The position numbers were made by a program, and so were the translations under genes. From an uncultured virus (IMG/VR IMGVR_UViG_3300027754_002682) (taxonomy: Duplodnaviria; Heunggongvirae; Uroviricota; Caudoviricetes), in IMG/VR virus record IMGVR_UViG_3300027754_002682: a stretch of 64,000 bases of DNA; one strand, written 5' to 3'. Position 1 is the stretch's first letter, and each line of letters starts with the position of its first letter. The notes under the pieces were generated by a model. That model was not told where the DNA came from. It worked only from the letters and a program-made list of their open reading frames with translations, and searched no databases. Positions 1 through 64,000 of the stretch are shown here, piece by piece.

Positions 1-62
1 TCATATCCTTTCCAACAAGGATTTTCCATTTCTTTTAACGGAATTAAATTAATTAGTCTCAT
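1..62 (-). CDS. Partial CDS running off the window edge (MRLINLIPLKEMENPCWKGY...), possible head-associated protein
   Basis: Manual translation from ATG at 62; preceded by ATATTTAT motif (82-89); PCWKGY-type motif recalled from T4-like phage proteins. Confidence 0.6.
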   Translation of the reverse strand, partial: MRLINLIPLKEMENPCWKGY

Positions 63-93
63 ATTACAATAGTTTCAACATATAAATATATAA

Positions 94-1701
94 TTATCCC
101 AATAACCAAGTTAAATTTTCTACTCCCTTTTTACCCATATCCATTTCATACGGATTTTGTTTAAGATGTCCTGATGCAACAAATCCGGTATATTGACTTA
201 CCTGTGTTGAATTTAACATCGTTTTTGTTAAATCAATACCTTCTTGTTTCAAACGAAGTGCTGTATTACGAACCCATAGGCCAATTGCCAATGCCATTGT
301 TAAGTCATCATTATATCCTTTCATTGCTTCGGCTCTACCACCACTCCAAATAAATGTAAATAATTCATCTATAAGTCTTTGAGAACGAATTAAAATATCT
401 TTACCATTTATGTATGTGTCTAATGTAGAAATTATAAGTGGCCTTGTTTTTATCGTTGTTCCAAATCCTGCAACCAATTTCTTTTCGTCTCTATAAAACT
501 TATTAGACATTTGTTTTTCAACATCAATATATTTTAGGTCATTACTCATATAGAATAAATTACCATATCCTCTATCAATCACCTGTTGGATAGTTGCCCA
601 TCCTACATTTGAGTTTTCTATAATTAATAGTGCATTATTCCATTCTGTGGATACTGCTACTAAAAAGTTTCCAAAATCTTTTGTTTCAATTTTACCTCTA
701 TATTCTGCAACCTGTGAACTATCTTCAATATCAATAACTTGGAATGTAGAATAATCCGAACCATCACCTCTAGCGACATCGGCAACTACCATATATGCTC
801 TATTATAATTTGGATGTTCCCATTTCCAATAATTACCATCAAAGCCAGTTTTTTCAACCGGGTCCATTACATATGTGTCTTTATACCAAGTCAATAATGC
901 CGGGTCAATTACGGTATCACCCGAACCAACGAAGTCACAATCACATTCTTGTGAAGCACCTTTAACTCCCAATATTCGAGTTTGTTCGTCTCTCCATGCC
1001 TGATTTCTTTCTGGATGTTTTGTCCAATGTAAATTTATGCAATTAAATCCATTTGCACCACTTTCACCTTCTACCCACATTTTATGAAACCAATTACCCA
1101 CACCATTTGGAGTAGATAATACAATTGCAGAACCACCTGTTGATAATGTTGATTGTGCAGATAACCAAATTTCATCAATATCTCTAATAAATGCGGCTTC
1201 ATCTACTATCAACAATGACAATGCTTCCGAACGACCTGCGTCTGGAGAACTTGCGATTGCTTTTACTTGTGAACCATTTTTTAATTTAAGGGAAAGTTTG
1301 TTATCTTCTACCGAACTATTACCACCATCTCTTAACCAAACAGGAAGTAAGTCGTGCATCACTCTTACTTTTTCAACTAAGTTTTTTGCTACAGTTACTT
1401 TTGTTGCAATAACCAATGCATTAAAGTCTTGATTGAATAACATCTTCCATAAAATAAATCCTGCAGATAATGTTGATAACCCCAATTGACGAGATTTAAG
1501 AATAATATTTAAACGATTATCTTTAAAGTCAGTTAAACAATCTTCCTGAAATGGGAAAAGGTGAAAGGGTATTTTACCTCTCACCGGATGCTGAATAATA
1601 CAATACTTCTTCATAAAGTAAATGGGGTCTAACGCACATTTACGATATTCTTCAGCTATTATTTCTTTTAATGTTTTCTTAGGTTGCCCTTGAACTCCCA
1701 T
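94..1701 (-). CDS. terL: Terminase large subunit (T4 gp17-like)
   Basis: Walker A ILKSRQLGLST, Walker B LLIVDEAAF, coupling motif STPNG, nuclease VVADVARG...D...NDD. Confidence 0.95.
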   Translation of the reverse strand: MGVQGQPKKTLKEIIAEEYRKCALDPIYFMKKYCIIQHPVRGKIPFHLFPFQEDCLTDFKDNRLNIILKSRQLGLSTLSAGFILWKMLFNQDFNALVIATKVTVAKNLVEKVRVMHDLLPVWLRDGGNSSVEDNKLSLKLKNGSQVKAIASSPDAGRSEALSLLIVDEAAFIRDIDEIWLSAQSTLSTGGSAIVLSTPNGVGNWFHKMWVEGESGANGFNCINLHWTKHPERNQAWRDEQTRILGVKGASQECDCDFVGSGDTVIDPALLTWYKDTYVMDPVEKTGFDGNYWKWEHPNYNRAYMVVADVARGDGSDYSTFQVIDIEDSSQVAEYRGKIETKDFGNFLVAVSTEWNNALLIIENSNVGWATIQQVIDRGYGNLFYMSNDLKYIDVEKQMSNKFYRDEKKLVAGFGTTIKTRPLIISTLDTYINGKDILIRSQRLIDELFTFIWSGGRAEAMKGYNDDLTMALAIGLWVRNTALRLKQEGIDLTKTMLNSTQVSQYTGFVASGHLKQNPYEMDMGKKGVENLTWLLG

Positions 1702-2342
1702 TATTTTTTAAGTTTCAATTTCCAATACACACCACCACCGATATAAGGTGACAATGCTCCACTTGTACCATCGGTTGTTCTATTTGCAACTCCCAATCCT
1801 AAATGGAACATCTTATCTTTTTTTGTATTAACTAAAACACCAAATCCTAAATGAGATACTACATCTGCTTTGTTAAATCCACCTTCAAAACCATAAAATA
1901 GTTTAGTCTTTGGTAATTCTTTTACAACTGTAGTTTCTTTAATAACTCTTTGTTTAACACTTGCATTAAATGTTCTACCTAATATTTTGTTTTGAGTAAT
2001 CGTATCAATTAAAGATACGATACCTAAACTATCTGGTAATTGTAATGTATCTTTATAAATGTTCTTTGCAAAATAGTCTTGTAATAAAGCTTGAGTATCT
2101 ACAATTGCAGGAATGGTCACTTCTTTAATTGTTTCATGATAAATATCTTCACCTTTTTTAGTTACTACCTTAGTCTTAACTACTTCAACAGTATCAATTT
2201 CATGTTTAATAAGTTCATATTTTTTACCATCTACTTTTATAATTTCACCTGTTTTCGTTTTGTCTCCACCACATTGTTGGAAAACTACTATTACAATTAA
2301 TAATGCTATTGCAATGTTTTTTAAATTTAATAATTTTTTCAT
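1701..2342 (-). CDS. Membrane-anchored protein with C-terminal amphipathic beta strands (spanin-like candidate)
   Basis: N-terminal hydrophobic helix ending FQQC; C-terminal alternating strands ending YIGGGVYWKL. Confidence 0.5.
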   Translation of the reverse strand: MKKLLNLKNIAIALLIVIVVFQQCGGDKTKTGEIIKVDGKKYELIKHEIDTVEVVKTKVVTKKGEDIYHETIKEVTIPAIVDTQALLQDYFAKNIYKDTLQLPDSLGIVSLIDTITQNKILGRTFNASVKQRVIKETTVVKELPKTKLFYGFEGGFNKADVVSHLGFGVLVNTKKDKMFHLGLGVANRTTDGTSGALSPYIGGGVYWKLKLKK

Positions 2343-2347
2343 ACTTT

Positions 2348-3016
2348 TTATTTTTTAACTAATTCTGGATGATTTAACTCAACCAATTTTTCTTCTAATA
2401 ATCTTTTTCTTTCTATTAATAATTCAATGGCCTCATATGCACCATCTATATCTTTTTTCAAATCCGTTTTTACTTTCTCAATATCAATATCCCATGTCCA
2501 CTTTTCAACTCTACCATCTTCTGTAACTTGTTCTATTTGTTGTTTAATACCTAACAAAGCTTCTTCATATTGTGCTTTTGTATCTCTAACAAATCCTAAT
2601 TTATTAAGAGTTATTTTATAATCTTCATAAAAAGGAAAAGTCCCATCCTCTTGAAGTTTTCTTTCTTGTTTAGCTAAACAAATAATACATAATCCGGTTT
2701 TACGAATTAATTTTTTATCAGCCATTGAAGGTTTGGTTGTTTGACATTCTGCATTACTACAAGTATTTAATTTATCTAAATACTTTCTAATGTCATCCAT
2801 TTGAGTAACTGCGGAGACAAATCCTTCTTTTTGTTCCCACTCTTTACCATCGTTGTCTGTCCACGTATCTCCTACTTCTCTTTTTTCTTTTACTTCACCA
2901 TCATAACCAAATACCCTTTGGTTATTATCTTGTCTTCCAAAAACCGTGTCAATGATGAGTTTACGAGATTTGTGCATCCCCTTTTGTTTTTCATCAAAAC
3001 TTTTTCTTTTTGCCAT
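2348..3016 (-). CDS. Hypothetical protein with putative Zn-binding Cys cluster and coiled coil
   Basis: 222-aa ORF; CSNAEC...CIIC. Confidence 0.7.
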   Translation of the reverse strand: MAKRKSFDEKQKGMHKSRKLIIDTVFGRQDNNQRVFGYDGEVKEKREVGDTWTDNDGKEWEQKEGFVSAVTQMDDIRKYLDKLNTCSNAECQTTKPSMADKKLIRKTGLCIICLAKQERKLQEDGTFPFYEDYKITLNKLGFVRDTKAQYEEALLGIKQQIEQVTEDGRVEKWTWDIDIEKVKTDLKKDIDGAYEAIELLIERKRLLEEKLVELNHPELVKK

Positions 3017-3063
3017 ACTAATCTTCCTTTTTGTAACTGTTTATTATTATAATATATATCAAA

Positions 3064-5688
3064 TTAAGAGTAAAAAATACCAAGTATTTGATTTAATGGT
3101 GCAAAAGTACCTGTAAGTTTATATGTTTTACCATTATAAACAAATACCAATCCTTCACTTGCTACTATCTTTTCAATACCACCCAATTTATTTAATCTTT
3201 CTAATTCTGATTTTAATTTTTGTATTTGTGCAGGATTTCCACCACTTCTAACTTGTGATGCAACAGATACAAATTTTTGTTTCATTGCTCTAATTGCTTT
3301 CTCAGGGTGAACTGTTAATACACTACCAACAAATTCTAAAACATCTGCACCTACACCTAAAAATATTTCTTCAAATGGTTTGATATTGTCTTTTTGTTGT
3401 TTTACAACATTTACTTTATCATTTGTAGTTGCCCACTTTTGTAATTCTAAATTTGATATTGTATTTAATCTAAATCCTTTATCACCAAATGCCCATCTTC
3501 TAATCAATGCTTCTTTTGTAAGTTTATCAATTTTAACAGGTGCGTTTGATGTAATCCACCAATCCCACCAACTTTGGTGATAGTCTGCGACATTATCCGA
3601 ATCACTTAATCCAAATTCTGATTGTAGTTTTTTAAGTCTTGATAAATACTTACCTTGCTTTGAACTTAAATCGTCTGATTTTGGTATTGATGTTATTGGA
3701 GGGCCTTGTATTGTGTATTTAGATTGAACATCTGCGTTGACTTGTTTAATCATTCCTGCCAAAGTTCCAGCTGTTCCACCATCTGCTCCAATTGCTACAC
3801 CTTTTTCATCATAACAGGTTGTATTATGAAATACTAAAAGAGCTTGACCATAAGGAATAACATTAACCGATGTAGGCCATATTACTTCCAAATTCATAAA
3901 ACACTTTCCTTCGTTGAATATCTTTTTTCTTTGTGTGTCGGATAAACCACTAATTGCTGCAGATAAATCTCTCATTGCAAAATTGTATGCATCTGTTAAA
4001 CCACCTCGACCACCGAACTTTGATGCAACATCTTCTATTCCCATTGCATTTGCCCCTGCGTTTGCTAAATTACCTTTATTTCTAGCTGCTATCAATCTAC
4101 CATTTTTCCAACTTATTGCTAAAGCTTGTCCGTCAGTTTTTTCTCTAACTACACCTAAATCACCATTAAGTGCTTTTGAAATAATATCTTTTAAATCACC
4201 AAATGTTAAATCCATATCATCAAACGGATGTGCCATATGTCCGTATGCTCCACCTTCTAAAATTAGAGATTCATTAATATTTTCTTTTTTTAAAGAATCA
4301 ATTTTTTTTCTAAGTTTATCTATTTCAATTCTAACTTTCATTTGAGATGGTGAATTGGGCATCATTTTAAGAGCTTTAGTATATAAAGATACTAATTCTT
4401 TTTCTAAATCATTGGTAGAACTTTCATCTATTTCATCTTTTTTGAATATATTTTGGCCTTTGTCTCCCAATCTAAATGTTGCCGCTTTCTTACCATTTAT
4501 TGTTGGCATTCCGTAGTCATCCTTTCCAATATCTTTTACAACAACTTTTTTGTTTTTGAATTTACCCATCAATACAGTATCACCTTTATCAACATCTATA
4601 TTAATACTTTCGTTGTATATTTGTTTATTTATTTTACCATAGTTTCTCATTAAGATACCGGCTACTGCATGAGCTTGGTTTTCAATTGGAGAACCTGTTG
4701 CACCATCTTTGATTTCATCTTTTACCAAACCCAACTCATCTTGCTTTCTATGAACCATCTCATGCGCAAGTGTTCTAAGTATGTCCGCAGTTAATCTACC
4801 TTCTATTGCAACATATATTTCTTTAGACATAGGATTATACCCACCTAAAGAAGTTTTTGCTTCTGAATATTCTCTGCCACTTAACAAAGTAATTTTTGGT
4901 CTTTCGTTTAACTTTAATTTTTTAGTTGCATATTCTACAAAATGATTTATTGAGTTTTCTTTTGATTCAGAAATGCCTTCATTAAAATATTGTGTTATAA
5001 ATTCATTTACATCATTTTCAATTGCACCTATAATTTCGTTTTTAGAACCCGTTGGTGCACCATTAATATATCCACCAGGTAAAACTAAACCAATACCAAT
5101 TCCACCTGGCATACCATCTTCATTTAATTTTGAAGTAATCATTTTGAAAATATCTTTATCAAATGATGGATATGCTTTTAAGAAAAACTTTTTAGCTACT
5201 TCTTTATTTGAACTTCCTAATTTTTTTCTAACATCGGTTCCACTTATTGGATTTTGTTCCGAAGGTACTGTGTAGTAATAACCAACTTCATCATAACCAT
5301 ATCCTGCTTTACCTTTGTATGGTTTAAAATATGGACTCTTTAATCTACTGGCATCCTTTTCTCCGACTGCTGCAATATATTGTGTAATCTTACCATCGTA
5401 TTTAGAAAGTATCTCAATAGGTCTGTATGGGTTATTTACTTTGATAAATTTAGTTACTGGTACTCCAAACATCTTAGTTGCAATTTCTTTTTTCTCTTTA
5501 AATGTAAAAGGAGATTTGTCCGAACTTGTATCATTAGAAGTTCCAATATATACATTTGCTTTTCCAAATTCAGAAACTAAATTTTGGTAAGCTGCGTAAT
5601 GTCCTTTATGAAATGGTTGAAAACGACCACCATAAATGATTATTGATTGTGTAACTTTTGGTTTATTTGCTTCTAATAATGAATTCAT
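3064..5688 (-). CDS. Multi-domain protein: HxGH nucleotidyltransferase-like + HExxH zincin-like + ligase-fold C-terminal domain
   Basis: GGRFQPFHKGH and ISGT; TLAHEMVH; EKTDG...EGLVF...YKL. Confidence 0.7.
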   Translation of the reverse strand: MNSLLEANKPKVTQSIIIYGGRFQPFHKGHYAAYQNLVSEFGKANVYIGTSNDTSSDKSPFTFKEKKEIATKMFGVPVTKFIKVNNPYRPIEILSKYDGKITQYIAAVGEKDASRLKSPYFKPYKGKAGYGYDEVGYYYTVPSEQNPISGTDVRKKLGSSNKEVAKKFFLKAYPSFDKDIFKMITSKLNEDGMPGGIGIGLVLPGGYINGAPTGSKNEIIGAIENDVNEFITQYFNEGISESKENSINHFVEYATKKLKLNERPKITLLSGREYSEAKTSLGGYNPMSKEIYVAIEGRLTADILRTLAHEMVHRKQDELGLVKDEIKDGATGSPIENQAHAVAGILMRNYGKINKQIYNESINIDVDKGDTVLMGKFKNKKVVVKDIGKDDYGMPTINGKKAATFRLGDKGQNIFKKDEIDESSTNDLEKELVSLYTKALKMMPNSPSQMKVRIEIDKLRKKIDSLKKENINESLILEGGAYGHMAHPFDDMDLTFGDLKDIISKALNGDLGVVREKTDGQALAISWKNGRLIAARNKGNLANAGANAMGIEDVASKFGGRGGLTDAYNFAMRDLSAAISGLSDTQRKKIFNEGKCFMNLEVIWPTSVNVIPYGQALLVFHNTTCYDEKGVAIGADGGTAGTLAGMIKQVNADVQSKYTIQGPPITSIPKSDDLSSKQGKYLSRLKKLQSEFGLSDSDNVADYHQSWWDWWITSNAPVKIDKLTKEALIRRWAFGDKGFRLNTISNLELQKWATTNDKVNVVKQQKDNIKPFEEIFLGVGADVLEFVGSVLTVHPEKAIRAMKQKFVSVASQVRSGGNPAQIQKLKSELERLNKLGGIEKIVASEGLVFVYNGKTYKLTGTFAPLNQILGIFYS

Positions 5689-5702
5689 GTGTATAAATAT
5701 AA

Positions 5703-7157
5703 TTAAATCAAACTCTCAGTAATTTCGAACTTACCATCTAATAAAAAATTCAAAATTAATTTCATTTCTTCATTGTTTTGTAACGAACCCCAACTTTTAC
5801 GACCGTAATCTATAAATAACCTTTGATTATATAAACATATATCTTTTACATTATTCAAAAATTCATCCTTTTCTTCTTTTGTTTTTGCTGAAAATTTATC
5901 TATTTCCGTTTGAATCATTCTTAACCTTGCAAAGTCATCATATTCCATATCATAACTTTCGTCAATATATGGATGGAATGTTTTATATCCAAATCTTTCT
6001 CTAATATGTTCTAAAGATTTTGCTGGGCCTGCTAATATAAATGGTTGACAATGACCAATTGGTTTCCAAACTTTTTCTGAAAGATACCCTGTTGGAAAAT
6101 TTACAAAAATATCATCAGAATTTTTAGATTGAAAAAATACTGATTCCGTAACGATACTCATATATGTATCTAAATAAATGTCTTTGTTTTCAAAACCAAA
6201 TCCTGCAATTTTAGTTAAATCATCTATATCCAATAAAGATGATGTTTCACTAATTAATTTTGCAAATTCAGTATTATTATCATGTTTTAATAATTCTTCT
6301 ATTGGATTTGGATGGTAAAATTTATTATCCCAAGATACTAAACTCTTATCTAATCCTAATTTATGAAGATGTGATAATAATAACAATCTATGTAATTTCC
6401 AATGTCTGGATAATAATAAAAAATCTTTTTTATCTTTTCCAATACTATCTTCAAATTCTTTGGAAGTTACAACCGTTGATACTTTTGATTCTATTTTACC
6501 AACCTGTGCTTCGTGTGAATTTTCTCCCCAATATTTGAAATTAGGATTATTAATAATATTATTAAATTCTTGTGATTTTGCTACCATATTTAAACTATAA
6601 TCGGCAACTTTATATTTTAATCCTAATTTTTCAAAATTTCTTTTTAATTTAAAATCAGCAAATAAGAAATATACCTTTTCTTCTGGTATTTCATTGTCTC
6701 TGATGAATTTTATAATTCTTTCAAAATTTTCAATTAAAAACCCTTCTCCACCATCAATAATATAATTAAAAAATAATTTACCATTACCATTTTTAATTTC
6801 ACTTATTGCAGCTTTAGACATAAAATTTAAACCAAATTCGTGTACAGGATGATTTCCAAAAAATTGTTCTAAATTTGCAAATGGTTCAATAATATAAAAC
6901 CAATTATAATTAATACCATTTCTTCTATCTTCTTTTATTTGAGATATTGATTTTTTAGTAGTTACCTTTTCATAAAAATTACTATTATACACGGGCCAAT
7001 CACAATTCCATCTCTTAGAAAAGAATTCACCTGACATAGAAAAATCAAAATCAGATGCTGTGTATATTGTACTTAAAAATTTTGGATTTAAACAATTTGG
7101 TATTTCACCATTATAAGTCATTATATCATAACCAAATATTAATTTATTTTTTATCAT
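5703..7157 (-). CDS. Putative glycosyltransferase (GT10-like motif), paralogue 1
   Basis: SIVTES...YLSEKVWKPI...PFIL...IDESYD shared with 8248 and 14027 ORFs. Confidence 0.5.
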   Translation of the reverse strand: MIKNKLIFGYDIMTYNGEIPNCLNPKFLSTIYTASDFDFSMSGEFFSKRWNCDWPVYNSNFYEKVTTKKSISQIKEDRRNGINYNWFYIIEPFANLEQFFGNHPVHEFGLNFMSKAAISEIKNGNGKLFFNYIIDGGEGFLIENFERIIKFIRDNEIPEEKVYFLFADFKLKRNFEKLGLKYKVADYSLNMVAKSQEFNNIINNPNFKYWGENSHEAQVGKIESKVSTVVTSKEFEDSIGKDKKDFLLLSRHWKLHRLLLLSHLHKLGLDKSLVSWDNKFYHPNPIEELLKHDNNTEFAKLISETSSLLDIDDLTKIAGFGFENKDIYLDTYMSIVTESVFFQSKNSDDIFVNFPTGYLSEKVWKPIGHCQPFILAGPAKSLEHIRERFGYKTFHPYIDESYDMEYDDFARLRMIQTEIDKFSAKTKEEKDEFLNNVKDICLYNQRLFIDYGRKSWGSLQNNEEMKLILNFLLDGKFEITESLI

Positions 7158-8263
7158 ATCATTTTTTTATGTGGTTTACCTAAGAAATCTACTAACACTT
7201 CTTGTACAAATTTTTTATTCATATATGGTGCAGTATGTTGCCAATAATTATTTGTTTCAAAATGTTCCATTATGTCATCTTTTGTTCTAAATCCGTTATC
7301 CCATTTTGTTCTATATTCTTGCCAAATTATATTCGGTATATCATCGTTATCCGATATTTCATCAAAATCATAAGTTTGTATAGACCATTCTACTTGTCCA
7401 CCAAATTTAGTAATACCATCTTTTTTATAAAACCAAAATTTATCAAAATCAATCATATCATATAACCATTTAATATGTGGTTTATTTTCAAATTGAATTT
7501 CGTTATCGGTTTTCCAAGTATTAGGAATAAATTTATCATATAAAACATGCCACCCTTGTGATTTTTTACTATTAATTGGTGCAAATTTTGGAAATAAATC
7601 ATCTTTTATATAATCAAATGATAAATTATTATGCATATTAAAAAAAATATATTCTATACCATTTGCTTTACAAAATGATTGAACAAGTAATATTGATTGG
7701 AAAAATTGAATCATTCTTTCATCGGCTGAGAAAATGTGTTCTACATAATCATCAAAAAATTCTTTAGCTTTTGTTGTAACGTGGTCACAATGATATCCAC
7801 CCGATAACACATAATATCCATGTTCTCCAGGATATAATTTTTCATCGTCTATAAAATCATTTATATGAGCAAAAGATTCATTAATAGGATGTGTATCTTT
7901 ATCTCTTTCTTTTATAAAATTTTTATTTAAAAAATAATTATTTTTGTGTTGTTTATCTTTTGATATAAAAAATGAACTTCTTGCCCAACCCGACCATTGA
8001 ACCATTACTTTTATATCTTTTGGATTAATTCCTTCTTTTAATAATTTATCAATACCATATAATGTAGATTTTGCAATAACTTCATTATCATTTGTTGGGC
8101 AACCATAATTTATTACTTTATATTCTGGGTATTCTTTTTGTATAAAGTGTGGCCATTTCCATTGAGAAATAGAATCTTCCATGAAATCTTCTGCAGTACC
8201 TGAAATGCCAATTCTTCTAAATTGTCTTGTAAAAGAACAACCATTTGTTATAATGTGTTCCAT
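7154..8263 (-). CDS. SGNH/GDSL-like protein (possible glycan acyltransferase/esterase)
   Basis: IITNGCSFT block I, W-P, N-G block II, VQWS, C-terminal His. Confidence 0.6.
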   Translation of the reverse strand: MEHIITNGCSFTRQFRRIGISGTAEDFMEDSISQWKWPHFIQKEYPEYKVINYGCPTNDNEVIAKSTLYGIDKLLKEGINPKDIKVMVQWSGWARSSFFISKDKQHKNNYFLNKNFIKERDKDTHPINESFAHINDFIDDEKLYPGEHGYYVLSGGYHCDHVTTKAKEFFDDYVEHIFSADERMIQFFQSILLVQSFCKANGIEYIFFNMHNNLSFDYIKDDLFPKFAPINSKKSQGWHVLYDKFIPNTWKTDNEIQFENKPHIKWLYDMIDFDKFWFYKKDGITKFGGQVEWSIQTYDFDEISDNDDIPNIIWQEYRTKWDNGFRTKDDIMEHFETNNYWQHTAPYMNKKFVQEVLVDFLGKPHKKMI

Positions 8264-9432
8264 ATGTCATTTATTGATTTAATATACACATCATTTAACA
8301 TAACATTATAGTTTGTTTTTGAAAATTGACTATAATCTTTATTAAATTCTTTTAATTCCGATGTAGTCATATTCATAATTTTTTTTGTAAAGTTTTCTAC
8401 CTGTCTTAATCTATCTTCCGCATCTTCTATTGAATCATAATCATAGTTCCAAAAATCATATCTGTATTTTAATCCTCTATCCTCTAATAGTTTAATAGTA
8501 TTTTGCTTTGCTATTAAAATAAATGGATGTGATAACATTGTTGGTTTTATTGTTTTTTCCGAAATGTTATTCCATGTTTTAAATGTTTTTTTAGAACCTC
8601 CTTTACCTGTTGTTTCGTGAAATCTGGTTTCTGCAACAATTTCAAAAGTAGTATCCAAATATGTTACTAAATTTATTTGGCCACCTCTTGAATTATATAC
8701 ATCTTTACTAAATAAATTAAAATCAATTCTTTTTGGTAATAATTTTAATACTTCAAACGAATTAAATTCAGTTTCAAATTCTTGTGGAACGAAGTCTCCA
8801 AATATCGGTTTATCAAAATCAGGACTAGTTGATGACCATATTATTTCATCTAAAAAATTATTTTGATATAAAAATTCTAAAAATTTTACTTTATGAAATC
8901 TTGTATGCCCCGGATAATAAAATGCTTTATATTTTGGCCAAAAGATAGTTTGAGATTCTTTTATTCGTTTATATGCTAATATATTTCTTGGAATTTCAGT
9001 ACCCTCTCTTATATGATGATAAAACAAAACTTCAAAATATAAATGATTATCTTTATTTTGAATTAAATTTTTTGAAATAACATAACATTCCTTATTTGTT
9101 AAATTTTCTATTTGAGCAATTGAGTTATCGTCTATTTCTTGTTCATCGTATGTAGAAAAATCAAAAAATATAGATTTACAATTTACTACATCTATAAATA
9201 ATTTTAACTTAGTTAAAAATAAATCCGTTGCATCTACCACATCAATCGTAATGATTAAATTGGTATTTGAATCTATATCATCAAATTTTATTAAATCTAT
9301 TTTATTGTAAATAGTTAAAGAACTAACTAACTCACTATGGTCATGATTTGGTTGTATATCTTTTACAACTTCATATATAAATCCATCAGGCGTATACTTT
9401 CTTAAAAACTTTACAAAACAACATTTTTTCAT
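8248..9432 (-). CDS. Putative glycosyltransferase (GT10-like motif), paralogue 2
   Basis: EIVAET...ISEKTIKP...HPFIL...YD. Confidence 0.5.
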   Translation of the reverse strand: MKKCCFVKFLRKYTPDGFIYEVVKDIQPNHDHSELVSSLTIYNKIDLIKFDDIDSNTNLIITIDVVDATDLFLTKLKLFIDVVNCKSIFFDFSTYDEQEIDDNSIAQIENLTNKECYVISKNLIQNKDNHLYFEVLFYHHIREGTEIPRNILAYKRIKESQTIFWPKYKAFYYPGHTRFHKVKFLEFLYQNNFLDEIIWSSTSPDFDKPIFGDFVPQEFETEFNSFEVLKLLPKRIDFNLFSKDVYNSRGGQINLVTYLDTTFEIVAETRFHETTGKGGSKKTFKTWNNISEKTIKPTMLSHPFILIAKQNTIKLLEDRGLKYRYDFWNYDYDSIEDAEDRLRQVENFTKKIMNMTTSELKEFNKDYSQFSKTNYNVMLNDVYIKSINDIWNTL

Positions 9433-9437
9433 AAAAA

Positions 9438-9569
9438 TTAAAAAGATTTATATACAAACGGGTCACGTTTTTTAAGTTCTTCTAATTTCTTTTTTAATCT
9501 TTTTTTCATTTGTTTTTGTTCATATTTTTTAACAAAGTATGAAATAATTGGTAATTCTTTAATTTTCAT
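9438..9569 (-). CDS. Small basic protein, 43 aa, not in ORF track (MKIKELPIIS...KKLEELKKRDPFVYKSF)
   Basis: Manual translation; fills the gap between co-oriented genes. Confidence 0.75.
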   Translation of the reverse strand: MKIKELPIISYFVKKYEQKQMKKRLKKKLEELKKRDPFVYKSF

Positions 9570-10362
9570 TTTTTATTTTTTTAAGTAAGTTATCAAATTG
9601 TTCAGTTCCAAATTTATCCCAGGGTATATTAAACATAGAATATGGTTTCCAATTTATTCCTGTGTTTATAAAATTGGATTCTGCAGTACTTCTGTCGTTT
9701 TTGTCTATTTCCGATTCTCTGGGGTTTGTTAATAATGTTTTTGTATAATCGGAAGTCATCCAAAAATAGTTGCCTGCATATGTTTCAATATTCGTTATCA
9801 TTGGTTCATTTAAAAATGTTCCAATAGTATTATATTCACCACTTTTTAATATATCTATACATTCTTCATTTTTTTCTATTAAATAATATTCCATTGTTCG
9901 TTTCCAATTAATGGTATTTTTTTCATAATTTATTCTATGTTTTTCATAATTAAATCTATCTGAGTCGTCTCTATTTAAATTATTTATATCAACATCAATG
10001 TGAGTATATTCGTGTGACGCACCTTTTGTATGTAAATATAAAATAAAATCATCTTTTGAAAATAATTCTCTATCTTTTATAATAAAATCCAATGTGGCCC
10101 ATTCTGTTGGCCGTATTTCTTCACTAATTATATAATCTCTTATTACATAATTTTCATTGGGTGGAAGTATTTCTTTTGATAACCAATCATATATCTCAGA
10201 ACTACAATCGTTCATTGATATTCTTCCCAGTCTATCTGGGGTTGTTATTACTATATTTACTTTTATTTTTGATTTAAAACTATTTTGAATATAATTAATT
10301 TGTTCCTTAACTATTTCGAAAGCATTTTTAAAAGCATATATGTGATAATATATGTGTACCAT
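9559..10362 (-). CDS. Hypothetical glycan-related protein (possible glycosyltransferase)
   Basis: HIYYHI, LYLHTKG, YAGNYFW motifs; cluster context. Confidence 0.45.
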   Translation of the reverse strand: MVHIYYHIYAFKNAFEIVKEQINYIQNSFKSKIKVNIVITTPDRLGRISMNDCSSEIYDWLSKEILPPNENYVIRDYIISEEIRPTEWATLDFIIKDRELFSKDDFILYLHTKGASHEYTHIDVDINNLNRDDSDRFNYEKHRINYEKNTINWKRTMEYYLIEKNEECIDILKSGEYNTIGTFLNEPMITNIETYAGNYFWMTSDYTKTLLTNPRESEIDKNDRSTAESNFINTGINWKPYSMFNIPWDKFGTEQFDNLLKKIKNEN

Positions 10363-10892
10363 TATTTATTGTATAATTCTGGATATTCTGCTAATATATG
10401 TATTCCACCTTCTTTTATAACATAATTATAAGATAATTCAACATCTTGCCATGTTTTTAAATCATGTATTTCTATATTTGGGCACATAGTTTTAAATTCA
10501 TTAATATAATTTGCTTTATGTTGATGTCCTGGGTCTAATGGTACATTCGCTCCCTTACCAACTCTAATAAGTATGTTAACTTTTTTACCAGTCATTAATT
10601 CATATTTGTCAACATGATTTATTAATTGGTTTGCTGCTGAAATAACAAAATCCCATCTTGGGTAAAATGAAATTACTGTTTTACCTGTAATTGCCAATCC
10701 TAAACTCATACCCATTTGTGTTTCTTCCATAACAGGAACTTCAATCATTTTTTCCTTTGGTACTTCTGTTAAAGTTGTACTCATAGGGTTACCGGCATAA
10801 ACTATTTGTTGTCCTATGAAAACAGTCTCATCCAATTTTGATAAAGTTGTCATTGCATTTGTAAGTGCAATTTTATATTCCGTTGGTTCCAT
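10362..10892 (-). CDS. TPP-dependent enzyme, E1-beta/transketolase pyrimidine-binding domain only
   Basis: FIGQ, EVPVMEETQMGMSLGLA, NQLINH, GHQH; 176 aa, no C-terminal domain. Confidence 0.85.
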   Translation of the reverse strand: MEPTEYKIALTNAMTTLSKLDETVFIGQQIVYAGNPMSTTLTEVPKEKMIEVPVMEETQMGMSLGLAITGKTVISFYPRWDFVISAANQLINHVDKYELMTGKKVNILIRVGKGANVPLDPGHQHKANYINEFKTMCPNIEIHDLKTWQDVELSYNYVIKEGGIHILAEYPELYNK

Positions 10893-11884
10893 TATGGTTT
10901 TGAATTTGGATTATATAAATGTTTATTTGCTTTATACCACTCAATTGTTTCTTTCAAAGCTTCTTTTAGATTTCTCTTTGGTTTCCATCCTAAATCGTTA
11001 ATCTTTTTAGAAGATAATAATCTAATTGGAATCATTGGTGCTTTGTTATTTACATATTCAATTGGATTGGTGTTGCCATCTAATTCTTTAATAGTTGCAA
11101 GTGTTTCATTTACTGTAAACCCTTCTCCATAACATACATTGAAAATATCATATGTATCGTTATTCTCTGCTACAAAGATAAAACCATCTGCCATATCTTC
11201 AACATGTAATAAATCTCTTACTTCCGTACCATCACCCCATACTGGTATTGGATTTAGACCATCTGCTACTTTACGAATATTTGCAGGAGTAACGTGACAT
11301 TTTTCAAAATCAAATTTATCATTAGGGCCAAATGCGTTTGAAGGTCTAACAATCAAACATTGCATTGGTTCGTGAATCTGATTTGAAAAGAAATCACATA
11401 ACATCTCACCATATCTTTTCATTCCACCAACTGCTTTATAAACTGGTAACATTGGTGTAGCATGTACATTCATATCTTCGGTACAAAATTCAGTTCCCAT
11501 ATCAGGGTAAGTTGTATTAGATGATATAAATAAAAACTTTCTAACTTTGTTTTTCCAACTTTGTTCCATTAAGTTTACATTCATTTCTACATTTGGAGTA
11601 ACATGTAATAATGGATTGAATTTGGTATCCAATGCGTTTGATGTGTTTGCTGCACAATGAAATACTACATCAACATCTTTACTAATCAATTCACAAAACT
11701 CTGCGGTTTGTAAATCACCTTTGATGTGTTCCACTTCCGATGTTCCTTCAAAGTCATTTCTCAAATCTCTACTAAATGATGTTGAACGAAGATTTCTATA
11801 TCCTTTTTCGTATAGTAATCTTAATAAATGTGAACCTATAAATCCACTTGCTCCTGTAACTAAAACCTTGTCTGTTTTTTTCAT
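10892..11884 (-). CDS. NAD-dependent epimerase/reductase (GDP-fucose-synthase-like extended SDR)
   Basis: TGASGFIG, RPSNAFGPND, VWGDGTEVRDLLHVED. Confidence 0.9.
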   Translation of the reverse strand: MKKTDKVLVTGASGFIGSHLLRLLYEKGYRNLRSTSFSRDLRNDFEGTSEVEHIKGDLQTAEFCELISKDVDVVFHCAANTSNALDTKFNPLLHVTPNVEMNVNLMEQSWKNKVRKFLFISSNTTYPDMGTEFCTEDMNVHATPMLPVYKAVGGMKRYGEMLCDFFSNQIHEPMQCLIVRPSNAFGPNDKFDFEKCHVTPANIRKVADGLNPIPVWGDGTEVRDLLHVEDMADGFIFVAENNDTYDIFNVCYGEGFTVNETLATIKELDGNTNPIEYVNNKAPMIPIRLLSSKKINDLGWKPKRNLKEALKETIEWYKANKHLYNPNSKP

Positions 11885-11891
11885 ATATTTT

Positions 11892-12992
11892 TTATTTAAA
11901 AATGTCCCACTTTAATACTACATCATTTACAAATTTTCTTGCCAACACAGATGATGTGTGTCCGTACCAACTATTATTTAAATATTTTCTTTGGTCATCT
12001 TCATCCATTCCATTCATTTCTCTCCATAATACTTTTGGTAAATTATATTTTTCATCATCTAAGTTTTCATTAAAATTTCTAATTGACCATTCTATTATCC
12101 CACCATTTTTATGTAATCCTTTTTCTTCAAAAAACCAAAAGTATTTATCAAAATCAATTCTATCGGAATATATTTTTACATATGGGTTTTTCTCATATAA
12201 ATTTGTATCATCCCAAGTATTGCAAATTAGTCTATCTTTTATCATACAATCGTATGTATCTATACCACTACCGAACAAACTTTTTACTTTTCCTTCTTCA
12301 TCATATGATGGTGGAGTTTTTGTATTATCCAAATGACTTTTTGAAAAATTATTATTCATTTGGAATGATTTTATTTTAGTTATACCCAAAGATTCTAAAT
12401 AAGAAAATAATCCAATCATTGAATCAAACCAATCTATATATCTTTCATCTTTTGATAAAATTGTATTAAGATATGACATTCCGAATTCTTGAAGACCATC
12501 AGGATTATTTGTTGGATTATAATATCCTCCTGTTAAATAATAATATCCATATTGATATGCATTATCTTTATTTTCCCACTTTATAAAATCATTAGTATGT
12601 GGTGGACTATCAAAGTTTTTTAAATAATTTTTAGAACAATTATTATCTTTATATATTTCGTTTGATATAAACCAAGATGTTCTAGTTAAAGAAGTCCATT
12701 GTGCTATTACAACTATATCTTCTGGTTTAATTCCTTTATTAAAAATTAAATCATTTACTTTATAAAAAATAGAACGGCATATGGTTTTATTATCATTTGT
12801 AATTGCACCATAGTTATAAAATTCAGCATCCACTTCCTTTCCCAACGTTTTCCATAACCAATGAAACCACGTATATATTTCTTTATCATCATTTTTCCAA
12901 AGATGTTCCGTTTTAGTGTATGGGTCTACATTTGGTCTAAAATTGCTAGTAAAAGAACAACCACTTGTTACTATGTGTAGTTTATTTTTCAT
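11892..12992 (-). CDS. SGNH/GDSL-like protein, paralogue of 7154..8263
   Basis: IVTSGCSFT, TNDN, AQWT, GYYYLTGGY, GGIIEWSI, C-terminal His. Confidence 0.6.
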   Translation of the reverse strand: MKNKLHIVTSGCSFTSNFRPNVDPYTKTEHLWKNDDKEIYTWFHWLWKTLGKEVDAEFYNYGAITNDNKTICRSIFYKVNDLIFNKGIKPEDIVVIAQWTSLTRTSWFISNEIYKDNNCSKNYLKNFDSPPHTNDFIKWENKDNAYQYGYYYLTGGYYNPTNNPDGLQEFGMSYLNTILSKDERYIDWFDSMIGLFSYLESLGITKIKSFQMNNNFSKSHLDNTKTPPSYDEEGKVKSLFGSGIDTYDCMIKDRLICNTWDDTNLYEKNPYVKIYSDRIDFDKYFWFFEEKGLHKNGGIIEWSIRNFNENLDDEKYNLPKVLWREMNGMDEDDQRKYLNNSWYGHTSSVLARKFVNDVVLKWDIFK

Positions 12993-12996
12993 TTAT

Positions 12997-13028
12997 TAAA
13001 TATACGAATAATTTTTTGAATTTACAAA
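12997..13028 (-). promoter_or_regulatory. Putative Bacteroidota-type promoter TTTG-N20-TATATTTA
   Basis: Same motif and spacing at five intergenic sites; 4 nt before ATG 12992. Confidence 0.7.
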
Positions 13029-14027
13029 TTATAATCTACTTTTATATTCTAAAATTGATTTAGTTAATCCTTCTTTTAAAGTTGTTTTTGGTAAAATACC
13101 ATATTGCTTTTGTTTGTCGGCACCTAAACATCTAATTGGGTCACCATTTGTTTTTGTAGAATCCCATGTAATAACTTTTGTTTTACCTGTTAATTCTTTG
13201 TAACACTCAACAATAGTTTCAATTGTTTCTTTGATAGTAACTGCTTCTGCACATCCAAAATTGATTATATCACTAACTTCTTTTTTAACCACATCAATTG
13301 CAGCCTGTGCAACATCATCTCCGAATACAAAATCTCTACGTGATGAACCATCTCCCCAACAAACCATTTCCTCACCTTCTACATTAAATAATTTCCAAAT
13401 ATTAGAACTAATAACAGTTGCATCTTGTGCAAAGTTATCATTTACACCATATATGTTTGAAGGTCTAATTACTGTATAATTTTTCCAACCATATTGAACT
13501 CTTAAAGAATCCAAAGTTAATTCACCCATTCTTTTTGTCCAACCTGGATGCCAATCTAAACGAGATGGTGTAGATGCCCAAGTTTCTTCTTGATTCCATG
13601 TATCACCCTCATTCATTACATCTGCTGGCTTATATACTCCAACCGATGAAAGATATACAAACCAATCTACTTTTGCGTCAAATGATGCTTTAATCATATT
13701 AGTATTGAACATCAACATTGGAAATAAATAATCCGCAGGCTGTGTCGATGACCTTGCTGGTGAACCTTTAACACCCGCTATATGTAGAACAATATCTATT
13801 TTTTCTCCTTTAAATAAATCTTCACAATGAGAAAGATATGTAAGGTCTGTTTTAACTAATACCAACCATTCTTTACCATATTGTTGTTGTAAAAACAAAA
13901 TATTATCACTAAATTTTAAATCAACTGCAAATACCTTTGCACCTTCATCTAAACATTTTTTAACTGCTGGTAATCCTACCAAGCCGTTTGCTCCGGTTAT
14001 AATAACCTTTTTTCCTGTAAATTCCAT
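13029..14027 (-). CDS. NAD-dependent epimerase/reductase (GDP-fucose-synthase-like extended SDR)
   Basis: TGANGLVG, RPSNIYGVNDNF, WGDGSSRRDFVF. Confidence 0.9.
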   Translation of the reverse strand: MEFTGKKVIITGANGLVGLPAVKKCLDEGAKVFAVDLKFSDNILFLQQQYGKEWLVLVKTDLTYLSHCEDLFKGEKIDIVLHIAGVKGSPARSSTQPADYLFPMLMFNTNMIKASFDAKVDWFVYLSSVGVYKPADVMNEGDTWNQEETWASTPSRLDWHPGWTKRMGELTLDSLRVQYGWKNYTVIRPSNIYGVNDNFAQDATVISSNIWKLFNVEGEEMVCWGDGSSRRDFVFGDDVAQAAIDVVKKEVSDIINFGCAEAVTIKETIETIVECYKELTGKTKVITWDSTKTNGDPIRCLGADKQKQYGILPKTTLKEGLTKSILEYKSRL

Positions 14028-15385
14028 TATATGTGTTTTTTTAAATTTTCTATAAACATTGTTTTATTTGCAAATTCTATTGCAAAATTTCTATTGTATT
14101 CTAATATAGGTATTATACTAATATACCATTGGTGAATTTCATCTAAAGATAGTTTTGATAATCTATCTATTTCATTACATATTTTTTCAAATCGTAATTC
14201 ATTATTATATTCTAAATCATAACTCTCATCTATAAAACCATCAAATGTTTTAAATCCTAATGATTGTATATATTTTAAATATCCAGGTGCACCAACTAAA
14301 ATAAATGGTTGTAATACTACCATTGGATTTATTATTTTTTCAGTTGGAAATATATCATTTTTAAAATTAGTTTCCGTAACAATATGAATGTATGAATCCA
14401 AATATATTTCCTTTTTAAATGCTCTCATTGATTCAAATGATTCTCGTTGGCTTTCCGTTAGTAATTCAGTATCCATTTGAATTGGTAATTTTTCTATAAA
14501 AGAATCCATTGCATTTTTTAAAGAATCATTTAATTCCGAATTCAAATCTGGCATAAATTGTGCATTAAATGGTTTAAATAAAAATGATGCATACATTTTA
14601 TCCCATAGATTTTTTGATTCAAAAAAACATCCTAATGTAAATCTATGTTCTTTATTTGAATTTCTATTTGGACAAACAAAATGTTTAGTTCGTTTGTTTA
14701 AAACATCAGTTAAATTAAACCATTCGGATTTATAACCCAACCTATAATGTGGTTGTTTTTTTAAATCTTCAATTTTTTTACAACTTGAAATTAATAAATT
14801 ATTTTCAAAATAAAAAATAAAATTCATTTTTTGAATTTCTGGATATAAATCAAATAAATTTGAAGAACCACCAAAAAATATAAAATCAGATTCTTTTAAA
14901 TTTATTTTTTTAATTTCTGTTGAAAATTTTGATAAAAAATTAATATCTGAAAATGGTTCATGTGATATATTAAATATAAATTTTAATTTATTTAGTTTTG
15001 CTAATTCAATTGCTTCATTTGAAACTACTTTTGTAAATTTAATAGATTGCTCGACCACATCATTTCTTTTTACAGAAGCTTCTTCAATAAAATAATTATG
15101 ACTACCAAAAATTTCTATTGGGTAAAATAACATTTCACCATTATAATTTTGATAATCCACATCTTTTAATATGGTATATTTTCCACCATTTCTATCTATA
15201 ATATTTCCTCTTAATTCCGAATGATTTGATGCTAATTCAAATTTACTTCTTAATTTATTAAAATATTCTCTTTCATCCAATGTATTTGCATAATCACATA
15301 ATTCATCACCCCATCCATTTGGATATGGTGTGTTTCTTTTAAAATCGTATCTATCGTAGGCTAATGTCATCATATTAAAATGCAA
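14027..15385 (-). CDS. Putative glycosyltransferase (GT10-like motif), paralogue 3
   Basis: HIVTET...FPTEKIINP...QPFIL...GFKTF...IDESYD. Confidence 0.5.
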   Translation of the reverse strand: MHFNMMTLAYDRYDFKRNTPYPNGWGDELCDYANTLDEREYFNKLRSKFELASNHSELRGNIIDRNGGKYTILKDVDYQNYNGEMLFYPIEIFGSHNYFIEEASVKRNDVVEQSIKFTKVVSNEAIELAKLNKLKFIFNISHEPFSDINFLSKFSTEIKKINLKESDFIFFGGSSNLFDLYPEIQKMNFIFYFENNLLISSCKKIEDLKKQPHYRLGYKSEWFNLTDVLNKRTKHFVCPNRNSNKEHRFTLGCFFESKNLWDKMYASFLFKPFNAQFMPDLNSELNDSLKNAMDSFIEKLPIQMDTELLTESQRESFESMRAFKKEIYLDSYIHIVTETNFKNDIFPTEKIINPMVVLQPFILVGAPGYLKYIQSLGFKTFDGFIDESYDLEYNNELRFEKICNEIDRLSKLSLDEIHQWYISIIPILEYNRNFAIEFANKTMFIENLKKHI

Positions 15386-16004
15386 TCCATTTGCCTGTTC
15401 CGTAATGTGGAAATTTTGATTTGTATGTATAATATATTACATCCAATGGTATTTCTCTTTTTGTATTCCAAGTTACTTCTGTTGGTGTATAAGTTGAAAC
15501 ATCATTATCTTCTACTACAAATACAATTGGTAAGTCAAAGTTTTTTGCATACTTGTGCACTTCATAGAATATACCACTTTCAAATGACATATCACCTACA
15601 AACACAAATACTTTTTCATCACTACCTTTTTGTTTAATTCCCATTGCAACTCCTAATGCAATTGATAGAGTGCCACCTACAATTGCCGATGCGTAAAACT
15701 TTTCATCCATATTACAAAGAGTAATTGATTTTCCTTTTAGGATTTCTTCTTCAATCCAAACAGGACATACATCTTTTAATAATGCATGATAATGAGAACG
15801 CCAGGTTGAAAATACCCAGTCTGATGTTTTAATTCTTTTAAATATCTCAATTAGTTGTTCCTCATTTCCGTTTGATAAATGAATAGGGCCTCTAATTTTT
15901 GCATTTCCCCAATGGGTAACAATTAATTCTTCAAAATTAATTAAATCTTCTGCTGTTTGTTTAATATCTCTTACTATTGGATATTGTTCTAAATTTTGTA
16001 TCAT
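15375..16004 (-). CDS. TPP-dependent enzyme, E1-alpha-like (short); start probably ATG 16004
   Basis: GPIHLSNGNE, STWRSHYH, SAIVGG, GDM...VEDN TPP motif; ATGA overlap with upstream gene. Confidence 0.88.
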   Translation of the reverse strand: MIQNLEQYPIVRDIKQTAEDLINFEELIVTHWGNAKIRGPIHLSNGNEEQLIEIFKRIKTSDWVFSTWRSHYHALLKDVCPVWIEEEILKGKSITLCNMDEKFYASAIVGGTLSIALGVAMGIKQKGSDEKVFVFVGDMSFESGIFYEVHKYAKNFDLPIVFVVEDNDVSTYTPTEVTWNTKREIPLDVIYYTYKSKFPHYGTGKWIAF

Positions 16005-16537
16005 CTGTCTCTTTTTTGTAATATTGGGTTTGTTGTTGGCCATTCCATTTGATATTCCGGGTCATTCCATTTAACTACACCTTGCTCATCTGCATCCACA
16101 TACCCATCTTTATAAAATAGATTATAATGGAACATACAATCGGTTAATGCATAGTGGCCGTTTGCAAAACCAGGTGGAACTAATACTTGATTTCTATCTT
16201 TCTCAGTTATCATAAAAGATTCCCACTCTCCAAAGGTAGAACTATTTTTTCTCATATCCAAAACAATTAGGTAAATATCCCCAACTGCTGCTTGAACTAA
16301 TTTCCAAGTCTTATTATCATAATGTAATCCTCTTAATACACCTTTGTATGATTTTGAGAATCTACCATGTACTTCATTTCCTTCACCTATTTTTGTCATA
16401 ACAGGGTGTGCACCTGAATGAAAGGTTGTAAATATTTCACCTCTATATTCTCTATAAATTGATGGAGTATATGTTGGTACTTCATAACCAAATTTTTTCG
16501 ATGGAGTAATTTGAAACTCATCCCATTTATTATTCAT
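16001..16537 (-). CDS. rmlC: NDP-4-keto-6-deoxyhexose 3,5-epimerase family (RmlC-like cupin)
   Basis: RGEIF, SYKGVLRGLH, D.R..S.TFG.W, VPPGFANG. Confidence 0.88.
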   Translation of the reverse strand: MNNKWDEFQITPSKKFGYEVPTYTPSIYREYRGEIFTTFHSGAHPVMTKIGEGNEVHGRFSKSYKGVLRGLHYDNKTWKLVQAAVGDIYLIVLDMRKNSSTFGEWESFMITEKDRNQVLVPPGFANGHYALTDCMFHYNLFYKDGYVDADEQGVVKWNDPEYQMEWPTTNPILQKRDR

Positions 16538-17192
16538 TTAGTTTTAAATTTAATATATGTTGATAAAGATTTTCAGCCATTAGTTTATGTCCTTTATCAC
16601 TAAAATGACAATCATCCGTTTCGGTTTGGTTATTTGACCAATCGGTATTAGATTTATCGTAAAATTGCATTTTTTTATATTCATCTAATAAAAAAATATC
16701 ACCTAAATTCATTCTATCCGTTTTTAAAAAAATAACTTTAATATTGTAATTTTTAAGCATGTTTTGAAAATTAAAATTATTTGTATCAAAAACTTCTTTT
16801 GAAAATTTATCATTTATAAAATTTTCTTCATATAACTTAAAAAATTGAATTTCTTCTTTTTCTTTTTGCCATAAATAGGAATCAGGTTTAAATCTAATTA
16901 ACTTTCCATCGTCATAGGGTTCTTCTGTATTTATAGATATTTCAAAACCAAATCTACTCCAAAATTCACATCTAATTTCGGAGGTGTATTGGATAATAAC
17001 TAAGTCATCGGATGTTAAATTACCATCTATTATGTGTTTAGTAATCATTCTCCAAATTCTATAATTACTACCACATCCCGCAGCACAATTTACTAATTCA
17101 TAATTTAATAACTTGGATAGTTCTTCTGGATAACTTGTTTTACAATTATTACGAATAGAAATACTACAACCTGCAACAAATAGTTTTTTCAT
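16530..17192 (-). CDS. SGNH/GDSL-like protein
   Basis: FVAGCSIS, NCAAGCGSN, IIQYT, DDCHFSDKGH. Confidence 0.7.
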   Translation of the reverse strand: MKKLFVAGCSISIRNNCKTSYPEELSKLLNYELVNCAAGCGSNYRIWRMITKHIIDGNLTSDDLVIIQYTSEIRCEFWSRFGFEISINTEEPYDDGKLIRFKPDSYLWQKEKEEIQFFKLYEENFINDKFSKEVFDTNNFNFQNMLKNYNIKVIFLKTDRMNLGDIFLLDEYKKMQFYDKSNTDWSNNQTETDDCHFSDKGHKLMAENLYQHILNLKLNE

Positions 17193-17193
17193 A

Positions 17194-18165
17194 TTATGTT
17201 TGATTTGCGTATCCTAAAGGAAAACCGTTTCTAAATTCAAAACCCATTTTTGGTACTATCATTTGATATGCCATTATGAGTTCTTTAATACCTCTATCTA
17301 AATCCCATTGTGGGCCCCATCCTGTTGCTTCTAACTTATCATTTGATACAATGTAGTTCCTCTTATCTGGGTCCTCATAATAGTCATCGTAGACCACAGC
17401 AAAGTCTTTTACATGAGATTGTATTTTTTCTAATAGCTCTTGTTTTGAAAGATTTGCTTTACTTAATCCTACATTAAAAACTTCACCTTTATATTTGTCA
17501 TAATGTTGAATCATAAAACAAAAAGTAAATGCTACATCTTGAATATGAATAAAGTTTCTTTTAAATTCTTTTTCAAATACTACAATATATTTGTCCGTTA
17601 TTGCTTTATAAACAAAATCATTTACCAACAAGTCCGTTCTCATTCTTGGTGAAACTCCAAAGACAGTTGCTAATCTAAATATGATTGCATCCGTTGATGT
17701 TCTTAAAAAGTTTTCAGCTTCACATTTGGTTTGACCATAGATTGATATTGGAGTAAGTGGGGATTCTTCAGTACATTCCATTTGACCGGTACTTAAACCA
17801 TATCCACTATTTGTATTTGGATATAAAATCTTTTTACCTTTTCCGTTTGTAAATTTAACAATATTAACTATTTGGTCAAAGTTTATTTCTTTTGCCAATT
17901 TTGGGTCTTGTGCACATGCAGGAAATCCCACAATTGCTGCTAATGGAATAATTATATCTGCCTCATTACAAAGTTTTTCTAACAAAACTTCGTTACGAAC
18001 ATCACCATGTATAAATTTAAATTTTGATTTTGATGTGTATTGTAATAGGGAGGTTTGGTTGAATAATAATTTATCCAAAACAATAACCTCATAACTTTGT
18101 TCTAATAGTTTTCCAACTAATACTGAACCCAAATAACCTGCACCACCTGTGATTAAAACTTTCAT
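17194..18165 (-). CDS. NAD-dependent epimerase/dehydratase (extended SDR)
   Basis: TGGAGYLG, LAAIVG, canonical YGQTK, RLATVFG. Confidence 0.92.
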   Translation of the reverse strand: MKVLITGGAGYLGSVLVGKLLEQSYEVIVLDKLLFNQTSLLQYTSKSKFKFIHGDVRNEVLLEKLCNEADIIIPLAAIVGFPACAQDPKLAKEINFDQIVNIVKFTNGKGKKILYPNTNSGYGLSTGQMECTEESPLTPISIYGQTKCEAENFLRTSTDAIIFRLATVFGVSPRMRTDLLVNDFVYKAITDKYIVVFEKEFKRNFIHIQDVAFTFCFMIQHYDKYKGEVFNVGLSKANLSKQELLEKIQSHVKDFAVVYDDYYEDPDKRNYIVSNDKLEATGWGPQWDLDRGIKELIMAYQMIVPKMGFEFRNGFPLGYANQT

Positions 18166-18929
18166 TAAAAATAAATATTTTTTTCTATATAAAATTGAGG
18201 ATAATTTCCACTAAAACTTATATCCCATACTTTGTATCTATTGTAATGATTAAAATCACAAAAGAATGCAAAATGTTTTCTTAATGGAAAATTATAATTT
18301 AATTTTCTTAAATTATTAAAAACTATATGACTATATTTTTCTTTATAATTGTCAACTATATCATATACTTCTTCTATTTTTAAATTTTTATTTAAAATAA
18401 AACACATATTGTATTCAAATTCACCAATTGCTTTATGTTCTTCTGGTCCAATCATACTACCACATCCAAACCAAAAAAATGCATCTTTATATGGCATTTT
18501 TTCATAATTATCAAATTTAATAGTACCAACCAATTTTTTGTTGACATAACAATCAATTTTTCTATCTTCAAAATTTTCACAAATCATTGTGAAATCATTA
18601 AATTCATTTATTTCTTTATTAGATAATTCATAATATATTTGTTTTGGTAATCTTTCAAATGTACCATCCGTATTTGTCTTAATAGTCCAATATGTAAAAA
18701 CTATATTTGGATGTTTATTACCATCAATAAAAGCACTAATACCGGAATGCATTCCATTTCTAGCTAGTAAAAATTGTTCTGTTTCTATTGGCATCAATTC
18801 TGGAAATACTTTTGCTGATAAAAATAATGTAAAATCTTTATCCATATGGCCATCTATTCTTTCTGAAACAGAATATCTACTTTCAGGTAATATAAAAAAT
18901 ATATTATCTTTATTTACTCTTAAACTCAT
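18165..18929 (-). CDS. Stand-alone LamG/concanavalin-A-like domain protein
   Basis: DFTL...CYVNKKLV...FWFGCG...DF pattern resembling LamG inserts of neighbouring GT7s. Confidence 0.5.
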   Translation of the reverse strand: MSLRVNKDNIFFILPESRYSVSERIDGHMDKDFTLFLSAKVFPELMPIETEQFLLARNGMHSGISAFIDGNKHPNIVFTYWTIKTNTDGTFERLPKQIYYELSNKEINEFNDFTMICENFEDRKIDCYVNKKLVGTIKFDNYEKMPYKDAFFWFGCGSMIGPEEHKAIGEFEYNMCFILNKNLKIEEVYDIVDNYKEKYSHIVFNNLRKLNYNFPLRKHFAFFCDFNHYNRYKVWDISFSGNYPQFYIEKNIYF

Positions 18930-18932
18930 AAT

Positions 18933-20348
18933 TTAAACTTTAATTGTTTTGCAGAAATGATAAAATTCTTCTAATTCTGGAAATGTTTTACAAAAATCCG
19001 TTCCTCTTCTTAAATCGTGATTAGAAAAGTATTGATAAAAACTATATCTATTTTTCATCTGTTGTATGGAATCTTGTGGTGCTAACATCCAATCATAAAT
19101 TCTTTTTAGTTTTTGTACTTCGACATCACTATATCCAATATGTTCTGGACTAAAAGATGGTGCTGCGTAATAAGTAATCAATTTTGCTTGGTCTAAAATA
19201 TATTTAGAATAATCATATGGTAATACCTGTACAGTTTGATGTAATGGAAATCTCAAATATGATGAATCTAAAAATACTGCAGAACTCCAATATCTGTCAT
19301 TACTTGCATATGTATCTTTTAATGTATAAATGTTATGTATTAAATTTTCATAATTAAATACACTCAATGCATTGTAAGTTGACATAAATGTAATAATAAC
19401 TCTCGGACATGCAGTAAGAATCATATTTACATGGTCCCAGAACTTATTAAATTCTAATCCCGTTCTAATATATTCCGCTTGTTCACCCCAGGTATCTACT
19501 GATGTAAATATTACGATTTCTTTTACTCTATTTTCGTCTTCAATTTTTTTAATTTTTTGAATTAATTTTTCTACTAATGCAGTTGGAACTCCTAAATTAG
19601 AATTGATTGCTAATTTTAATTCTCTATTTGGGTTGTCCTGTGCTAAAATAAAATCCAATACACCCCATGTATCTTTTGATAACAGTGGTTCACCTCCTGT
19701 AATTCTAAATGTATGCAAATCTCTATACAAATCCGGCCACCATTTCCAAAATGCTTCTACATATGGATTGTGGTCTTTATGTGGAATTGGCATTTTGTCT
19801 TCTCTAACCAACCATTCCGGTGAGTTAAATCCATCTAATGTTGGATAACCACCATATTGTTCAACTTCTTCTACCCATGTTGAACTAAATGCCGGGCCGC
19901 AATATGAACATTTAAAATTACAAGCATTACTAAATGCTACTTCTACATATTTTGGATTATAATCATCTCTCCAATCTAAGTTTTTAATTTCTTCCATAAA
20001 AGGATAAGACCAACTTTCTCCTGATTTAAAAATTCTATCGCTAAATCTATCGGAGTTATCTTCTACACCCCAACAATAATCACATTCTTCGGGTCTTGCA
20101 CCTTGTAACATTTCTTTTCTACGAAGTTTTTTATATCTTGTATTATGAAGTGCAGATGGGTTTCTAGCTATTTCCGTTTCTGATATTTTGTGTGTACGAG
20201 GGTGGTGACATGAGTGATTGTGGCCGCTTTGTAATTGTAAAGTTACTTGTGTCCATTTTGCTAAACACATTCCAGGACCCACTGCATCTAATTCTTCTTT
20301 AGCTCTTATGTATATCGGATTTTCCGAGTATGATTTTTCGTCTGCCAT
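18933..20348 (-). CDS. Radical SAM protein with N-terminal twitch/SPASM-like Cys domain
   Basis: CNFKCSYC, ITGGEPLL, N-terminal CLAKW...SCHH...ECDYCW. Confidence 0.92.
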   Translation of the reverse strand: MADEKSYSENPIYIRAKEELDAVGPGMCLAKWTQVTLQLQSGHNHSCHHPRTHKISETEIARNPSALHNTRYKKLRRKEMLQGARPEECDYCWGVEDNSDRFSDRIFKSGESWSYPFMEEIKNLDWRDDYNPKYVEVAFSNACNFKCSYCGPAFSSTWVEEVEQYGGYPTLDGFNSPEWLVREDKMPIPHKDHNPYVEAFWKWWPDLYRDLHTFRITGGEPLLSKDTWGVLDFILAQDNPNRELKLAINSNLGVPTALVEKLIQKIKKIEDENRVKEIVIFTSVDTWGEQAEYIRTGLEFNKFWDHVNMILTACPRVIITFMSTYNALSVFNYENLIHNIYTLKDTYASNDRYWSSAVFLDSSYLRFPLHQTVQVLPYDYSKYILDQAKLITYYAAPSFSPEHIGYSDVEVQKLKRIYDWMLAPQDSIQQMKNRYSFYQYFSNHDLRRGTDFCKTFPELEEFYHFCKTIKV

Positions 20349-20352
20349 AATT

Positions 20353-21819
20353 TTATTTTAAACAATGTACATTTATCATTTTGTGTTTTCCAAAAATAAT
20401 TTCTGCACTAATGTATTTATATTTCATATTATTAATTCCGTCATTTTTATAGTCAATACTACCTTGTTGCATTTCCATTATATATCTTCTCTCATTTTTA
20501 GCAGTAGTTTCACCTTTTGCCCATTTATCTATTCCACCGACATTTATTAAACCTTCCGTTTGGTGTGGTAAACAAATAAATTTACCATCTCTTCTATAAG
20601 GTAAAATTGTATGTGGAATTTGAATTTCTCTATCTTCAATTTCTATATTATTTAATATTCCATCATTCAATTCTGCCTGGTCTATAACTATTTTTTCATC
20701 ATGTATATCTTCAAAATTATAATGAAAAATTAAACCATCTGTTGAGTATTTTTTATGTACTTCTTCAATTTCATCTTTTGATAATGCTCTATTCCACATT
20801 TTAATATCAGCAATTTCACCTTTAAAAAATGAATTAGCTTCTTCTACTGAAATAGTCGGAGTATATCCAATATAAAATGGTTCATTACCATATCTTTTTA
20901 AACTAAATTCATATTCCAATGGAGAATGTGTTCCTGTACCATTTCTTGCATCGTTTTCATTTCCATTTAAATAGAAATGCATTTTCTTTTCTAAATCATC
21001 AACAACCATAGTAACCCATGTCCATTCACCTTCATATCTTTTGAACCATTGGTAAAGATGTTCTCTATGTGAGTTCCATAACATACCTGTATACGCTCTA
21101 CTATTATTAAAAGATAATCCCCAATCGTAACCTGGTTTTCTAAATATCGGATATTCTACAAATTTTCTATTTTCATCACCTATCAACCAAATTGGAACTT
21201 TTTCTATTTGTTGGTCTGCTTTTACTAAAACTGATATTGTATGTGAATTAGATATTGCAGCTCTTGTTAATTCTTTTGTTGGTATTTTTATATATGAATC
21301 TTTACCATTAAAAATTGCTGCTTTTTTTGTTTTTTCAAAGTCAATTACTTTTCTTTCTACCATTTCTTCTTTTACACATCTCCAAAACAAATCATCATCT
21401 TCCATACCCCAATCCCAATACTCATTTGAATAACCATTGGTTTGTTCTACTTGTTCTTTTGTAAATAATACTGCTCCACCAAAATACTCTTGATATTTTA
21501 ATTGATAATCGGATTGTGAAATACGAACTGCGATGTGTTTTGGAGTTTCTTCTGGATATGAATAATCACAACTATCATCTTCGGGCACCATATCAATATC
21601 ATGCCAAACTATATAATCACACCCATCATCAAATGCATGTTTTGCACCTATGTTTTTCATTAAACCTCTATTAAATAGATATTCATCTCTTTGGTGCACT
21701 ATGTATATAGTATGGTCTATTCCCTTCTTATCTAAAAAATTAGAAAGATGTGGAACAAAAACATTCATATGTTCTTCTCTATTTCTATATGGGACGCAAA
21801 CTCCTAACTTATGTGCCAT
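20353..21819 (-). CDS. GT7 (beta-1,4-galactosyltransferase-like) with inserted LamG domain
   Basis: VPYRNR, FNRG, WHDID, YFGG, NGYSN, WDWGMEDDDL; LamG insert; LPH...DGINN tail. Confidence 0.88.
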   Translation of the reverse strand: MAHKLGVCVPYRNREEHMNVFVPHLSNFLDKKGIDHTIYIVHQRDEYLFNRGLMKNIGAKHAFDDGCDYIVWHDIDMVPEDDSCDYSYPEETPKHIAVRISQSDYQLKYQEYFGGAVLFTKEQVEQTNGYSNEYWDWGMEDDDLFWRCVKEEMVERKVIDFEKTKKAAIFNGKDSYIKIPTKELTRAAISNSHTISVLVKADQQIEKVPIWLIGDENRKFVEYPIFRKPGYDWGLSFNNSRAYTGMLWNSHREHLYQWFKRYEGEWTWVTMVVDDLEKKMHFYLNGNENDARNGTGTHSPLEYEFSLKRYGNEPFYIGYTPTISVEEANSFFKGEIADIKMWNRALSKDEIEEVHKKYSTDGLIFHYNFEDIHDEKIVIDQAELNDGILNNIEIEDREIQIPHTILPYRRDGKFICLPHQTEGLINVGGIDKWAKGETTAKNERRYIMEMQQGSIDYKNDGINNMKYKYISAEIIFGKHKMINVHCLK

Positions 21820-23246
21820 TATAATAAAACTGAAAGGTGGTGGTGTTTTTTAATTGAAATATCATTTAATATTTGATATAGACAGGTATTTAAACCATCT
21901 TTGTCTGTATCATATAATTTTGTTTTTATTTGATTCAAAAATCTCAATTGATTTATTCTCGTTTCTTTATGAACCCAATTCTTCTCATTCCAACTATTTG
22001 TTTTGTGAGATAATAATTTAAATAACGATGGTCTGCGAAATGGAACTTGTAATTCTTTACCTAATGATTCTTTTGTTTTAATAAAATGAGATTCAACGAT
22101 TTCACCATTATTATCATTGAAACTTAAATCAACTAATTCATTGTTTCTATAAAATCTAAAATCATAATATAATTTTAAATGTTCCGAAGATTTATATGCT
22201 CTAAAATTTTCTAATAATGAATTTTCTAAAATATTTTCAGATATAATCTTTACTTCTTTTGGTTTTAATTTTGTATCATAGATTGCAAATTCTGAAATTA
22301 GTCCAAAAAAATAATTTGGTAAATCTCTATTTGGTTCACCTACACCTAAATAAAAATACTCTTTATCAGAATAGTCTTTGACATTATGTTTTAATTTAGT
22401 CATCCCTAAAAATTCACCATCCTTATAAAAATCAAATTGGTTTAATTCATAATCATATGTTATACAAATTTGCGTAAAATGATTTGATAATATTTCAGAA
22501 TTTATAGAATAACATTGGTCGGTTTCATCCCAAACATCAAATTTATATCTTCTAAATGAATTAAAACTAACCGATGTATCGTATCCAGGAATTGAGAATA
22601 CAGTATATTCATCATATTCATTATTTGGGTTTGATATTATATCATCTGGTTTAAATGTAATCAATATACTAGTATCTTTTTCGAAATTTAATAAATCTTT
22701 CTTTGGTATTTTGATATAAGAATCCGTTCCATTAAATGATAGTCCATATAAATTTTTTACATCCGTTTTACCAATTATCTTAGTATCTAATGCAATTTTC
22801 TTTTCTGCAGTTCTAAATAATAAATCATCATCTTCAAATCCCCATCCCCAATATTGATTAGAATAACCATTTACTTTTTCAAAAGCTTCAACAGAGAACA
22901 TGGTTACTCCACCAAAATAATCATCAAAAATTAAATTCTTAGACTTATCATATTCTAATTCAAAATTAGTTGCTAAATGTAAAGGTACTGCGGAATACGA
23001 ATAATCCACTTCTAATGGTAACATATCAATATCATGAAATACTACATAATTACATAGCAACTCTTTTGCTTTAATAAATCCTATATTTAATAATTTACCT
23101 CTATTAAATGGTTTATCATCTATTTGCTCTACGATTATAAGTTCGTAATCTATTTTATTTTCTTTAAAATAAAGTTTTATAGCATCTGTAAATTTTTTTA
23201 AATGCGATTCTCTTTCTCTATATGGAACAATGATTCCTAATTTCAT
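21819..23246 (-). CDS. GT7 (beta-1,4-galactosyltransferase-like) with inserted LamG domain
   Basis: VPYRER, FNRGKLLNIG, FHDID, YFGGV, WGWGFEDDDL; LamG insert; LSH...DGLN tail. Confidence 0.9.
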   Translation of the reverse strand: MKLGIIVPYRERESHLKKFTDAIKLYFKENKIDYELIIVEQIDDKPFNRGKLLNIGFIKAKELLCNYVVFHDIDMLPLEVDYSYSAVPLHLATNFELEYDKSKNLIFDDYFGGVTMFSVEAFEKVNGYSNQYWGWGFEDDDLLFRTAEKKIALDTKIIGKTDVKNLYGLSFNGTDSYIKIPKKDLLNFEKDTSILITFKPDDIISNPNNEYDEYTVFSIPGYDTSVSFNSFRRYKFDVWDETDQCYSINSEILSNHFTQICITYDYELNQFDFYKDGEFLGMTKLKHNVKDYSDKEYFYLGVGEPNRDLPNYFFGLISEFAIYDTKLKPKEVKIISENILENSLLENFRAYKSSEHLKLYYDFRFYRNNELVDLSFNDNNGEIVESHFIKTKESLGKELQVPFRRPSLFKLLSHKTNSWNEKNWVHKETRINQLRFLNQIKTKLYDTDKDGLNTCLYQILNDISIKKHHHLSVLL

Positions 23247-23256
23247 TTAATTTATA

Positions 23257-23577
23257 TTAAACTGTTTCTATATCTTTTTTTGGTCTTGGTTTTCTAACCG
23301 GCAATTCTGCAGTATCTGCGTCAACTACCGATGTTGGTATTTTTGGTTGTTCTGGATTTACATTAGAAGTCCCACCCTTTGCCATATTATAGTGTTCGTA
23401 TAAATAAAATGCAATTCTTTCACCCCATTCTTTTTTAGGTATTTCTTCAAACCAAATAGTCAATGCATCTAATGAATTTGCTATTTTTTCTAAAGCTTTT
23501 ACTTTTCTTGTTTCTAATACTACATTTTCCAAAGAAGTGTCTGGTGTAGAGTCATTTTGTAATTTTAATTTTGACAT
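23257..23577 (-). CDS. Hypothetical protein
   Basis: 106-aa co-oriented ORF. Confidence 0.7.
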   Translation of the reverse strand: MSKLKLQNDSTPDTSLENVVLETRKVKALEKIANSLDALTIWFEEIPKKEWGERIAFYLYEHYNMAKGGTSNVNPEQPKIPTSVVDADTAELPVRKPRPKKDIETV

Positions 23578-23580
23578 TTT

Positions 23581-25035
23581 TTATATTTTGATTTTGTGTT
23601 TATATACATTTGTTTTTATTTCTTCATTTACTAATTCTTTATAACTTGTAGTATTATATCCAAATAAATCCGTATCTAATACTCCACTTGTTATTTCATA
23701 AAAAAACATTTTTTCGTTTTCTGCAAAATTTTCGTCTTTTACTTTGTAAGTGTAATTATCTAATATAGTGAATTTTTTTGAATTTTCCAAAATTTCAAAT
23801 TTTCCACTAGAGTTTTCAGGCATATTAAACTCATGAGATAAATTTAATTCTTCTGAAAATATTTGTTGATGTATACCTGATGATACAATTCTTGCGTTTG
23901 AAAATGATTTAGAGGAGTCAACATAAAACTCACCAAATTTTTTATCAAAGTCTACATTTATTGTAGCTGGGAAATTGGTCTGTATTTGTCCTTCTAAGTT
24001 TTTGTATCCATCGGAATATAATTTTTGTATTTCCGAATTAGTAAGTGCATAATCAAATAAACATAAATTTGATAATTTACCTTCAAATGAATCTTTAAAT
24101 GCCATACTGCCAATCCAAATATCTTTTCCTCTAAAATCTTTTAAAGTTTTACCTATTTTACTTGAACTTACTAGTTTACCATCGACATATAAATCCATAA
24201 CATGTTTATCTAAATCAACTCTAAATGCTAAATTTATCCATTTATTTGTATGAATTTTATGTGGATACCAAATTTGATATAAATCATTGGCTTCGTCCCA
24301 AATTTGTGCAACTATTGCTTCATTTCTCATTATAAGTAAACCCATGTCATAACCTTGCTTTCCAATAAGAGTACCATCGGTTGATTGGTCATCATTTATA
24401 AAAGCATTTAAAGAAATTGTAAATGAATCTTCAAATATATAATCTGTGGTTTTATTTGCTTTAATCATAGCACAATTATTCTCATCTGATACAAATGGAT
24501 ATATTTTTTTCTTTATTGATTTATTTACCTCTTTTACTTCCGTTAAAGCGTGAAATTTTGAAATATCCCTTGTAAAATATCTTTTTGTTAGAAGCAAATT
24601 GTGTTTATCTAATCTATACAAAAAATCAGGCCAGTGAAATCCACCACCCCAATAATCATTACTAAAACCATTTGCTTTAATAAATTGTTTTTTATCAATT
24701 TTAAATGCACCACCAATCCAATGTGGATATGGTTTTAAATTTGGACAAAGATGTGTTGGGTGATAACTATAATCATAATCACATGTTTCCATTTTTGGTA
24801 ACACATCTACATCTTGAAATACTATATAATCTGCCCAATCTTCTACTATTTTAGCACCTGCATTGCATAGTTTACCATAATTGAAAAATGTATCAGCATC
24901 ATCTTGTTCAATGAAGTGTATTTGATATTCTACTTTGTCTTTTAAGAAATATTCCATGTGACCAATGAAAGAATACATTTGGTCTAGTCTATTCGAAAAT
25001 GGAACTATTATTGCTAATTTTTTATCAGTAATCAT
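23581..25035 (-). CDS. Degenerate GT7-LamG protein (catalytic EDDD replaced)
   Basis: IVPFSNR, FNYG, FQDVD, NGFSNDYWGGGFHWPDF; LamG insert. Confidence 0.8.
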   Translation of the reverse strand: MITDKKLAIIVPFSNRLDQMYSFIGHMEYFLKDKVEYQIHFIEQDDADTFFNYGKLCNAGAKIVEDWADYIVFQDVDVLPKMETCDYDYSYHPTHLCPNLKPYPHWIGGAFKIDKKQFIKANGFSNDYWGGGFHWPDFLYRLDKHNLLLTKRYFTRDISKFHALTEVKEVNKSIKKKIYPFVSDENNCAMIKANKTTDYIFEDSFTISLNAFINDDQSTDGTLIGKQGYDMGLLIMRNEAIVAQIWDEANDLYQIWYPHKIHTNKWINLAFRVDLDKHVMDLYVDGKLVSSSKIGKTLKDFRGKDIWIGSMAFKDSFEGKLSNLCLFDYALTNSEIQKLYSDGYKNLEGQIQTNFPATINVDFDKKFGEFYVDSSKSFSNARIVSSGIHQQIFSEELNLSHEFNMPENSSGKFEILENSKKFTILDNYTYKVKDENFAENEKMFFYEITSGVLDTDLFGYNTTSYKELVNEEIKTNVYKHKIKI

Positions 25036-25050
25036 TTAGTAACTTGTTGT

Positions 25051-25899
25051 TTATATAGATATAATTTTTTTAAATAATTTATTCCATTGTTTGTATTCGT
25101 TTTCACCTACATACTCAAACATATATTCTTTATTTGTAACATCTATTTCAAAATTATTACTTCTTAAAGATTGATACATTTTTAAATATTCATCAGATGC
25201 TGCATAATCTTTTCTAATATCTGCAACCTGTTTAATTCTTTCTACACAAGTCGAATCCCATTTGAAATGGTGTACCTGAACATTGTATTCGTCAACAGGT
25301 GCAATTAACGGGTGATTCCAACCTTGCCATCTCCATGTTGTATGTCCGTCTATTTTTGCATAGTGTTGACCAGATGTGATTTCAATATGTCCTTTCATTA
25401 TACAAACTTTATTTGGACACGCGCCACTCATTGAGTATCTAAAAAATCCTGCAACTGGAAATTGTTCAAATATATTTTCTTTTTTATTTATCTTTGGAAA
25501 ATCACCGGTTTGCCCTACTCTATCAACGAATCCACCTCTTACTAATTCCCATCCATTTCTTTCACAGGCTGATATAATTTCATTTAATGGTTTTGAATAA
25601 ATGTGAAATTCATCATCGTCTGAAACTACCCACCAATCATCAGGAAATAACATTTTTGTTTCATTATATAACTGAGTAACATATTCCCAATTAAATTTTT
25701 CTTTTGTTACTCTTTCTATAATTTTAGCTTTTTCAAATTGTTTAGTTATTTTTAAAACTTCATTATAAGTACTAGAACCTTCCCACTCATAAACTACAAT
25801 ATACATTTCATCTACTAAATCTTTATAATGATTCAGCATATGCCACAATGTATCCACTCTCGAACCTGTTATTGTAACTAATCTTATTTTTTTATTCAT
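25051..25899 (-). CDS. GT-A glycosyltransferase (GT2-like)
   Basis: LNHY, WWVVSDDDEF, GQH, VHHFKW. Confidence 0.75.
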   Translation of the reverse strand: MNKKIRLVTITGSRVDTLWHMLNHYKDLVDEMYIVVYEWEGSSTYNEVLKITKQFEKAKIIERVTKEKFNWEYVTQLYNETKMLFPDDWWVVSDDDEFHIYSKPLNEIISACERNGWELVRGGFVDRVGQTGDFPKINKKENIFEQFPVAGFFRYSMSGACPNKVCIMKGHIEITSGQHYAKIDGHTTWRWQGWNHPLIAPVDEYNVQVHHFKWDSTCVERIKQVADIRKDYAASDEYLKMYQSLRSNNFEIDVTNKEYMFEYVGENEYKQWNKLFKKIISI

Positions 25900-25906
25900 T
25901 CTTTTT

Positions 25907-26665
25907 TTAAGCTTTTCTAGTAAGTAGTGTTATACCTGTACTTGTAACCTTTTTATCAAACATACGATAATTTTTTAAGTTTACCAAATTCCACTCACTA
26001 TTTTTTTCTAAATCTTTAATATATTTTGCCGGGCCATCAAAAGGAACAAAATTTTCTTTTGCATTTTCGGTTACTACAAATGTGTCATGATAATTTTGGT
26101 CTATGTCGTGAATCGTAATAATTCCATTTTCAGACATAATTGAAGAATATAATTCAAAATCTTTTTTAACTCCTTCGTAGGAATGGTCTCCGTCAATATG
26201 TAAGTAATCTATTTTAATGTCTTGTCTTACAAAATAATCATAGAATGCTTTTTCTGATGTGTCTAAAATAACTTGTGGAGAAAAATGTTGTCTTAAAAAA
26301 CTATTATCCTCAGTCCAATCGGTAAATCCACCTACACCATTTGCAGCATCAACTATTATAGTCGTTCCAATATCTCCCCACTCCGTAGAATTATTACCTT
26401 CAAACATTCCCTGTTCCCACAAATCTTTTCTTGCTTGCGTCATCAATCTTGGAATAAATCCACCTCCTGAACCAATGCATACACATACCTTTGCTCTAAT
26501 AAACTGAATAAAGGAATATATCAAAAGTCCATCTCCTAAGTGTAAATCGGTTGCACCATGTGTCCAACGATATTTAACAGGTTCTAAAACTTCTTCACCT
26601 TCTTCGTTTATTTTGTGGTTATTTGTAAGGTATTTTTTTATAAGTACATCGTTAAGTAACTGCAT
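25907..26665 (-). CDS. Class I SAM-dependent methyltransferase (Methyltransf_24-like)
   Basis: CIGSGGG, YLHIDGDHSYEGVKKDF, GIITIHD. Confidence 0.85.
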   Translation of the reverse strand: MQLLNDVLIKKYLTNNHKINEEGEEVLEPVKYRWTHGATDLHLGDGLLIYSFIQFIRAKVCVCIGSGGGFIPRLMTQARKDLWEQGMFEGNNSTEWGDIGTTIIVDAANGVGGFTDWTEDNSFLRQHFSPQVILDTSEKAFYDYFVRQDIKIDYLHIDGDHSYEGVKKDFELYSSIMSENGIITIHDIDQNYHDTFVVTENAKENFVPFDGPAKYIKDLEKNSEWNLVNLKNYRMFDKKVTSTGITLLTRKA

Positions 26666-27624
26666 ATTTCTTTAATCCATTTTTGTTTGTTAGTGTATTT
26701 TTTTAGTCCGGCTTTTAATCTATCGAATTGTTTTTTATTTTTTTCAAATCCATCTTCTAATATTTTTATATATTGATAATGAAATTGTTTTTTATTGATT
26801 GCTCTATATCTGTATTTAATATCTTTCATCCAACTACCATCTAATATTGGAAGTTTACCATTATCAATTGCGTCAAATATTGCATATCCAAATGGTTCTT
26901 TGGTATATGCTCCATGAAATATTTGAAAGTTCTTTTCAAAAAACTTATTATGAAAACGATAATCAAATTCTATGAATGTATGCACGGATGCATTTATTTT
27001 ACTACCCTCTAACATTCTTTTATAGTCATATTTGTTTGAGAATATAAAAGCAGGTATTGAATCTAAGTAATGTGCATTTTTCCTTGTCTCACATCTTGCT
27101 GCATATCCTACTTTATTATCAATTATTCCAACAAATGGTTTTTTATTTTTCCATTCATAGTAATTTGGAATTGTAATTGTTTTTGGATAATATGTGTGTA
27201 TTGTGTCTTTCTCATAACCAATCCAAACAATATTTTCAGAATTGTCTAATATATCTTTTTGCCAATGCCAATCTAAACGGGTCATTAAATTTTCATATTC
27301 ATCATTTAATCCAACCATATCAGGAATGAAAGCATGAACAAATGTAAGATATGTTTTGTGTAAATACTTTTGAATAATAGGATTTGGTTTATATGAATGA
27401 TGTAAGAAAATTATCTTATCACACTCATCTAATATTTTATCAACTTCTTTTTCGTTTCCAAAAGTGTAGATTGCATCAATTTCTCTAACCAAAGGCCTAC
27501 CATCAATTATAATTTTGTAATCTTCTTTGATTAATGGTAAAACATTTTCTATAAAGTTATTGCACCAAATATCAGCACCCCCTATAATATTTTTTCCGTA
27601 ACCTGTTGTAATAAAAACTATCAT
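26638..27624 (-). CDS. GT-B glycosyltransferase (GT4-like)
   Basis: N-terminal GGAD, RCETRKN, EPFGYAIFDA. Confidence 0.75.
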   Translation of the reverse strand: MIVFITTGYGKNIIGGADIWCNNFIENVLPLIKEDYKIIIDGRPLVREIDAIYTFGNEKEVDKILDECDKIIFLHHSYKPNPIIQKYLHKTYLTFVHAFIPDMVGLNDEYENLMTRLDWHWQKDILDNSENIVWIGYEKDTIHTYYPKTITIPNYYEWKNKKPFVGIIDNKVGYAARCETRKNAHYLDSIPAFIFSNKYDYKRMLEGSKINASVHTFIEFDYRFHNKFFEKNFQIFHGAYTKEPFGYAIFDAIDNGKLPILDGSWMKDIKYRYRAINKKQFHYQYIKILEDGFEKNKKQFDRLKAGLKKYTNKQKWIKEICSYLTMYL

Positions 27625-27633
27625 AATTTTATT

Positions 27634-28578
27634 TTATATCAATATTGAATTTTTACCGACTTTTTGTACTTTATTAAAATATTCTAAGCTAGCTGTGTTT
27701 TCTAATATATCCAATTCAACATTATATGGTAGTTTGTGCATATAATCACTTTTATAAAATCTATTAGTATCACTATTCACTATTCCGGCATTATGGAATA
27801 TGTTATTTTTATAAAATTCTTCCTTTGTACCAGTTGCCCATGTAAATTCTAATTTTGGATTACATATTGTATTATATCCCATTTTCCACCCATTCCATAA
27901 TACTGCCCACATATCTGCACACCATATTTGCAGTTCATGATATTCCGGATTTTCTAATTTCTTTTTATTATTTAATTCTGTTATTTCTTTAAATAATATT
28001 TCAGAATCTAATTCTACTCTTTCCCAAAAATAATGAGTTATACCTTTCATTATATATTGTGCACCTATTGAATTTAATTCATTTTCTTTTAATACATCCG
28101 ATTTAATACTCATTATATCACACATTCTATCTAATACATATTGTCCTTTAGATAATATATAATCATGTCCTATATACCACCTACAATCACTACCATACCA
28201 ATTATTATCATTATATATTTCACAACATAACCATTCATTGATAGGATTTGTTAATAATATATCACAATCATGATAAAATATTATTTCATTTTTTAAATAC
28301 AAATGTTTTTCAAAATGTTGTTTTAATATATTAGGTCTTATTGATGATATGTAATTTTTATTTTTTCTGGTATCTTCATAAAAAAAGAATCTAACATCAT
28401 TATATTTATTTGCTAATTTTCTGAATTCATCCGATTCTTTATTATTGTTTTTAGTAGAAACAACATCTATATTATTTGGATTTACCCCCATCTCTATAAA
28501 ATTATTTAACATAACTTCTATTTGCCAAGCATAATATAAATTATCCGGTTGTGCGCAAATAAATCTTAAATTTTTCAT
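27634..28578 (-). CDS. HPAT/SGT1 (GT95/GT96)-like peptide O-glycosyltransferase candidate
   Basis: YYAWQIEVM, IRPNILKQHF, FYHDCD (DxD), IGAQYI, WCADMWA motifs in the order I recall for HPAT/SGT1. Confidence 0.6.
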   Translation of the reverse strand: MKNLRFICAQPDNLYYAWQIEVMLNNFIEMGVNPNNIDVVSTKNNNKESDEFRKLANKYNDVRFFFYEDTRKNKNYISSIRPNILKQHFEKHLYLKNEIIFYHDCDILLTNPINEWLCCEIYNDNNWYGSDCRWYIGHDYILSKGQYVLDRMCDIMSIKSDVLKENELNSIGAQYIMKGITHYFWERVELDSEILFKEITELNNKKKLENPEYHELQIWCADMWAVLWNGWKMGYNTICNPKLEFTWATGTKEEFYKNNIFHNAGIVNSDTNRFYKSDYMHKLPYNVELDILENTASLEYFNKVQKVGKNSILI

Positions 28579-28597
28579 AACCTTTATTTTGTAATTT

Positions 28598-29539
28598 TTA
28601 ACATTGTAAAGTGTTTCTTAAAAATGTACCACTTGTTATATTCCAACAAACACCGGACATAGATTCATAATGTCTTCTAGTTATTGGATTACCATTAACA
28701 TCTCTAGCTATTGCCGTACAAGAATTTACACTACCACCACCGATACCACCAAATACATTGCCATTTGCTACAAATGCTGCGTAATCACTATCAATAAAGT
28801 ATATTCTAGAAATTGTACCGGTTCCACATCCACCCACTGCACACGTTTCACTTATATCGACTAATGTATATATCGGTGCAGCAGTTGTAGGTGCTGCGGT
28901 TGTTGGTGCAGCAGTTGTAGGTGCTGCAGTTGTAGTTGGTGCTGCGGTTGTAGGTGCTGCAGTTGTAGGTGCTGCAGTTGTAGTTGGTGCTGCGGTTGTA
29001 GTTGGTGCTGGACAAGATGCACAAGCCAATTGTGGTGTAGCTGTTTGTGCAGAACCATTTCGTAGGAAGTACCTAACATTATCTTGACGATTTATATAGA
29101 TTGTCTCATTATTAGCAAAGTCTGCGTATAGATTACCAATTGTGGCTGATGACATAGCCCGTAACGATGTTGCATCACATAAATTTGTTCCATAAACAGT
29201 AATTGTAACAAGTCCATATATCCCCCCTGCACATGCATCCGCCTCACTTTCTGTACTTACAAATCCTGTGAATGTAGCTTGTGCTGGAGCTGCAGTTGTA
29301 GTTGTAGTTGTAGTTGTTGTAGTTGTTGTAGTAGTTGTGACAGGTGCGGCAGTTGTAGTTGGTGCAGCAGTTGTAGTTGGTGCAGCAGTTGTGGCCGTAC
29401 TATATCCAAAAAATTCAGACATAACATCAGGTGCACTTTTACCAGCTGCAGCACTATATGCTCGTAGTGAATTTGATGCGGAACCTAATTCAGCTTTGAT
29501 TTCTGACATTTTAATTGGGCCTGTTCCTGAAAGTGGCAT
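28598..29539 (-). CDS. Mucin-like Pro/Thr/Ala-rich protein, probable fibre-tip adhesin
   Basis: N-terminal MPLSGTGPIKMSEI...MSEFFG; two (PTT[T]AA)n tracts separating Cys-containing domains; coupled to fibre gene by TAATG. Confidence 0.75.
   Translation of the reverse strand: MPLSGTGPIKMSEIKAELGSASNSLRAYSAAAGKSAPDVMSEFFGYSTATTAAPTTTAAPTTTAAPVTTTTTTTTTTTTTTTAAPAQATFTGFVSTESEADACAGGIYGLVTITVYGTNLCDATSLRAMSSATIGNLYADFANNETIYINRQDNVRYFLRNGSAQTATPQLACASCPAPTTTAAPTTTAAPTTAAPTTAAPTTTAAPTTAAPTTAAPTTAAPIYTLVDISETCAVGGCGTGTISRIYFIDSDYAAFVANGNVFGGIGGGSVNSCTAIARDVNGNPITRRHYESMSGVCWNITSGTFLRNTLQC
28874..29011 (-). repeat. 15/18-bp coding tandem repeats (PTTAA/PTTTAA)
   Basis: Repeated ggtgc(t/a)gc(a/g)gttgt(agt) units on + strand. 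Confidence 0.95.
29283..29398 (-). repeat. Coding repeats PTTTAA plus poly-Thr tract
   Basis: (gttgta)n run and ggtgcagcagttgtagtt units. Confidence 0.95.
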
Positions 29540-32500
29540 TACCTATTCTTTTTTAATTCTTCAATTTGTTTTTGTTGTTCTTTTATCGCTTCAATTAATA
29601 GTGGAATTATTTTTTCATATCTAACTCCTTTATAACCACCATCTCTTTGAATAACGATTTCCGGCATAACTTCTTCAACTTCTTGTGCTATTACACCATA
29701 GTCTAATCCTTTATTTGAATGATAAACTTCAAATCCATCTTTCCAAACAAAAGAGTTACCTGTTAATTTTTTTATTTTTTCAATTGGATTATCAATTGGT
29801 ATAATATTATCTTTCCATCTTTTGTCCGATGAAGTATTAGCAGTAACATCTCCTGTACAAGTTAAACCACCACCTATACTTACAAAGTCCGCATTATTTG
29901 CTCTTGGAATGGAAATATATCTATCCGTATTAAAAACAACCTGGAAACCCCCAGCAATCATTTCCGTTTTAGATACAGGAACAGATGTGGCTATACTACT
30001 TAGGTATGGTGTATATGCAATTACCGAAAATACTGCAGGTTCTAAATTTATATTATTAGTAGTTAATGTTGCAGATGCGAATATGTTTGTAATAAATGGA
30101 GTGATTGTATATGTCCCCTGCTGTAAAGTAAGTGTAGTTGAAATTAAAGCCGATGGGGTTATTGTTAATAGGTATGGATTTAAATGTTGTGTACTATATG
30201 AATTTGTTTTATCCTCATAGGCATATGTTACACTTGAATCCGGTGCAGTTAATTTAAATCCAACTCTGCAGTTAATTTCTTGATAATTTACATAAAAAGT
30301 AGTGGGCCCATCGTCACCACCAACTTCAAAAGACATTACGGTCGGTGCACCCAATTGAGCTGCAAATGTACAAGATTTTCCTATTAATGCATTACCCGGC
30401 GCAACAGTTAATGTGGATGTAGTTGAGTGAGTATAAATTGTAGTATCAGTACCATATTCAACTTTATAACCATATCTATTGTCATAAGTTACTCCATTAA
30501 GTACAGTAGTTCTTGCAGAAATATTAGCAGTTGATGGTGTGAGTGACCCTGCAGATTTATCCGATAATGTAGTCGCAGTACTAATATCAACAACTATTTG
30601 CCCAGCTGTATCATAAATTTCCATTGCAGGCCTTACCGAATTTAATTTTAATCTATCAGTTCCTAATGTAGTTGAATTAATTCCCCATCCGGCAATACTT
30701 CCCGCAGTAGTTGCAGTTATATTGGTTGCAATGATATTACCTTTAATTGCCAATGCATCGGTTGCAGAGTTCCAAGTTAAATAACCATTTGTACCATCCA
30801 AATAAAAATTACCATTATTTGCCATATATGTTTTCCATGCACCACCACTATAATACCCCATATTTGTAGAACCTAAAAATAAACCAGTTGTATTTGTAGT
30901 TGGTGTTTTTACAATTTTACCCGTTGAGTCGGTAAAAATAGACGCGGTATTTGCATTTATAAGTGCAAACGCAGCTGCACTCACTGCTGTATTTGCAGTT
31001 CCTTGTGCAGCAGCTGCTGATGCCGTTGCAGCATTTGCAGTTCCTTGTGCATTTGACCCTGATAAAGCAGCATCCGATATTTTTGTTGCAGCATCACCAC
31101 CTGATATGTTGATATTACCGGTAACCGACAATGTAGTTCCATCCCAAGTCAATTTATCTTTTAGTGAGAATTTACCAGTATTATCTACATAAAATCCCGT
31201 ATTAGAATTACCATGAGTACCAGTTCCTATGTATATTTTTGTAGATGCAATCGTAACTCCTCCAATACTACCTCCTGTTATTGCATCTCCATTACTAAAA
31301 GAACCAACTGCTCCTCCGTTGTTTGCAGTTGATGGATTTGTAATTGTTATAGTACCATTTACCGATAAGTTTGAACCATCGTAAGATAATTTATTTCCTA
31401 ATGAAAATTTACCTGTACTATCTAAATAAACATTTGTATTTGAATTATTAAATGCACCAGAATATTCATTAAATACAGTATCAGATGGGTTTACTATTCC
31501 ACCTATAAATATTTTTCTAGGATTTTGTCTTGCATCTAAATAAATTGATGGGGTAGTTCCTACTTTAAATAATGAACTAATATATCCAAGTTGTCCACCT
31601 ATTACAGGAGAAAAAACAGTTGTACCATCTATAAATGTTCCATTATATCCCAAAGTACCATTTGCTAATTGTTGCACTTTTGCAAATGAAGATGACAAAG
31701 TAGTGGCTATACTTGCACTCAACGAACCACTTAATACTCCAATAGTTCCACTCACCGAACCACTTAATACTCCAATAGTTCCACTCACAGAACCACTTAA
31801 TACTCCAATAGTTCCACTCACCGATGAACTTACACTACCAATAGTTCCACTAACTGATGAACTTAATGTCGTAATACTACCACTAACACTACCACTCAAT
31901 GTATTAACTGAACCACTTGTAACAACAATTGTTCCACTAATAGAAGATGATACTCTATTTAAATCTGCTAATGATTGAGAAGTTGAAGAACTAATTAATA
32001 AAATAGTTCCACCAATATTGGTATTGCCTCCATTGAATGTAGCACTTTGTGTAACTGCTACTGGAACAAAATTATTATTTACATCATAAAATTCAAATTT
32101 AAAATTAAATGTTTCATTACCTAATACCGTCGGCATTGTAGTAACAAACGAAACCTCATCAGGAGAAAATGCAGTATCTTGTGATAATTTTAAACTAATA
32201 TTACCAACATGCCAATCTCCCTGTGATTGTGAAAAATATAAACTTGCAGATGGATAATTTCTATCTATTTTAAATGGAACAACTGTATCTAATAAATTTT
32301 TTGTAGGTTGTGTCCCTATCAATGTTGTAATACTACTTGATACAATTGTTGGTGTTATTCCATCACCAGATGTTGTAACTTGACTTAAATATATTCCTAA
32401 ATTACTTGAAGTAGATGATGAATAAAATGCATCTAAATTTAATTCGTAAGTATTTGCACTTTTTATATCCAAAGAAGATGTATATCTAAAATACCCACTA

Positions 32501-33378
32501 CCTGTTAATCTAACACCACTTTCAACTCTACTGGATGTAAGAAATGCATTCAACGAACCAGTATTCCAATAATTTTTAAGTGTTTCCGATGTTAGTATAC
32601 CTGTTTCTCCTATAACACTTCCTGACAACCCATATGATGTTAATAATTCTTTTGATTCAATTAATATATCTTGTATTAAATCATAATCAGAAATATCACC
32701 TTGAGACGTTCTAAATACTTTTACTCGTTTAACATCCCCCGCAAATGTTTCTAATTTTGATAATTTTATATTTGCAAAGGATTGAGTAACCGCAGATGCA
32801 ACTTTATTATCTCCAACAATTGAATATATGGGACTTAATATTTCGGTGATAGTAGCTGTGGGTCTTTGGTAAAATCTAATCTTTGTAGTATTAGCTAATC
32901 CAGGATTTACATTTATAGTCTTTGTCCACTTAACATTATATTTATTTTCCCAATCTAAACCAACCGGTACTACTATTCCATTTGCATCGGTATATTCACT
33001 TAATTCACCTAATATTGTAAGAGTACACGGCCCAAACGCCGTATCCGGATAAACATAGACTGCAACAACTTTAGAAACACCTTCAAAATATTCCGTAATG
33101 ATTGGTGTATTTGTAGAACCACTTATATTGGTATTAATGATACCTTCACCTGGTTCGTTATAAATTATATTACCACTTGCATCTCTTAATTCTATTTGTA
33201 TTTTTGTATCCGGTACTAATTCTTTTGAACCCGCAATTAAAAACGCGTTCTTGCCACCTGTAAATGTATCAGGCAATTCTGTTATTTTAAAATATTTACT
33301 ATTAGGTTCCGTATCATTTACTAATACGGCATATCTGTCTAAGTTTTTAGCAAATAAAGTTTTTTGTATAACTGCCAT
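29539..33378 (-). CDS. Tail fibre protein with C-terminal intramolecular chaperone (peptidase S74)
   Basis: SDKRWKDNI...GVIAQEVEEVMPE...IEAIKEQ; repeated FSL..KL.WDG..L.V.G modules. Confidence 0.9.
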   Translation of the reverse strand: MAVIQKTLFAKNLDRYAVLVNDTEPNSKYFKITELPDTFTGGKNAFLIAGSKELVPDTKIQIELRDASGNIIYNEPGEGIINTNISGSTNTPIITEYFEGVSKVVAVYVYPDTAFGPCTLTILGELSEYTDANGIVVPVGLDWENKYNVKWTKTINVNPGLANTTKIRFYQRPTATITEILSPIYSIVGDNKVASAVTQSFANIKLSKLETFAGDVKRVKVFRTSQGDISDYDLIQDILIESKELLTSYGLSGSVIGETGILTSETLKNYWNTGSLNAFLTSSRVESGVRLTGSGYFRYTSSLDIKSANTYELNLDAFYSSSTSSNLGIYLSQVTTSGDGITPTIVSSSITTLIGTQPTKNLLDTVVPFKIDRNYPSASLYFSQSQGDWHVGNISLKLSQDTAFSPDEVSFVTTMPTVLGNETFNFKFEFYDVNNNFVPVAVTQSATFNGGNTNIGGTILLISSSTSQSLADLNRVSSSISGTIVVTSGSVNTLSGSVSGSITTLSSSVSGTIGSVSSSVSGTIGVLSGSVSGTIGVLSGSVSGTIGVLSGSLSASIATTLSSSFAKVQQLANGTLGYNGTFIDGTTVFSPVIGGQLGYISSLFKVGTTPSIYLDARQNPRKIFIGGIVNPSDTVFNEYSGAFNNSNTNVYLDSTGKFSLGNKLSYDGSNLSVNGTITITNPSTANNGGAVGSFSNGDAITGGSIGGVTIASTKIYIGTGTHGNSNTGFYVDNTGKFSLKDKLTWDGTTLSVTGNINISGGDAATKISDAALSGSNAQGTANAATASAAAAQGTANTAVSAAAFALINANTASIFTDSTGKIVKTPTTNTTGLFLGSTNMGYYSGGAWKTYMANNGNFYLDGTNGYLTWNSATDALAIKGNIIATNITATTAGSIAGWGINSTTLGTDRLKLNSVRPAMEIYDTAGQIVVDISTATTLSDKSAGSLTPSTANISARTTVLNGVTYDNRYGYKVEYGTDTTIYTHSTTSTLTVAPGNALIGKSCTFAAQLGAPTVMSFEVGGDDGPTTFYVNYQEINCRVGFKLTAPDSSVTYAYEDKTNSYSTQHLNPYLLTITPSALISTTLTLQQGTYTITPFITNIFASATLTTNNINLEPAVFSVIAYTPYLSSIATSVPVSKTEMIAGGFQVVFNTDRYISIPRANNADFVSIGGGLTCTGDVTANTSSDKRWKDNIIPIDNPIEKIKKLTGNSFVWKDGFEVYHSNKGLDYGVIAQEVEEVMPEIVIQRDGGYKGVRYEKIIPLLIEAIKEQQKQIEELKKNR
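31724..31950 (-). repeat. 33-bp (11-aa SVSGTIGVLSG) tandem repeats in fibre gene
   Basis: gaaccacttaatactccaatagttccactcac x3 near-perfect, then degenerate copies. Confidence 0.92.
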
Positions 33379-33391
33379 TTAATCTTTTTAA

Positions 33392-33472
33392 ATAAATATC
33401 TCTAAAAAAAGAATTATGTCATATTTATCTAAAGAAAACTAATATACATTATATAATACTAAAGAAAACTAA
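33392..33472. promoter_or_regulatory. Divergent promoter region with 14-bp direct repeats CTAAAGAAAACTAA
   Basis: ATATTTAT on minus (33392-33399) and plus (33421-33428); exact repeats at 33429-33442 and 33459-33472. Confidence 0.65.
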
Positions 33473-33479
33473 ATAAGTT

Positions 33480-33665
33480 ATGAAATACGCAATGTTACAA
33501 ATCAAAAAAGAAACCCATGAACTTCTCAAAGGGTATTGTGAAGAACACGGGTTTAAAATGGGTAGCCTAGTTGAAAATCTAATCAAGAAACACGTCGGTG
33601 TCTCAAAACCACAATCTAGTGTGTTGAAGGCTGATAAGGTCGTTCTTAGAAATCAATCTTACTAA
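33480..33665 (+). CDS. Small ribbon-helix-helix-like DNA-binding protein
   Basis: beta-strand AMLQI then helices KETHELLKGYCEEHG-FKMGSLVENLI; only credible plus-strand gene. Confidence 0.7.
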   Translation: MKYAMLQIKKETHELLKGYCEEHGFKMGSLVENLIKKHVGVSKPQSSVLKADKVVLRNQSY

Positions 33666-36600
33666 ACCCATTTACTTTTTTTATTTCTATCAATCCATCT
33701 ACGATATCTCTCATTTGTTCTAAGTGAGAAATAACCCAAATGAAATCAAATTGAGTTTTAAGATATTGCATCATCATAAATAAAGATGATAAGTTATCTG
33801 CGTCTAATGTTCCAAATCCTTCGTCTACTACTAAGAAATTCGGACGAGGTAAGTTACATACATTAATAAGTGCAACTCTAATAGCAAGTCCACTCACAAA
33901 CTTCTCCATTCCACTACACATCTCCAATGGCCATTCCTGGTCTTCGTAAACTATTTTTGCATTAATTGATTTACCATCCATTTCCATTGTAACACCAAAG
34001 TCTACAACTTGTGCAAGAATATTGTTTACCTCATTCTCAATAACAGGTAATGCTTTTGAAATTAATTCATATGGAATACCATCTCTCTTTACAGCATCTA
34101 AATAATAGGTGTATAATCGGTTCTTTTCCTCTAAGTCCTTAACCTCATTCATCTTTTGTTTGATACTGTCTATATAAGTCTGTAATGATGATATAGAACC
34201 ATTTGTAGTTGCTACTTCTTTAGTAATATCTTTAATGTCCGACTCAAATCTTTTCTTTGCAATTTCTAAGTCTTTAATTTGTTTTTCTAACTCTTTATTA
34301 CTTTGAATAGTGTCCTCATTCTCATAATACTTTTCAATATCATCCTCTACATTGTCTAATTGGGTTTCTAATAATTCTTCTTTTGTAATAAAACTATCAA
34401 ATTGTAATACATAGTTTTTATGACTAGCTTTACCTTTTTCTAATTTAGTATTCAAATCATTATACTCATCCCATTGTTTTTCAATATCACCAAAGTTTGT
34501 AATTTGTTGAATTAAAGCATCGTAGGCAATATTTAGGGTTTCCATTTCATTACCTTGCTTTATCAAATCCTCTTTTGCTTTCATTGCATCCTTTACGAAC
34601 ACATTATCACAACAAAACTTACAATTGGGGTCGTACTCATGACTATCCAAATGTGAAATCTTCTTTTGATTAGACTCAATTGATTGTTCTAATAATGCAA
34701 TATAATGTCCTGTATTTTTCTTTGAATTAATTGCAATATCATATTGTTTTATAGAGTCTTCAATTGGAGTATCACCAATCATTTTCTTTTCGTTGATACT
34801 TTGTAATATTTCAACCATCGTTTCAGTAATCGTAGAAATCTCTTTGGCTTTATCTTGCATATTATTTTTATTTGCATCAATATCACCTTGTACTTTTGCC
34901 TTGCGTTCATTCAAATCATCAATATTCAAATTACCATCAATGGGAGTAAGGTTTCTACTTAAATCTAATATAACACTATCTAAACCATCTTTGTCAGCAT
35001 TCAATCTAGCCAATTCTTTATCCAATTCCTTTAGCTCACCTTTTTTATCTTTTAAGTCATTTGCTTTATCTGCAAGTTCGGTAGTAAAGTCGTTTCTCTT
35101 AAAGTTTTTAATCAATACCGAAACTTCTTTAATATCTTCAATTGCCGTATCGTATAATTTGTCAAAAACATTCAATCCCATAAATTGAGCAAGTAAGTCT
35201 TTTCTCTCACTTTGTGATTTGTCAATGAATATAGAATTATTACCTTGTAACGATAAAGCGGTCAATACGAAATCTTCATACTTACCAACATATTGTTCAA
35301 TTACGGCATTTGTGTCTCTCCTTTCAGTTCCGTTCAAAGAAGTTTTATCATCACCATCTTGTCTATAAAACTGAACATCAACTTTAACATTTTTTCCTTT
35401 GTTTATAGTTTTTGCAGTTCTTTCAATATGATAATCTATACCTTCAATTTGAAAATGTAAATGACAACTAAAATCTTGCTTTCTATTGTTTAAGATATTT
35501 TGTGCTTTGAATGCTCTACTACTCTTATCATAAAGACAGAATGAAATTGCGTCAAATATAGATGACTTACCTTGTGCATTTGGTGCAAACAATCCCATCA
35601 ATCCGTTTAACTTACTAAAATCAATCTTATTGTCCTCACCATAACTAAACATATTAGAAAACTCAAATCTAATCGGTTTCCAATAAATGTTTCTTAAAGT
35701 TTCCTCATGTGTAATTCTACTATTGACATCTCTATTTATCTTTTCTAATTCACCTAAATCTTTTGCATCAACAAACGGCATCATTCTTTCCACATACTCA
35801 TTTATTAGAGAGTTTTGGTAGTTTATATCTGCAATGTTTTCAAAGTCTAATTTATTACCTCTATCTCCTGTTTTCTTTTTTGCTAGGGAGTCTGTTCTAA
35901 TAATTGTAAAGTCATCAACACCATATTTCATTTTGATTTCTGCAATTACCTTTTTAGTGTCCGCAGTATCGGTGTTTGACAATCTTACTCTTAAACGAGG
36001 ATGTTTTGGCATATCGTTTACAACTGGAACCTTACCATTGTCAATATCCATAGTATAATAACCATAGTCATTTTGAATGTCAATTTCCTCATAGGTCATT
36101 GTGTCTAAATCCCATGCTAAAAATCCATGTCTATCCAATGTCTCACCAAAGTTTTGTTGTAATAGAGAACCTGCGTAAACTACCTTACAACCTTTCGGAC
36201 TTATCATTTCTTGACGCTTATGAATATCACCCAATAAGGCTAAATCAAAACCATCAAATATATCCGTTGTAAAATGTCTACTACTTACAACATATCCAAT
36301 ATCAGTTTGTGAATTATCAACAGGTCCGTGGAATAAAGCAATCTTTTTATTACCAAACATTTTGTCAGCACTAATCCAATTGTTTTTGTTATCTAAAATT
36401 GAAAATACTGAAAAATCAATACCACCAATAGAAAATACCTGTGTATCTCTTAAATAATAAAAGTCTTTTAATTCTAATGCATCAACCAATGGAGTAAGAA
36501 CATCCATTCTATCCATATTGTTCATATTACAATCGTGATTTCCGGTAATAAGAATTGTAGGACAAGTTTTAGCACACTCTTTGAATAACCAACTTATTTC

Positions 36601-36795
36601 GTTGACTAATTCTGGTGACATTTCTAATTTAGCGTGGGCAATATCACCTGCTAAATATATAATTGCATCTTCGGTTCCTCTTTTACGGATTTCCTCAAAC
36701 ATTTTTTCAAATACTTGTCTATATTCTTTGTGTCTTTTTACATTACGGATGTGTACATCGGCAATGTGGTAAATTGTTTTTAATTTACTACTCAT
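33646..36795 (-). CDS. Fused SbcD/Mre11 nuclease - SbcC/Rad50 ATPase (gp47-gp46-like)
   Basis: ADVH, GD, GNHD, LGDIH; Walker A PNAQGKSS; hook CKFC; signature CSGMEK; Walker B VVDEGFGTLD; ISH. Confidence 0.93.
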   Translation of the reverse strand: MSSKLKTIYHIADVHIRNVKRHKEYRQVFEKMFEEIRKRGTEDAIIYLAGDIAHAKLEMSPELVNEISWLFKECAKTCPTILITGNHDCNMNNMDRMDVLTPLVDALELKDFYYLRDTQVFSIGGIDFSVFSILDNKNNWISADKMFGNKKIALFHGPVDNSQTDIGYVVSSRHFTTDIFDGFDLALLGDIHKRQEMISPKGCKVVYAGSLLQQNFGETLDRHGFLAWDLDTMTYEEIDIQNDYGYYTMDIDNGKVPVVNDMPKHPRLRVRLSNTDTADTKKVIAEIKMKYGVDDFTIIRTDSLAKKKTGDRGNKLDFENIADINYQNSLINEYVERMMPFVDAKDLGELEKINRDVNSRITHEETLRNIYWKPIRFEFSNMFSYGEDNKIDFSKLNGLMGLFAPNAQGKSSIFDAISFCLYDKSSRAFKAQNILNNRKQDFSCHLHFQIEGIDYHIERTAKTINKGKNVKVDVQFYRQDGDDKTSLNGTERRDTNAVIEQYVGKYEDFVLTALSLQGNNSIFIDKSQSERKDLLAQFMGLNVFDKLYDTAIEDIKEVSVLIKNFKRNDFTTELADKANDLKDKKGELKELDKELARLNADKDGLDSVILDLSRNLTPIDGNLNIDDLNERKAKVQGDIDANKNNMQDKAKEISTITETMVEILQSINEKKMIGDTPIEDSIKQYDIAINSKKNTGHYIALLEQSIESNQKKISHLDSHEYDPNCKFCCDNVFVKDAMKAKEDLIKQGNEMETLNIAYDALIQQITNFGDIEKQWDEYNDLNTKLEKGKASHKNYVLQFDSFITKEELLETQLDNVEDDIEKYYENEDTIQSNKELEKQIKDLEIAKKRFESDIKDITKEVATTNGSISSLQTYIDSIKQKMNEVKDLEEKNRLYTYYLDAVKRDGIPYELISKALPVIENEVNNILAQVVDFGVTMEMDGKSINAKIVYEDQEWPLEMCSGMEKFVSGLAIRVALINVCNLPRPNFLVVDEGFGTLDADNLSSLFMMMQYLKTQFDFIWVISHLEQMRDIVDGLIEIKKVNGFSKIDF

Positions 36796-37733
36796 AGTGA
36801 GTTTATTTTGTTTAATAATAATTCTTCGGGAGAAAACTCTTTGGTTTTCTTTAATTCCTCATAGAATTTTTCATACCCCATATCGGCGGCATCTTTGTCT
36901 TTAAGATACATCATTTTTACATGAATACCTTGTTTTCTAAAATATTCGGCAGCTTTAAGTGCCTCATTAATTGCATCGTTATCCAATGAAATAATAATAT
37001 CGGTAATTCCACTCATAAAGATTTTTTCAACCAATATTCTTGATGGAAATTTACCTAATAATGGAATTGCATTTCTTTTAATTGTGATTGCGTCAAATAC
37101 ACCCTCACATAGTATAATCGGTTCGTTCCAATTTACTTGGGAGTCAAAACATATTACATTTTTACTGATTGGAGGATTTTTGTATTTCATTTTATTCTCT
37201 GGATAATACGAACGAGAAACAAAGTAATTTAATGTGCCATCGGAATTGTATGATGGTATAATTACTCTTTGTCCATACAATCCTTCTTTACAATATCCTA
37301 TGTTATATTTGATTATATCTTTAATACCTATTCCTCTTTGAGTAAGGTAATGTATTGCGTGTTTATATTCTGGATTAAACCCCTTTGGAACCTCACTAAG
37401 ACTAATAAATTCTTTTGGTAGGGAAATGAACACCTTTGTATCGGCATCCTCTAAAAGTGGGTTATAATTGCTATCTCCGTATATCTCTCTAATGACCGAA
37501 ATAACCTTTCTATCAACATCTAACTTTTTTAATAATGATGTCAATTTCTTACCACCACTATTGCAAGTCCAACAATGCCATTTTTGGGTTTCCGTATTAA
37601 CTTGTAGTTTTTGTTTGTGATGATTGCAGAAAGGACAGTAAAATGCCAACTCATTTCCTTTCAGATTGAGATAACTACCTAAAATACCAGTAAGGGTAGA
37701 TACGACTATATTCTTATCATTTTGCTTCAACAC
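36792..37733 (-). CDS. DNA primase (Zn finger + TOPRIM)
   Basis: CPFC...HCWTC, KYKNP, LCEGVFDA, LDND, KDAAD. Confidence 0.92.
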   Translation of the reverse strand: MLKQNDKNIVVSTLTGILGSYLNLKGNELAFYCPFCNHHKQKLQVNTETQKWHCWTCNSGGKKLTSLLKKLDVDRKVISVIREIYGDSNYNPLLEDADTKVFISLPKEFISLSEVPKGFNPEYKHAIHYLTQRGIGIKDIIKYNIGYCKEGLYGQRVIIPSYNSDGTLNYFVSRSYYPENKMKYKNPPISKNVICFDSQVNWNEPIILCEGVFDAITIKRNAIPLLGKFPSRILVEKIFMSGITDIIISLDNDAINEALKAAEYFRKQGIHVKMMYLKDKDAADMGYEKFYEELKKTKEFSPEELLLNKINSL

Positions 37734-37737
37734 AACT

Positions 37738-37769
37738 TAAATATACGACAAATATTTGATATTACCAAA
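37738..37769 (-). promoter_or_regulatory. Putative promoter TTTG-N20-TATATTTA
   Basis: Motif family match; 4 nt before GTG start 37733. Confidence 0.7.
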
Positions 37770-37773
37770 TATT

Positions 37774-38199
37774 TTAAGGTCTATTTTCCTCTAAAAACCA
37801 CTCATTTGGGATGATTTTGTCCGAATATTTATATCCGTTCTTTTCACACCAATCCCCATAGGTCGTTTTGGACTTTTTGGTGATTTTGTTCTTTGAATTG
37901 GAAAATACGAACCTAATGTCCATATTTGGGTTTTGTTCTTTAACCAATAAGTGTTTCTTACGGTCAGCTGCCACAAACCTACCTTTTGTCTCTATTCTAA
38001 TACCATTGGGTAGTTTGAAATCAGGATGATAGTGGTGAGTGGATGCAGGAATTATGTATGGAACTTTTTCAGTTTCATACTCTACTTTAATTCCATAAGA
38101 TTCTATTTGTTGAGAGATGGTTTCTTCTAAACCAGACTTAAATCCATATTTTTGTGCAACCCATTTTGGATTGTTCTTTTTTGTAACTTTTTTAGCCAT
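37774..38199 (-). CDS. T7 endonuclease I-like Holliday junction resolvase
   Basis: SGLEE, YHPDFKLPNGI, IETKGRF, DRKKHLL, DIRFVFSNS, TYGDWCEKNG. Confidence 0.92.
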   Translation of the reverse strand: MAKKVTKKNNPKWVAQKYGFKSGLEETISQQIESYGIKVEYETEKVPYIIPASTHHYHPDFKLPNGIRIETKGRFVAADRKKHLLVKEQNPNMDIRFVFSNSKNKITKKSKTTYGDWCEKNGYKYSDKIIPNEWFLEENRP

Positions 38200-38208
38200 T
38201 AAATTGTT

Positions 38209-38418
38209 TTATTTTGGCTTCGAATCTGAATACTTTTTTTCACTTAAATCACCTAATCTACCTGTTTTGAATTTTGCTGCAGTTAAAACTTGTTCGTCTG
38301 CTTTCTTTAAATCATTTGTAGTATATGGAGTTTTTGCATTTACCCCAGCTTCAAATCCTAATTTATCAACACCTAATGCTGATTGTTGTGCTTTGTATGT
38401 ATCTAAAATTGTTGCCAT
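38209..38418 (-). CDS. Hypothetical small protein
   Basis: 69-aa ORF preceded by ATATTTAT (38437-38444). Confidence 0.7.
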   Translation of the reverse strand: MATILDTYKAQQSALGVDKLGFEAGVNAKTPYTTNDLKKADEQVLTAAKFKTGRLGDLSEKKYSDSKPK

Positions 38419-38448
38419 TGTTAATTATTTTTGTATATAAATATAAGA

Positions 38449-39672
38449 TTATGTATCAAATCGTATAATAAAGTTTACAGGAATATCTGGTTCGGATTTA
38501 ATTGCTTGAGGAAGTTTTGCAACTGCAACTAAATCACAATTATCATCGTATAATCCAATTGTGGTTATAAATGGTGTTAAGAATGAACCCGTACTATCTA
38601 CCGAACCACTCAAATCATAATGTTCAAAGCCAGCAAATGAAGCTGAATTAGAACCACTATAAGAACCCGTAAATCTATAATCTAATATATTACCATTTTC
38701 TAATGTAGATTTTTTACGAATATATTTGACACCAGGGTTAGTTGCAACTTTATATATTTTATTATCACTACCTGTTATAAATTCGGTTACCTTTCCAATC
38801 TCAACAACAGCTGATGGGTTTTGTGATACATTAAATTCATCTTCATTAACAATCAATAAATACTCATGTTCATATATTGTTTGTGTAGACTTATAATCCA
38901 ATATCCATTGATTTTGTAATTTTATTGCAGAATCCCTCGTTAATACTATTAATCCCTGATTATAAAATATATTACCAATTTTAATACCTTGTGATTCTTG
39001 TGGTAAAAATGGAATATCTTCAGCTATTGCAATTCCTGTATTAATATCTAAACTAATTAATTGTATGGGGGGTTGCGAAACTCCATTGTAAATTAAATCT
39101 AATGTTCCAGATTGTATATCAAATGCACCTACATATGTATCTAATGATGCACTATAAACATTTTCTGAAAAATCAATAAAATTAAATATTTTATTTTCAA
39201 CATCAATTTTAGAAATATAAATACCATCTCTATAATCTTGTAAATTACCAAATGAATCATCGGTGTATTGAATTTCCGATGTTAAGTTTTTATTATCTAA
39301 TAAAATAACTGAACCCCTTTTAATTCCCTCACCAACATATATTTGTGGTATAGAAATTACTTTAGCTGTTTCATTTAAATATCTTTCTTTTGATAAAGGT
39401 GCTTTATTATATACATTTGTTTTTTCACCTAATCTTGTAAATGGATTATCTTCATTTCCATTATAGAATTGAGCTCTTAATTGCCCGTATATAGAATTTT
39501 TAGGATATTCAGAACCAAGTAAACTACCTGTTGTAATTAAATTTAAATCCGTTGAATTATTATCCGCCTCTAATAGTATAATTGAACCGGAATCACTATT
39601 GGTAAAACTCCATTCTTTATATGCCTTAAATGGCCTTATATTAATATCCGACTTTGGTATTCTTTTTAACAT
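38449..39672 (-). CDS. Virion structural protein (baseplate/fibre attachment-like)
   Basis: C-terminal ITTIGLYDD..DLVAVAK...FD shared with 39746 ORF; baseplate context. Confidence 0.65.
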   Translation of the reverse strand: MLKRIPKSDINIRPFKAYKEWSFTNSDSGSIILLEADNNSTDLNLITTGSLLGSEYPKNSIYGQLRAQFYNGNEDNPFTRLGEKTNVYNKAPLSKERYLNETAKVISIPQIYVGEGIKRGSVILLDNKNLTSEIQYTDDSFGNLQDYRDGIYISKIDVENKIFNFIDFSENVYSASLDTYVGAFDIQSGTLDLIYNGVSQPPIQLISLDINTGIAIAEDIPFLPQESQGIKIGNIFYNQGLIVLTRDSAIKLQNQWILDYKSTQTIYEHEYLLIVNEDEFNVSQNPSAVVEIGKVTEFITGSDNKIYKVATNPGVKYIRKKSTLENGNILDYRFTGSYSGSNSASFAGFEHYDLSGSVDSTGSFLTPFITTIGLYDDNCDLVAVAKLPQAIKSEPDIPVNFIIRFDT

Positions 39673-39690
39673 ATCACTTATAAATATCTC

Positions 39691-39730
39691 AAAACTAAAA
39701 ACCCACCAAATTAAGGTGGGTCATAGTTTT
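39691..39730 (-). terminator. Hairpin, probable intrinsic terminator
   Basis: ACCCACC-aaattaa-GGTGGGT stem flanked by AAAACTA/TAGTTTT; U-tract on minus strand. Confidence 0.7.
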
Positions 39731-39745
39731 TATTTTATTCTCCGA

Positions 39746-41005
39746 TTAGAAGTCTAATTTAACTTTGATTGCAATCTCCTTATCAAATGATTTCTCAACT
39801 GGTTTAGAAGTTTTTGCTACTGCTAATAATTCATTTGCGTCATCGTATAAACCTACAGTTGTAATATAAACATGTGGGTCTTTTTCAAATAATGATTGTG
39901 CAAATGCACCTACTGACCCTGTTACAAATGTTGGATTATTTGAGAAGTTAAATTCTCTATTGTTTGCTCTTACAAAATAATGGGAAGTTGAAACATTTTC
40001 AGTTCTTCTTACTTGGAAATCTGAACCACTTGCCATTGCTTTTAATAATGCAATTGAACCAGATACCCCAACCGTTACTGAAGCTGATGTTGAATTATTA
40101 TGATATACATTTGCCATCGATGAACTTGCAGCCGATAAATTTGGATTAACTTTAGCGGCAAGTGCTGCTGGATTTAAAATCATAATACCCATATCAGGAT
40201 AAAATAATCCCCAACCTTGGCCATTTGAAGATGTATATGTATTAATTGATGCAGTTAATGCAGTACCAATATTTAATGAACCACTAACTAAATTATAAAC
40301 TCTACCTGATGTGGTTACGTTTTCATCTGTTCCGCCACTATCATCAATTAAAGTAACATTTCCTAACGAACCTACTAAATTTATTGAGATATTACCTGGG
40401 TCTAATCTTTCTTTGTATCTTGCTCTATTAATATTGATTGCGTAGAAATTTGTTAGGTCATGTGCAGCTGCAGTTGAAGCACTATATACACTAAAAAAAC
40501 TATCTGCGGAATCTAACAAAATATTCTTATACTGATTATAAGTTGCTTTTGTCGGTAATGTAGATGAGTCGGTTTGTGTTAAAGTGGGTGCACCATATCC
40601 ATTAACATCACCATATGCAATAGAGAATTGAACCTCTGCAGAATCGGATGATGTTAATTGATTATATACATCAATATAATATTTACCACTAACACTTGCA
40701 ATTTGTGCAGATGATGTATATGTTGCGTTTATATCCAATGAACCTGTATCACCACTCCATATTCCGGAAGTTACGATTTCTGTTCTATTTGTTACCTTGT
40801 CGATTGTTCCAAATTTTTTATAAATACCATTTGAAATAGTATTAATATCAGAACTGATTTGTTCACCTGTTCCTAAAAATTGGTTTACGATTCTAACTAA
40901 TTCGTTAGTATCTACTGGAGTGCCTGCGGTGTTTGCTGCACCTGCTAAGTATTGTGATAAATTACTTGCTAAAAGGCTTCCTCTATTGTCTCTAATTAAT
41001 GCCAT
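39746..41005 (-). CDS. Virion structural protein, paralogue of 38449..39672
   Basis: EFNFSNNP, YITTVGLYDDANELLAVAK...LDF. Confidence 0.65.
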   Translation of the reverse strand: MALIRDNRGSLLASNLSQYLAGAANTAGTPVDTNELVRIVNQFLGTGEQISSDINTISNGIYKKFGTIDKVTNRTEIVTSGIWSGDTGSLDINATYTSSAQIASVSGKYYIDVYNQLTSSDSAEVQFSIAYGDVNGYGAPTLTQTDSSTLPTKATYNQYKNILLDSADSFFSVYSASTAAAHDLTNFYAININRARYKERLDPGNISINLVGSLGNVTLIDDSGGTDENVTTSGRVYNLVSGSLNIGTALTASINTYTSSNGQGWGLFYPDMGIMILNPAALAAKVNPNLSAASSSMANVYHNNSTSASVTVGVSGSIALLKAMASGSDFQVRRTENVSTSHYFVRANNREFNFSNNPTFVTGSVGAFAQSLFEKDPHVYITTVGLYDDANELLAVAKTSKPVEKSFDKEIAIKVKLDF

Positions 41006-41014
41006 AGTTTTTTA

Positions 41015-41638
41015 TTATTGAACGTAAGTTACTGTGATTGGAATAGTTTGAGAACCACCTGTCTCATTACCATAAACCGTTAATGTTGTTCTAATTGTTG
41101 ACGTTAATGATGGGTTTGGAATAAATTTAAATGATATTCCCTTTGCTACTACTGCAGTTGCCGATACATCATCACCAATAAACATAGGAACCGAACCAAT
41201 GTCAGATGTTACTCCTTCACCGATAATATCACCCGCGTTTTTGTTAGATAATACAATAGTATATCCCATACTTCTATTTCCAGCTGGAGATGTTGTTGGT
41301 GATAATGCAACCTCACCACTTTTTTGATTAACCGAAATATTAGGAACACCAAATTCAACAACAGGAATTCTAGTTGTATTTTTTGGAAGAGTTACTAATT
41401 TGTATTTCATTACTTGAGTTTCATCAGGATTGGCTTCTAATACAGGCATGTTCTTAATTGCTGTATCATAATATGCTGAACCTAATGGATGTGCCGGCTC
41501 ATATAAAGAGTAATCAATCTCATCATCTGCTAATGCAAATTGAGTAATGTTTAATCCTTGACCTGCAGCTAACTTTTCTCTACCTTTTTTGGTAAGAATT
41601 GCATCTACTGTTAATTCTGTGTTACTTAAATATCCCAT
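41015..41638 (-). CDS. Virion structural protein (baseplate-associated)
   Basis: VDAILTKKGRE...ITQFALADDEIDY; context. Confidence 0.65.
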   Translation of the reverse strand: MGYLSNTELTVDAILTKKGREKLAAGQGLNITQFALADDEIDYSLYEPAHPLGSAYYDTAIKNMPVLEANPDETQVMKYKLVTLPKNTTRIPVVEFGVPNISVNQKSGEVALSPTTSPAGNRSMGYTIVLSNKNAGDIIGEGVTSDIGSVPMFIGDDVSATAVVAKGISFKFIPNPSLTSTIRTTLTVYGNETGGSQTIPITVTYVQ

Positions 41639-41686
41639 AGTGTTGTATTATCGTTTGATATAAATATAATTATTTTTTAAATTTAG

Positions 41687-44600
41687 TTATTCTACTTCTA
41701 AAATTGGTTCTGCTGTATTTCTACCTGTTTTATTTACAGTTAATGTATTTGGATTAGATATAAATGTTTCAATTGGAGAACTTCCGTCTAAAGTAGTTGC
41801 TGCTGTATTTTTTGAACCTCTAAAGAATGAATTTTCTAATCCTCTCGTCAAATCAGATGTATTTCTATAATGTGTTGGTAAATATCCGCTCAAATGTGTT
41901 ACTTCTACAATACTTCCTGTTCCTGCGTTTATTACTTTTGAACCTGAATATGGTTGAATATTTAATTTGCTTTCATAATAAATAGATGATGTTAATTCTG
42001 TTCCACCTCTTGGGTCACCCTTACCATTTATAACTACTTTATATTTAACCACATCTCTTTGCTTTTGTTCCTTAACTAAATCCACTCTAATTCTTTCTTT
42101 AACTCGTCTACCATTTTTATCAAAATAAGTTCTAATCGCATGTCCGTTTTCTGCATAAATACCAAATCCAATTGTTTCATAATCACTTTGTCCCACTATT
42201 GTATTTATATCATATATGTCAATTTCTGTTAATATAGTTGGTAAATCCAAACCAGTATCTATTGTAACATCTCTTTGATATGATTCTGCGTTTATACTTT
42301 GTAGTGATGCCGTATAAATTTCTACATCATATTGATAATTTTCTCCAATTATACTATCTAATGATGCCGTATAAATCTCTGCATAATATTGATTATTTTC
42401 TCCACTTATATTTTCGGATAAATTTGCATCTAAAATTGTTTCTAATTGGTCGTTTATTCCTGTTAATATTGTTGTATCACTATAATGAATTTCTACCTCT
42501 TGTTGATATTCATCTCCGGTTGGTTTTGTTCTTGCAACCTTACTTCTCTCTAAAATATGTGGTTCAATCAATAAACCGGTAGTTGCTTTAACTCTTGCAG
42601 GTAACATTTTCTTAATATCTTCAAACATAGATTTCTCATATAGTTTGATTAAGTTAATGTATGCGTAAATATCTCTATTGTCAAATCTTTTAAAATAATA
42701 ATTTCTTAAATTATCTAATGATTTGTAATTTGGTTTATAATCGTCCGATGGGTCACCAATATAGTTATCCAAATTGATTCCACCAAATGATTTAGCAATA
42801 TCAATGTTTAATTCTTTTGTTGGTGAGAAAAATAATCCCACTCTATTAGAATCTACCGGTGATTGGTCGAATGCTTTTTTAGTTGCTCTAGTTTTAACAG
42901 ACAAATCAATTCCACCACTTACATCATTACTCTCAAAATCTGTTTGTGTTTCAAATCTAACTTTGTTTGTAGAATATCGTGTAGAACCCATATCTGGTAT
43001 TTCTAAAACAACACTTCTATCTATTGCTTCAAATTGATATGGATATGTTGTTATTGAATTTGGAAAATATGCCGATGCTGATAATAGTGCTGATGGGTTT
43101 TCTGACAATAATATTGAACCTGATGTAATTGTTATATTTCCACCTTCTAATTCGTTTCTTGTTACACTTGCACTAAAATATATATTTGTATCAACATTTA
43201 TTAAAGAAGATGTTAATGCTAAGTTTTTAGGATATTCAAAATCTAAACGGAAATATAAATCTGCAGTTGAAGATGAAATACTATTACCATTTATCATTTC
43301 AGGAAAAGAAACGTGTTCGTAAAATCTATCCGTATCTAATACCTCCGACCACAAACGGAACTCATCGATACTACCACTATAATATCCACCCAATCTAATT
43401 CTAGACCCGGTATTCCAATTACTACTAGATACAGATGCGGATATTGATTCTTCAAATATTGTTCTTTCTTTATTTGCCTGTCTTACATCTAATTTTAATC
43501 CATTAGAACCACTACTTACCGATAAACCAAAAAATCTATCATTAAATATTGGTAATAAAGATGTAGACATTGAAATTGAACCCGAATAATTGAATATTAC
43601 TTTACCATATTGACTATCTGTTGAGCCACTTAATTTTACATTCCAATTACTACCCGATATTATTGTTGAACCCGAAATATTAATTGGGTTTAAGAATAAT
43701 TCAATTGTATTTGGTTTTCTAACTTTATCCGTAGTTTTCCAATCCATTTCTAAATAAGAACCACTTATCATTTTTAATGCAGTAGTTACATTATCATAAA
43801 CTAATTTACTTTTAGATGTTTCAGTTACTTCTGGCCCACCAAACTCTAAAATTGAAAGATTTGATGATGGAATACCATAACAACTCATTAAAGCGTATAT
43901 ACCTCTTCTAGTTCCTTTGTGTTTTAATAGATAAGGTAAGTTATTTATAATTCTTCTCCATACCTCATATGTTCTTTGTTTTGCCGGATTTGTTTCTTTT
44001 GTATTACCATTTATATCTTCACCGAATACATAACTCCACAATTGTTCATCTGCAGCTAAATTTTTTGCATCCCAATTGAATGATTTTAAAACATCGAATA
44101 ATAATTTATCAGATATACCATCTTTTGATTTGTATCCTAAGTTTCTGGTTTTTTCTATTGATTTTGTATAAAAATATATGTTGTCAAAATGTTGACCTAT
44201 CATAGTAAAGAAAAGAATTAAACTATCATTTTCTGCATTATTTCTTATGTATTGTGGAATATTATTTAATACATAGTTTGTATTTTCGATATCATAATCT
44301 TCTGCTAATGTAATAATATTAGTATACCAATTTTGAACATTGGTATTGGTACTTATCAATCTAGTTGTATTATTATACGGCCAAGTTATAGACCCACTAT
44401 TATTGGATGTATATGAAGATGATGTATATAAGAATTTTTCAAAACCATCAAACCCTTGTAGTAATTGATTTTTTTTGATTTGCTGTCTTTCCGTTTCTTG
44501 TGTAGATGATATGGTCTGTGTTGGTGCGTTTGATGCTGATATTAATTCTTCATATTTTTCTATTAATTGTACTTTGTATATAAAATTATCAACTCTTTCC

Positions 44601-46477
44601 TTTGCAGAACTGAAATGTACAAAATTGGCCCACATATAATCCGTTGAACCACTAACATAATATTCAATGTTTAAACCATCAGTATTAACTAAAGATGAAC
44701 TTAAATATGATGAAATTAATTGAGTAGAACTCGAAACTGAACCACTTAGTATCAAAGTATCTAATGATTCAAAATTGGTCGATTGTCCTTTTACAAAATC
44801 AACTTCAATATCAAAATTGGGCCCCTTTAACGGAGGACATTTTAAATTATCTTGTTGATTTAAAATAATAGTTTCAATCAGAGGATTTGTCATCAACTTT
44901 GTAATCCAAAAAGTTGAATTACTTGTGACATTTGCAGGAAGTGGATTATATAATTTTAATATTATAGATTCAACTTTATCATCGGGTTTAACTATTTCAT
45001 TACCCAATTCATCCGTAGATTTTTTAGATAAAGTGTAATCGTCTTTTTCCCAAGAAGATATTATAATTTGTTCATCGTTCCCAAAATTAACAAGATGTGT
45101 TAAATGTTTACTTTCCTTTTCAGGTTCGTCAATATGGAAGTTTTTTAAGAATGCTTCGAATATTGATGTTTTAATAATATCTTCATCTATTTGTAATACT
45201 GGATATGTTAATGAAGTTTTTATTTCATATTCATTTCCAACCAATTCTTCGACACCACTTCTATTATAGGGTTTGAATATTAAAGTTATATTATCGTTAC
45301 CATTCCATTGTGAATATCTTTTAGCTAAATCTTTTAAAGATATTTTAAAAGAACCATTTGGTGTTAAATTTTCAAATATACCTACTTTGGTTTTATCTTT
45401 TAAAACTAAAAAGACATCAATAGAACTAGCTGCAAATGACGAATACTTTACATTATATTCAATATTTAAATCAGAATATGCCGGAATATCAATCACATCT
45501 ACATATTCAATTTCAGTAATAGATGGGAAATCATTAACTGCAATAAAATTAATAGTAATTTCAACTTTATCACCCGTTCCATATAAATCACTAAATGGTA
45601 CTGCTATTACTTTTTTATTACCATATATTCCGTCAAAATTATTTAAAAAAGATAGTGCACAATTACCTCTACCCGATTCTACTCTAATCGTTTTTGTTTC
45701 TGATAAATAAAAATCAATATAGTCACAATCACTTTGTAAGAAATCAACATTAACAATAACATCTGTATCGGAATCTTTAATTTGTTTACTATATTTGGTT
45801 GTACTTAAAAATATAGTAGGTTTAGGTGAACTAATTACTTTTTCAACAATAACAGCAACTGCAATACCACCTGTTAATAATTCTTTTGCAGGAACTCCTA
45901 TGAAATCTGTACCAACACTCCATTTAGTATAATCGGTTTGATTTTTTTCAGCATTTGTTTTATTTGTATAATATATTTTTTTTATATTATAATTAGATGG
46001 TAATGTATTCTTTAAATAAATGTTTAAAATTCCATTTACTAATATAGATTTATTAGATTTTAAACCATCGGTATTAGATGCTGATAATTTTAAATTACCA
46101 GAAGTTGTTGTTCCTCCTGAAATTAATTCATAATTTATATTTACAAAATCACCTATTTCATTTTGTAAATTAGAAGTAATTGATAATTCATAATTTATAG
46201 CGGGGTCAGGTATTACATCAATATTTGGAGTAGGGTTTTCAGGTGTTGGTTTAATTATATCAATAATAGGTACTTCTAATTCAGGTGTATAAATTAAATC
46301 ATCCATAGGTGGATTTAATGGTGCAGTATAATATGTTCCACCACCACCTCCACCCCCCAAATAAACATCATTATTATTTAAAAAACTTAAATTGGTTTGG
46401 TCTTCGTTAGTAGTAGGCCCTATTGGCCCATCTATATCTACATTTTGTTTATATTGTCTATTGTATCTTATTGACAT
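41687..46477 (-). CDS. Large baseplate-associated protein with LamG-like domain
   Basis: LLKHKGTRRGI (wedge/tail-protein-I-like), YSGSIDEFRLW (LamG-like), 19-aa repeats near C-terminus. Confidence 0.65.
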   Translation of the reverse strand: MSIRYNRQYKQNVDIDGPIGPTTNEDQTNLSFLNNNDVYLGGGGGGGTYYTAPLNPPMDDLIYTPELEVPIIDIIKPTPENPTPNIDVIPDPAINYELSITSNLQNEIGDFVNINYELISGGTTTSGNLKLSASNTDGLKSNKSILVNGILNIYLKNTLPSNYNIKKIYYTNKTNAEKNQTDYTKWSVGTDFIGVPAKELLTGGIAVAVIVEKVISSPKPTIFLSTTKYSKQIKDSDTDVIVNVDFLQSDCDYIDFYLSETKTIRVESGRGNCALSFLNNFDGIYGNKKVIAVPFSDLYGTGDKVEITINFIAVNDFPSITEIEYVDVIDIPAYSDLNIEYNVKYSSFAASSIDVFLVLKDKTKVGIFENLTPNGSFKISLKDLAKRYSQWNGNDNITLIFKPYNRSGVEELVGNEYEIKTSLTYPVLQIDEDIIKTSIFEAFLKNFHIDEPEKESKHLTHLVNFGNDEQIIISSWEKDDYTLSKKSTDELGNEIVKPDDKVESIILKLYNPLPANVTSNSTFWITKLMTNPLIETIILNQQDNLKCPPLKGPNFDIEVDFVKGQSTNFESLDTLILSGSVSSSTQLISSYLSSSLVNTDGLNIEYYVSGSTDYMWANFVHFSSAKERVDNFIYKVQLIEKYEELISASNAPTQTISSTQETERQQIKKNQLLQGFDGFEKFLYTSSSYTSNNSGSITWPYNNTTRLISTNTNVQNWYTNIITLAEDYDIENTNYVLNNIPQYIRNNAENDSLILFFTMIGQHFDNIYFYTKSIEKTRNLGYKSKDGISDKLLFDVLKSFNWDAKNLAADEQLWSYVFGEDINGNTKETNPAKQRTYEVWRRIINNLPYLLKHKGTRRGIYALMSCYGIPSSNLSILEFGGPEVTETSKSKLVYDNVTTALKMISGSYLEMDWKTTDKVRKPNTIELFLNPINISGSTIISGSNWNVKLSGSTDSQYGKVIFNYSGSISMSTSLLPIFNDRFFGLSVSSGSNGLKLDVRQANKERTIFEESISASVSSSNWNTGSRIRLGGYYSGSIDEFRLWSEVLDTDRFYEHVSFPEMINGNSISSSTADLYFRLDFEYPKNLALTSSLINVDTNIYFSASVTRNELEGGNITITSGSILLSENPSALLSASAYFPNSITTYPYQFEAIDRSVVLEIPDMGSTRYSTNKVRFETQTDFESNDVSGGIDLSVKTRATKKAFDQSPVDSNRVGLFFSPTKELNIDIAKSFGGINLDNYIGDPSDDYKPNYKSLDNLRNYYFKRFDNRDIYAYINLIKLYEKSMFEDIKKMLPARVKATTGLLIEPHILERSKVARTKPTGDEYQQEVEIHYSDTTILTGINDQLETILDANLSENISGENNQYYAEIYTASLDSIIGENYQYDVEIYTASLQSINAESYQRDVTIDTGLDLPTILTEIDIYDINTIVGQSDYETIGFGIYAENGHAIRTYFDKNGRRVKERIRVDLVKEQKQRDVVKYKVVINGKGDPRGGTELTSSIYYESKLNIQPYSGSKVINAGTGSIVEVTHLSGYLPTHYRNTSDLTRGLENSFFRGSKNTAATTLDGSSPIETFISNPNTLTVNKTGRNTAEPILEVE

Positions 46478-46499
46478 CTATTATTTTTTATAAATATTT

Positions 46500-47840
46500 C
46501 TATTTTTGATAATCTTGATAAAGTGGTTTATCTACTCTACCATTATTATAGTCACCTGGAATTATAGGAGTATATTCTCTACTACCACCCGACCTCATAT
46601 TTCCTCCTCCGGTTCCACCACTAGAAGGAGGGGTTGGTTCCACATATCCACAAGTTGGTGAATTTGTTTGAATTAATTGTTCAACACTACCACCATTACC
46701 ATTCGCATATAAACCATATTGGTCATATCCCTTACACATTGTTGAAAGTAGTGTACCAGCAGTAGGATATGAAGGTACTGGTACAGGTATTGGATTATCT
46801 ACAACATTTGTTGCAACATCATTAAATATATTTACAGTACTATCTGGAGAATAAACATTTCTTTTTGTTTGTGTAAATGTATTAAATGAATTTAAATTAT
46901 TTTGAATTTGTTTTTGCAATTCTGTTACTGCAAATTCTTTAGGTAAAGTTTTTAAATTCAATTCTCTTCTTTTTAAAGATTTTAAATTAAAATTGATACA
47001 ATTTGACAAAATATCTTGTATTACGGATATTATATTAGTAAAATCATAAACTTCACAATCTTCAAATCTTATTTCCGATTGTTTGCCAAAAGTAGATTCT
47101 GATATTTTATAATATTTGTTATTTAAATAATAATCAACCGATTGTTTAAAGTCGTTGGATATTTTATCTCTTATAATATTAAAATTATTTAATCCAAAAT
47201 CTTTTTTAAGAACATTAAAAAAATCTTTACCATATTTTGTTTCTAAATGAGAATTTATTTTATCTAAAAATACATTATCAAAAGAATTTAAAGAATTTAA
47301 TAAAGCTTTCTTATAATATTTAAAATCTTTATTTAAATTTTGTAAATTTCTAAATTGTGTTTTTGTTTTATCATTAATATTTGGAAATTTTGTTTTAAGT
47401 GGGACAATACGAATTTCTTCTCTTGATGGGGAGATTTCTTCAATCCAAACCCTTTCCAATGTATCTTCACTTCCGACTTTATATCTAACAAAGTTAATAT
47501 TAACTTTAATGATACCATTTATATAACCCAAATCATTTATTAATTTTTCAATATCAATTGCAAGTTCTTTTAAACCACTTTTGTTTGTTATTTGGTACAT
47601 ATAATTTTTAATATCATCCATTTTAATATATGCAACATTATTTCCTGTTGATTGTGGTAATATATTATTATTAGTATCATAGAGTGTTACTTCCATAACA
47701 TCATATTTACAATCACCAAAATCAGTAGTATCTATTTCCGTTTTTGAAACAATAAATAAATCATCCGATTGAAGAAATTGTCCTTCATTTGAAGATTTAT
47801 TATCAATATTTTCAATATTTGTATATTTCTTAATGCTCAT
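46500..47840 (-). CDS. Putative virion structural protein
   Basis: IEEISPSREEIRI motif; baseplate operon. Confidence 0.55.
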   Translation of the reverse strand: MSIKKYTNIENIDNKSSNEGQFLQSDDLFIVSKTEIDTTDFGDCKYDVMEVTLYDTNNNILPQSTGNNVAYIKMDDIKNYMYQITNKSGLKELAIDIEKLINDLGYINGIIKVNINFVRYKVGSEDTLERVWIEEISPSREEIRIVPLKTKFPNINDKTKTQFRNLQNLNKDFKYYKKALLNSLNSFDNVFLDKINSHLETKYGKDFFNVLKKDFGLNNFNIIRDKISNDFKQSVDYYLNNKYYKISESTFGKQSEIRFEDCEVYDFTNIISVIQDILSNCINFNLKSLKRRELNLKTLPKEFAVTELQKQIQNNLNSFNTFTQTKRNVYSPDSTVNIFNDVATNVVDNPIPVPVPSYPTAGTLLSTMCKGYDQYGLYANGNGGSVEQLIQTNSPTCGYVEPTPPSSGGTGGGNMRSGGSREYTPIIPGDYNNGRVDKPLYQDYQK

Positions 47841-47850
47841 AAATTAAATA

Positions 47851-48996
47851 TTAAAATGAATCAGGATGTGCTTTAGTAAATCCTGTATCATATATCTTAT
47901 CTTTAGTAATTCCGTCTGATTTTTTAACTTCTATTTTCATAGTTCCCCCTTTATAATCGCTCGTTCCTGACCAACCTATAAATTTCTTTTTACTATCTAC
48001 ACCACCCCTTCCGCCAGCTGGTTTTTCGTTTATAGTAAGTTTAATTTGTTTTTGTTCTCCTGTGGGTAATGTAATTGTAGTCTGTTCTGCACCAATAATT
48101 GCCATATTTTGTATTGGTGTAAATGTGATATTAATTGTAATTGGATTTTTATCATTATTTGTAAAATCAATATAATCACCATTAGTCCATTTATTACCAC
48201 CATTTGCGTTTATTTTAGCCCATACTTTTGATTTAGCTGGTTCTGTTTTTTCTTTTATTTTAACAATACAAACTTCATTAATTATATCTGCACCTGATGC
48301 CATAGCTTGTGCCTGGGTACCTTGTTGAATTGCTTGTTGTTGTTGAACTGCACCCAATTGAGCCTGTAAACCTTCTATTATTGAATTTAAAGAATCAATT
48401 TGTTTTATCAATGCTTTAATTTGTGCTTGGAATCCGGTGTTTTGAGATTGTAAAGATGCTCTCAATATAGATTCATCAACTGACTTTTGTAATGATATTG
48501 ATATTTGACCGGCAAAATCACCAATTGTATTAGTCAATGTATCTATTTGATTTGCCAATACATCATTTGTTTGTTCAATACTTAATCTATTATTTATTTC
48601 CGTTTGAACTTGTGATTGTAATGTTGTTACTTGAGTATTTAAATTATCAATTGTTAATGTTAATCTTTGTACTTGTTTTCTCAAATCTTCAACCAAATTA
48701 ACCTGTTCAGTATATAGTGGTCTTGGAACTAAATCTAAATTTGGTGTAGGTATATTTGGTTTTAATTCTTTTATATCTACATCTATTGCTTTAATAAGTT
48801 CAACCTCATCATATTTTGGTTTACTTAAATTTTTAAAAACTAAGGAGCTTGCAACATCCGTATTATCAACAATTGTAACACCATATTCATTTTTAGTATT
48901 AACGGCAGAACCTGATATACTTAAAATACTTTCTAAGTCACTTTGTCTTTTGGTTACTAATTTTTCAGATATTGCTTCTAAAGATGTTAACGCCAT
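47851..48996 (-). CDS. Coiled-coil putative structural protein
   Basis: Long Gln/Leu heptad region plus beta-rich C-terminus. Confidence 0.55.
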   Translation of the reverse strand: MALTSLEAISEKLVTKRQSDLESILSISGSAVNTKNEYGVTIVDNTDVASSLVFKNLSKPKYDEVELIKAIDVDIKELKPNIPTPNLDLVPRPLYTEQVNLVEDLRKQVQRLTLTIDNLNTQVTTLQSQVQTEINNRLSIEQTNDVLANQIDTLTNTIGDFAGQISISLQKSVDESILRASLQSQNTGFQAQIKALIKQIDSLNSIIEGLQAQLGAVQQQQAIQQGTQAQAMASGADIINEVCIVKIKEKTEPAKSKVWAKINANGGNKWTNGDYIDFTNNDKNPITINITFTPIQNMAIIGAEQTTITLPTGEQKQIKLTINEKPAGGRGGVDSKKKFIGWSGTSDYKGGTMKIEVKKSDGITKDKIYDTGFTKAHPDSF

Positions 48997-50375
48997 TATT
49001 CTATTATTTTAAATGTCAATTTATCATCTATTATATCGGTAATTCCGTTTTGTACTATTTTAATCTTTAATCTATAAACTCTATCCGCTGCATATGTTGA
49101 TGTATCTAAATTGAAATAATTGGATGTACTATCACAACTTAATTTAGAATAATCACCAAATGGAACTATTGTTTCGTTTGTTATATAATCTTCAATTTGA
49201 TAATATGTTGAACCCGATGGTAAATAGTTTGGTTGGTCGTACCCAAATGTTGTTCCAAATGTTTTTAGTGGAAACATATCTCTACCTTTGACTCTTATTT
49301 TAACTTTAGTATTTTTACTATATTGATTTTTTAAATTAGTAACTACAACCTTATAATCATCACTTGCAGAACCTGTTACCGGTGTTAAACTTCCTGTTGT
49401 AAATAAACTATCGTCCCAAACTAATTCTAATTTAGGTTCGTATATTGTATTTGTTTCCTTTGAAAAGAATTTTAATACACCATAATCAATACCATCATTG
49501 GCTACACTAATTGATGCAGATGGGTGGTGATGTAATATAAATCCATTATTCGGTAAAGAACCACTAACCCATATTCTAACTAAATCCGTTACATCCATTC
49601 TAATATCATCTGGTTCATTACTAAATGATTGTGATGCCATTGATGCACTATACCAAATACCACCGCCTGAACTATATATTGAACCAATTGAACCACTTTG
49701 TGCACCTTGTGTTTTAACCGGATAATCTGTATATTGTAATTCACCAAATACATTAGTCCATTTTTTTGCATTACTACCATCCATATAATACCAAGTAACC
49801 CCATCATATGTTACATTATCAAATTTTGTTCCCGTTCCCATTACCCAACTTCCAGATACTGCATTTGCATAAATTGTATATTCTAAAGGTATTTCTTCTG
49901 AGTTTGCTGATTTTAAATTTAAGTATGTTTTATAATTAAATACATATTCTCCGTTTGAAATATCCAATGCCAACGATGCCGACTCTAAATTATATGAAGC
50001 GGATACCACCAAAGATTGTGTTACATAATTATTCCAAGATGCAGAATATGATGATGATAAACTACTGGTAATTGATAAACTAGTACTATATGATGATGAC
50101 CAATGTAATGATGATGATACTGCCGTATACCACGAAGATGATATTGTAGAAACGGATGCACTATTTGAATTTAATAAACTATTCAACGATGCGGATTCTT
50201 CCAAAACAACTTTGGAAACCTGTGTGATTGGAAATTTAATTAAAGTTCTAGCTATATCCATAGTAGAACCATAATAAAGTTTACCCACTTCTAATATCTC
50301 ATCCCTACCTGTGTTTTGCTCAGGTTGTTGAAGATATATACTTGCGTCAAATGATGATGTGAAAAATTTATGCAT
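48996..50375 (-). CDS. Putative virion structural protein with Ser-rich insert
   Basis: DASIY...NTGRDEILEV...RTLIKF; NNGFIL...FFSKET...PKLE (DNRLRE-like); TAATG-coupled to wedge gene. Confidence 0.6.
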   Translation of the reverse strand: MHKFFTSSFDASIYLQQPEQNTGRDEILEVGKLYYGSTMDIARTLIKFPITQVSKVVLEESASLNSLLNSNSASVSTISSSWYTAVSSSLHWSSSYSTSLSITSSLSSSYSASWNNYVTQSLVVSASYNLESASLALDISNGEYVFNYKTYLNLKSANSEEIPLEYTIYANAVSGSWVMGTGTKFDNVTYDGVTWYYMDGSNAKKWTNVFGELQYTDYPVKTQGAQSGSIGSIYSSGGGIWYSASMASQSFSNEPDDIRMDVTDLVRIWVSGSLPNNGFILHHHPSASISVANDGIDYGVLKFFSKETNTIYEPKLELVWDDSLFTTGSLTPVTGSASDDYKVVVTNLKNQYSKNTKVKIRVKGRDMFPLKTFGTTFGYDQPNYLPSGSTYYQIEDYITNETIVPFGDYSKLSCDSTSNYFNLDTSTYAADRVYRLKIKIVQNGITDIIDDKLTFKIIE

Positions 50376-52402
50376 TATATTGCCCTCCCTTTAATGTCTT
50401 TGTTAGGAAATTTAACTTCAAATATACATGGGTCTAAAGAAGGATAGACAATCTTACCTTTAGTTGCTGCATCTATATTATATCTATTTGGAGAATAGTT
50501 TTCGTTGTTATCACTTTTACAAATGTTGAATATTTTAACCGATGGTACACTCATTACCCCCTCTACGTTTGCAAGTATTAATTCTATTTCTGAAATGTTT
50601 ATTGGTTTGTTAAATGTCCAATTATCTATATTAAAATAATCTTGTATTTCAGTTAAACAACTTGCAATAACTTCTCTTTTATTAAAATTAGAATATACTG
50701 ATATTTCAAAATCACAACCCACATTAACAATAAACCCATCAATAATATTAATTGCGTCGGTCATCATTCTATACTCATTCAAATAAATTTTAAGATTATC
50801 TTTGATTGCTCCATTTAAAAGTGTTAAATGTTTATTTTCATTATAACCTAAAAGATACATATTAATAGCAAATGGATTATTTACTTCTGCAATATTAGTT
50901 TTCTTTTGAGTAAGATATTTTACAAGTTCTGTTTGTATTTGTGTATTGGTAGCGGTTTGTAATGATTTTACTAAGTTAGTAAATTCTGCTATGTTTTGTG
51001 GACTTGCTAAAATAGATGAAGGACTATTATTGTCAATTTCACCATCTGGGCTAACATATACTTTTGCAACACTACCATATCTTTCCGGCATTGATAATGC
51101 TCTTACAATATAGTCTTGTCTTGTTACTGCTCTATTTTGAGAACCAAATGTTGCTAATGCATTTTGTCTAATTTCTTCTATTGTTTCGGCACCTCTACCA
51201 CCGGTTGCTGGTTCTAAATTTTCAACTGCAATAGAATTTTTTATTTCGTTGTATGCACCTATATTTTCTTGACTCAATGATAATAAATCTTCATCAAATT
51301 CAATTTTTCTAATTTTTGTTAAATCTCCTGTATTTACATTTGATGTGACACCACCACCTACTAAATAAGTTACATTTAATGTTTTATTTATAGGTGCAAT
51401 ACCGAATGTGTTTGTCTTTAAAAAATTAGATGGGTCAATTCCTTGATTTAATCTACTAATGCAATTTGCTAATCCTAATCCAATATTTTTAGTATTAGGT
51501 AATAGTTGTTCGTCTCCACTTGCATTATTACCACTTCCAAATTGTAAATCCATCGTATTATCCGAATTTACTTTAACTGAAAATCTATATGGTACTTTTT
51601 GTACTTCTAAAATATATGGAACAAATGAAGATGATTGATATGTATCACTATTTGATTGTATATTTGGTTGTTCTACAAAAATACTTTCTTGTGCTAAATA
51701 AGGTACTTCATAATATGTTGTACCATCTGCAGAATCTTTTACCGATGTTATTTGTATAATATTTGTATCATTTAATGTAGCAGTTGGGTAATCACCATCA
51801 TTATCAAAAATTAATGATGTACTAGTTTCTCTTGCAGAAATTACTTTTATTTTCTTTGCAACTAAATATTTTGTTGGTTGTCCTTGTGCATCTCTTTCAT
51901 ATACATCGGTCTCTCTATCAGTCGGATTTGCGAAATCTAAAGAATCCGTAGTTATAAATGTAATATCAGGGTCAGAAGAAGATTGTACTTCTAATCCAGC
52001 TTTTACTTTAAGATAATAATTTTCATCAGGTGAAAAAGTTGCATCATTTTTAGCTAAAACTAATTGATAAACGGTTAATGTAGTTACTGCAGGAGTAACT
52101 ACTTTTGGTTTATATCCCAATGATTGTGCCAATGCTACTACATTCTTTTTTTCCGTTGCATGTGATAACATCGATTCTTTTAATTGTGTATCTTGATAAA
52201 AAGATAACATATCACCTATTGCAGCTGCTTGTTCTACAAACACCATACCAGGTGATGATTCGTTAAAATCCGAATATGTGTTTGGAAAATATGTTTTAGT
52301 AAATTCAATAAGATTTTGTTTTAATGTTGCAAAATCTTTACCTACATATGATATTTTTTTATTATCGTTTCCCCAACTTTTATCTAAAGGTTTAAGTGCC
52401 AT
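50375..52402 (-). CDS. Baseplate wedge subunit (T4 gp6-like)
   Basis: KDFATLKQNL, YSDFNESSPG, LSFYQD, LQFGSG, ATGGRGAETIEEIR, QNRAVTRQDY. Confidence 0.9.
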   Translation of the reverse strand: MALKPLDKSWGNDNKKISYVGKDFATLKQNLIEFTKTYFPNTYSDFNESSPGMVFVEQAAAIGDMLSFYQDTQLKESMLSHATEKKNVVALAQSLGYKPKVVTPAVTTLTVYQLVLAKNDATFSPDENYYLKVKAGLEVQSSSDPDITFITTDSLDFANPTDRETDVYERDAQGQPTKYLVAKKIKVISARETSTSLIFDNDGDYPTATLNDTNIIQITSVKDSADGTTYYEVPYLAQESIFVEQPNIQSNSDTYQSSSFVPYILEVQKVPYRFSVKVNSDNTMDLQFGSGNNASGDEQLLPNTKNIGLGLANCISRLNQGIDPSNFLKTNTFGIAPINKTLNVTYLVGGGVTSNVNTGDLTKIRKIEFDEDLLSLSQENIGAYNEIKNSIAVENLEPATGGRGAETIEEIRQNALATFGSQNRAVTRQDYIVRALSMPERYGSVAKVYVSPDGEIDNNSPSSILASPQNIAEFTNLVKSLQTATNTQIQTELVKYLTQKKTNIAEVNNPFAINMYLLGYNENKHLTLLNGAIKDNLKIYLNEYRMMTDAINIIDGFIVNVGCDFEISVYSNFNKREVIASCLTEIQDYFNIDNWTFNKPINISEIELILANVEGVMSVPSVKIFNICKSDNNENYSPNRYNIDAATKGKIVYPSLDPCIFEVKFPNKDIKGRAI

Positions 52403-52407
52403 TTCTA

Positions 52408-52848
52408 TTAATTGTTATTTACATTTATTGTTACCGATTCTCCTAAATTTGGATTTGACACTAATGAAAATTTTAATTCTAGGTTTATTCTATTATTATC
52501 TATATCATTATTATCATAATCAAATATAATCTCATCTATGCTTAAATATGGTAACCAATTTGATACCGCATCTAATATAGTAGATTCAATTTTAGTTTCT
52601 ATTAATCCGCCATCCATTTGTTCAAATAATACTTTATATATATCACAACCAAATGTTGGATTCATAATTCTTTCTCCCTTCCTTGTTAATATTAGATTTT
52701 TTAAATTATCTTTAGCTTGGGTTAGTGTTGTATAATTAACGGCAAATATACCACCTTTATCAGAATTTTTATTTATTCCAATACCAAGTATTTTATAATC
52801 ATTTTCCGTTAAATCGGTAACATTTACTTTACCAAGTTCTATTGCCAT
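52408..52848 (-). CDS. Baseplate wedge/sheath initiator (T4 gp25-like)
   Basis: NLKNLILTRKGERIMNPTFGC...LFE...WLP. Confidence 0.92.
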   Translation of the reverse strand: MAIELGKVNVTDLTENDYKILGIGINKNSDKGGIFAVNYTTLTQAKDNLKNLILTRKGERIMNPTFGCDIYKVLFEQMDGGLIETKIESTILDAVSNWLPYLSIDEIIFDYDNNDIDNNRINLELKFSLVSNPNLGESVTINVNNN

Positions 52849-53351
52849 TATTTAAATCTTTTTACTAATTCTGAATAATCTCTTGTCAAAGCTTTCATGG
52901 TTGCGTCTTGTAGTGCGTCTCCTGTTGATTCCATTTGTTGTGGAATATTTTGTGGAACACCGGCTTCTCTAAAATCCATTGTATTCCAATCTTCATCCAT
53001 TTGCATAGTTGGTTGAATCATATCTAATACACTACTACCATTTCCACCATTACCACCTTCTACTCTTTGTGCAGATGTAAATGGTTGAGTCATATTCAAA
53101 ATCTCATTTATCATGGGGTCTTTTGAAAATTCCCTTTGAGGTTTTGATGATTGTTGAATTGGTTGTTGTCTTTTAACCGGTGTAGGAGTAACTTCTGTCA
53201 TCTCTCTTAATGATGGAGTAGATGCTTTCTTTTGTGAGTTTAATGTAACTGCACCAGATTTAATTAGTTTAACAAGTTCTTCTTTTACTTGTAACTTAAC
53301 TTCGTTTTTAACAACTTCTTTAATTAAAGTTAATAAAATTTCTGATTTCAT
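52848..53351 (-). CDS. Hypothetical protein
   Basis: 167-aa ORF, IKEVVKNEV N-terminus, ALTRDYSEL C-terminus; ATATTTAT upstream. Confidence 0.7.
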   Translation of the reverse strand: MKSEILLTLIKEVVKNEVKLQVKEELVKLIKSGAVTLNSQKKASTPSLREMTEVTPTPVKRQQPIQQSSKPQREFSKDPMINEILNMTQPFTSAQRVEGGNGGNGSSVLDMIQPTMQMDEDWNTMDFREAGVPQNIPQQMESTGDALQDATMKALTRDYSELVKRFK

Positions 53352-53399
53352 AATAATTGTTTTGTATATGTTTTAGTAATAAATATTTGATTTAATAAT

Positions 53400-54632
53400 T
53401 TATCCAATAACTCTATAACCTGTCCAATTTATAATTGCTTTGTTAGGTGGTGCAGGTGGTGGATATTGTGCTATTACCATCATTGTTCCACTAACTCCCA
53501 TTAAATGAAATTTAGCTACATTTACAAATGGTTCTAATAATATATTTGTTGGATATGAAAATATAAATGTTGGTGGAATAAACCATATATTTGGAATTTC
53601 TGGAATTTTATCTTTAATTAAATCATATGCCATAGCCTTTAATTCCTCTTTAGTTGGAATTTTATCTTTTATCATTTCTTTTAATTCCTTTCTTGTTGGT
53701 ATTTTTGGTATGGCAATTCCTGGAAGTTCAATATCAGGTACTATTCCATCTATTGTGTCTTTTACAAATTTCTTAATTTCTTTTTTTGTTGGTTTTGGAT
53801 TTGGAATATTATCGGCTAGAGCAATTGCAGATTCTATAGCTGCATGTATTGGTGTTAATATTGTTTCTTCTATTGGTTTTATAATACTTTCTTCTATAAT
53901 TTTAATTGCTTCATCTATTAATTTATTTTCGGCTTTTTTAATTATATCTTTTCTTTTTGGTAATTCTGGAAATGGGAATTTTATAGCAGCTTTTATTTGA
54001 GAACCTATTGATGGTTTTTTCTTTTTTGCTTCTTCGTATTTTTTATAAATTTCAATTGATTGTTCTATTATAGGATGATTTTTTATTTTATCATCTACTA
54101 CTTCTTTTTTAATAATTTTAAGGATTGTCTCATAAATATTTACTTCCCCTATTGGTGGTATATTTACAGTTTTTTGTTTTAACTCATCTACAAGTTTTTT
54201 TAAAGTTTCTTTTAAAGCTTTATGTATTGCGGCAGATAATGTTAATGAAATTGGGTCTGGTCCAATATTAGCAATTGTACCTGGTGCAGGTGGAGTACTA
54301 GGCCATCCTCCAGGAGTCAATAGTGGATTTGGTATAGGTGCCATTTCTGCACCCCTCCAATATGCATCAAATGCTGTTGGATATATTTCTTCTAATAAAT
54401 TAAAATTTTCACCAGCTGAGTCTATTCCTTTTTGAAATGCGTTCTTTATAATACTTGCCATACCGGTTACATTTCCATTCATAACAGGAACACCATAAAC
54501 CATATCACCACCTCTTTTAATACAACTATCGTATTCCTTAGCAATAAACTCAGCCATTCCACTTATATCTTTTGCATATCGGAATGTCACCATTGCTGCT
54601 AATACATTTACTTTATATATTGTCCAAGACAT
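53400..54632 (-). CDS. Hypothetical protein with Lys/Pro-rich internal repeats
   Basis: 410-aa ORF; IPT(K/R)(K/E)EL repeats. Confidence 0.65.
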   Translation of the reverse strand: MSWTIYKVNVLAAMVTFRYAKDISGMAEFIAKEYDSCIKRGGDMVYGVPVMNGNVTGMASIIKNAFQKGIDSAGENFNLLEEIYPTAFDAYWRGAEMAPIPNPLLTPGGWPSTPPAPGTIANIGPDPISLTLSAAIHKALKETLKKLVDELKQKTVNIPPIGEVNIYETILKIIKKEVVDDKIKNHPIIEQSIEIYKKYEEAKKKKPSIGSQIKAAIKFPFPELPKRKDIIKKAENKLIDEAIKIIEESIIKPIEETILTPIHAAIESAIALADNIPNPKPTKKEIKKFVKDTIDGIVPDIELPGIAIPKIPTRKELKEMIKDKIPTKEELKAMAYDLIKDKIPEIPNIWFIPPTFIFSYPTNILLEPFVNVAKFHLMGVSGTMMVIAQYPPPAPPNKAIINWTGYRVIG

Positions 54633-54633
54633 C

Positions 54634-55881
54634 TTATTTACTTAAATAGTTTCTTGCAGAAAGTATAGTTTTTAATCTGCTTTTTATAGATTTAAATGCT
54701 GGTATGTTTTCAGGTCCAGGTGCAGTGGAGCCACAACTAGTAGCATATTTTTGTTTTATGATTTCATCAATTAAATCTTCTAATATTTTTACAAGTTCAC
54801 CACCCATTACCATTTTTTGAAAATCCTCGCCGGCCTGACTCTTTGTTGGTTTTACTCCACCTAACCAAATATTTCCTGTACCCTCTGTTCCAAAAACAAT
54901 ATTTCTATTTGTTTGTAATACAATATTATTATTACTATGAATGTGTGTATCTCCAATAGAATCAACTGTAAATCTACCATCGGTTATAACTCCAGTATTT
55001 CCTTTTCCAAATATAATAAATTCATAAGCTTTTGCTGAAAGGACTACTCTGTCTGAATTTACAAAAAATTGATTACCTTTTAAATCTTTTGAATTTGGAT
55101 ATCCTGTAAATGCAACTTTTTGTTTTTTAATTGTTTCTCTGAATGGAATTTTAACTTTTCCAGAAGTAATATAAACAGATGTCCCATCCTTATCAATACT
55201 TTCTTCTATCAATGTACCAATTGGTTCACTATCCTCTGTTTGATTTTGTTTGTTGCGAATGAATATTGATGGTGAAGATGTTCCTCCTATTGGATTACCA
55301 TTTACAGAGATTTTTTCATCTTCTGTTAAAAAGAATTCTGAAAATCTTATAGTATTTCCGGCTCTACCACTAATGATAGTATCACCATTTCTGGGTTGTA
55401 AAAATTTAATTTTTTCATTAACAACATATCCACCCCTATTTTCTTTTTCTTTGGTGTTTGTGTTGGTTGCATTTGAACCACCGGTTTCTACGGTAGTTCT
55501 AGCATCGGCTGCAGTTTTATTATCACCAATAACTTTATTAGATGTTCTTTCACTTGTGGTAGATATTGAAGACTTTTCTCTATAATTTGGATATGGTGGA
55601 TTTGAATATGGTAAATAAAATGTTTCGTTTTCAATTTTAATAATTGTAACCGTTTCACCCATAATTGGAAATGTAAAATTATTTTTGTCAAATGGAAATG
55701 CATAATCTTCTTCAACAATTGCATTTTGGTATACATAACTTATTGCACCATATAATCTACCACTGTCTTCTTTTGTAAAGTTATTATTATCATTATAAAC
55801 TTTAACACCACCTCTTACTCTATCGTAGGGCTTTTCATTGGTTGGATATACTTTTACAACTCTAGCTAAAAACGATTCCAT
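54634..55881 (-). CDS. Putative baseplate hub/spike protein (gp5/gpV-like)
   Basis: FPIMGETV (OB-like), GDTIISGRAGNTIRF, NSDRVVLSAK, beta-repeat C-terminus; location before gp25/gp6. Confidence 0.6.
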   Translation of the reverse strand: MESFLARVVKVYPTNEKPYDRVRGGVKVYNDNNNFTKEDSGRLYGAISYVYQNAIVEEDYAFPFDKNNFTFPIMGETVTIIKIENETFYLPYSNPPYPNYREKSSISTTSERTSNKVIGDNKTAADARTTVETGGSNATNTNTKEKENRGGYVVNEKIKFLQPRNGDTIISGRAGNTIRFSEFFLTEDEKISVNGNPIGGTSSPSIFIRNKQNQTEDSEPIGTLIEESIDKDGTSVYITSGKVKIPFRETIKKQKVAFTGYPNSKDLKGNQFFVNSDRVVLSAKAYEFIIFGKGNTGVITDGRFTVDSIGDTHIHSNNNIVLQTNRNIVFGTEGTGNIWLGGVKPTKSQAGEDFQKMVMGGELVKILEDLIDEIIKQKYATSCGSTAPGPENIPAFKSIKSRLKTILSARNYLSK

Positions 55882-56285
55882 TATAATTTAGTTTTAATTT
55901 CTTCAATTTCTATTTCCAAATCACCCATTTTTTCTTTTGTCTTTTCTTCTACCGCATTAATGGTATCTTCCATATCCTGCAGTAATTGTGTCTTTTCATG
56001 TTCACTTAACCAACCATCTTCTCCAATACCTTTAGCTTCTGCAGCTGCAAGTCTTTGTGCAATTGTTGCAAGTTTAATTAAATGGTCATCGTTTTTAACC
56101 GACACCTCAATCAAATCTTTTATAATAGGTGCAATCACAGTTGCTTCTCCTACATTTTTAATTAATTTACGAAGGGATTCTATTAACTCAGAAATGTTTT
56201 TCTTTTTGTTTAATTGATTTTCGTATATATCTTTAAATAATGATGATAGATTTTTACCATCAAATAATTGAAATTCTGTTGCCAT
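55881..56285 (-). CDS. Hypothetical helical protein
   Basis: 134-aa ORF. Confidence 0.7.
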   Translation of the reverse strand: MATEFQLFDGKNLSSLFKDIYENQLNKKKNISELIESLRKLIKNVGEATVIAPIIKDLIEVSVKNDDHLIKLATIAQRLAAAEAKGIGEDGWLSEHEKTQLLQDMEDTINAVEEKTKEKMGDLEIEIEEIKTKL

Positions 56286-56286
56286 A

Positions 56287-57054
56287 TTAAATTATGTTGT
56301 TTCCTACTATATAATTATAAAGTTCTTCACTTATTAGATTATAACCCATTTTATTCGGATGTTGAGCTGGATTTTTTGATATCATCTTTATATCTTCAAA
56401 ACAATCTAATTTAGTTTCTTGTAATATATCTCTCATTGTTTTTTTACGATATTCTAAATAATATTTTGTTTTAATCATATTACTAACATCATCTTTTTCA
56501 TTTAGGTCTACTATCATCATATCAAATGCATCTGCCATAACATAGTTTATATCATAAAATTCAAATAACTTTTGTAAAAATATTATATAGTTTTGATTCA
56601 CTATGTTGTAATAGTTTTGATTAAAAAGATTATCTAAAAAAAATGATTTATATTCTCTTAAAAAAGAATCATATGTTTCATTATTACTTTTATAAGAATT
56701 AATAAACTTTTCAGGCAGATTAACTAAATGTTTAACCGACCAACTAACCCATTGTTGTCTTGGTAAAAATGCTGCATAATCCCTCAAAGATGAACTCCAT
56801 AATATAATAACCAAGTCACCTTTTTTAATTCTATTATTTGTAACATCATCTATAATTGAATTAAATATTACAGAATTGGGATTGCCACTTTTGCCATTAT
56901 TTATCCATTGTAGATTTAATTTATCTGCAAGAGATTTTACCCAAGAATTTTCATTTCTATAAATTATTAATTCTTGATTTTTAAGTGTTGTTTCAACTTC
57001 TAAATTACAACCTTCACCCTGTGTCCAACTATCACCATATGCGTGTAGTATCAT
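56287..57054 (-). CDS. SGNH/GDSL-like protein
   Basis: AYGDSWTQG, NNGKSGNPN, ILWS, QHPNKMGY. Confidence 0.8.
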   Translation of the reverse strand: MILHAYGDSWTQGEGCNLEVETTLKNQELIIYRNENSWVKSLADKLNLQWINNGKSGNPNSVIFNSIIDDVTNNRIKKGDLVIILWSSSLRDYAAFLPRQQWVSWSVKHLVNLPEKFINSYKSNNETYDSFLREYKSFFLDNLFNQNYYNIVNQNYIIFLQKLFEFYDINYVMADAFDMMIVDLNEKDDVSNMIKTKYYLEYRKKTMRDILQETKLDCFEDIKMISKNPAQHPNKMGYNLISEELYNYIVGNNII

Positions 57055-58751
57055 TACTTACTAATTAAAAATTTACCCAATACTAAATAATCCATATCAC
57101 AATTATGAAATGTCCAAATTGCTTTTTGTGGGTCATTTGTCATTGTATGGTCTTTTAAGTTAAACGATGTATTCAATAGAATAGGTGTTCCTGTTAGTTT
57201 TTCGAACTCCTTTAATAAGTCATAGTAAAGTGGGTTATCTTCTCTTTTAAGTGTCTGTATCCTTGCCGAATTGTCAACATGTGTTACTGAGGGAATGTTT
57301 ACATCCTTTTTAACTTTGACAACCTGATTCATATATGGAACATCTTCTTCGGATAGAAAATACTTTTGATAATCTTCAATTGTTACCGATGGAGCAAATG
57401 GTCTAAACATTTCTCTCTTTTTGACAACCTTATTAATTCTATCTCTAATGTCGGACAAATGTGGATTACCCAATATAGAACGATTACCCAATGCTCTTGC
57501 ACCAAATTCAGTTCTACCTTGAAACCAACCTATAATATTGCCTTCTTCAATTAGTTTCGCAACCTCTTTACATAGTGTTTGATGAGTATCGTGCATTATA
57601 ACTTTACTTCTATGATTTTGTAATATAATTTTAAGTAATTCAGGGTTAGTCCATTCCTCACCCAAATACGGAGATTGATTATCCCCACCTTTCACTTTTG
57701 GATTGCCGAATGTTTGATGATAATGATATAAACATGCACCTATTGCAGAACCACTATCCGATGGAGCAAATGGTATAAATACATTCTTAATTGCCGTAAA
57801 GTGTTTGATTTTACCATTGGCAGTTCCATTATATGCACAACCACCACCTAATACTAAATTTTCACATTCCCAAATATTTGTAATTCTATTGATAATAAAA
57901 TATAATGCAGCTTCATACCATCTTTGTAATGAAGCAGCTAAGTCTTTATGATGTTGTTCTATTGGTTCATCTTTGAAACGTGGAGGAAATCCAATTAAAT
58001 CTATTAACTTATCATTAAACATATCGTTATCCGATGTATGCCATGTAAAGTAAGACATGTCCATCTTTACGATGTCGATTTCACCACCGGTAGTAACAAC
58101 TTTGTCAAATATGTTATTGTATTTTTGATTATCCCCATATGGAGCAAGTCCCATTACTTTATACTCACCTTCGTTTGGTTTGAATCCTAAATAAGCAGTA
58201 AATGCTGAATATATCAATCCTAACGAATGTGGAAAGTGTAATGTTTGTATTTTGTGAAACCCCTTCTCATCACACATTGCAGCGTATATAGTATGTGACT
58301 CACCAACTCCATCAATTGACAAACCTATTGCTTTATCAAATGGTGATGTATAGTAAGATAGTGCCAAATGTGAATGGTGATGTAATGAATATAAAATTTC
58401 TCCATCATATCCAATTGATTCTAATATTCCTTTTAAGTTACCTTCTGTTTCATTCCATCTTTTAATAAACTTTCTCCATTTCATTGGATATCTTAAACCA
58501 CCCCACTTACCAATCGTCTCTCTAACTCTTTCAAATTTATCGTTTGGATTTTCATACCAACAAACCATATCAATTTCATCAATTGTTATTTTTGCATATT
58601 CTAAACACCATTGAATTGCTTTAAACGGAAAAGAACTATCATGTTTTTCACCAGATAGTTTTTCTTCTTCAATTGCACATATTACTTTGCCATCTATAAC
58701 TAATGCTGCTGCTGAATCATGGTAAAATGCTGATAAACCTAATTGTATCAT
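57054..58751 (-). CDS. O-carbamoyltransferase (NodU/CmcH family)
   Basis: YHDSAAAL, HHHSH, DGVGE, EYKVMGLAPYG, EFGARALGNRS, FRPFAP, LLNTSFN. Confidence 0.95.
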   Translation of the reverse strand: MIQLGLSAFYHDSAAALVIDGKVICAIEEEKLSGEKHDSSFPFKAIQWCLEYAKITIDEIDMVCWYENPNDKFERVRETIGKWGGLRYPMKWRKFIKRWNETEGNLKGILESIGYDGEILYSLHHHSHLALSYYTSPFDKAIGLSIDGVGESHTIYAAMCDEKGFHKIQTLHFPHSLGLIYSAFTAYLGFKPNEGEYKVMGLAPYGDNQKYNNIFDKVVTTGGEIDIVKMDMSYFTWHTSDNDMFNDKLIDLIGFPPRFKDEPIEQHHKDLAASLQRWYEAALYFIINRITNIWECENLVLGGGCAYNGTANGKIKHFTAIKNVFIPFAPSDSGSAIGACLYHYHQTFGNPKVKGGDNQSPYLGEEWTNPELLKIILQNHRSKVIMHDTHQTLCKEVAKLIEEGNIIGWFQGRTEFGARALGNRSILGNPHLSDIRDRINKVVKKREMFRPFAPSVTIEDYQKYFLSEEDVPYMNQVVKVKKDVNIPSVTHVDNSARIQTLKREDNPLYYDLLKEFEKLTGTPILLNTSFNLKDHTMTNDPQKAIWTFHNCDMDYLVLGKFLISK

Positions 58752-58754
58752 ATT

Positions 58755-59453
58755 TTAAATTTTTATATCACCATATTTATCAAATTCACTATAAAGTGCC
58801 ATTTGTTTTTCTTTCATTTTATTGACAACTTTTGTAATATAATGAGTAGGGTGACCTGTCATTTCTCTAATAAGTAAATATAGTGACTTTTTGTTAAAAT
58901 TTTCTATGTAATTCGCTCTTCTAAATAATTCTAATACGGAATCTGCAATTTGCATATCTCTTTTCTTTGGAAAATGATTTTCTAAATGTTTATCCCAATA
59001 TTCTAACATTCTAATATTAAATGTTCTATGTTCGTCATTTCTTTCCTCCTCTCTAAAATTATTTTCAGTATCAAATGATTCTGGTAAACCCGACATCACA
59101 TCGGTATCTTTATATCTTTTATAGTTTGCATTATTATTTAAAATAAGATAATTTCTTGCAACAATTGTAAAATAACTAAATGCTTTACCTTTTCCTGCTT
59201 TGTACATATGAATTTTTTCAATCATAAATGCAACAACTTCCGACATTACATCTCTTGGGTCATCATCAAAGTAAGTAAACTTCCATTTATTGTAAACTAT
59301 TTCTGCAAGTTTATCAAATGCAGATGCAATTCGTTCTCTATATAATTTATCTTTAATAAACTGGTCATTAGTAAGATTATACTCAATGATTGCATCTTCG
59401 GTATCTTTTGGAAAATATTGTCTATTCGGCCCTCGCTTCTTTCTAATTGCCAT
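58755..59453 (-). CDS. Phage sigma factor, T4 gp55-like (late transcription)
   Basis: Region-2-like EKIHMYKAGKGKAFSYFTIVARNYLI; N-terminal YF...AIIEYN. Confidence 0.7.
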   Translation of the reverse strand: MAIRKKRGPNRQYFPKDTEDAIIEYNLTNDQFIKDKLYRERIASAFDKLAEIVYNKWKFTYFDDDPRDVMSEVVAFMIEKIHMYKAGKGKAFSYFTIVARNYLILNNNANYKRYKDTDVMSGLPESFDTENNFREEERNDEHRTFNIRMLEYWDKHLENHFPKKRDMQIADSVLELFRRANYIENFNKKSLYLLIREMTGHPTHYITKVVNKMKEKQMALYSEFDKYGDIKI

Positions 59454-59709
59454 TTTTTTGTTGTTTGAATTTTTCTATTGTTTCTTTGATTTGATAAAAT
59501 ATAGAACCAACTTCATCATCCTTCTCAAACATTTCACGACTATCAATTAGTCTCAATGCTTCCAGTAATGCTTCGTTTCTTTCAATTTCTGTTTGTATAA
59601 ATTTTTGTGTATCTTCGTATGCATCTTCGTATTTTTCTAATTTTTTTAGAAGATTGTAAACTACATATGATAATGTAATTATAAGTAATGTAAGTATTGT
59701 ATATATCAT
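59443..59709 (-). CDS. Small membrane-anchored protein; start probably ATG 59709
   Basis: N-terminal TM MIYTILTLLIITLSYVVYNLL; FEKDDEVG motif. Confidence 0.7.
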   Translation of the reverse strand: MIYTILTLLIITLSYVVYNLLKKLEKYEDAYEDTQKFIQTEIERNEALLEALRLIDSREMFEKDDEVGSIFYQIKETIEKFKQQKNGN

Positions 59710-59710
59710 A

Positions 59711-60346
59711 TTAAACGATTTCGTATCCTTGTAAAAATAATTTATTTGCATTTTTGAATTTAACTTCAATCAATTCACCTTCTTTTGATTTCATTACAAT
59801 CTTTTCATTTCTGCCAAAGTCTACTTTTTTAACAACCTGTGTGTTATAAACTCTATCTTTAATGGTAATTCCGTCCAAATGGTCAATTTCATGTTGAACA
59901 ATAACCGTCATCATTGTTTCTTTTGATATGGATTCATTTGTTTTATCACCTTCTGGATTAATTTCAAATGTTAACTCACCCAAATTATCCGTATCAATTA
60001 CGACTTTACAAGCTCTAATAGTTCTTGTTGGTTTTGAAAGTGATGATGGGATAGATAAACACCCTTCCATAAAAAGAAATCCTTCTTTTGACTTTTCTTT
60101 AATAATTGGATTTACTAAGAATAATTCCTCTTCACCCAATTTAATATAACAAGCTCTCTTTTTAATTCCCAATTGAGTTGCTGATATTCCCAATCCAGGA
60201 TATTCAGTTAAACCTTCTTCTAATTGTTTTCTTAACTCATCTGCTTCTTGTTGGGTTATTTCTGATTTTAGTACAGGAGTTTTAAGATACTCTGTAAACT
60301 CTTTTGTTATTAGTCCGTTAGAACCTTTGTCAACTATTAATTTCAT
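59711..60346 (-). CDS. def: Peptide deformylase
   Basis: GLGISATQLG, EGCLS, QHEIDHLDG. Confidence 0.95.
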   Translation of the reverse strand: MKLIVDKGSNGLITKEFTEYLKTPVLKSEITQQEADELRKQLEEGLTEYPGLGISATQLGIKKRACYIKLGEEELFLVNPIIKEKSKEGFLFMEGCLSIPSSLSKPTRTIRACKVVIDTDNLGELTFEINPEGDKTNESISKETMMTVIVQHEIDHLDGITIKDRVYNTQVVKKVDFGRNEKIVMKSKEGELIEVKFKNANKLFLQGYEIV

Positions 60347-60349
60347 ATT

Positions 60350-60559
60350 TTATTTTTTTAATCCGTATTTAATCCATTTATACCAAACTCTTTCGTGAAT
60401 ATAGTATTGTATGGGTTTATAAATCAATTCTGCTACTCCAAATGCTGCTCCAATTTTAATTGAACCACTTATCAACCACATTAATAAGAAACCAACTATG
60501 GTACTTATAATACGATATGAAATGGTTTTAGCAATGTGTCTCTTACGCTCTACTATCAT
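60350..60559 (-). CDS. DUF2061-like small membrane protein
   Basis: RHIAKTISYR...YYIHERVW. Confidence 0.8.
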   Translation of the reverse strand: MIVERKRHIAKTISYRIISTIVGFLLMWLISGSIKIGAAFGVAELIYKPIQYYIHERVWYKWIKYGLKK

Positions 60560-60938
60560 CTTCGGTATCTATATTGTAAACGATTACATCACCATTTGAG
60601 TCGATGTATTTTTTTCTAATTGCAGTTCCACTAATTTGTTCTATTTCTTTTGGTGGTTCGTGATAGATTACATCATATCCTACACCTCTACCATAGTTTA
60701 CACTTTCAATATCAGGAATCATGCTGATTAGAATTTTATCTATGTTTTCTTTTATAAATGTTTCTTCCATTAAATCCATCATGACTCTATGTCCTGATTT
60801 AGGATTGTTTTCATCGTTGGGTACATCCCTAACGGCTATCCAAACATTTTTACCTTTTTGTAATTGTTGATTTATTAACCACTCATGACCTTTATGCCAT
60901 GTTTGCCATCTTCCAATAAATAATGCGTATTTTTTCAT
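60543..60938 (-). CDS. HxGH nucleotidyltransferase-like protein
   Basis: FIGRWQTWHKGH, YGRGVGY, ISGTAIR. Confidence 0.85.
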   Translation of the reverse strand: MKKYALFIGRWQTWHKGHEWLINQQLQKGKNVWIAVRDVPNDENNPKSGHRVMMDLMEETFIKENIDKILISMIPDIESVNYGRGVGYDVIYHEPPKEIEQISGTAIRKKYIDSNGDVIVYNIDTEDDSRA

Positions 60939-60942
60939 ATTT

Positions 60943-60974
60943 GTAATATACGAAAATTATTCTAAACTACCAAA
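60943..60974 (-). promoter_or_regulatory. Putative promoter TTTG-N20-TATATTAC
   Basis: Motif family match; 4 nt before ATG 60938. Confidence 0.7.
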
Positions 60975-60977
60975 TAA

Positions 60978-62132
60978 TTAATAAGTTTTAATTAAATCGT
61001 CTTGTTGGGTTTTTTTGTATTTTAACCAATAATTTATTGCATTTTGGTCATTTATCCATTTTGTTTTATCATCCCAATCAAATCCTGGTCTTGCATAATA
61101 AGGTAATAGATTTCTTTTACCTTTGGTTCTTTCTTCGTGGCCTTCGGGAGACCATTCATCTATAATTCCATCATTATTTGTATCATATCCATCAATTGTT
61201 CCATCACCATCCAAGTCAATAGGAATCCTAACAATTGAATTTTCATTTTCTTTGTAATTCTCATCTTGTTTGTTTTCATTAATAATATCATCTCCGTAAA
61301 CCTTATAATCTTTGTAATTTTCTTGCATCAAATCATCTAAATCATATAATCCTAATTTTTGGTTATTTTCTACCATTTCACCCAAAAGTCTTTCTTGTTT
61401 TTTATTTTTATTTTCAATTAAACCATTAAATGCGATAATAAGTGCTACTGCTAACGGGTCAAATACGATTACAATCAAAAATATGAAGAATTTTACTACA
61501 TTTTTCAGTTCTATACCGAATGCTTCAGCTACAAACCTAAAACCACCCACTTCTTTCTCTAAATCTATGTTAGAAGTCTTAATTTCATTTATTTTTTCGT
61601 TCTCTTTAGCGTTTTGGTCTTGTAAATCACTAATTTTTTTGTTAATTTTAGCAATTTCTTTGTCTCTATTGTCTATTGAGCGTAAAAGACGAGAATTTAC
61701 CTTACCACCATCAATGATTTTACCTTGATTTTTGTTAAACTCACTAATTTGTGTTGATAGTTGCGTAATTTGAATAGTATTTTGGTCAATTTTAGTAGAG
61801 TGTACCATAATTTCTCTATCTACTTGTTGTAGTTTAAGTGATTGTGCCTGAAAAGCGTTAGAAAGGTAACCAAATATACCCGCCGATGTAATAATCATTA
61901 ATAATGCAACTGCAGTGACCAAATACCACTTATTAAATCCCTTAATTTCATCCCACATTTGTTTTAGGTAAGTTGCTGCTACTAATTTAGCAAACTCCAA
62001 AGCACCGGCCATTACCATTACTGCGGTTGAGGCACCACTAAATAGAACACCCAATCCGGTAACCGAAAAGAACGCTGCACAACCGGCTATAATTAGTGCA
62101 GAAAATCCGACTAAATATTTAAGCCAATTCAT
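60978..62132 (-). CDS. Multi-pass membrane protein with coiled coil and Dx[DN]xDG motifs
   Basis: Three N-terminal TMs, coiled coil, fourth TM (VIVFDPLAV), DLDGDG and DTNNDG. Confidence 0.75.
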   Translation of the reverse strand: MNWLKYLVGFSALIIAGCAAFFSVTGLGVLFSGASTAVMVMAGALEFAKLVAATYLKQMWDEIKGFNKWYLVTAVALLMIITSAGIFGYLSNAFQAQSLKLQQVDREIMVHSTKIDQNTIQITQLSTQISEFNKNQGKIIDGGKVNSRLLRSIDNRDKEIAKINKKISDLQDQNAKENEKINEIKTSNIDLEKEVGGFRFVAEAFGIELKNVVKFFIFLIVIVFDPLAVALIIAFNGLIENKNKKQERLLGEMVENNQKLGLYDLDDLMQENYKDYKVYGDDIINENKQDENYKENENSIVRIPIDLDGDGTIDGYDTNNDGIIDEWSPEGHEERTKGKRNLLPYYARPGFDWDDKTKWINDQNAINYWLKYKKTQQDDLIKTY

Positions 62133-62309
62133 TTATCTATTTATTCTTGTTAATTCTGTAACTCTTTCTACAATCTTCCTTGAATCTTCTAAAACTTCGA
62201 TTGCTTGAGAAGGTGTAATTTGTTGAGCTCCGTTAATAACATTTTGTAAAATCCTCAACTTTCCGTCTAAAGATTCCAATAACATTTGTATTTTTTCGTT
62301 GTATATCAT
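62133..62309 (-). CDS. Small helical protein, 58 aa, not in ORF track (MIYNEKIQMLLESLDGKLRIL...)
   Basis: Manual translation; stop abuts next ATG; ATATTTAT at 62314-62321. Confidence 0.75.
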   Translation of the reverse strand: MIYNEKIQMLLESLDGKLRILQNVINGAQQITPSQAIEVLEDSRKIVERVTELTRINR

Positions 62310-62332
62310 AGTAATAAATATTTGTTTATAAT

Positions 62333-62365
62333 AAAAAAGGTAGAAGTGTTTAAACTCCTACCTTT
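62333..62365 (-). terminator. Intrinsic terminator downstream of hsp20
   Basis: Minus strand AAAGGTAGGAG-TTTAAACA-CTTCTACC-TTTTTT. Confidence 0.8.
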
Positions 62366-62397
62366 CTAATATACGAAAAATAACTGAATTAACCAAC
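62366..62397 (-). promoter_or_regulatory. Putative promoter GTTG-N20-TATATTAG abutting terminator
   Basis: TCGTATATT core with 20-nt spacing. Confidence 0.55.
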
Positions 62398-62775
62398 TTT
62401 AGGGGTTAATTTTTTTGGTTTGGACTCTTCCTTTCTTTCAATAGTAATTAAGAGAATACCATTTTTAATCTCAGCTTTTGCTTTTCTACCATCAAAGTTT
62501 TTACCTACTTGTACTCTTTCTTCAATGTCTGAAACCAATTGATTAAAAGGATTTTCTTTATCCTCTCCTATCTTTTTAGCTTTAATTTCAATTTTGTCCT
62601 CAAAGCAATTAATTTCAATATCTTTTGGGTCGTGCCCTAATACTGATAATGCAAGGGTTGCAGCTTCATCTTTAATGTCTACTGCGAATTTGTTTTGAAC
62701 ATAAGTCGTTCTTGTCTTTGGTTGTTCGATTGGAAAAAATTCATCGAATAACTTACTGTAATCAATCATGTACAT
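62389..62775 (-). CDS. Small heat-shock protein (Hsp20/alpha-crystallin)
   Basis: VLGHDPKDIEI, AEIKNGILLITI. Confidence 0.88.
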   Translation of the reverse strand: MYMIDYSKLFDEFFPIEQPKTRTTYVQNKFAVDIKDEAATLALSVLGHDPKDIEINCFEDKIEIKAKKIGEDKENPFNQLVSDIEERVQVGKNFDGRKAKAEIKNGILLITIERKEESKPKKLTPKVG

Positions 62776-62894
62776 AATATAAATGTTTTTTAGTTAATAA
62801 TACCCATATAGTCCAAATACTATACCAACCCCAAATGTGTAACAAAGTTATGACAAAACTACCCTAACTTTATTACAAATCGGAAAATCTGTCA

Positions 62895-63542
62895 TTAAAT
62901 TGTGTTATCTTGTCTTTCAATGATTGTCGACATATGGTCTGCCCAATGCATAATAAATTGTAACTTATAAACTAATTGTTTCTTTAAGTCGTGACCAGCT
63001 AAATACTTTTGATTATCTTCGTCATACATACCATCGGTAAGTTTGATTGCAAAATACTCTTTCTCATTATACTGAATACCATAATGGTTCAATGTAAAGA
63101 AAGTTCTATCGGTTAGGGTCATATATGGAATATTCTCATTACGAACAAATAAAGTTCCGTATTTCTTTTGAGACCATTCTTCTTGATTTGGTAAATAATG
63201 TAATTCACCTCTAATACCTAACTTTCCCAAATCGTGATGTAGACAACTAAATATCAATTCTTCTTCGGTAAAATCTATCTCTCCACCTTGCATTACGAAC
63301 AGGTCTCTCATTTTAAGAGCGTTCTTACATACATTAAAGATGTGGTCTATATACCCACCTATATATGCGTTATGATAGTGTTTTGAGCCTGATGCGGGTG
63401 ATACTGCTAAATTACTACCCAATTCTTCTTCGGAATACATATGGAGTAATTTCTCCAATCTATCTCCTTTAAAATACTTCTTAATTATACCTATAAATCG
63501 GTCATAATTTGCTTTCAATTCTTGTTCTGTCTTTTGTTTCAT
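62895..63542 (-). CDS. HD-domain hydrolase
   Basis: PAS...HNAYIGGYIDH, LHHDLGK, HWAD. Confidence 0.88.
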   Translation of the reverse strand: MKQKTEQELKANYDRFIGIIKKYFKGDRLEKLLHMYSEEELGSNLAVSPASGSKHYHNAYIGGYIDHIFNVCKNALKMRDLFVMQGGEIDFTEEELIFSCLHHDLGKLGIRGELHYLPNQEEWSQKKYGTLFVRNENIPYMTLTDRTFFTLNHYGIQYNEKEYFAIKLTDGMYDEDNQKYLAGHDLKKQLVYKLQFIMHWADHMSTIIERQDNTI

Positions 63543-63570
63543 TGTTTAGAGTTTAATTGTTTATAATACT

Positions 63571-63602
63571 CTAATATACGACAAATTTTTGACATTACCA
63601 AA
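63571..63602 (-). promoter_or_regulatory. Putative promoter TTTG-N20-TATATTAG
   Basis: Motif family match; 28 nt upstream of ATG 63542. Confidence 0.7.
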
Positions 63603-63603
63603 T

Positions 63604-64000
63604 TTATATTAACTTATTTGTAAATTTGGTATATCTAAGTTTATTATTTTTATTTAAAATATTTAAAAATTTACTATCTACTATACCTAAATAATTATTT
63701 AATTTTTTTACATTTTCTCCAGTAATAAAAATTGATTCATATGTAAAATGTTCAGCTACTAATTTTAATAAAAATTGTTTATCTTTTTCTAATTTTGTTT
63801 TTATATTATTTAATTTTTCAATATTAAAATTTTTAATATCGTTAATATTCCAATTAACATCCCATTTATCATTTTCAATTGAATTATAAAAACTTTCGGC
63901 CTGCTCCATTACATCTTCTCTTGTTAATATAATAGTTTTATCAAATTTTGTTTTAATATCTTCAAATGACATATTTAAATTTAATAATTCCCATTCCATA
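63604..64000 (-). CDS. Hypothetical protein, probably 5'-truncated by the window edge
   Basis: Open frame reaching the window end. Confidence 0.6.
   Translation of the reverse strand, partial: MEWELLNLNMSFEDIKTKFDKTIILTREDVMEQAESFYNSIENDKWDVNWNINDIKNFNIEKLNNIKTKLEKDKQFLLKLVAEHFTYESIFITGENVKKLNNYLGIVDSKFLNILNKNNKLRYTKFTNKLI

Follow-up and report, generated by a model that had tools for sequence, protein, structure and literature searches.

A candidate peptide O-glycosyltransferase beside threonine-rich tracts in the tail-fiber locus of an uncultured phage and in its relatives

The tail-fiber locus of an uncultured virus, a large aquatic phage, encodes, directly after a threonine-rich protein, an enzyme whose unnamed family is found together with threonine (Thr) runs of particle proteins across many unrelated phages, and which therefore most likely sugar-coats those runs. 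In the window, by which we mean the whole stretch of 64,000 nucleotides that was analyzed, we consider it likely that this 314-aa enzyme initiates O-glycosylation of the Thr tracts of the adjacent 313-aa protein, and that the product is a mucin-like, fiber-associated stalk. The locus consists of three genes:

29539..33378, minus strand: tail fiber of 1279 aa, with an S74 C-terminal end and matches to many PHROG tail-fiber families
28598..29539, minus strand: tract protein of 313 aa, with two Thr/Pro/Ala tracts and Cys-containing parts
27634..28578, minus strand: candidate glycosyltransferase of 314 aa, a phrog_4417 member with a GT-A fold model

The observation made in a preliminary description of this DNA is real, and its interpretation is partly supported. 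All three open reading frames were recovered in the order described there, from the S74 fiber through the tract protein to the GT-A gene. The fiber stop overlaps the start of the tract gene in the sequence TAATG, and the tract-gene stop is separated from the ATG of the 314-aa gene by 19 nt, the gap that had been claimed. The motifs quoted for the enzyme are all present (YYAWQ at residues 15-19, IRPNILKQHF at 80-89, YHDCD at 102-106 and WCADMWA at 219-225). A megablast search of positions 23000-34000 against cultured phages gave no match, and the record nearest to the window (G001) is a 19-kb fragment that lacks the 314-aa transferase gene. Scans of positions 23000-34000 predicted 63 promoters, compared to a shuffle mean of 72, and 6 terminators, compared to 3.4 in shuffles, with no excess in either case. 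Five of the six predicted terminators are on the plus strand within the tract repeats, opposite to the strand of the genes.

The 313-aa protein can be divided into five parts:

29399..29539, minus strand: N-terminal module, residues 1-47, with the pattern MPLxxSGxIxMSxI...SEF[FY]G, the proposed docking part
29282..29398, minus strand: Thr/Pro/Ala tract 1, residues 48-86, with 24 Thr, 15 of them in one unbroken run, a proposed acceptor of O-linked sugar
29012..29281, minus strand: first Cys-containing globular part, residues 87-176, with Cys 103, 121, 173 and 176
28874..29011, minus strand: Thr/Pro/Ala tract 2, residues 177-222, with PTT[T]AA repeats and 19 Thr, also a proposed acceptor
28598..28873, minus strand: C-terminal Cys-containing part, residues 223-313, with Cys 233, 238, 274, 298 and 313

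This layout agrees with the earlier account of two (PTT[T]AA)n/poly-Thr tracts between Cys-containing domains. The protein contains 64 Thr and 9 Cys in total, and no Cys falls within either tract. Tandem Repeats Finder identified the corresponding DNA repeats at 28875-29008 (periods 15, 33 and 48) and at 29294-29392. Among the window's 259 stop-to-stop ORFs of at least 50 aa, the 313-aa protein is the only one to reach at least 8 Thr per 12 residues. Comparison to Pfam and PHROGs returned low-complexity matches only and no virion family, so its location in the particle is one that we infer. A tblastn search with the whole protein against 50,697 cultured phage records produced no match, and the same was true of its first 48 residues against cultured phages. 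In an Atlas search with residues 226-313 all scores were below 0.8, and the Atlas's own model of this part was poor (pLDDT 0.47).

The fiber ends in a Pfam PF13884 Peptidase_S74 domain, an S74-type intramolecular chaperone that is over the cut-off (residues 1184-1242, E 1e-15, 58.2 bits against 22), and self-cleavage is predicted just before SDKRWK, at residue 1184. In all nine related loci a tract gene of this kind is preceded by a homologous fiber. Residues 1-47 of the tract protein align with the first ~55 residues of the tract proteins in seven loci (L062, L018, L008, L021, L065, L072 and L082; blastp E 3e-12 for the first of these), and it is in these 47 residues only that the tract protein has relatives among the fetched loci. 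In 9/9 loci the module was seen only downstream of an S74 fiber, whose stop overlaps the tract-gene start. Gene order and this shared module are the grounds for placing the tract protein on the fiber, and we postulate that its conserved first 47 residues probably attach it to the S74 fiber or let it assemble with that fiber. A complex prediction combining three copies of the mature fiber end (960-1183) with three of the N-terminal module scored 0.01 against a mark of 0.32, and speaks neither for nor against docking. The gp38-like adhesin, or receptor-binding, role that had been suggested for the 313-aa protein found no sequence or fold link, as neither a gp38 nor an adhesin match was obtained in Pfam, PHROGs, the cultured phage records or the Atlas.

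The 314-aa protein belongs to phrog_4417 (E 8.2e-60), a family for which one search gave 2463 relatives at E <= 0.001, and which forms 859 clusters when 50% identity is applied. Its AlphaFold2 model is of high quality (pLDDT 96.8, pTM 0.93) and aligned by VIA-align with 96 chains at Z >= 8, of which the top rows were all GT8-type GT-A enzymes. The best match was LgtC (Z 14.3, rmsd 3.8, 242 residues aligned), along with glycogenin (13.8), the UGGT catalytic domain (13.7), WbbM (13.6), the Skp1 alpha-galactosyltransferase (13.6) and GlyE (12.6), and Foldseek returned 222 PDB matches at E <= 0.001, with TM 0.43-0.51 to those of GT8 type. The DxD motif is formed by D104 and D106 of YHDCD. In an alignment of 46 diverse family members, on which conservation was measured, neither D106 nor H262 varies, and at least 90% of the members have D104; a DxD together with a distal His constitutes the metal site of GT-A enzymes. 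These fold matches bear out the claim of a GT-A protein, and on the strength of the model we are confident that the 314-aa protein has a GT-A fold with a DxD. Because the family domain covers residues 4-314, no room is left for a membrane anchor, and the protein would be a soluble, metal-dependent enzyme that transfers a sugar. In sequence searches, Pfam gave no family at E <= 0.1, and hence no Glyco_transf_8 match, and the PDB gave no match either to the protein or to the family profile.

The enzyme had also been described as HPAT-like, and here structure and sequence diverge. The structural part stands, as the likeness to GT8-like folds is joined by one to plant HPAT: the ESM Atlas aligned the protein over 282 residues, with TM 0.74 (by query), to a Streptophyta cluster made up entirely (100%) of PF23452 HPAT, both sides being predicted models. 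The sequence part does not, since the family stays under the Pfam PF23452 cut-off, and membership in HPAT (CAZy GT95) by sequence was rejected for the 314-aa protein and for 45 of the 46 family members, all of which lack a PF23452 match. The sole member to match (P0248) scored 21.9 bits, short of the 23.9 that Pfam demands (E 1.3e-4), and is collinear with the model, its residues 9-242 lying on positions 9-230 of 307. None of nine cultured-phage homologues matched PF23452; an HMM search of five phage genomes with it gave no match but is uninformative, the positive controls being equally silent. A search of longer proteins with the family profile brought up 53 fused forms and nothing from plants. 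The kinship to SGT1 (CAZy GT96) that had been suggested is unsupported, no GT96 model, sequence or family having appeared among the matches. DUF7164 (PF23741), a suggestion of the Atlas, was rejected, as the 18 family members compared to it gave no match at E <= 0.1.

The preliminary description had anticipated a linkage of the enzyme with Thr-rich genes in relatives, and we found this linkage to be strong, directional and co-varying with the enzyme. In each of the ten cultured phage groups a Thr-rich sequence is encoded directly upstream of the homologue, either by the neighboring gene itself or by an extension of it in another frame, and nine of the ten reach 8 Thr in 12 residues; these genes encode tail-tube, capsid, Ig or role-unknown proteins. 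The arrangement indicative of virion glycosylation, a transferase gene beside Thr-rich virion-protein genes, thus recurs in 10/10 groups, and in the larger set of 164 loci, 156 of them evaluable, a poly-Thr ORF was upstream-adjacent to the homologue in 106 and adjacent in none of the other 50. Downstream adjacency occurred in 4 of 157 loci, and among the first 80 loci, 78 of 81 tract ORFs were upstream on the same strand. The loci are interrelated and some contigs were fetched twice, so these raw counts overstate independence and counts of enzyme clusters are fairer: at 50% identity there are 16 clusters, of which 8 are adjacent to a tract throughout, 2 are mixed and 6 have none. Within the SPP1 gp17.1-type tail-tube family, a Thr tail is present in the two enzyme-bearing phages and in none of the seven enzyme-free ones, whose whole records gave no match to the enzyme-family profile, compared to 3/3 positive controls. 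C-terminal Thr tails occur on capsid or tail-tube proteins in phiFL1A, 1706, R3.3, phiCTP1, SA2 and TPWB06, and in small siphoviruses the homologue is located inside the structural module, with the tail-tube gene on one side and the tail-chaperone genes on the other. A search with the GT2 and GT1 Pfam families, which found such a gene in 14/14 control genomes, found none in five small phages that carry the pair (phiFL1A, phiCTP1, 1706, R3.3 and Planchet), which argues that the homologue itself adds the first sugar and fits the earlier proposal that it may be an initiating transferase. The pair is carried by easily handled phages of Lactococcus and Lactobacillus, among them Lactococcus phage 1706, in which the capsid proteins orf10 and orf13 each finish with a Thr run, and Lactobacillus plantarum phage Iacchus (gp072).

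Relatives of the enzyme are also found fused to other domains. Nine of 22 long representatives, and 33 of the 53 long forms, contain an extra domain over the Pfam cut-off, for the representatives GT2, GT6, GT7C, GT29, GT32 or radical SAM. Among 46 fused chromosomal forms in Bacteroidota, 22 have a C39-peptidase ABC exporter no more than 4 kb away, and 15 are beside small, Cys-rich ORFs with double-glycine leaders. An adjacent Thr tract is absent from 45 of the 46 fused chromosomal forms, and poly-Thr is therefore not the acceptor for the whole family.

Further potential sugar-modifying enzymes follow the 314-aa gene in the window:

26638..27624, minus strand: GT-B (GT4-like) glycosyltransferase of 328 aa by its fold model, a candidate second, elongating transferase
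25907..26665, minus strand: class I methyltransferase (Methyltransf_24) of 252 aa (PF13578, E 1.4e-10, 42.4 bits against 26.3)
25051..25899, minus strand: weak GT2-like protein of 282 aa (PF13704, E 0.0035, 18.2 bits, under the cut-off of 27.5)
20353..25035, minus strand: three paralogous GT7-type plus ConA/LamG fusions (488, 475 and 484 aa) and a 106-aa ORF

The 328-aa protein had no Pfam, PHROG or NCBIfam match. Its AlphaFold2 model, built from 4 rows, is moderately confident (pLDDT 69.5) and aligned by VIA-align with HepE (Z 20.5, rmsd 4.6, 295 residues aligned), sucrose-phosphate synthase (19.6), BshA (18.9) and PimA (18.5). The 252-aa protein is possibly a sugar O-methyltransferase. In each of the three fusions PF13733, PF02709 and PF13385 are all over the cut-off, the GT7-type domain being beta-4-galactosyltransferase-like and catalytic and the ConA/LamG domain lectin-like. 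The window contains six or seven transferases, with a sugar-synthesis island of 25 kb downstream; NCBIfam named no transferase in the window, a radical SAM protein alone being over the cut-off.

Taking sequence and predicted structure together, we propose that in the infected cell the 314-aa enzyme would take a nucleotide sugar and place the first sugar on Thr hydroxyls of both Thr/Pro/Ala tracts of the 313-aa protein. The GT-B transferase, the methyltransferase, the weak GT2-like protein and the three GT7-plus-lectin fusions would extend the chain, and the phage's own sugar-nucleotide island may feed these enzymes. This would give a mucin-like stalk, stiff and resistant to proteases, on which two small domains with Cys are kept at a distance from the particle. 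It is conceivable, if unlikely, that the enzyme acts in this same pathway without starting it, with the first sugar added by the neighboring GT-B protein or by a host enzyme and the second by the GT8-like one. In serine-rich-repeat adhesin systems a GT-B enzyme initiates and GT8 enzymes extend, and with a GT-B/GT4-like gene only 9 nt downstream of the 314-aa gene the roles could be reversed here; the fold list of that GT-B protein includes the pneumococcal O-GlcNAc transferase GtfA (Z 16.8), and that of the 314-aa protein includes GlyE, which belongs to GT8 and acts in the pneumococcal serine-rich-repeat pathway. Against such a reversal, the five small phages have Thr tails and yet gave no GT2 or GT1 gene, although a host initiator is possible in them.

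Two other explanations concern the target and the chemistry. The enzyme might act elsewhere, on a host surface polysaccharide, a lipid-linked glycan or phage DNA, and its Thr-rich neighbors might merely share variable regions with it. A sugar island of the kind seen in the window is often ascribed to host-surface remodeling, and both the 50 loci without an adjacent tract and the fused Bacteroidota forms without a poly-Thr neighbor would be compatible with such a role. We nevertheless judge it quite improbable, given that the homologue is found inside the structural module of small siphoviruses, that the order is nearly always tract then enzyme, that Thr tails are missing from the enzyme-free tail-tube relatives, and that the 314-aa protein has no space for a membrane anchor. 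The GT-A fold could also serve another chemistry, namely sugar-phosphate transfer (Stealth or GlcNAc-1-phosphotransferase-like) or nucleotidyl transfer onto Thr, and the fold matches do include GlcNAc-1-phosphotransferase and CpsY (Z 9.4-9.9) and nucleotidyltransferases (Z 9-10). These rows, however, are at least 4 Z units below the GT8-type rows, the DxD with its distal His is the metal-site pattern of GT-A enzymes, and family members are fused to ordinary glycosyltransferase domains, all of which makes this chemistry very hard to credit.

Beyond initiation of O-glycosylation in the window, the HPAT-like family could serve across the bacterial world as a general peptide Thr/Ser O-glycosyltransferase, acting on poly-Thr 'tags' in phages and on secreted peptides in Bacteroidota and building a host-range glycan here, a broader reading that we offer tentatively and with some doubt. 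Poly-Thr tags on capsid, tail-tube and fiber-associated proteins would be read by the enzyme and seed mucin-like coats, and the Bacteroidota form, fused to a second transferase, would glycosylate Cys-rich secreted peptides with double-glycine leaders. A tag-plus-enzyme cassette may move with the variable fiber end, and as the six or seven enzymes would build a complex glycan, that glycan would help to set adsorption or host range. Features new to this study are the six or seven transferases with their sugar island, the N-terminal module that always follows an S74 fiber, and the Bacteroidota fusions in double-glycine-leader peptide clusters. In a literature search whose scope excluded the text of Freeman et al. 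2023, no publication came up that treats poly-Thr tracts together with a phage transferase dedicated to them, HPAT-like enzymes of phages, or phrog_4417-type enzymes in Bacteroidota peptide clusters. If our explanation is correct, glycosylation of phage particles would be widespread rather than a mycobacteriophage oddity, with a signature, a Thr run and then the enzyme, that makes the trait predictable from genomes. It would matter for the stability of particles, for how they adhere to mucus or host glycans, for whether antibodies and bacterial defenses recognize them, and for the mass-spectrometric annotation of virion proteins. It would also provide a first function for phrog_4417 and connect the fold of a plant cell-wall enzyme with bacteria and phages. 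The Bacteroidota clusters may represent a new class of glycosylated peptide natural products, and a poly-Thr tag with one enzyme could become a tool to glycosylate proteins in bacteria.

Several known systems resemble parts of this proposal. Among solved structures the GT8-type enzymes match best, with Z 12.6-14.3 over 219-248 residues, and have a similar DxD position, and some of them, namely glycogenin, UGGT and GlyE, act on proteins; they differ in having only 8-13% identity to the 314-aa protein, which has no Pfam GT8 match. HPAT is the closest predicted structure, and its substrates, like those proposed here, are peptides rich in Pro or in hydroxy-amino acids. HPAT is a Golgi membrane protein that transfers L-arabinofuranose from UDP-L-arabinofuranose onto hydroxyproline, whereas the phage protein would be soluble and its linked tracts are Thr-rich; a supply of hydroxyproline tracts is not known from bacteria. 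The T2/T6-type gp38 is similar in position only, being encoded by a small gene directly downstream of the distal fiber gene, whereas the fiber in the window matures through its own S74 chaperone. The A64R protein of Chlorella virus PBCV-1 (PDB 2p6w) is a virus-encoded, soluble GT-A enzyme that glycosylates its own virion protein, and it matched our model (Z 10.8, Foldseek E 4.1e-5), although well below the GT8-type folds. Its acceptor and glycan chemistry differ from those of the proposed phage system. The polypeptide GalNAc-transferases (GT27), Golgi enzymes with ricin-type lectin domains, place dense O-glycans on Pro/Thr/Ser repeats and thereby stiffen a stalk. They join GT-A catalytic and lectin domains, as do the three GT7-plus-LamG fusions in the window, but there is no evidence of homology, the lectin in the window is of ConA/LamG type, and the phage system would be cytoplasmic.

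A parallel in kind is the virion glycosylation of mycobacteriophages, reportedly the subject of work by Freeman et al. 2023 in Cell Host Microbe. In both cases phage-encoded transferases modify, or here would modify, the particle's own proteins. A passage of one source places the mycobacteriophage glycans at the C-termini of capsid and tail-tube subunits (PMC12619734), and on that account the Thr tails of phiFL1A, 1706, R3.3, phiCTP1, SA2 and TPWB06 are at the same place. The acceptor that we propose would instead be a pure Thr or Thr/Pro/Ala tract, and the unnamed enzyme family is distributed among phages of Bacillota, Actinomycetota and Bacteroidota as well as aquatic myoviruses. In the window, moreover, the enzyme is followed by six or seven further ones.

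The order of tail fibre, threonine-rich protein and glycosyltransferase set out in the preliminary description was borne out by translation of the window, whose long ORFs are all on the minus strand:

29539..33378 (-): 1279-aa tail fibre, with the S74 chaperone of that description found as a Peptidase_S74 domain at the C-terminal end (E 1e-15)
28598..29539 (-): 313-aa tract protein, with Thr/Pro/Ala tracts at residues 48-86 (tract 1) and 177-222 (tract 2)
27634..28578 (-): 314-aa candidate GT-A transferase

Fibre stop and tract-gene start overlap in the sequence TAATG, and the 314-aa gene follows the tract gene after 19 nt. The 313-aa protein contains 64 Thr and 9 Cys, and both tracts lie, as described, between Cys-containing parts, with none of the 9 Cys inside them. 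The DNA under both tracts consists of tandem repeats, and this is the only one of 259 window ORFs with such a Thr tract.

Every motif previously quoted for the 314-aa protein is present. The protein has no match in Pfam or NCBIfam and belongs to phrog_4417 (PHROGs, E 8.2e-60), a family of 'unknown function' for which one search returned 2463 proteins at E <= 0.001, and whose diversity amounts to 859 representatives of 50%-identity clusters. Its AlphaFold2 model, made from a 46-row alignment, has a pLDDT of 96.8. An exhaustive structural search with this model ranked GT8-type GT-A enzymes first, including LgtC (Z 14.3), glycogenin (13.8), the UGGT catalytic domain (13.7), WbbM (13.6), Skp1 alpha-galactosyltransferase (13.6), LARGE1 (13.4) and GlyE (12.6), and Foldseek was in accord. 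In the 46 aligned family rows D106 and H262 never vary, and D104 seldom does; GT-A enzymes bind metal and nucleotide sugar with such a DxD motif and a His. Neither the protein nor the family profile found a sequence-level relative among solved structures in the PDB. The proposed likeness to the plant hydroxyproline O-arabinosyltransferases (HPAT; PF23452, GT95) held for the fold but not for membership. In the ESM Atlas the model matched a plant cluster made up wholly (100%) of PF23452 proteins (TM 0.74, 282 residues aligned), and related viral clusters had HPAT matches on 10% of their members. PF23452 itself missed the 314-aa protein and 45 of the 46 aligned members, and the one collinear member, P0248, scored 21.9 bits, below the 23.9 cut-off. 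Because the Atlas match stands against PF23452 scores under the cut-off, the 314-aa protein appears HPAT-like in its modelled fold and is probably a distant HPAT relative, but by Pfam's rule its sequence is not a member.

A tblastn search placed family members in 77 records of cultured phages, and in all ten groups inspected either the gene just upstream of the homologue or a stretch in another frame after that gene was Thr-rich.

Thr-rich sequences upstream of family homologues in cultured phages
Enterococcus phiFL1A: major tail protein (the major head protein also has Thr runs at its end)
Lactobacillus phage Iacchus: 128-aa 'major tail protein'
Chryseobacterium phage MA9V-3: 429-aa protein
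Clostridium phiCTP1: tail tube
Staphylococcus phage SA2: tail protein and overlapping ORF
Arcanobacterium phage TPWB06: tail protein and overlapping ORF, as in SA2
Enterococcus phage Planchet: unannotated stretch directly after the capsid gene
Lactobacillus phage SAC12B: Ig-domain protein with TTV[KA]P repeats, only 6 Thr in 12
Lactococcus phage 1706: orf13 (capsid orf10, farther upstream, has the same ending)
Lacticaseibacillus phage R3.3: 307-aa ORF

Poly-Thr in another frame, after or overlapping the end of a capsid or tail-tube gene, was seen in Planchet (L086, about 3760-3890), SA2 (L085, 3667-3930) and TPWB06 (L089, 3720-3926), which suggests that a frameshifted, Thr-tailed version may be made besides the plain protein, much like gp17.1* annotated in the SPP1 record. 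Two particle proteins of one phage can share a short end peptide beyond the Thr run: ...TTTTTTTTTHHD in capsid orf10 and orf13 of phage 1706 (L088), and ...SHA in two ORFs of R3.3 (L169, L173). Such a common end peptide could form part of a recognition tag.

Co-occurrence of the gene pair also extended to metagenomic relatives, where a tract ORF was scored at >= 8 Thr in 12 residues. Among the first 80 loci, 4 of which lacked upstream DNA, a tract ORF was upstream-adjacent in 49, within 3 kb in 2, elsewhere in 3 and absent in 22; 78 of 81 tract ORFs were upstream on the same strand, and no locus had one downstream-adjacent (0/76 loci). With three further scans seeded with distant members, giving 164 loci in total, the tract was upstream-adjacent in 106 of 156 evaluable loci and downstream-adjacent in 4 of 157. 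These are raw counts in which some contigs entered twice and many loci are kin, and clusters of the enzyme give a fairer count.

Tract adjacency by enzyme cluster (all adjacent, mixed, none, not evaluable)
95% identity, 108 clusters: 74, 1, 29, 4
70% identity, 53 clusters: 33, 6, 12, 2
50% identity, 16 clusters: 8, 2, 6, 0

Tract proteins that could be named were particle proteins: major tail protein (phrog_1407), virion structural protein (phrog_14478) and Gly_rich_2 fibre-type proteins. In relatives, the same neighbourhoods also include poly-Thr tract proteins of the subtilisin-like Peptidase_S8 type (L012 9878-11659, L023 2631-4523, L071 3-1532).

Tract and enzyme also varied together. The phiFL1A tail-tube protein is of the SPP1 gp17.1 family, for which 76 records gave matches, and we sampled eight of its relatives. 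Profile searches of whole records found no family enzyme in seven of them (positive controls 3/3). In these seven no ORF of the fetched stretch exceeded 6 Thr in 12, the tail proteins stop where the phiFL1A Thr tail starts, and the next tail gene, named chaperone in two records, follows directly where annotated (one record is unannotated). The eighth relative, R3.3, has the enzyme and a tail protein ending in TTTTTTSHA, and the ORF preceding its enzyme ends in TTTTTTKAPTTTTTSSHA. Enzyme fold, tract, gene order and comparative pattern can be taken as solid, and sugar transfer to threonine by the 314-aa protein as a strong inference. Our literature search found no description of a Thr tract paired with a dedicated phage transferase.

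Homologues were also sought in cellular genomes, and from 185,579 species genomes 80 loci were kept. Short forms directly followed a poly-Thr ORF in 18 of 34 cases, mostly tail proteins of prophage-like Bacillota loci with the ending ...PYPxTTTTTTTT. Long fused forms numbered 46, came mainly from Chitinophaga, Pedobacter, Sphingobacterium, Mucilaginibacter and related Bacteroidota, and followed a tract only once. A C39-peptidase ABC exporter homologue lay within 4 kb of 22 of them and a weak LanC-like gene beside 12 (either neighbour, 29/46), and 15 adjoined small ORFs (17 peptides), typically with six Cys, in which a ...QLKxVLGG leader precedes a Ser/Thr-containing stretch. In L184-L253 the fused forms join the family domain to a GT7C-like part, and HlyD is also nearby. 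These Bacteroidota loci may serve to make glycosylated peptides for secretion, and our literature search returned no report of such clusters. As read from gene content, the long forms count against poly-Thr as the acceptor for the whole family and support action on peptides.

Whether the tract protein sits on the fibre was approached through its first 47 residues (N-module), which align with tract-protein starts in seven loci (L008, L018, L021, L062, L065, L072, L082). At N-module loci the preceding ORF was a long fibre with an S74-type chaperone end in 9/9 (7 distinct sequences), and its stop overlapped the tract-gene start in 9/9. The closest relative of the window, L062 (IMG/VR), compared over 20353-33378, has downstream enzymes 91-96% identical to the window's but just 61% identity in the family enzyme and 40% in the chaperone-end region of the fibre, and its 614-aa tract protein has only the N-module in common with the 313-aa protein. 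Fibre end, tract protein and family enzyme thus behave as an exchangeable, mosaic cassette, which fits a putative fibre-associated, host-facing role of the 313-aa protein. The parallel drawn earlier with the T-even adhesin gp38 found no support, as Pfam, PHROGs, cultured-phage tblastn and an Atlas search of residues 226-313 gave no gp38 likeness for this protein. The bottle-brush receptor-binding tip is a hypothesis.

By PHROG matches the AT-rich window (GC 0.24-0.35) is that of a T4-like myovirus, with a large terminase (94-1701) whose closest cultured relative is in Flavobacterium phage vB_FspM_immuto (53% identity), baseplate wedge proteins (50375-52848) and a primase. One 1049-aa ORF (33646-36795) fuses an SbcD/Mre11-like nuclease (residues 6-337, phrog_100) with an SbcC/Rad50-like part (321-1048, phrog_77); the T4 counterparts are two separate proteins. 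A Nol-like carbamoyltransferase (57054-58751; phrog_1601, E 2.9e-117), whose carbamoylation target could be a sugar, sits amid genes for tail and baseplate proteins.

The family may include initiating enzymes. Searches with two Pfam families found no GT2 (PF00535) or GT1 (PF00534) gene in phiFL1A, phiCTP1, 1706, R3.3 or Planchet (controls 14/14), which argues that a family member can start a glycan, because it is the sole transferase recognisable with these models in the five phages; a host enzyme may instead be the initiator there. Other sugar enzymes are often fused at the C-terminal side of family members: 9 of 22 long representatives had a second domain over the cut-off (GT2, GT6, GT7C, GT29, GT32 or radical SAM), and the 53 forms of >= 610 aa included radical SAM plus SPASM (19), GT32 plus GT2 (8), GT2 (4), GT6 (2) and 20 without any known extra domain. 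The radical SAM plus SPASM fusions, a pairing typical of peptide-modifying enzymes, occur among family proteins P0138 and P0275-P0296.

In the window, a sugar island of ~25 kb (3064-27624, -) separates the terminase from the fibre cassette. Downstream of the 314-aa gene are a 328-aa protein, which has no family match and whose model (pLDDT 69.5) has a GT-B/GT4-like fold (HepE, Z 20.5), a Methyltransf_24 protein and a weak GT2-like protein. The island also holds:

18933-20348: twitch-type radical SAM protein (337 bits, cut-off 170)
15375-16043 and 10362-10892: two halves of a thiamine-dependent E1-like enzyme
20353-25035: three paralogous GT7-type-plus-LamG fusions

Three SDR sugar epimerase/dehydratases, an RmlC-like epimerase, an 874-aa protein with a cytidylyltransferase-like N-terminus and many ORFs without a family complete it. 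Because the window holds these transferase and sugar-synthesis genes, the phage could synthesise unusual donors of its own and assemble a long glycan. The three paralogues, with homologues in L062, L021 and L082, each combine a catalytic domain of GT7 type with a lectin-like one of ConA/LamG type, a fusion that recalls the animal polypeptide GalNAc-transferases, whose lectin domains bind already glycosylated sites.
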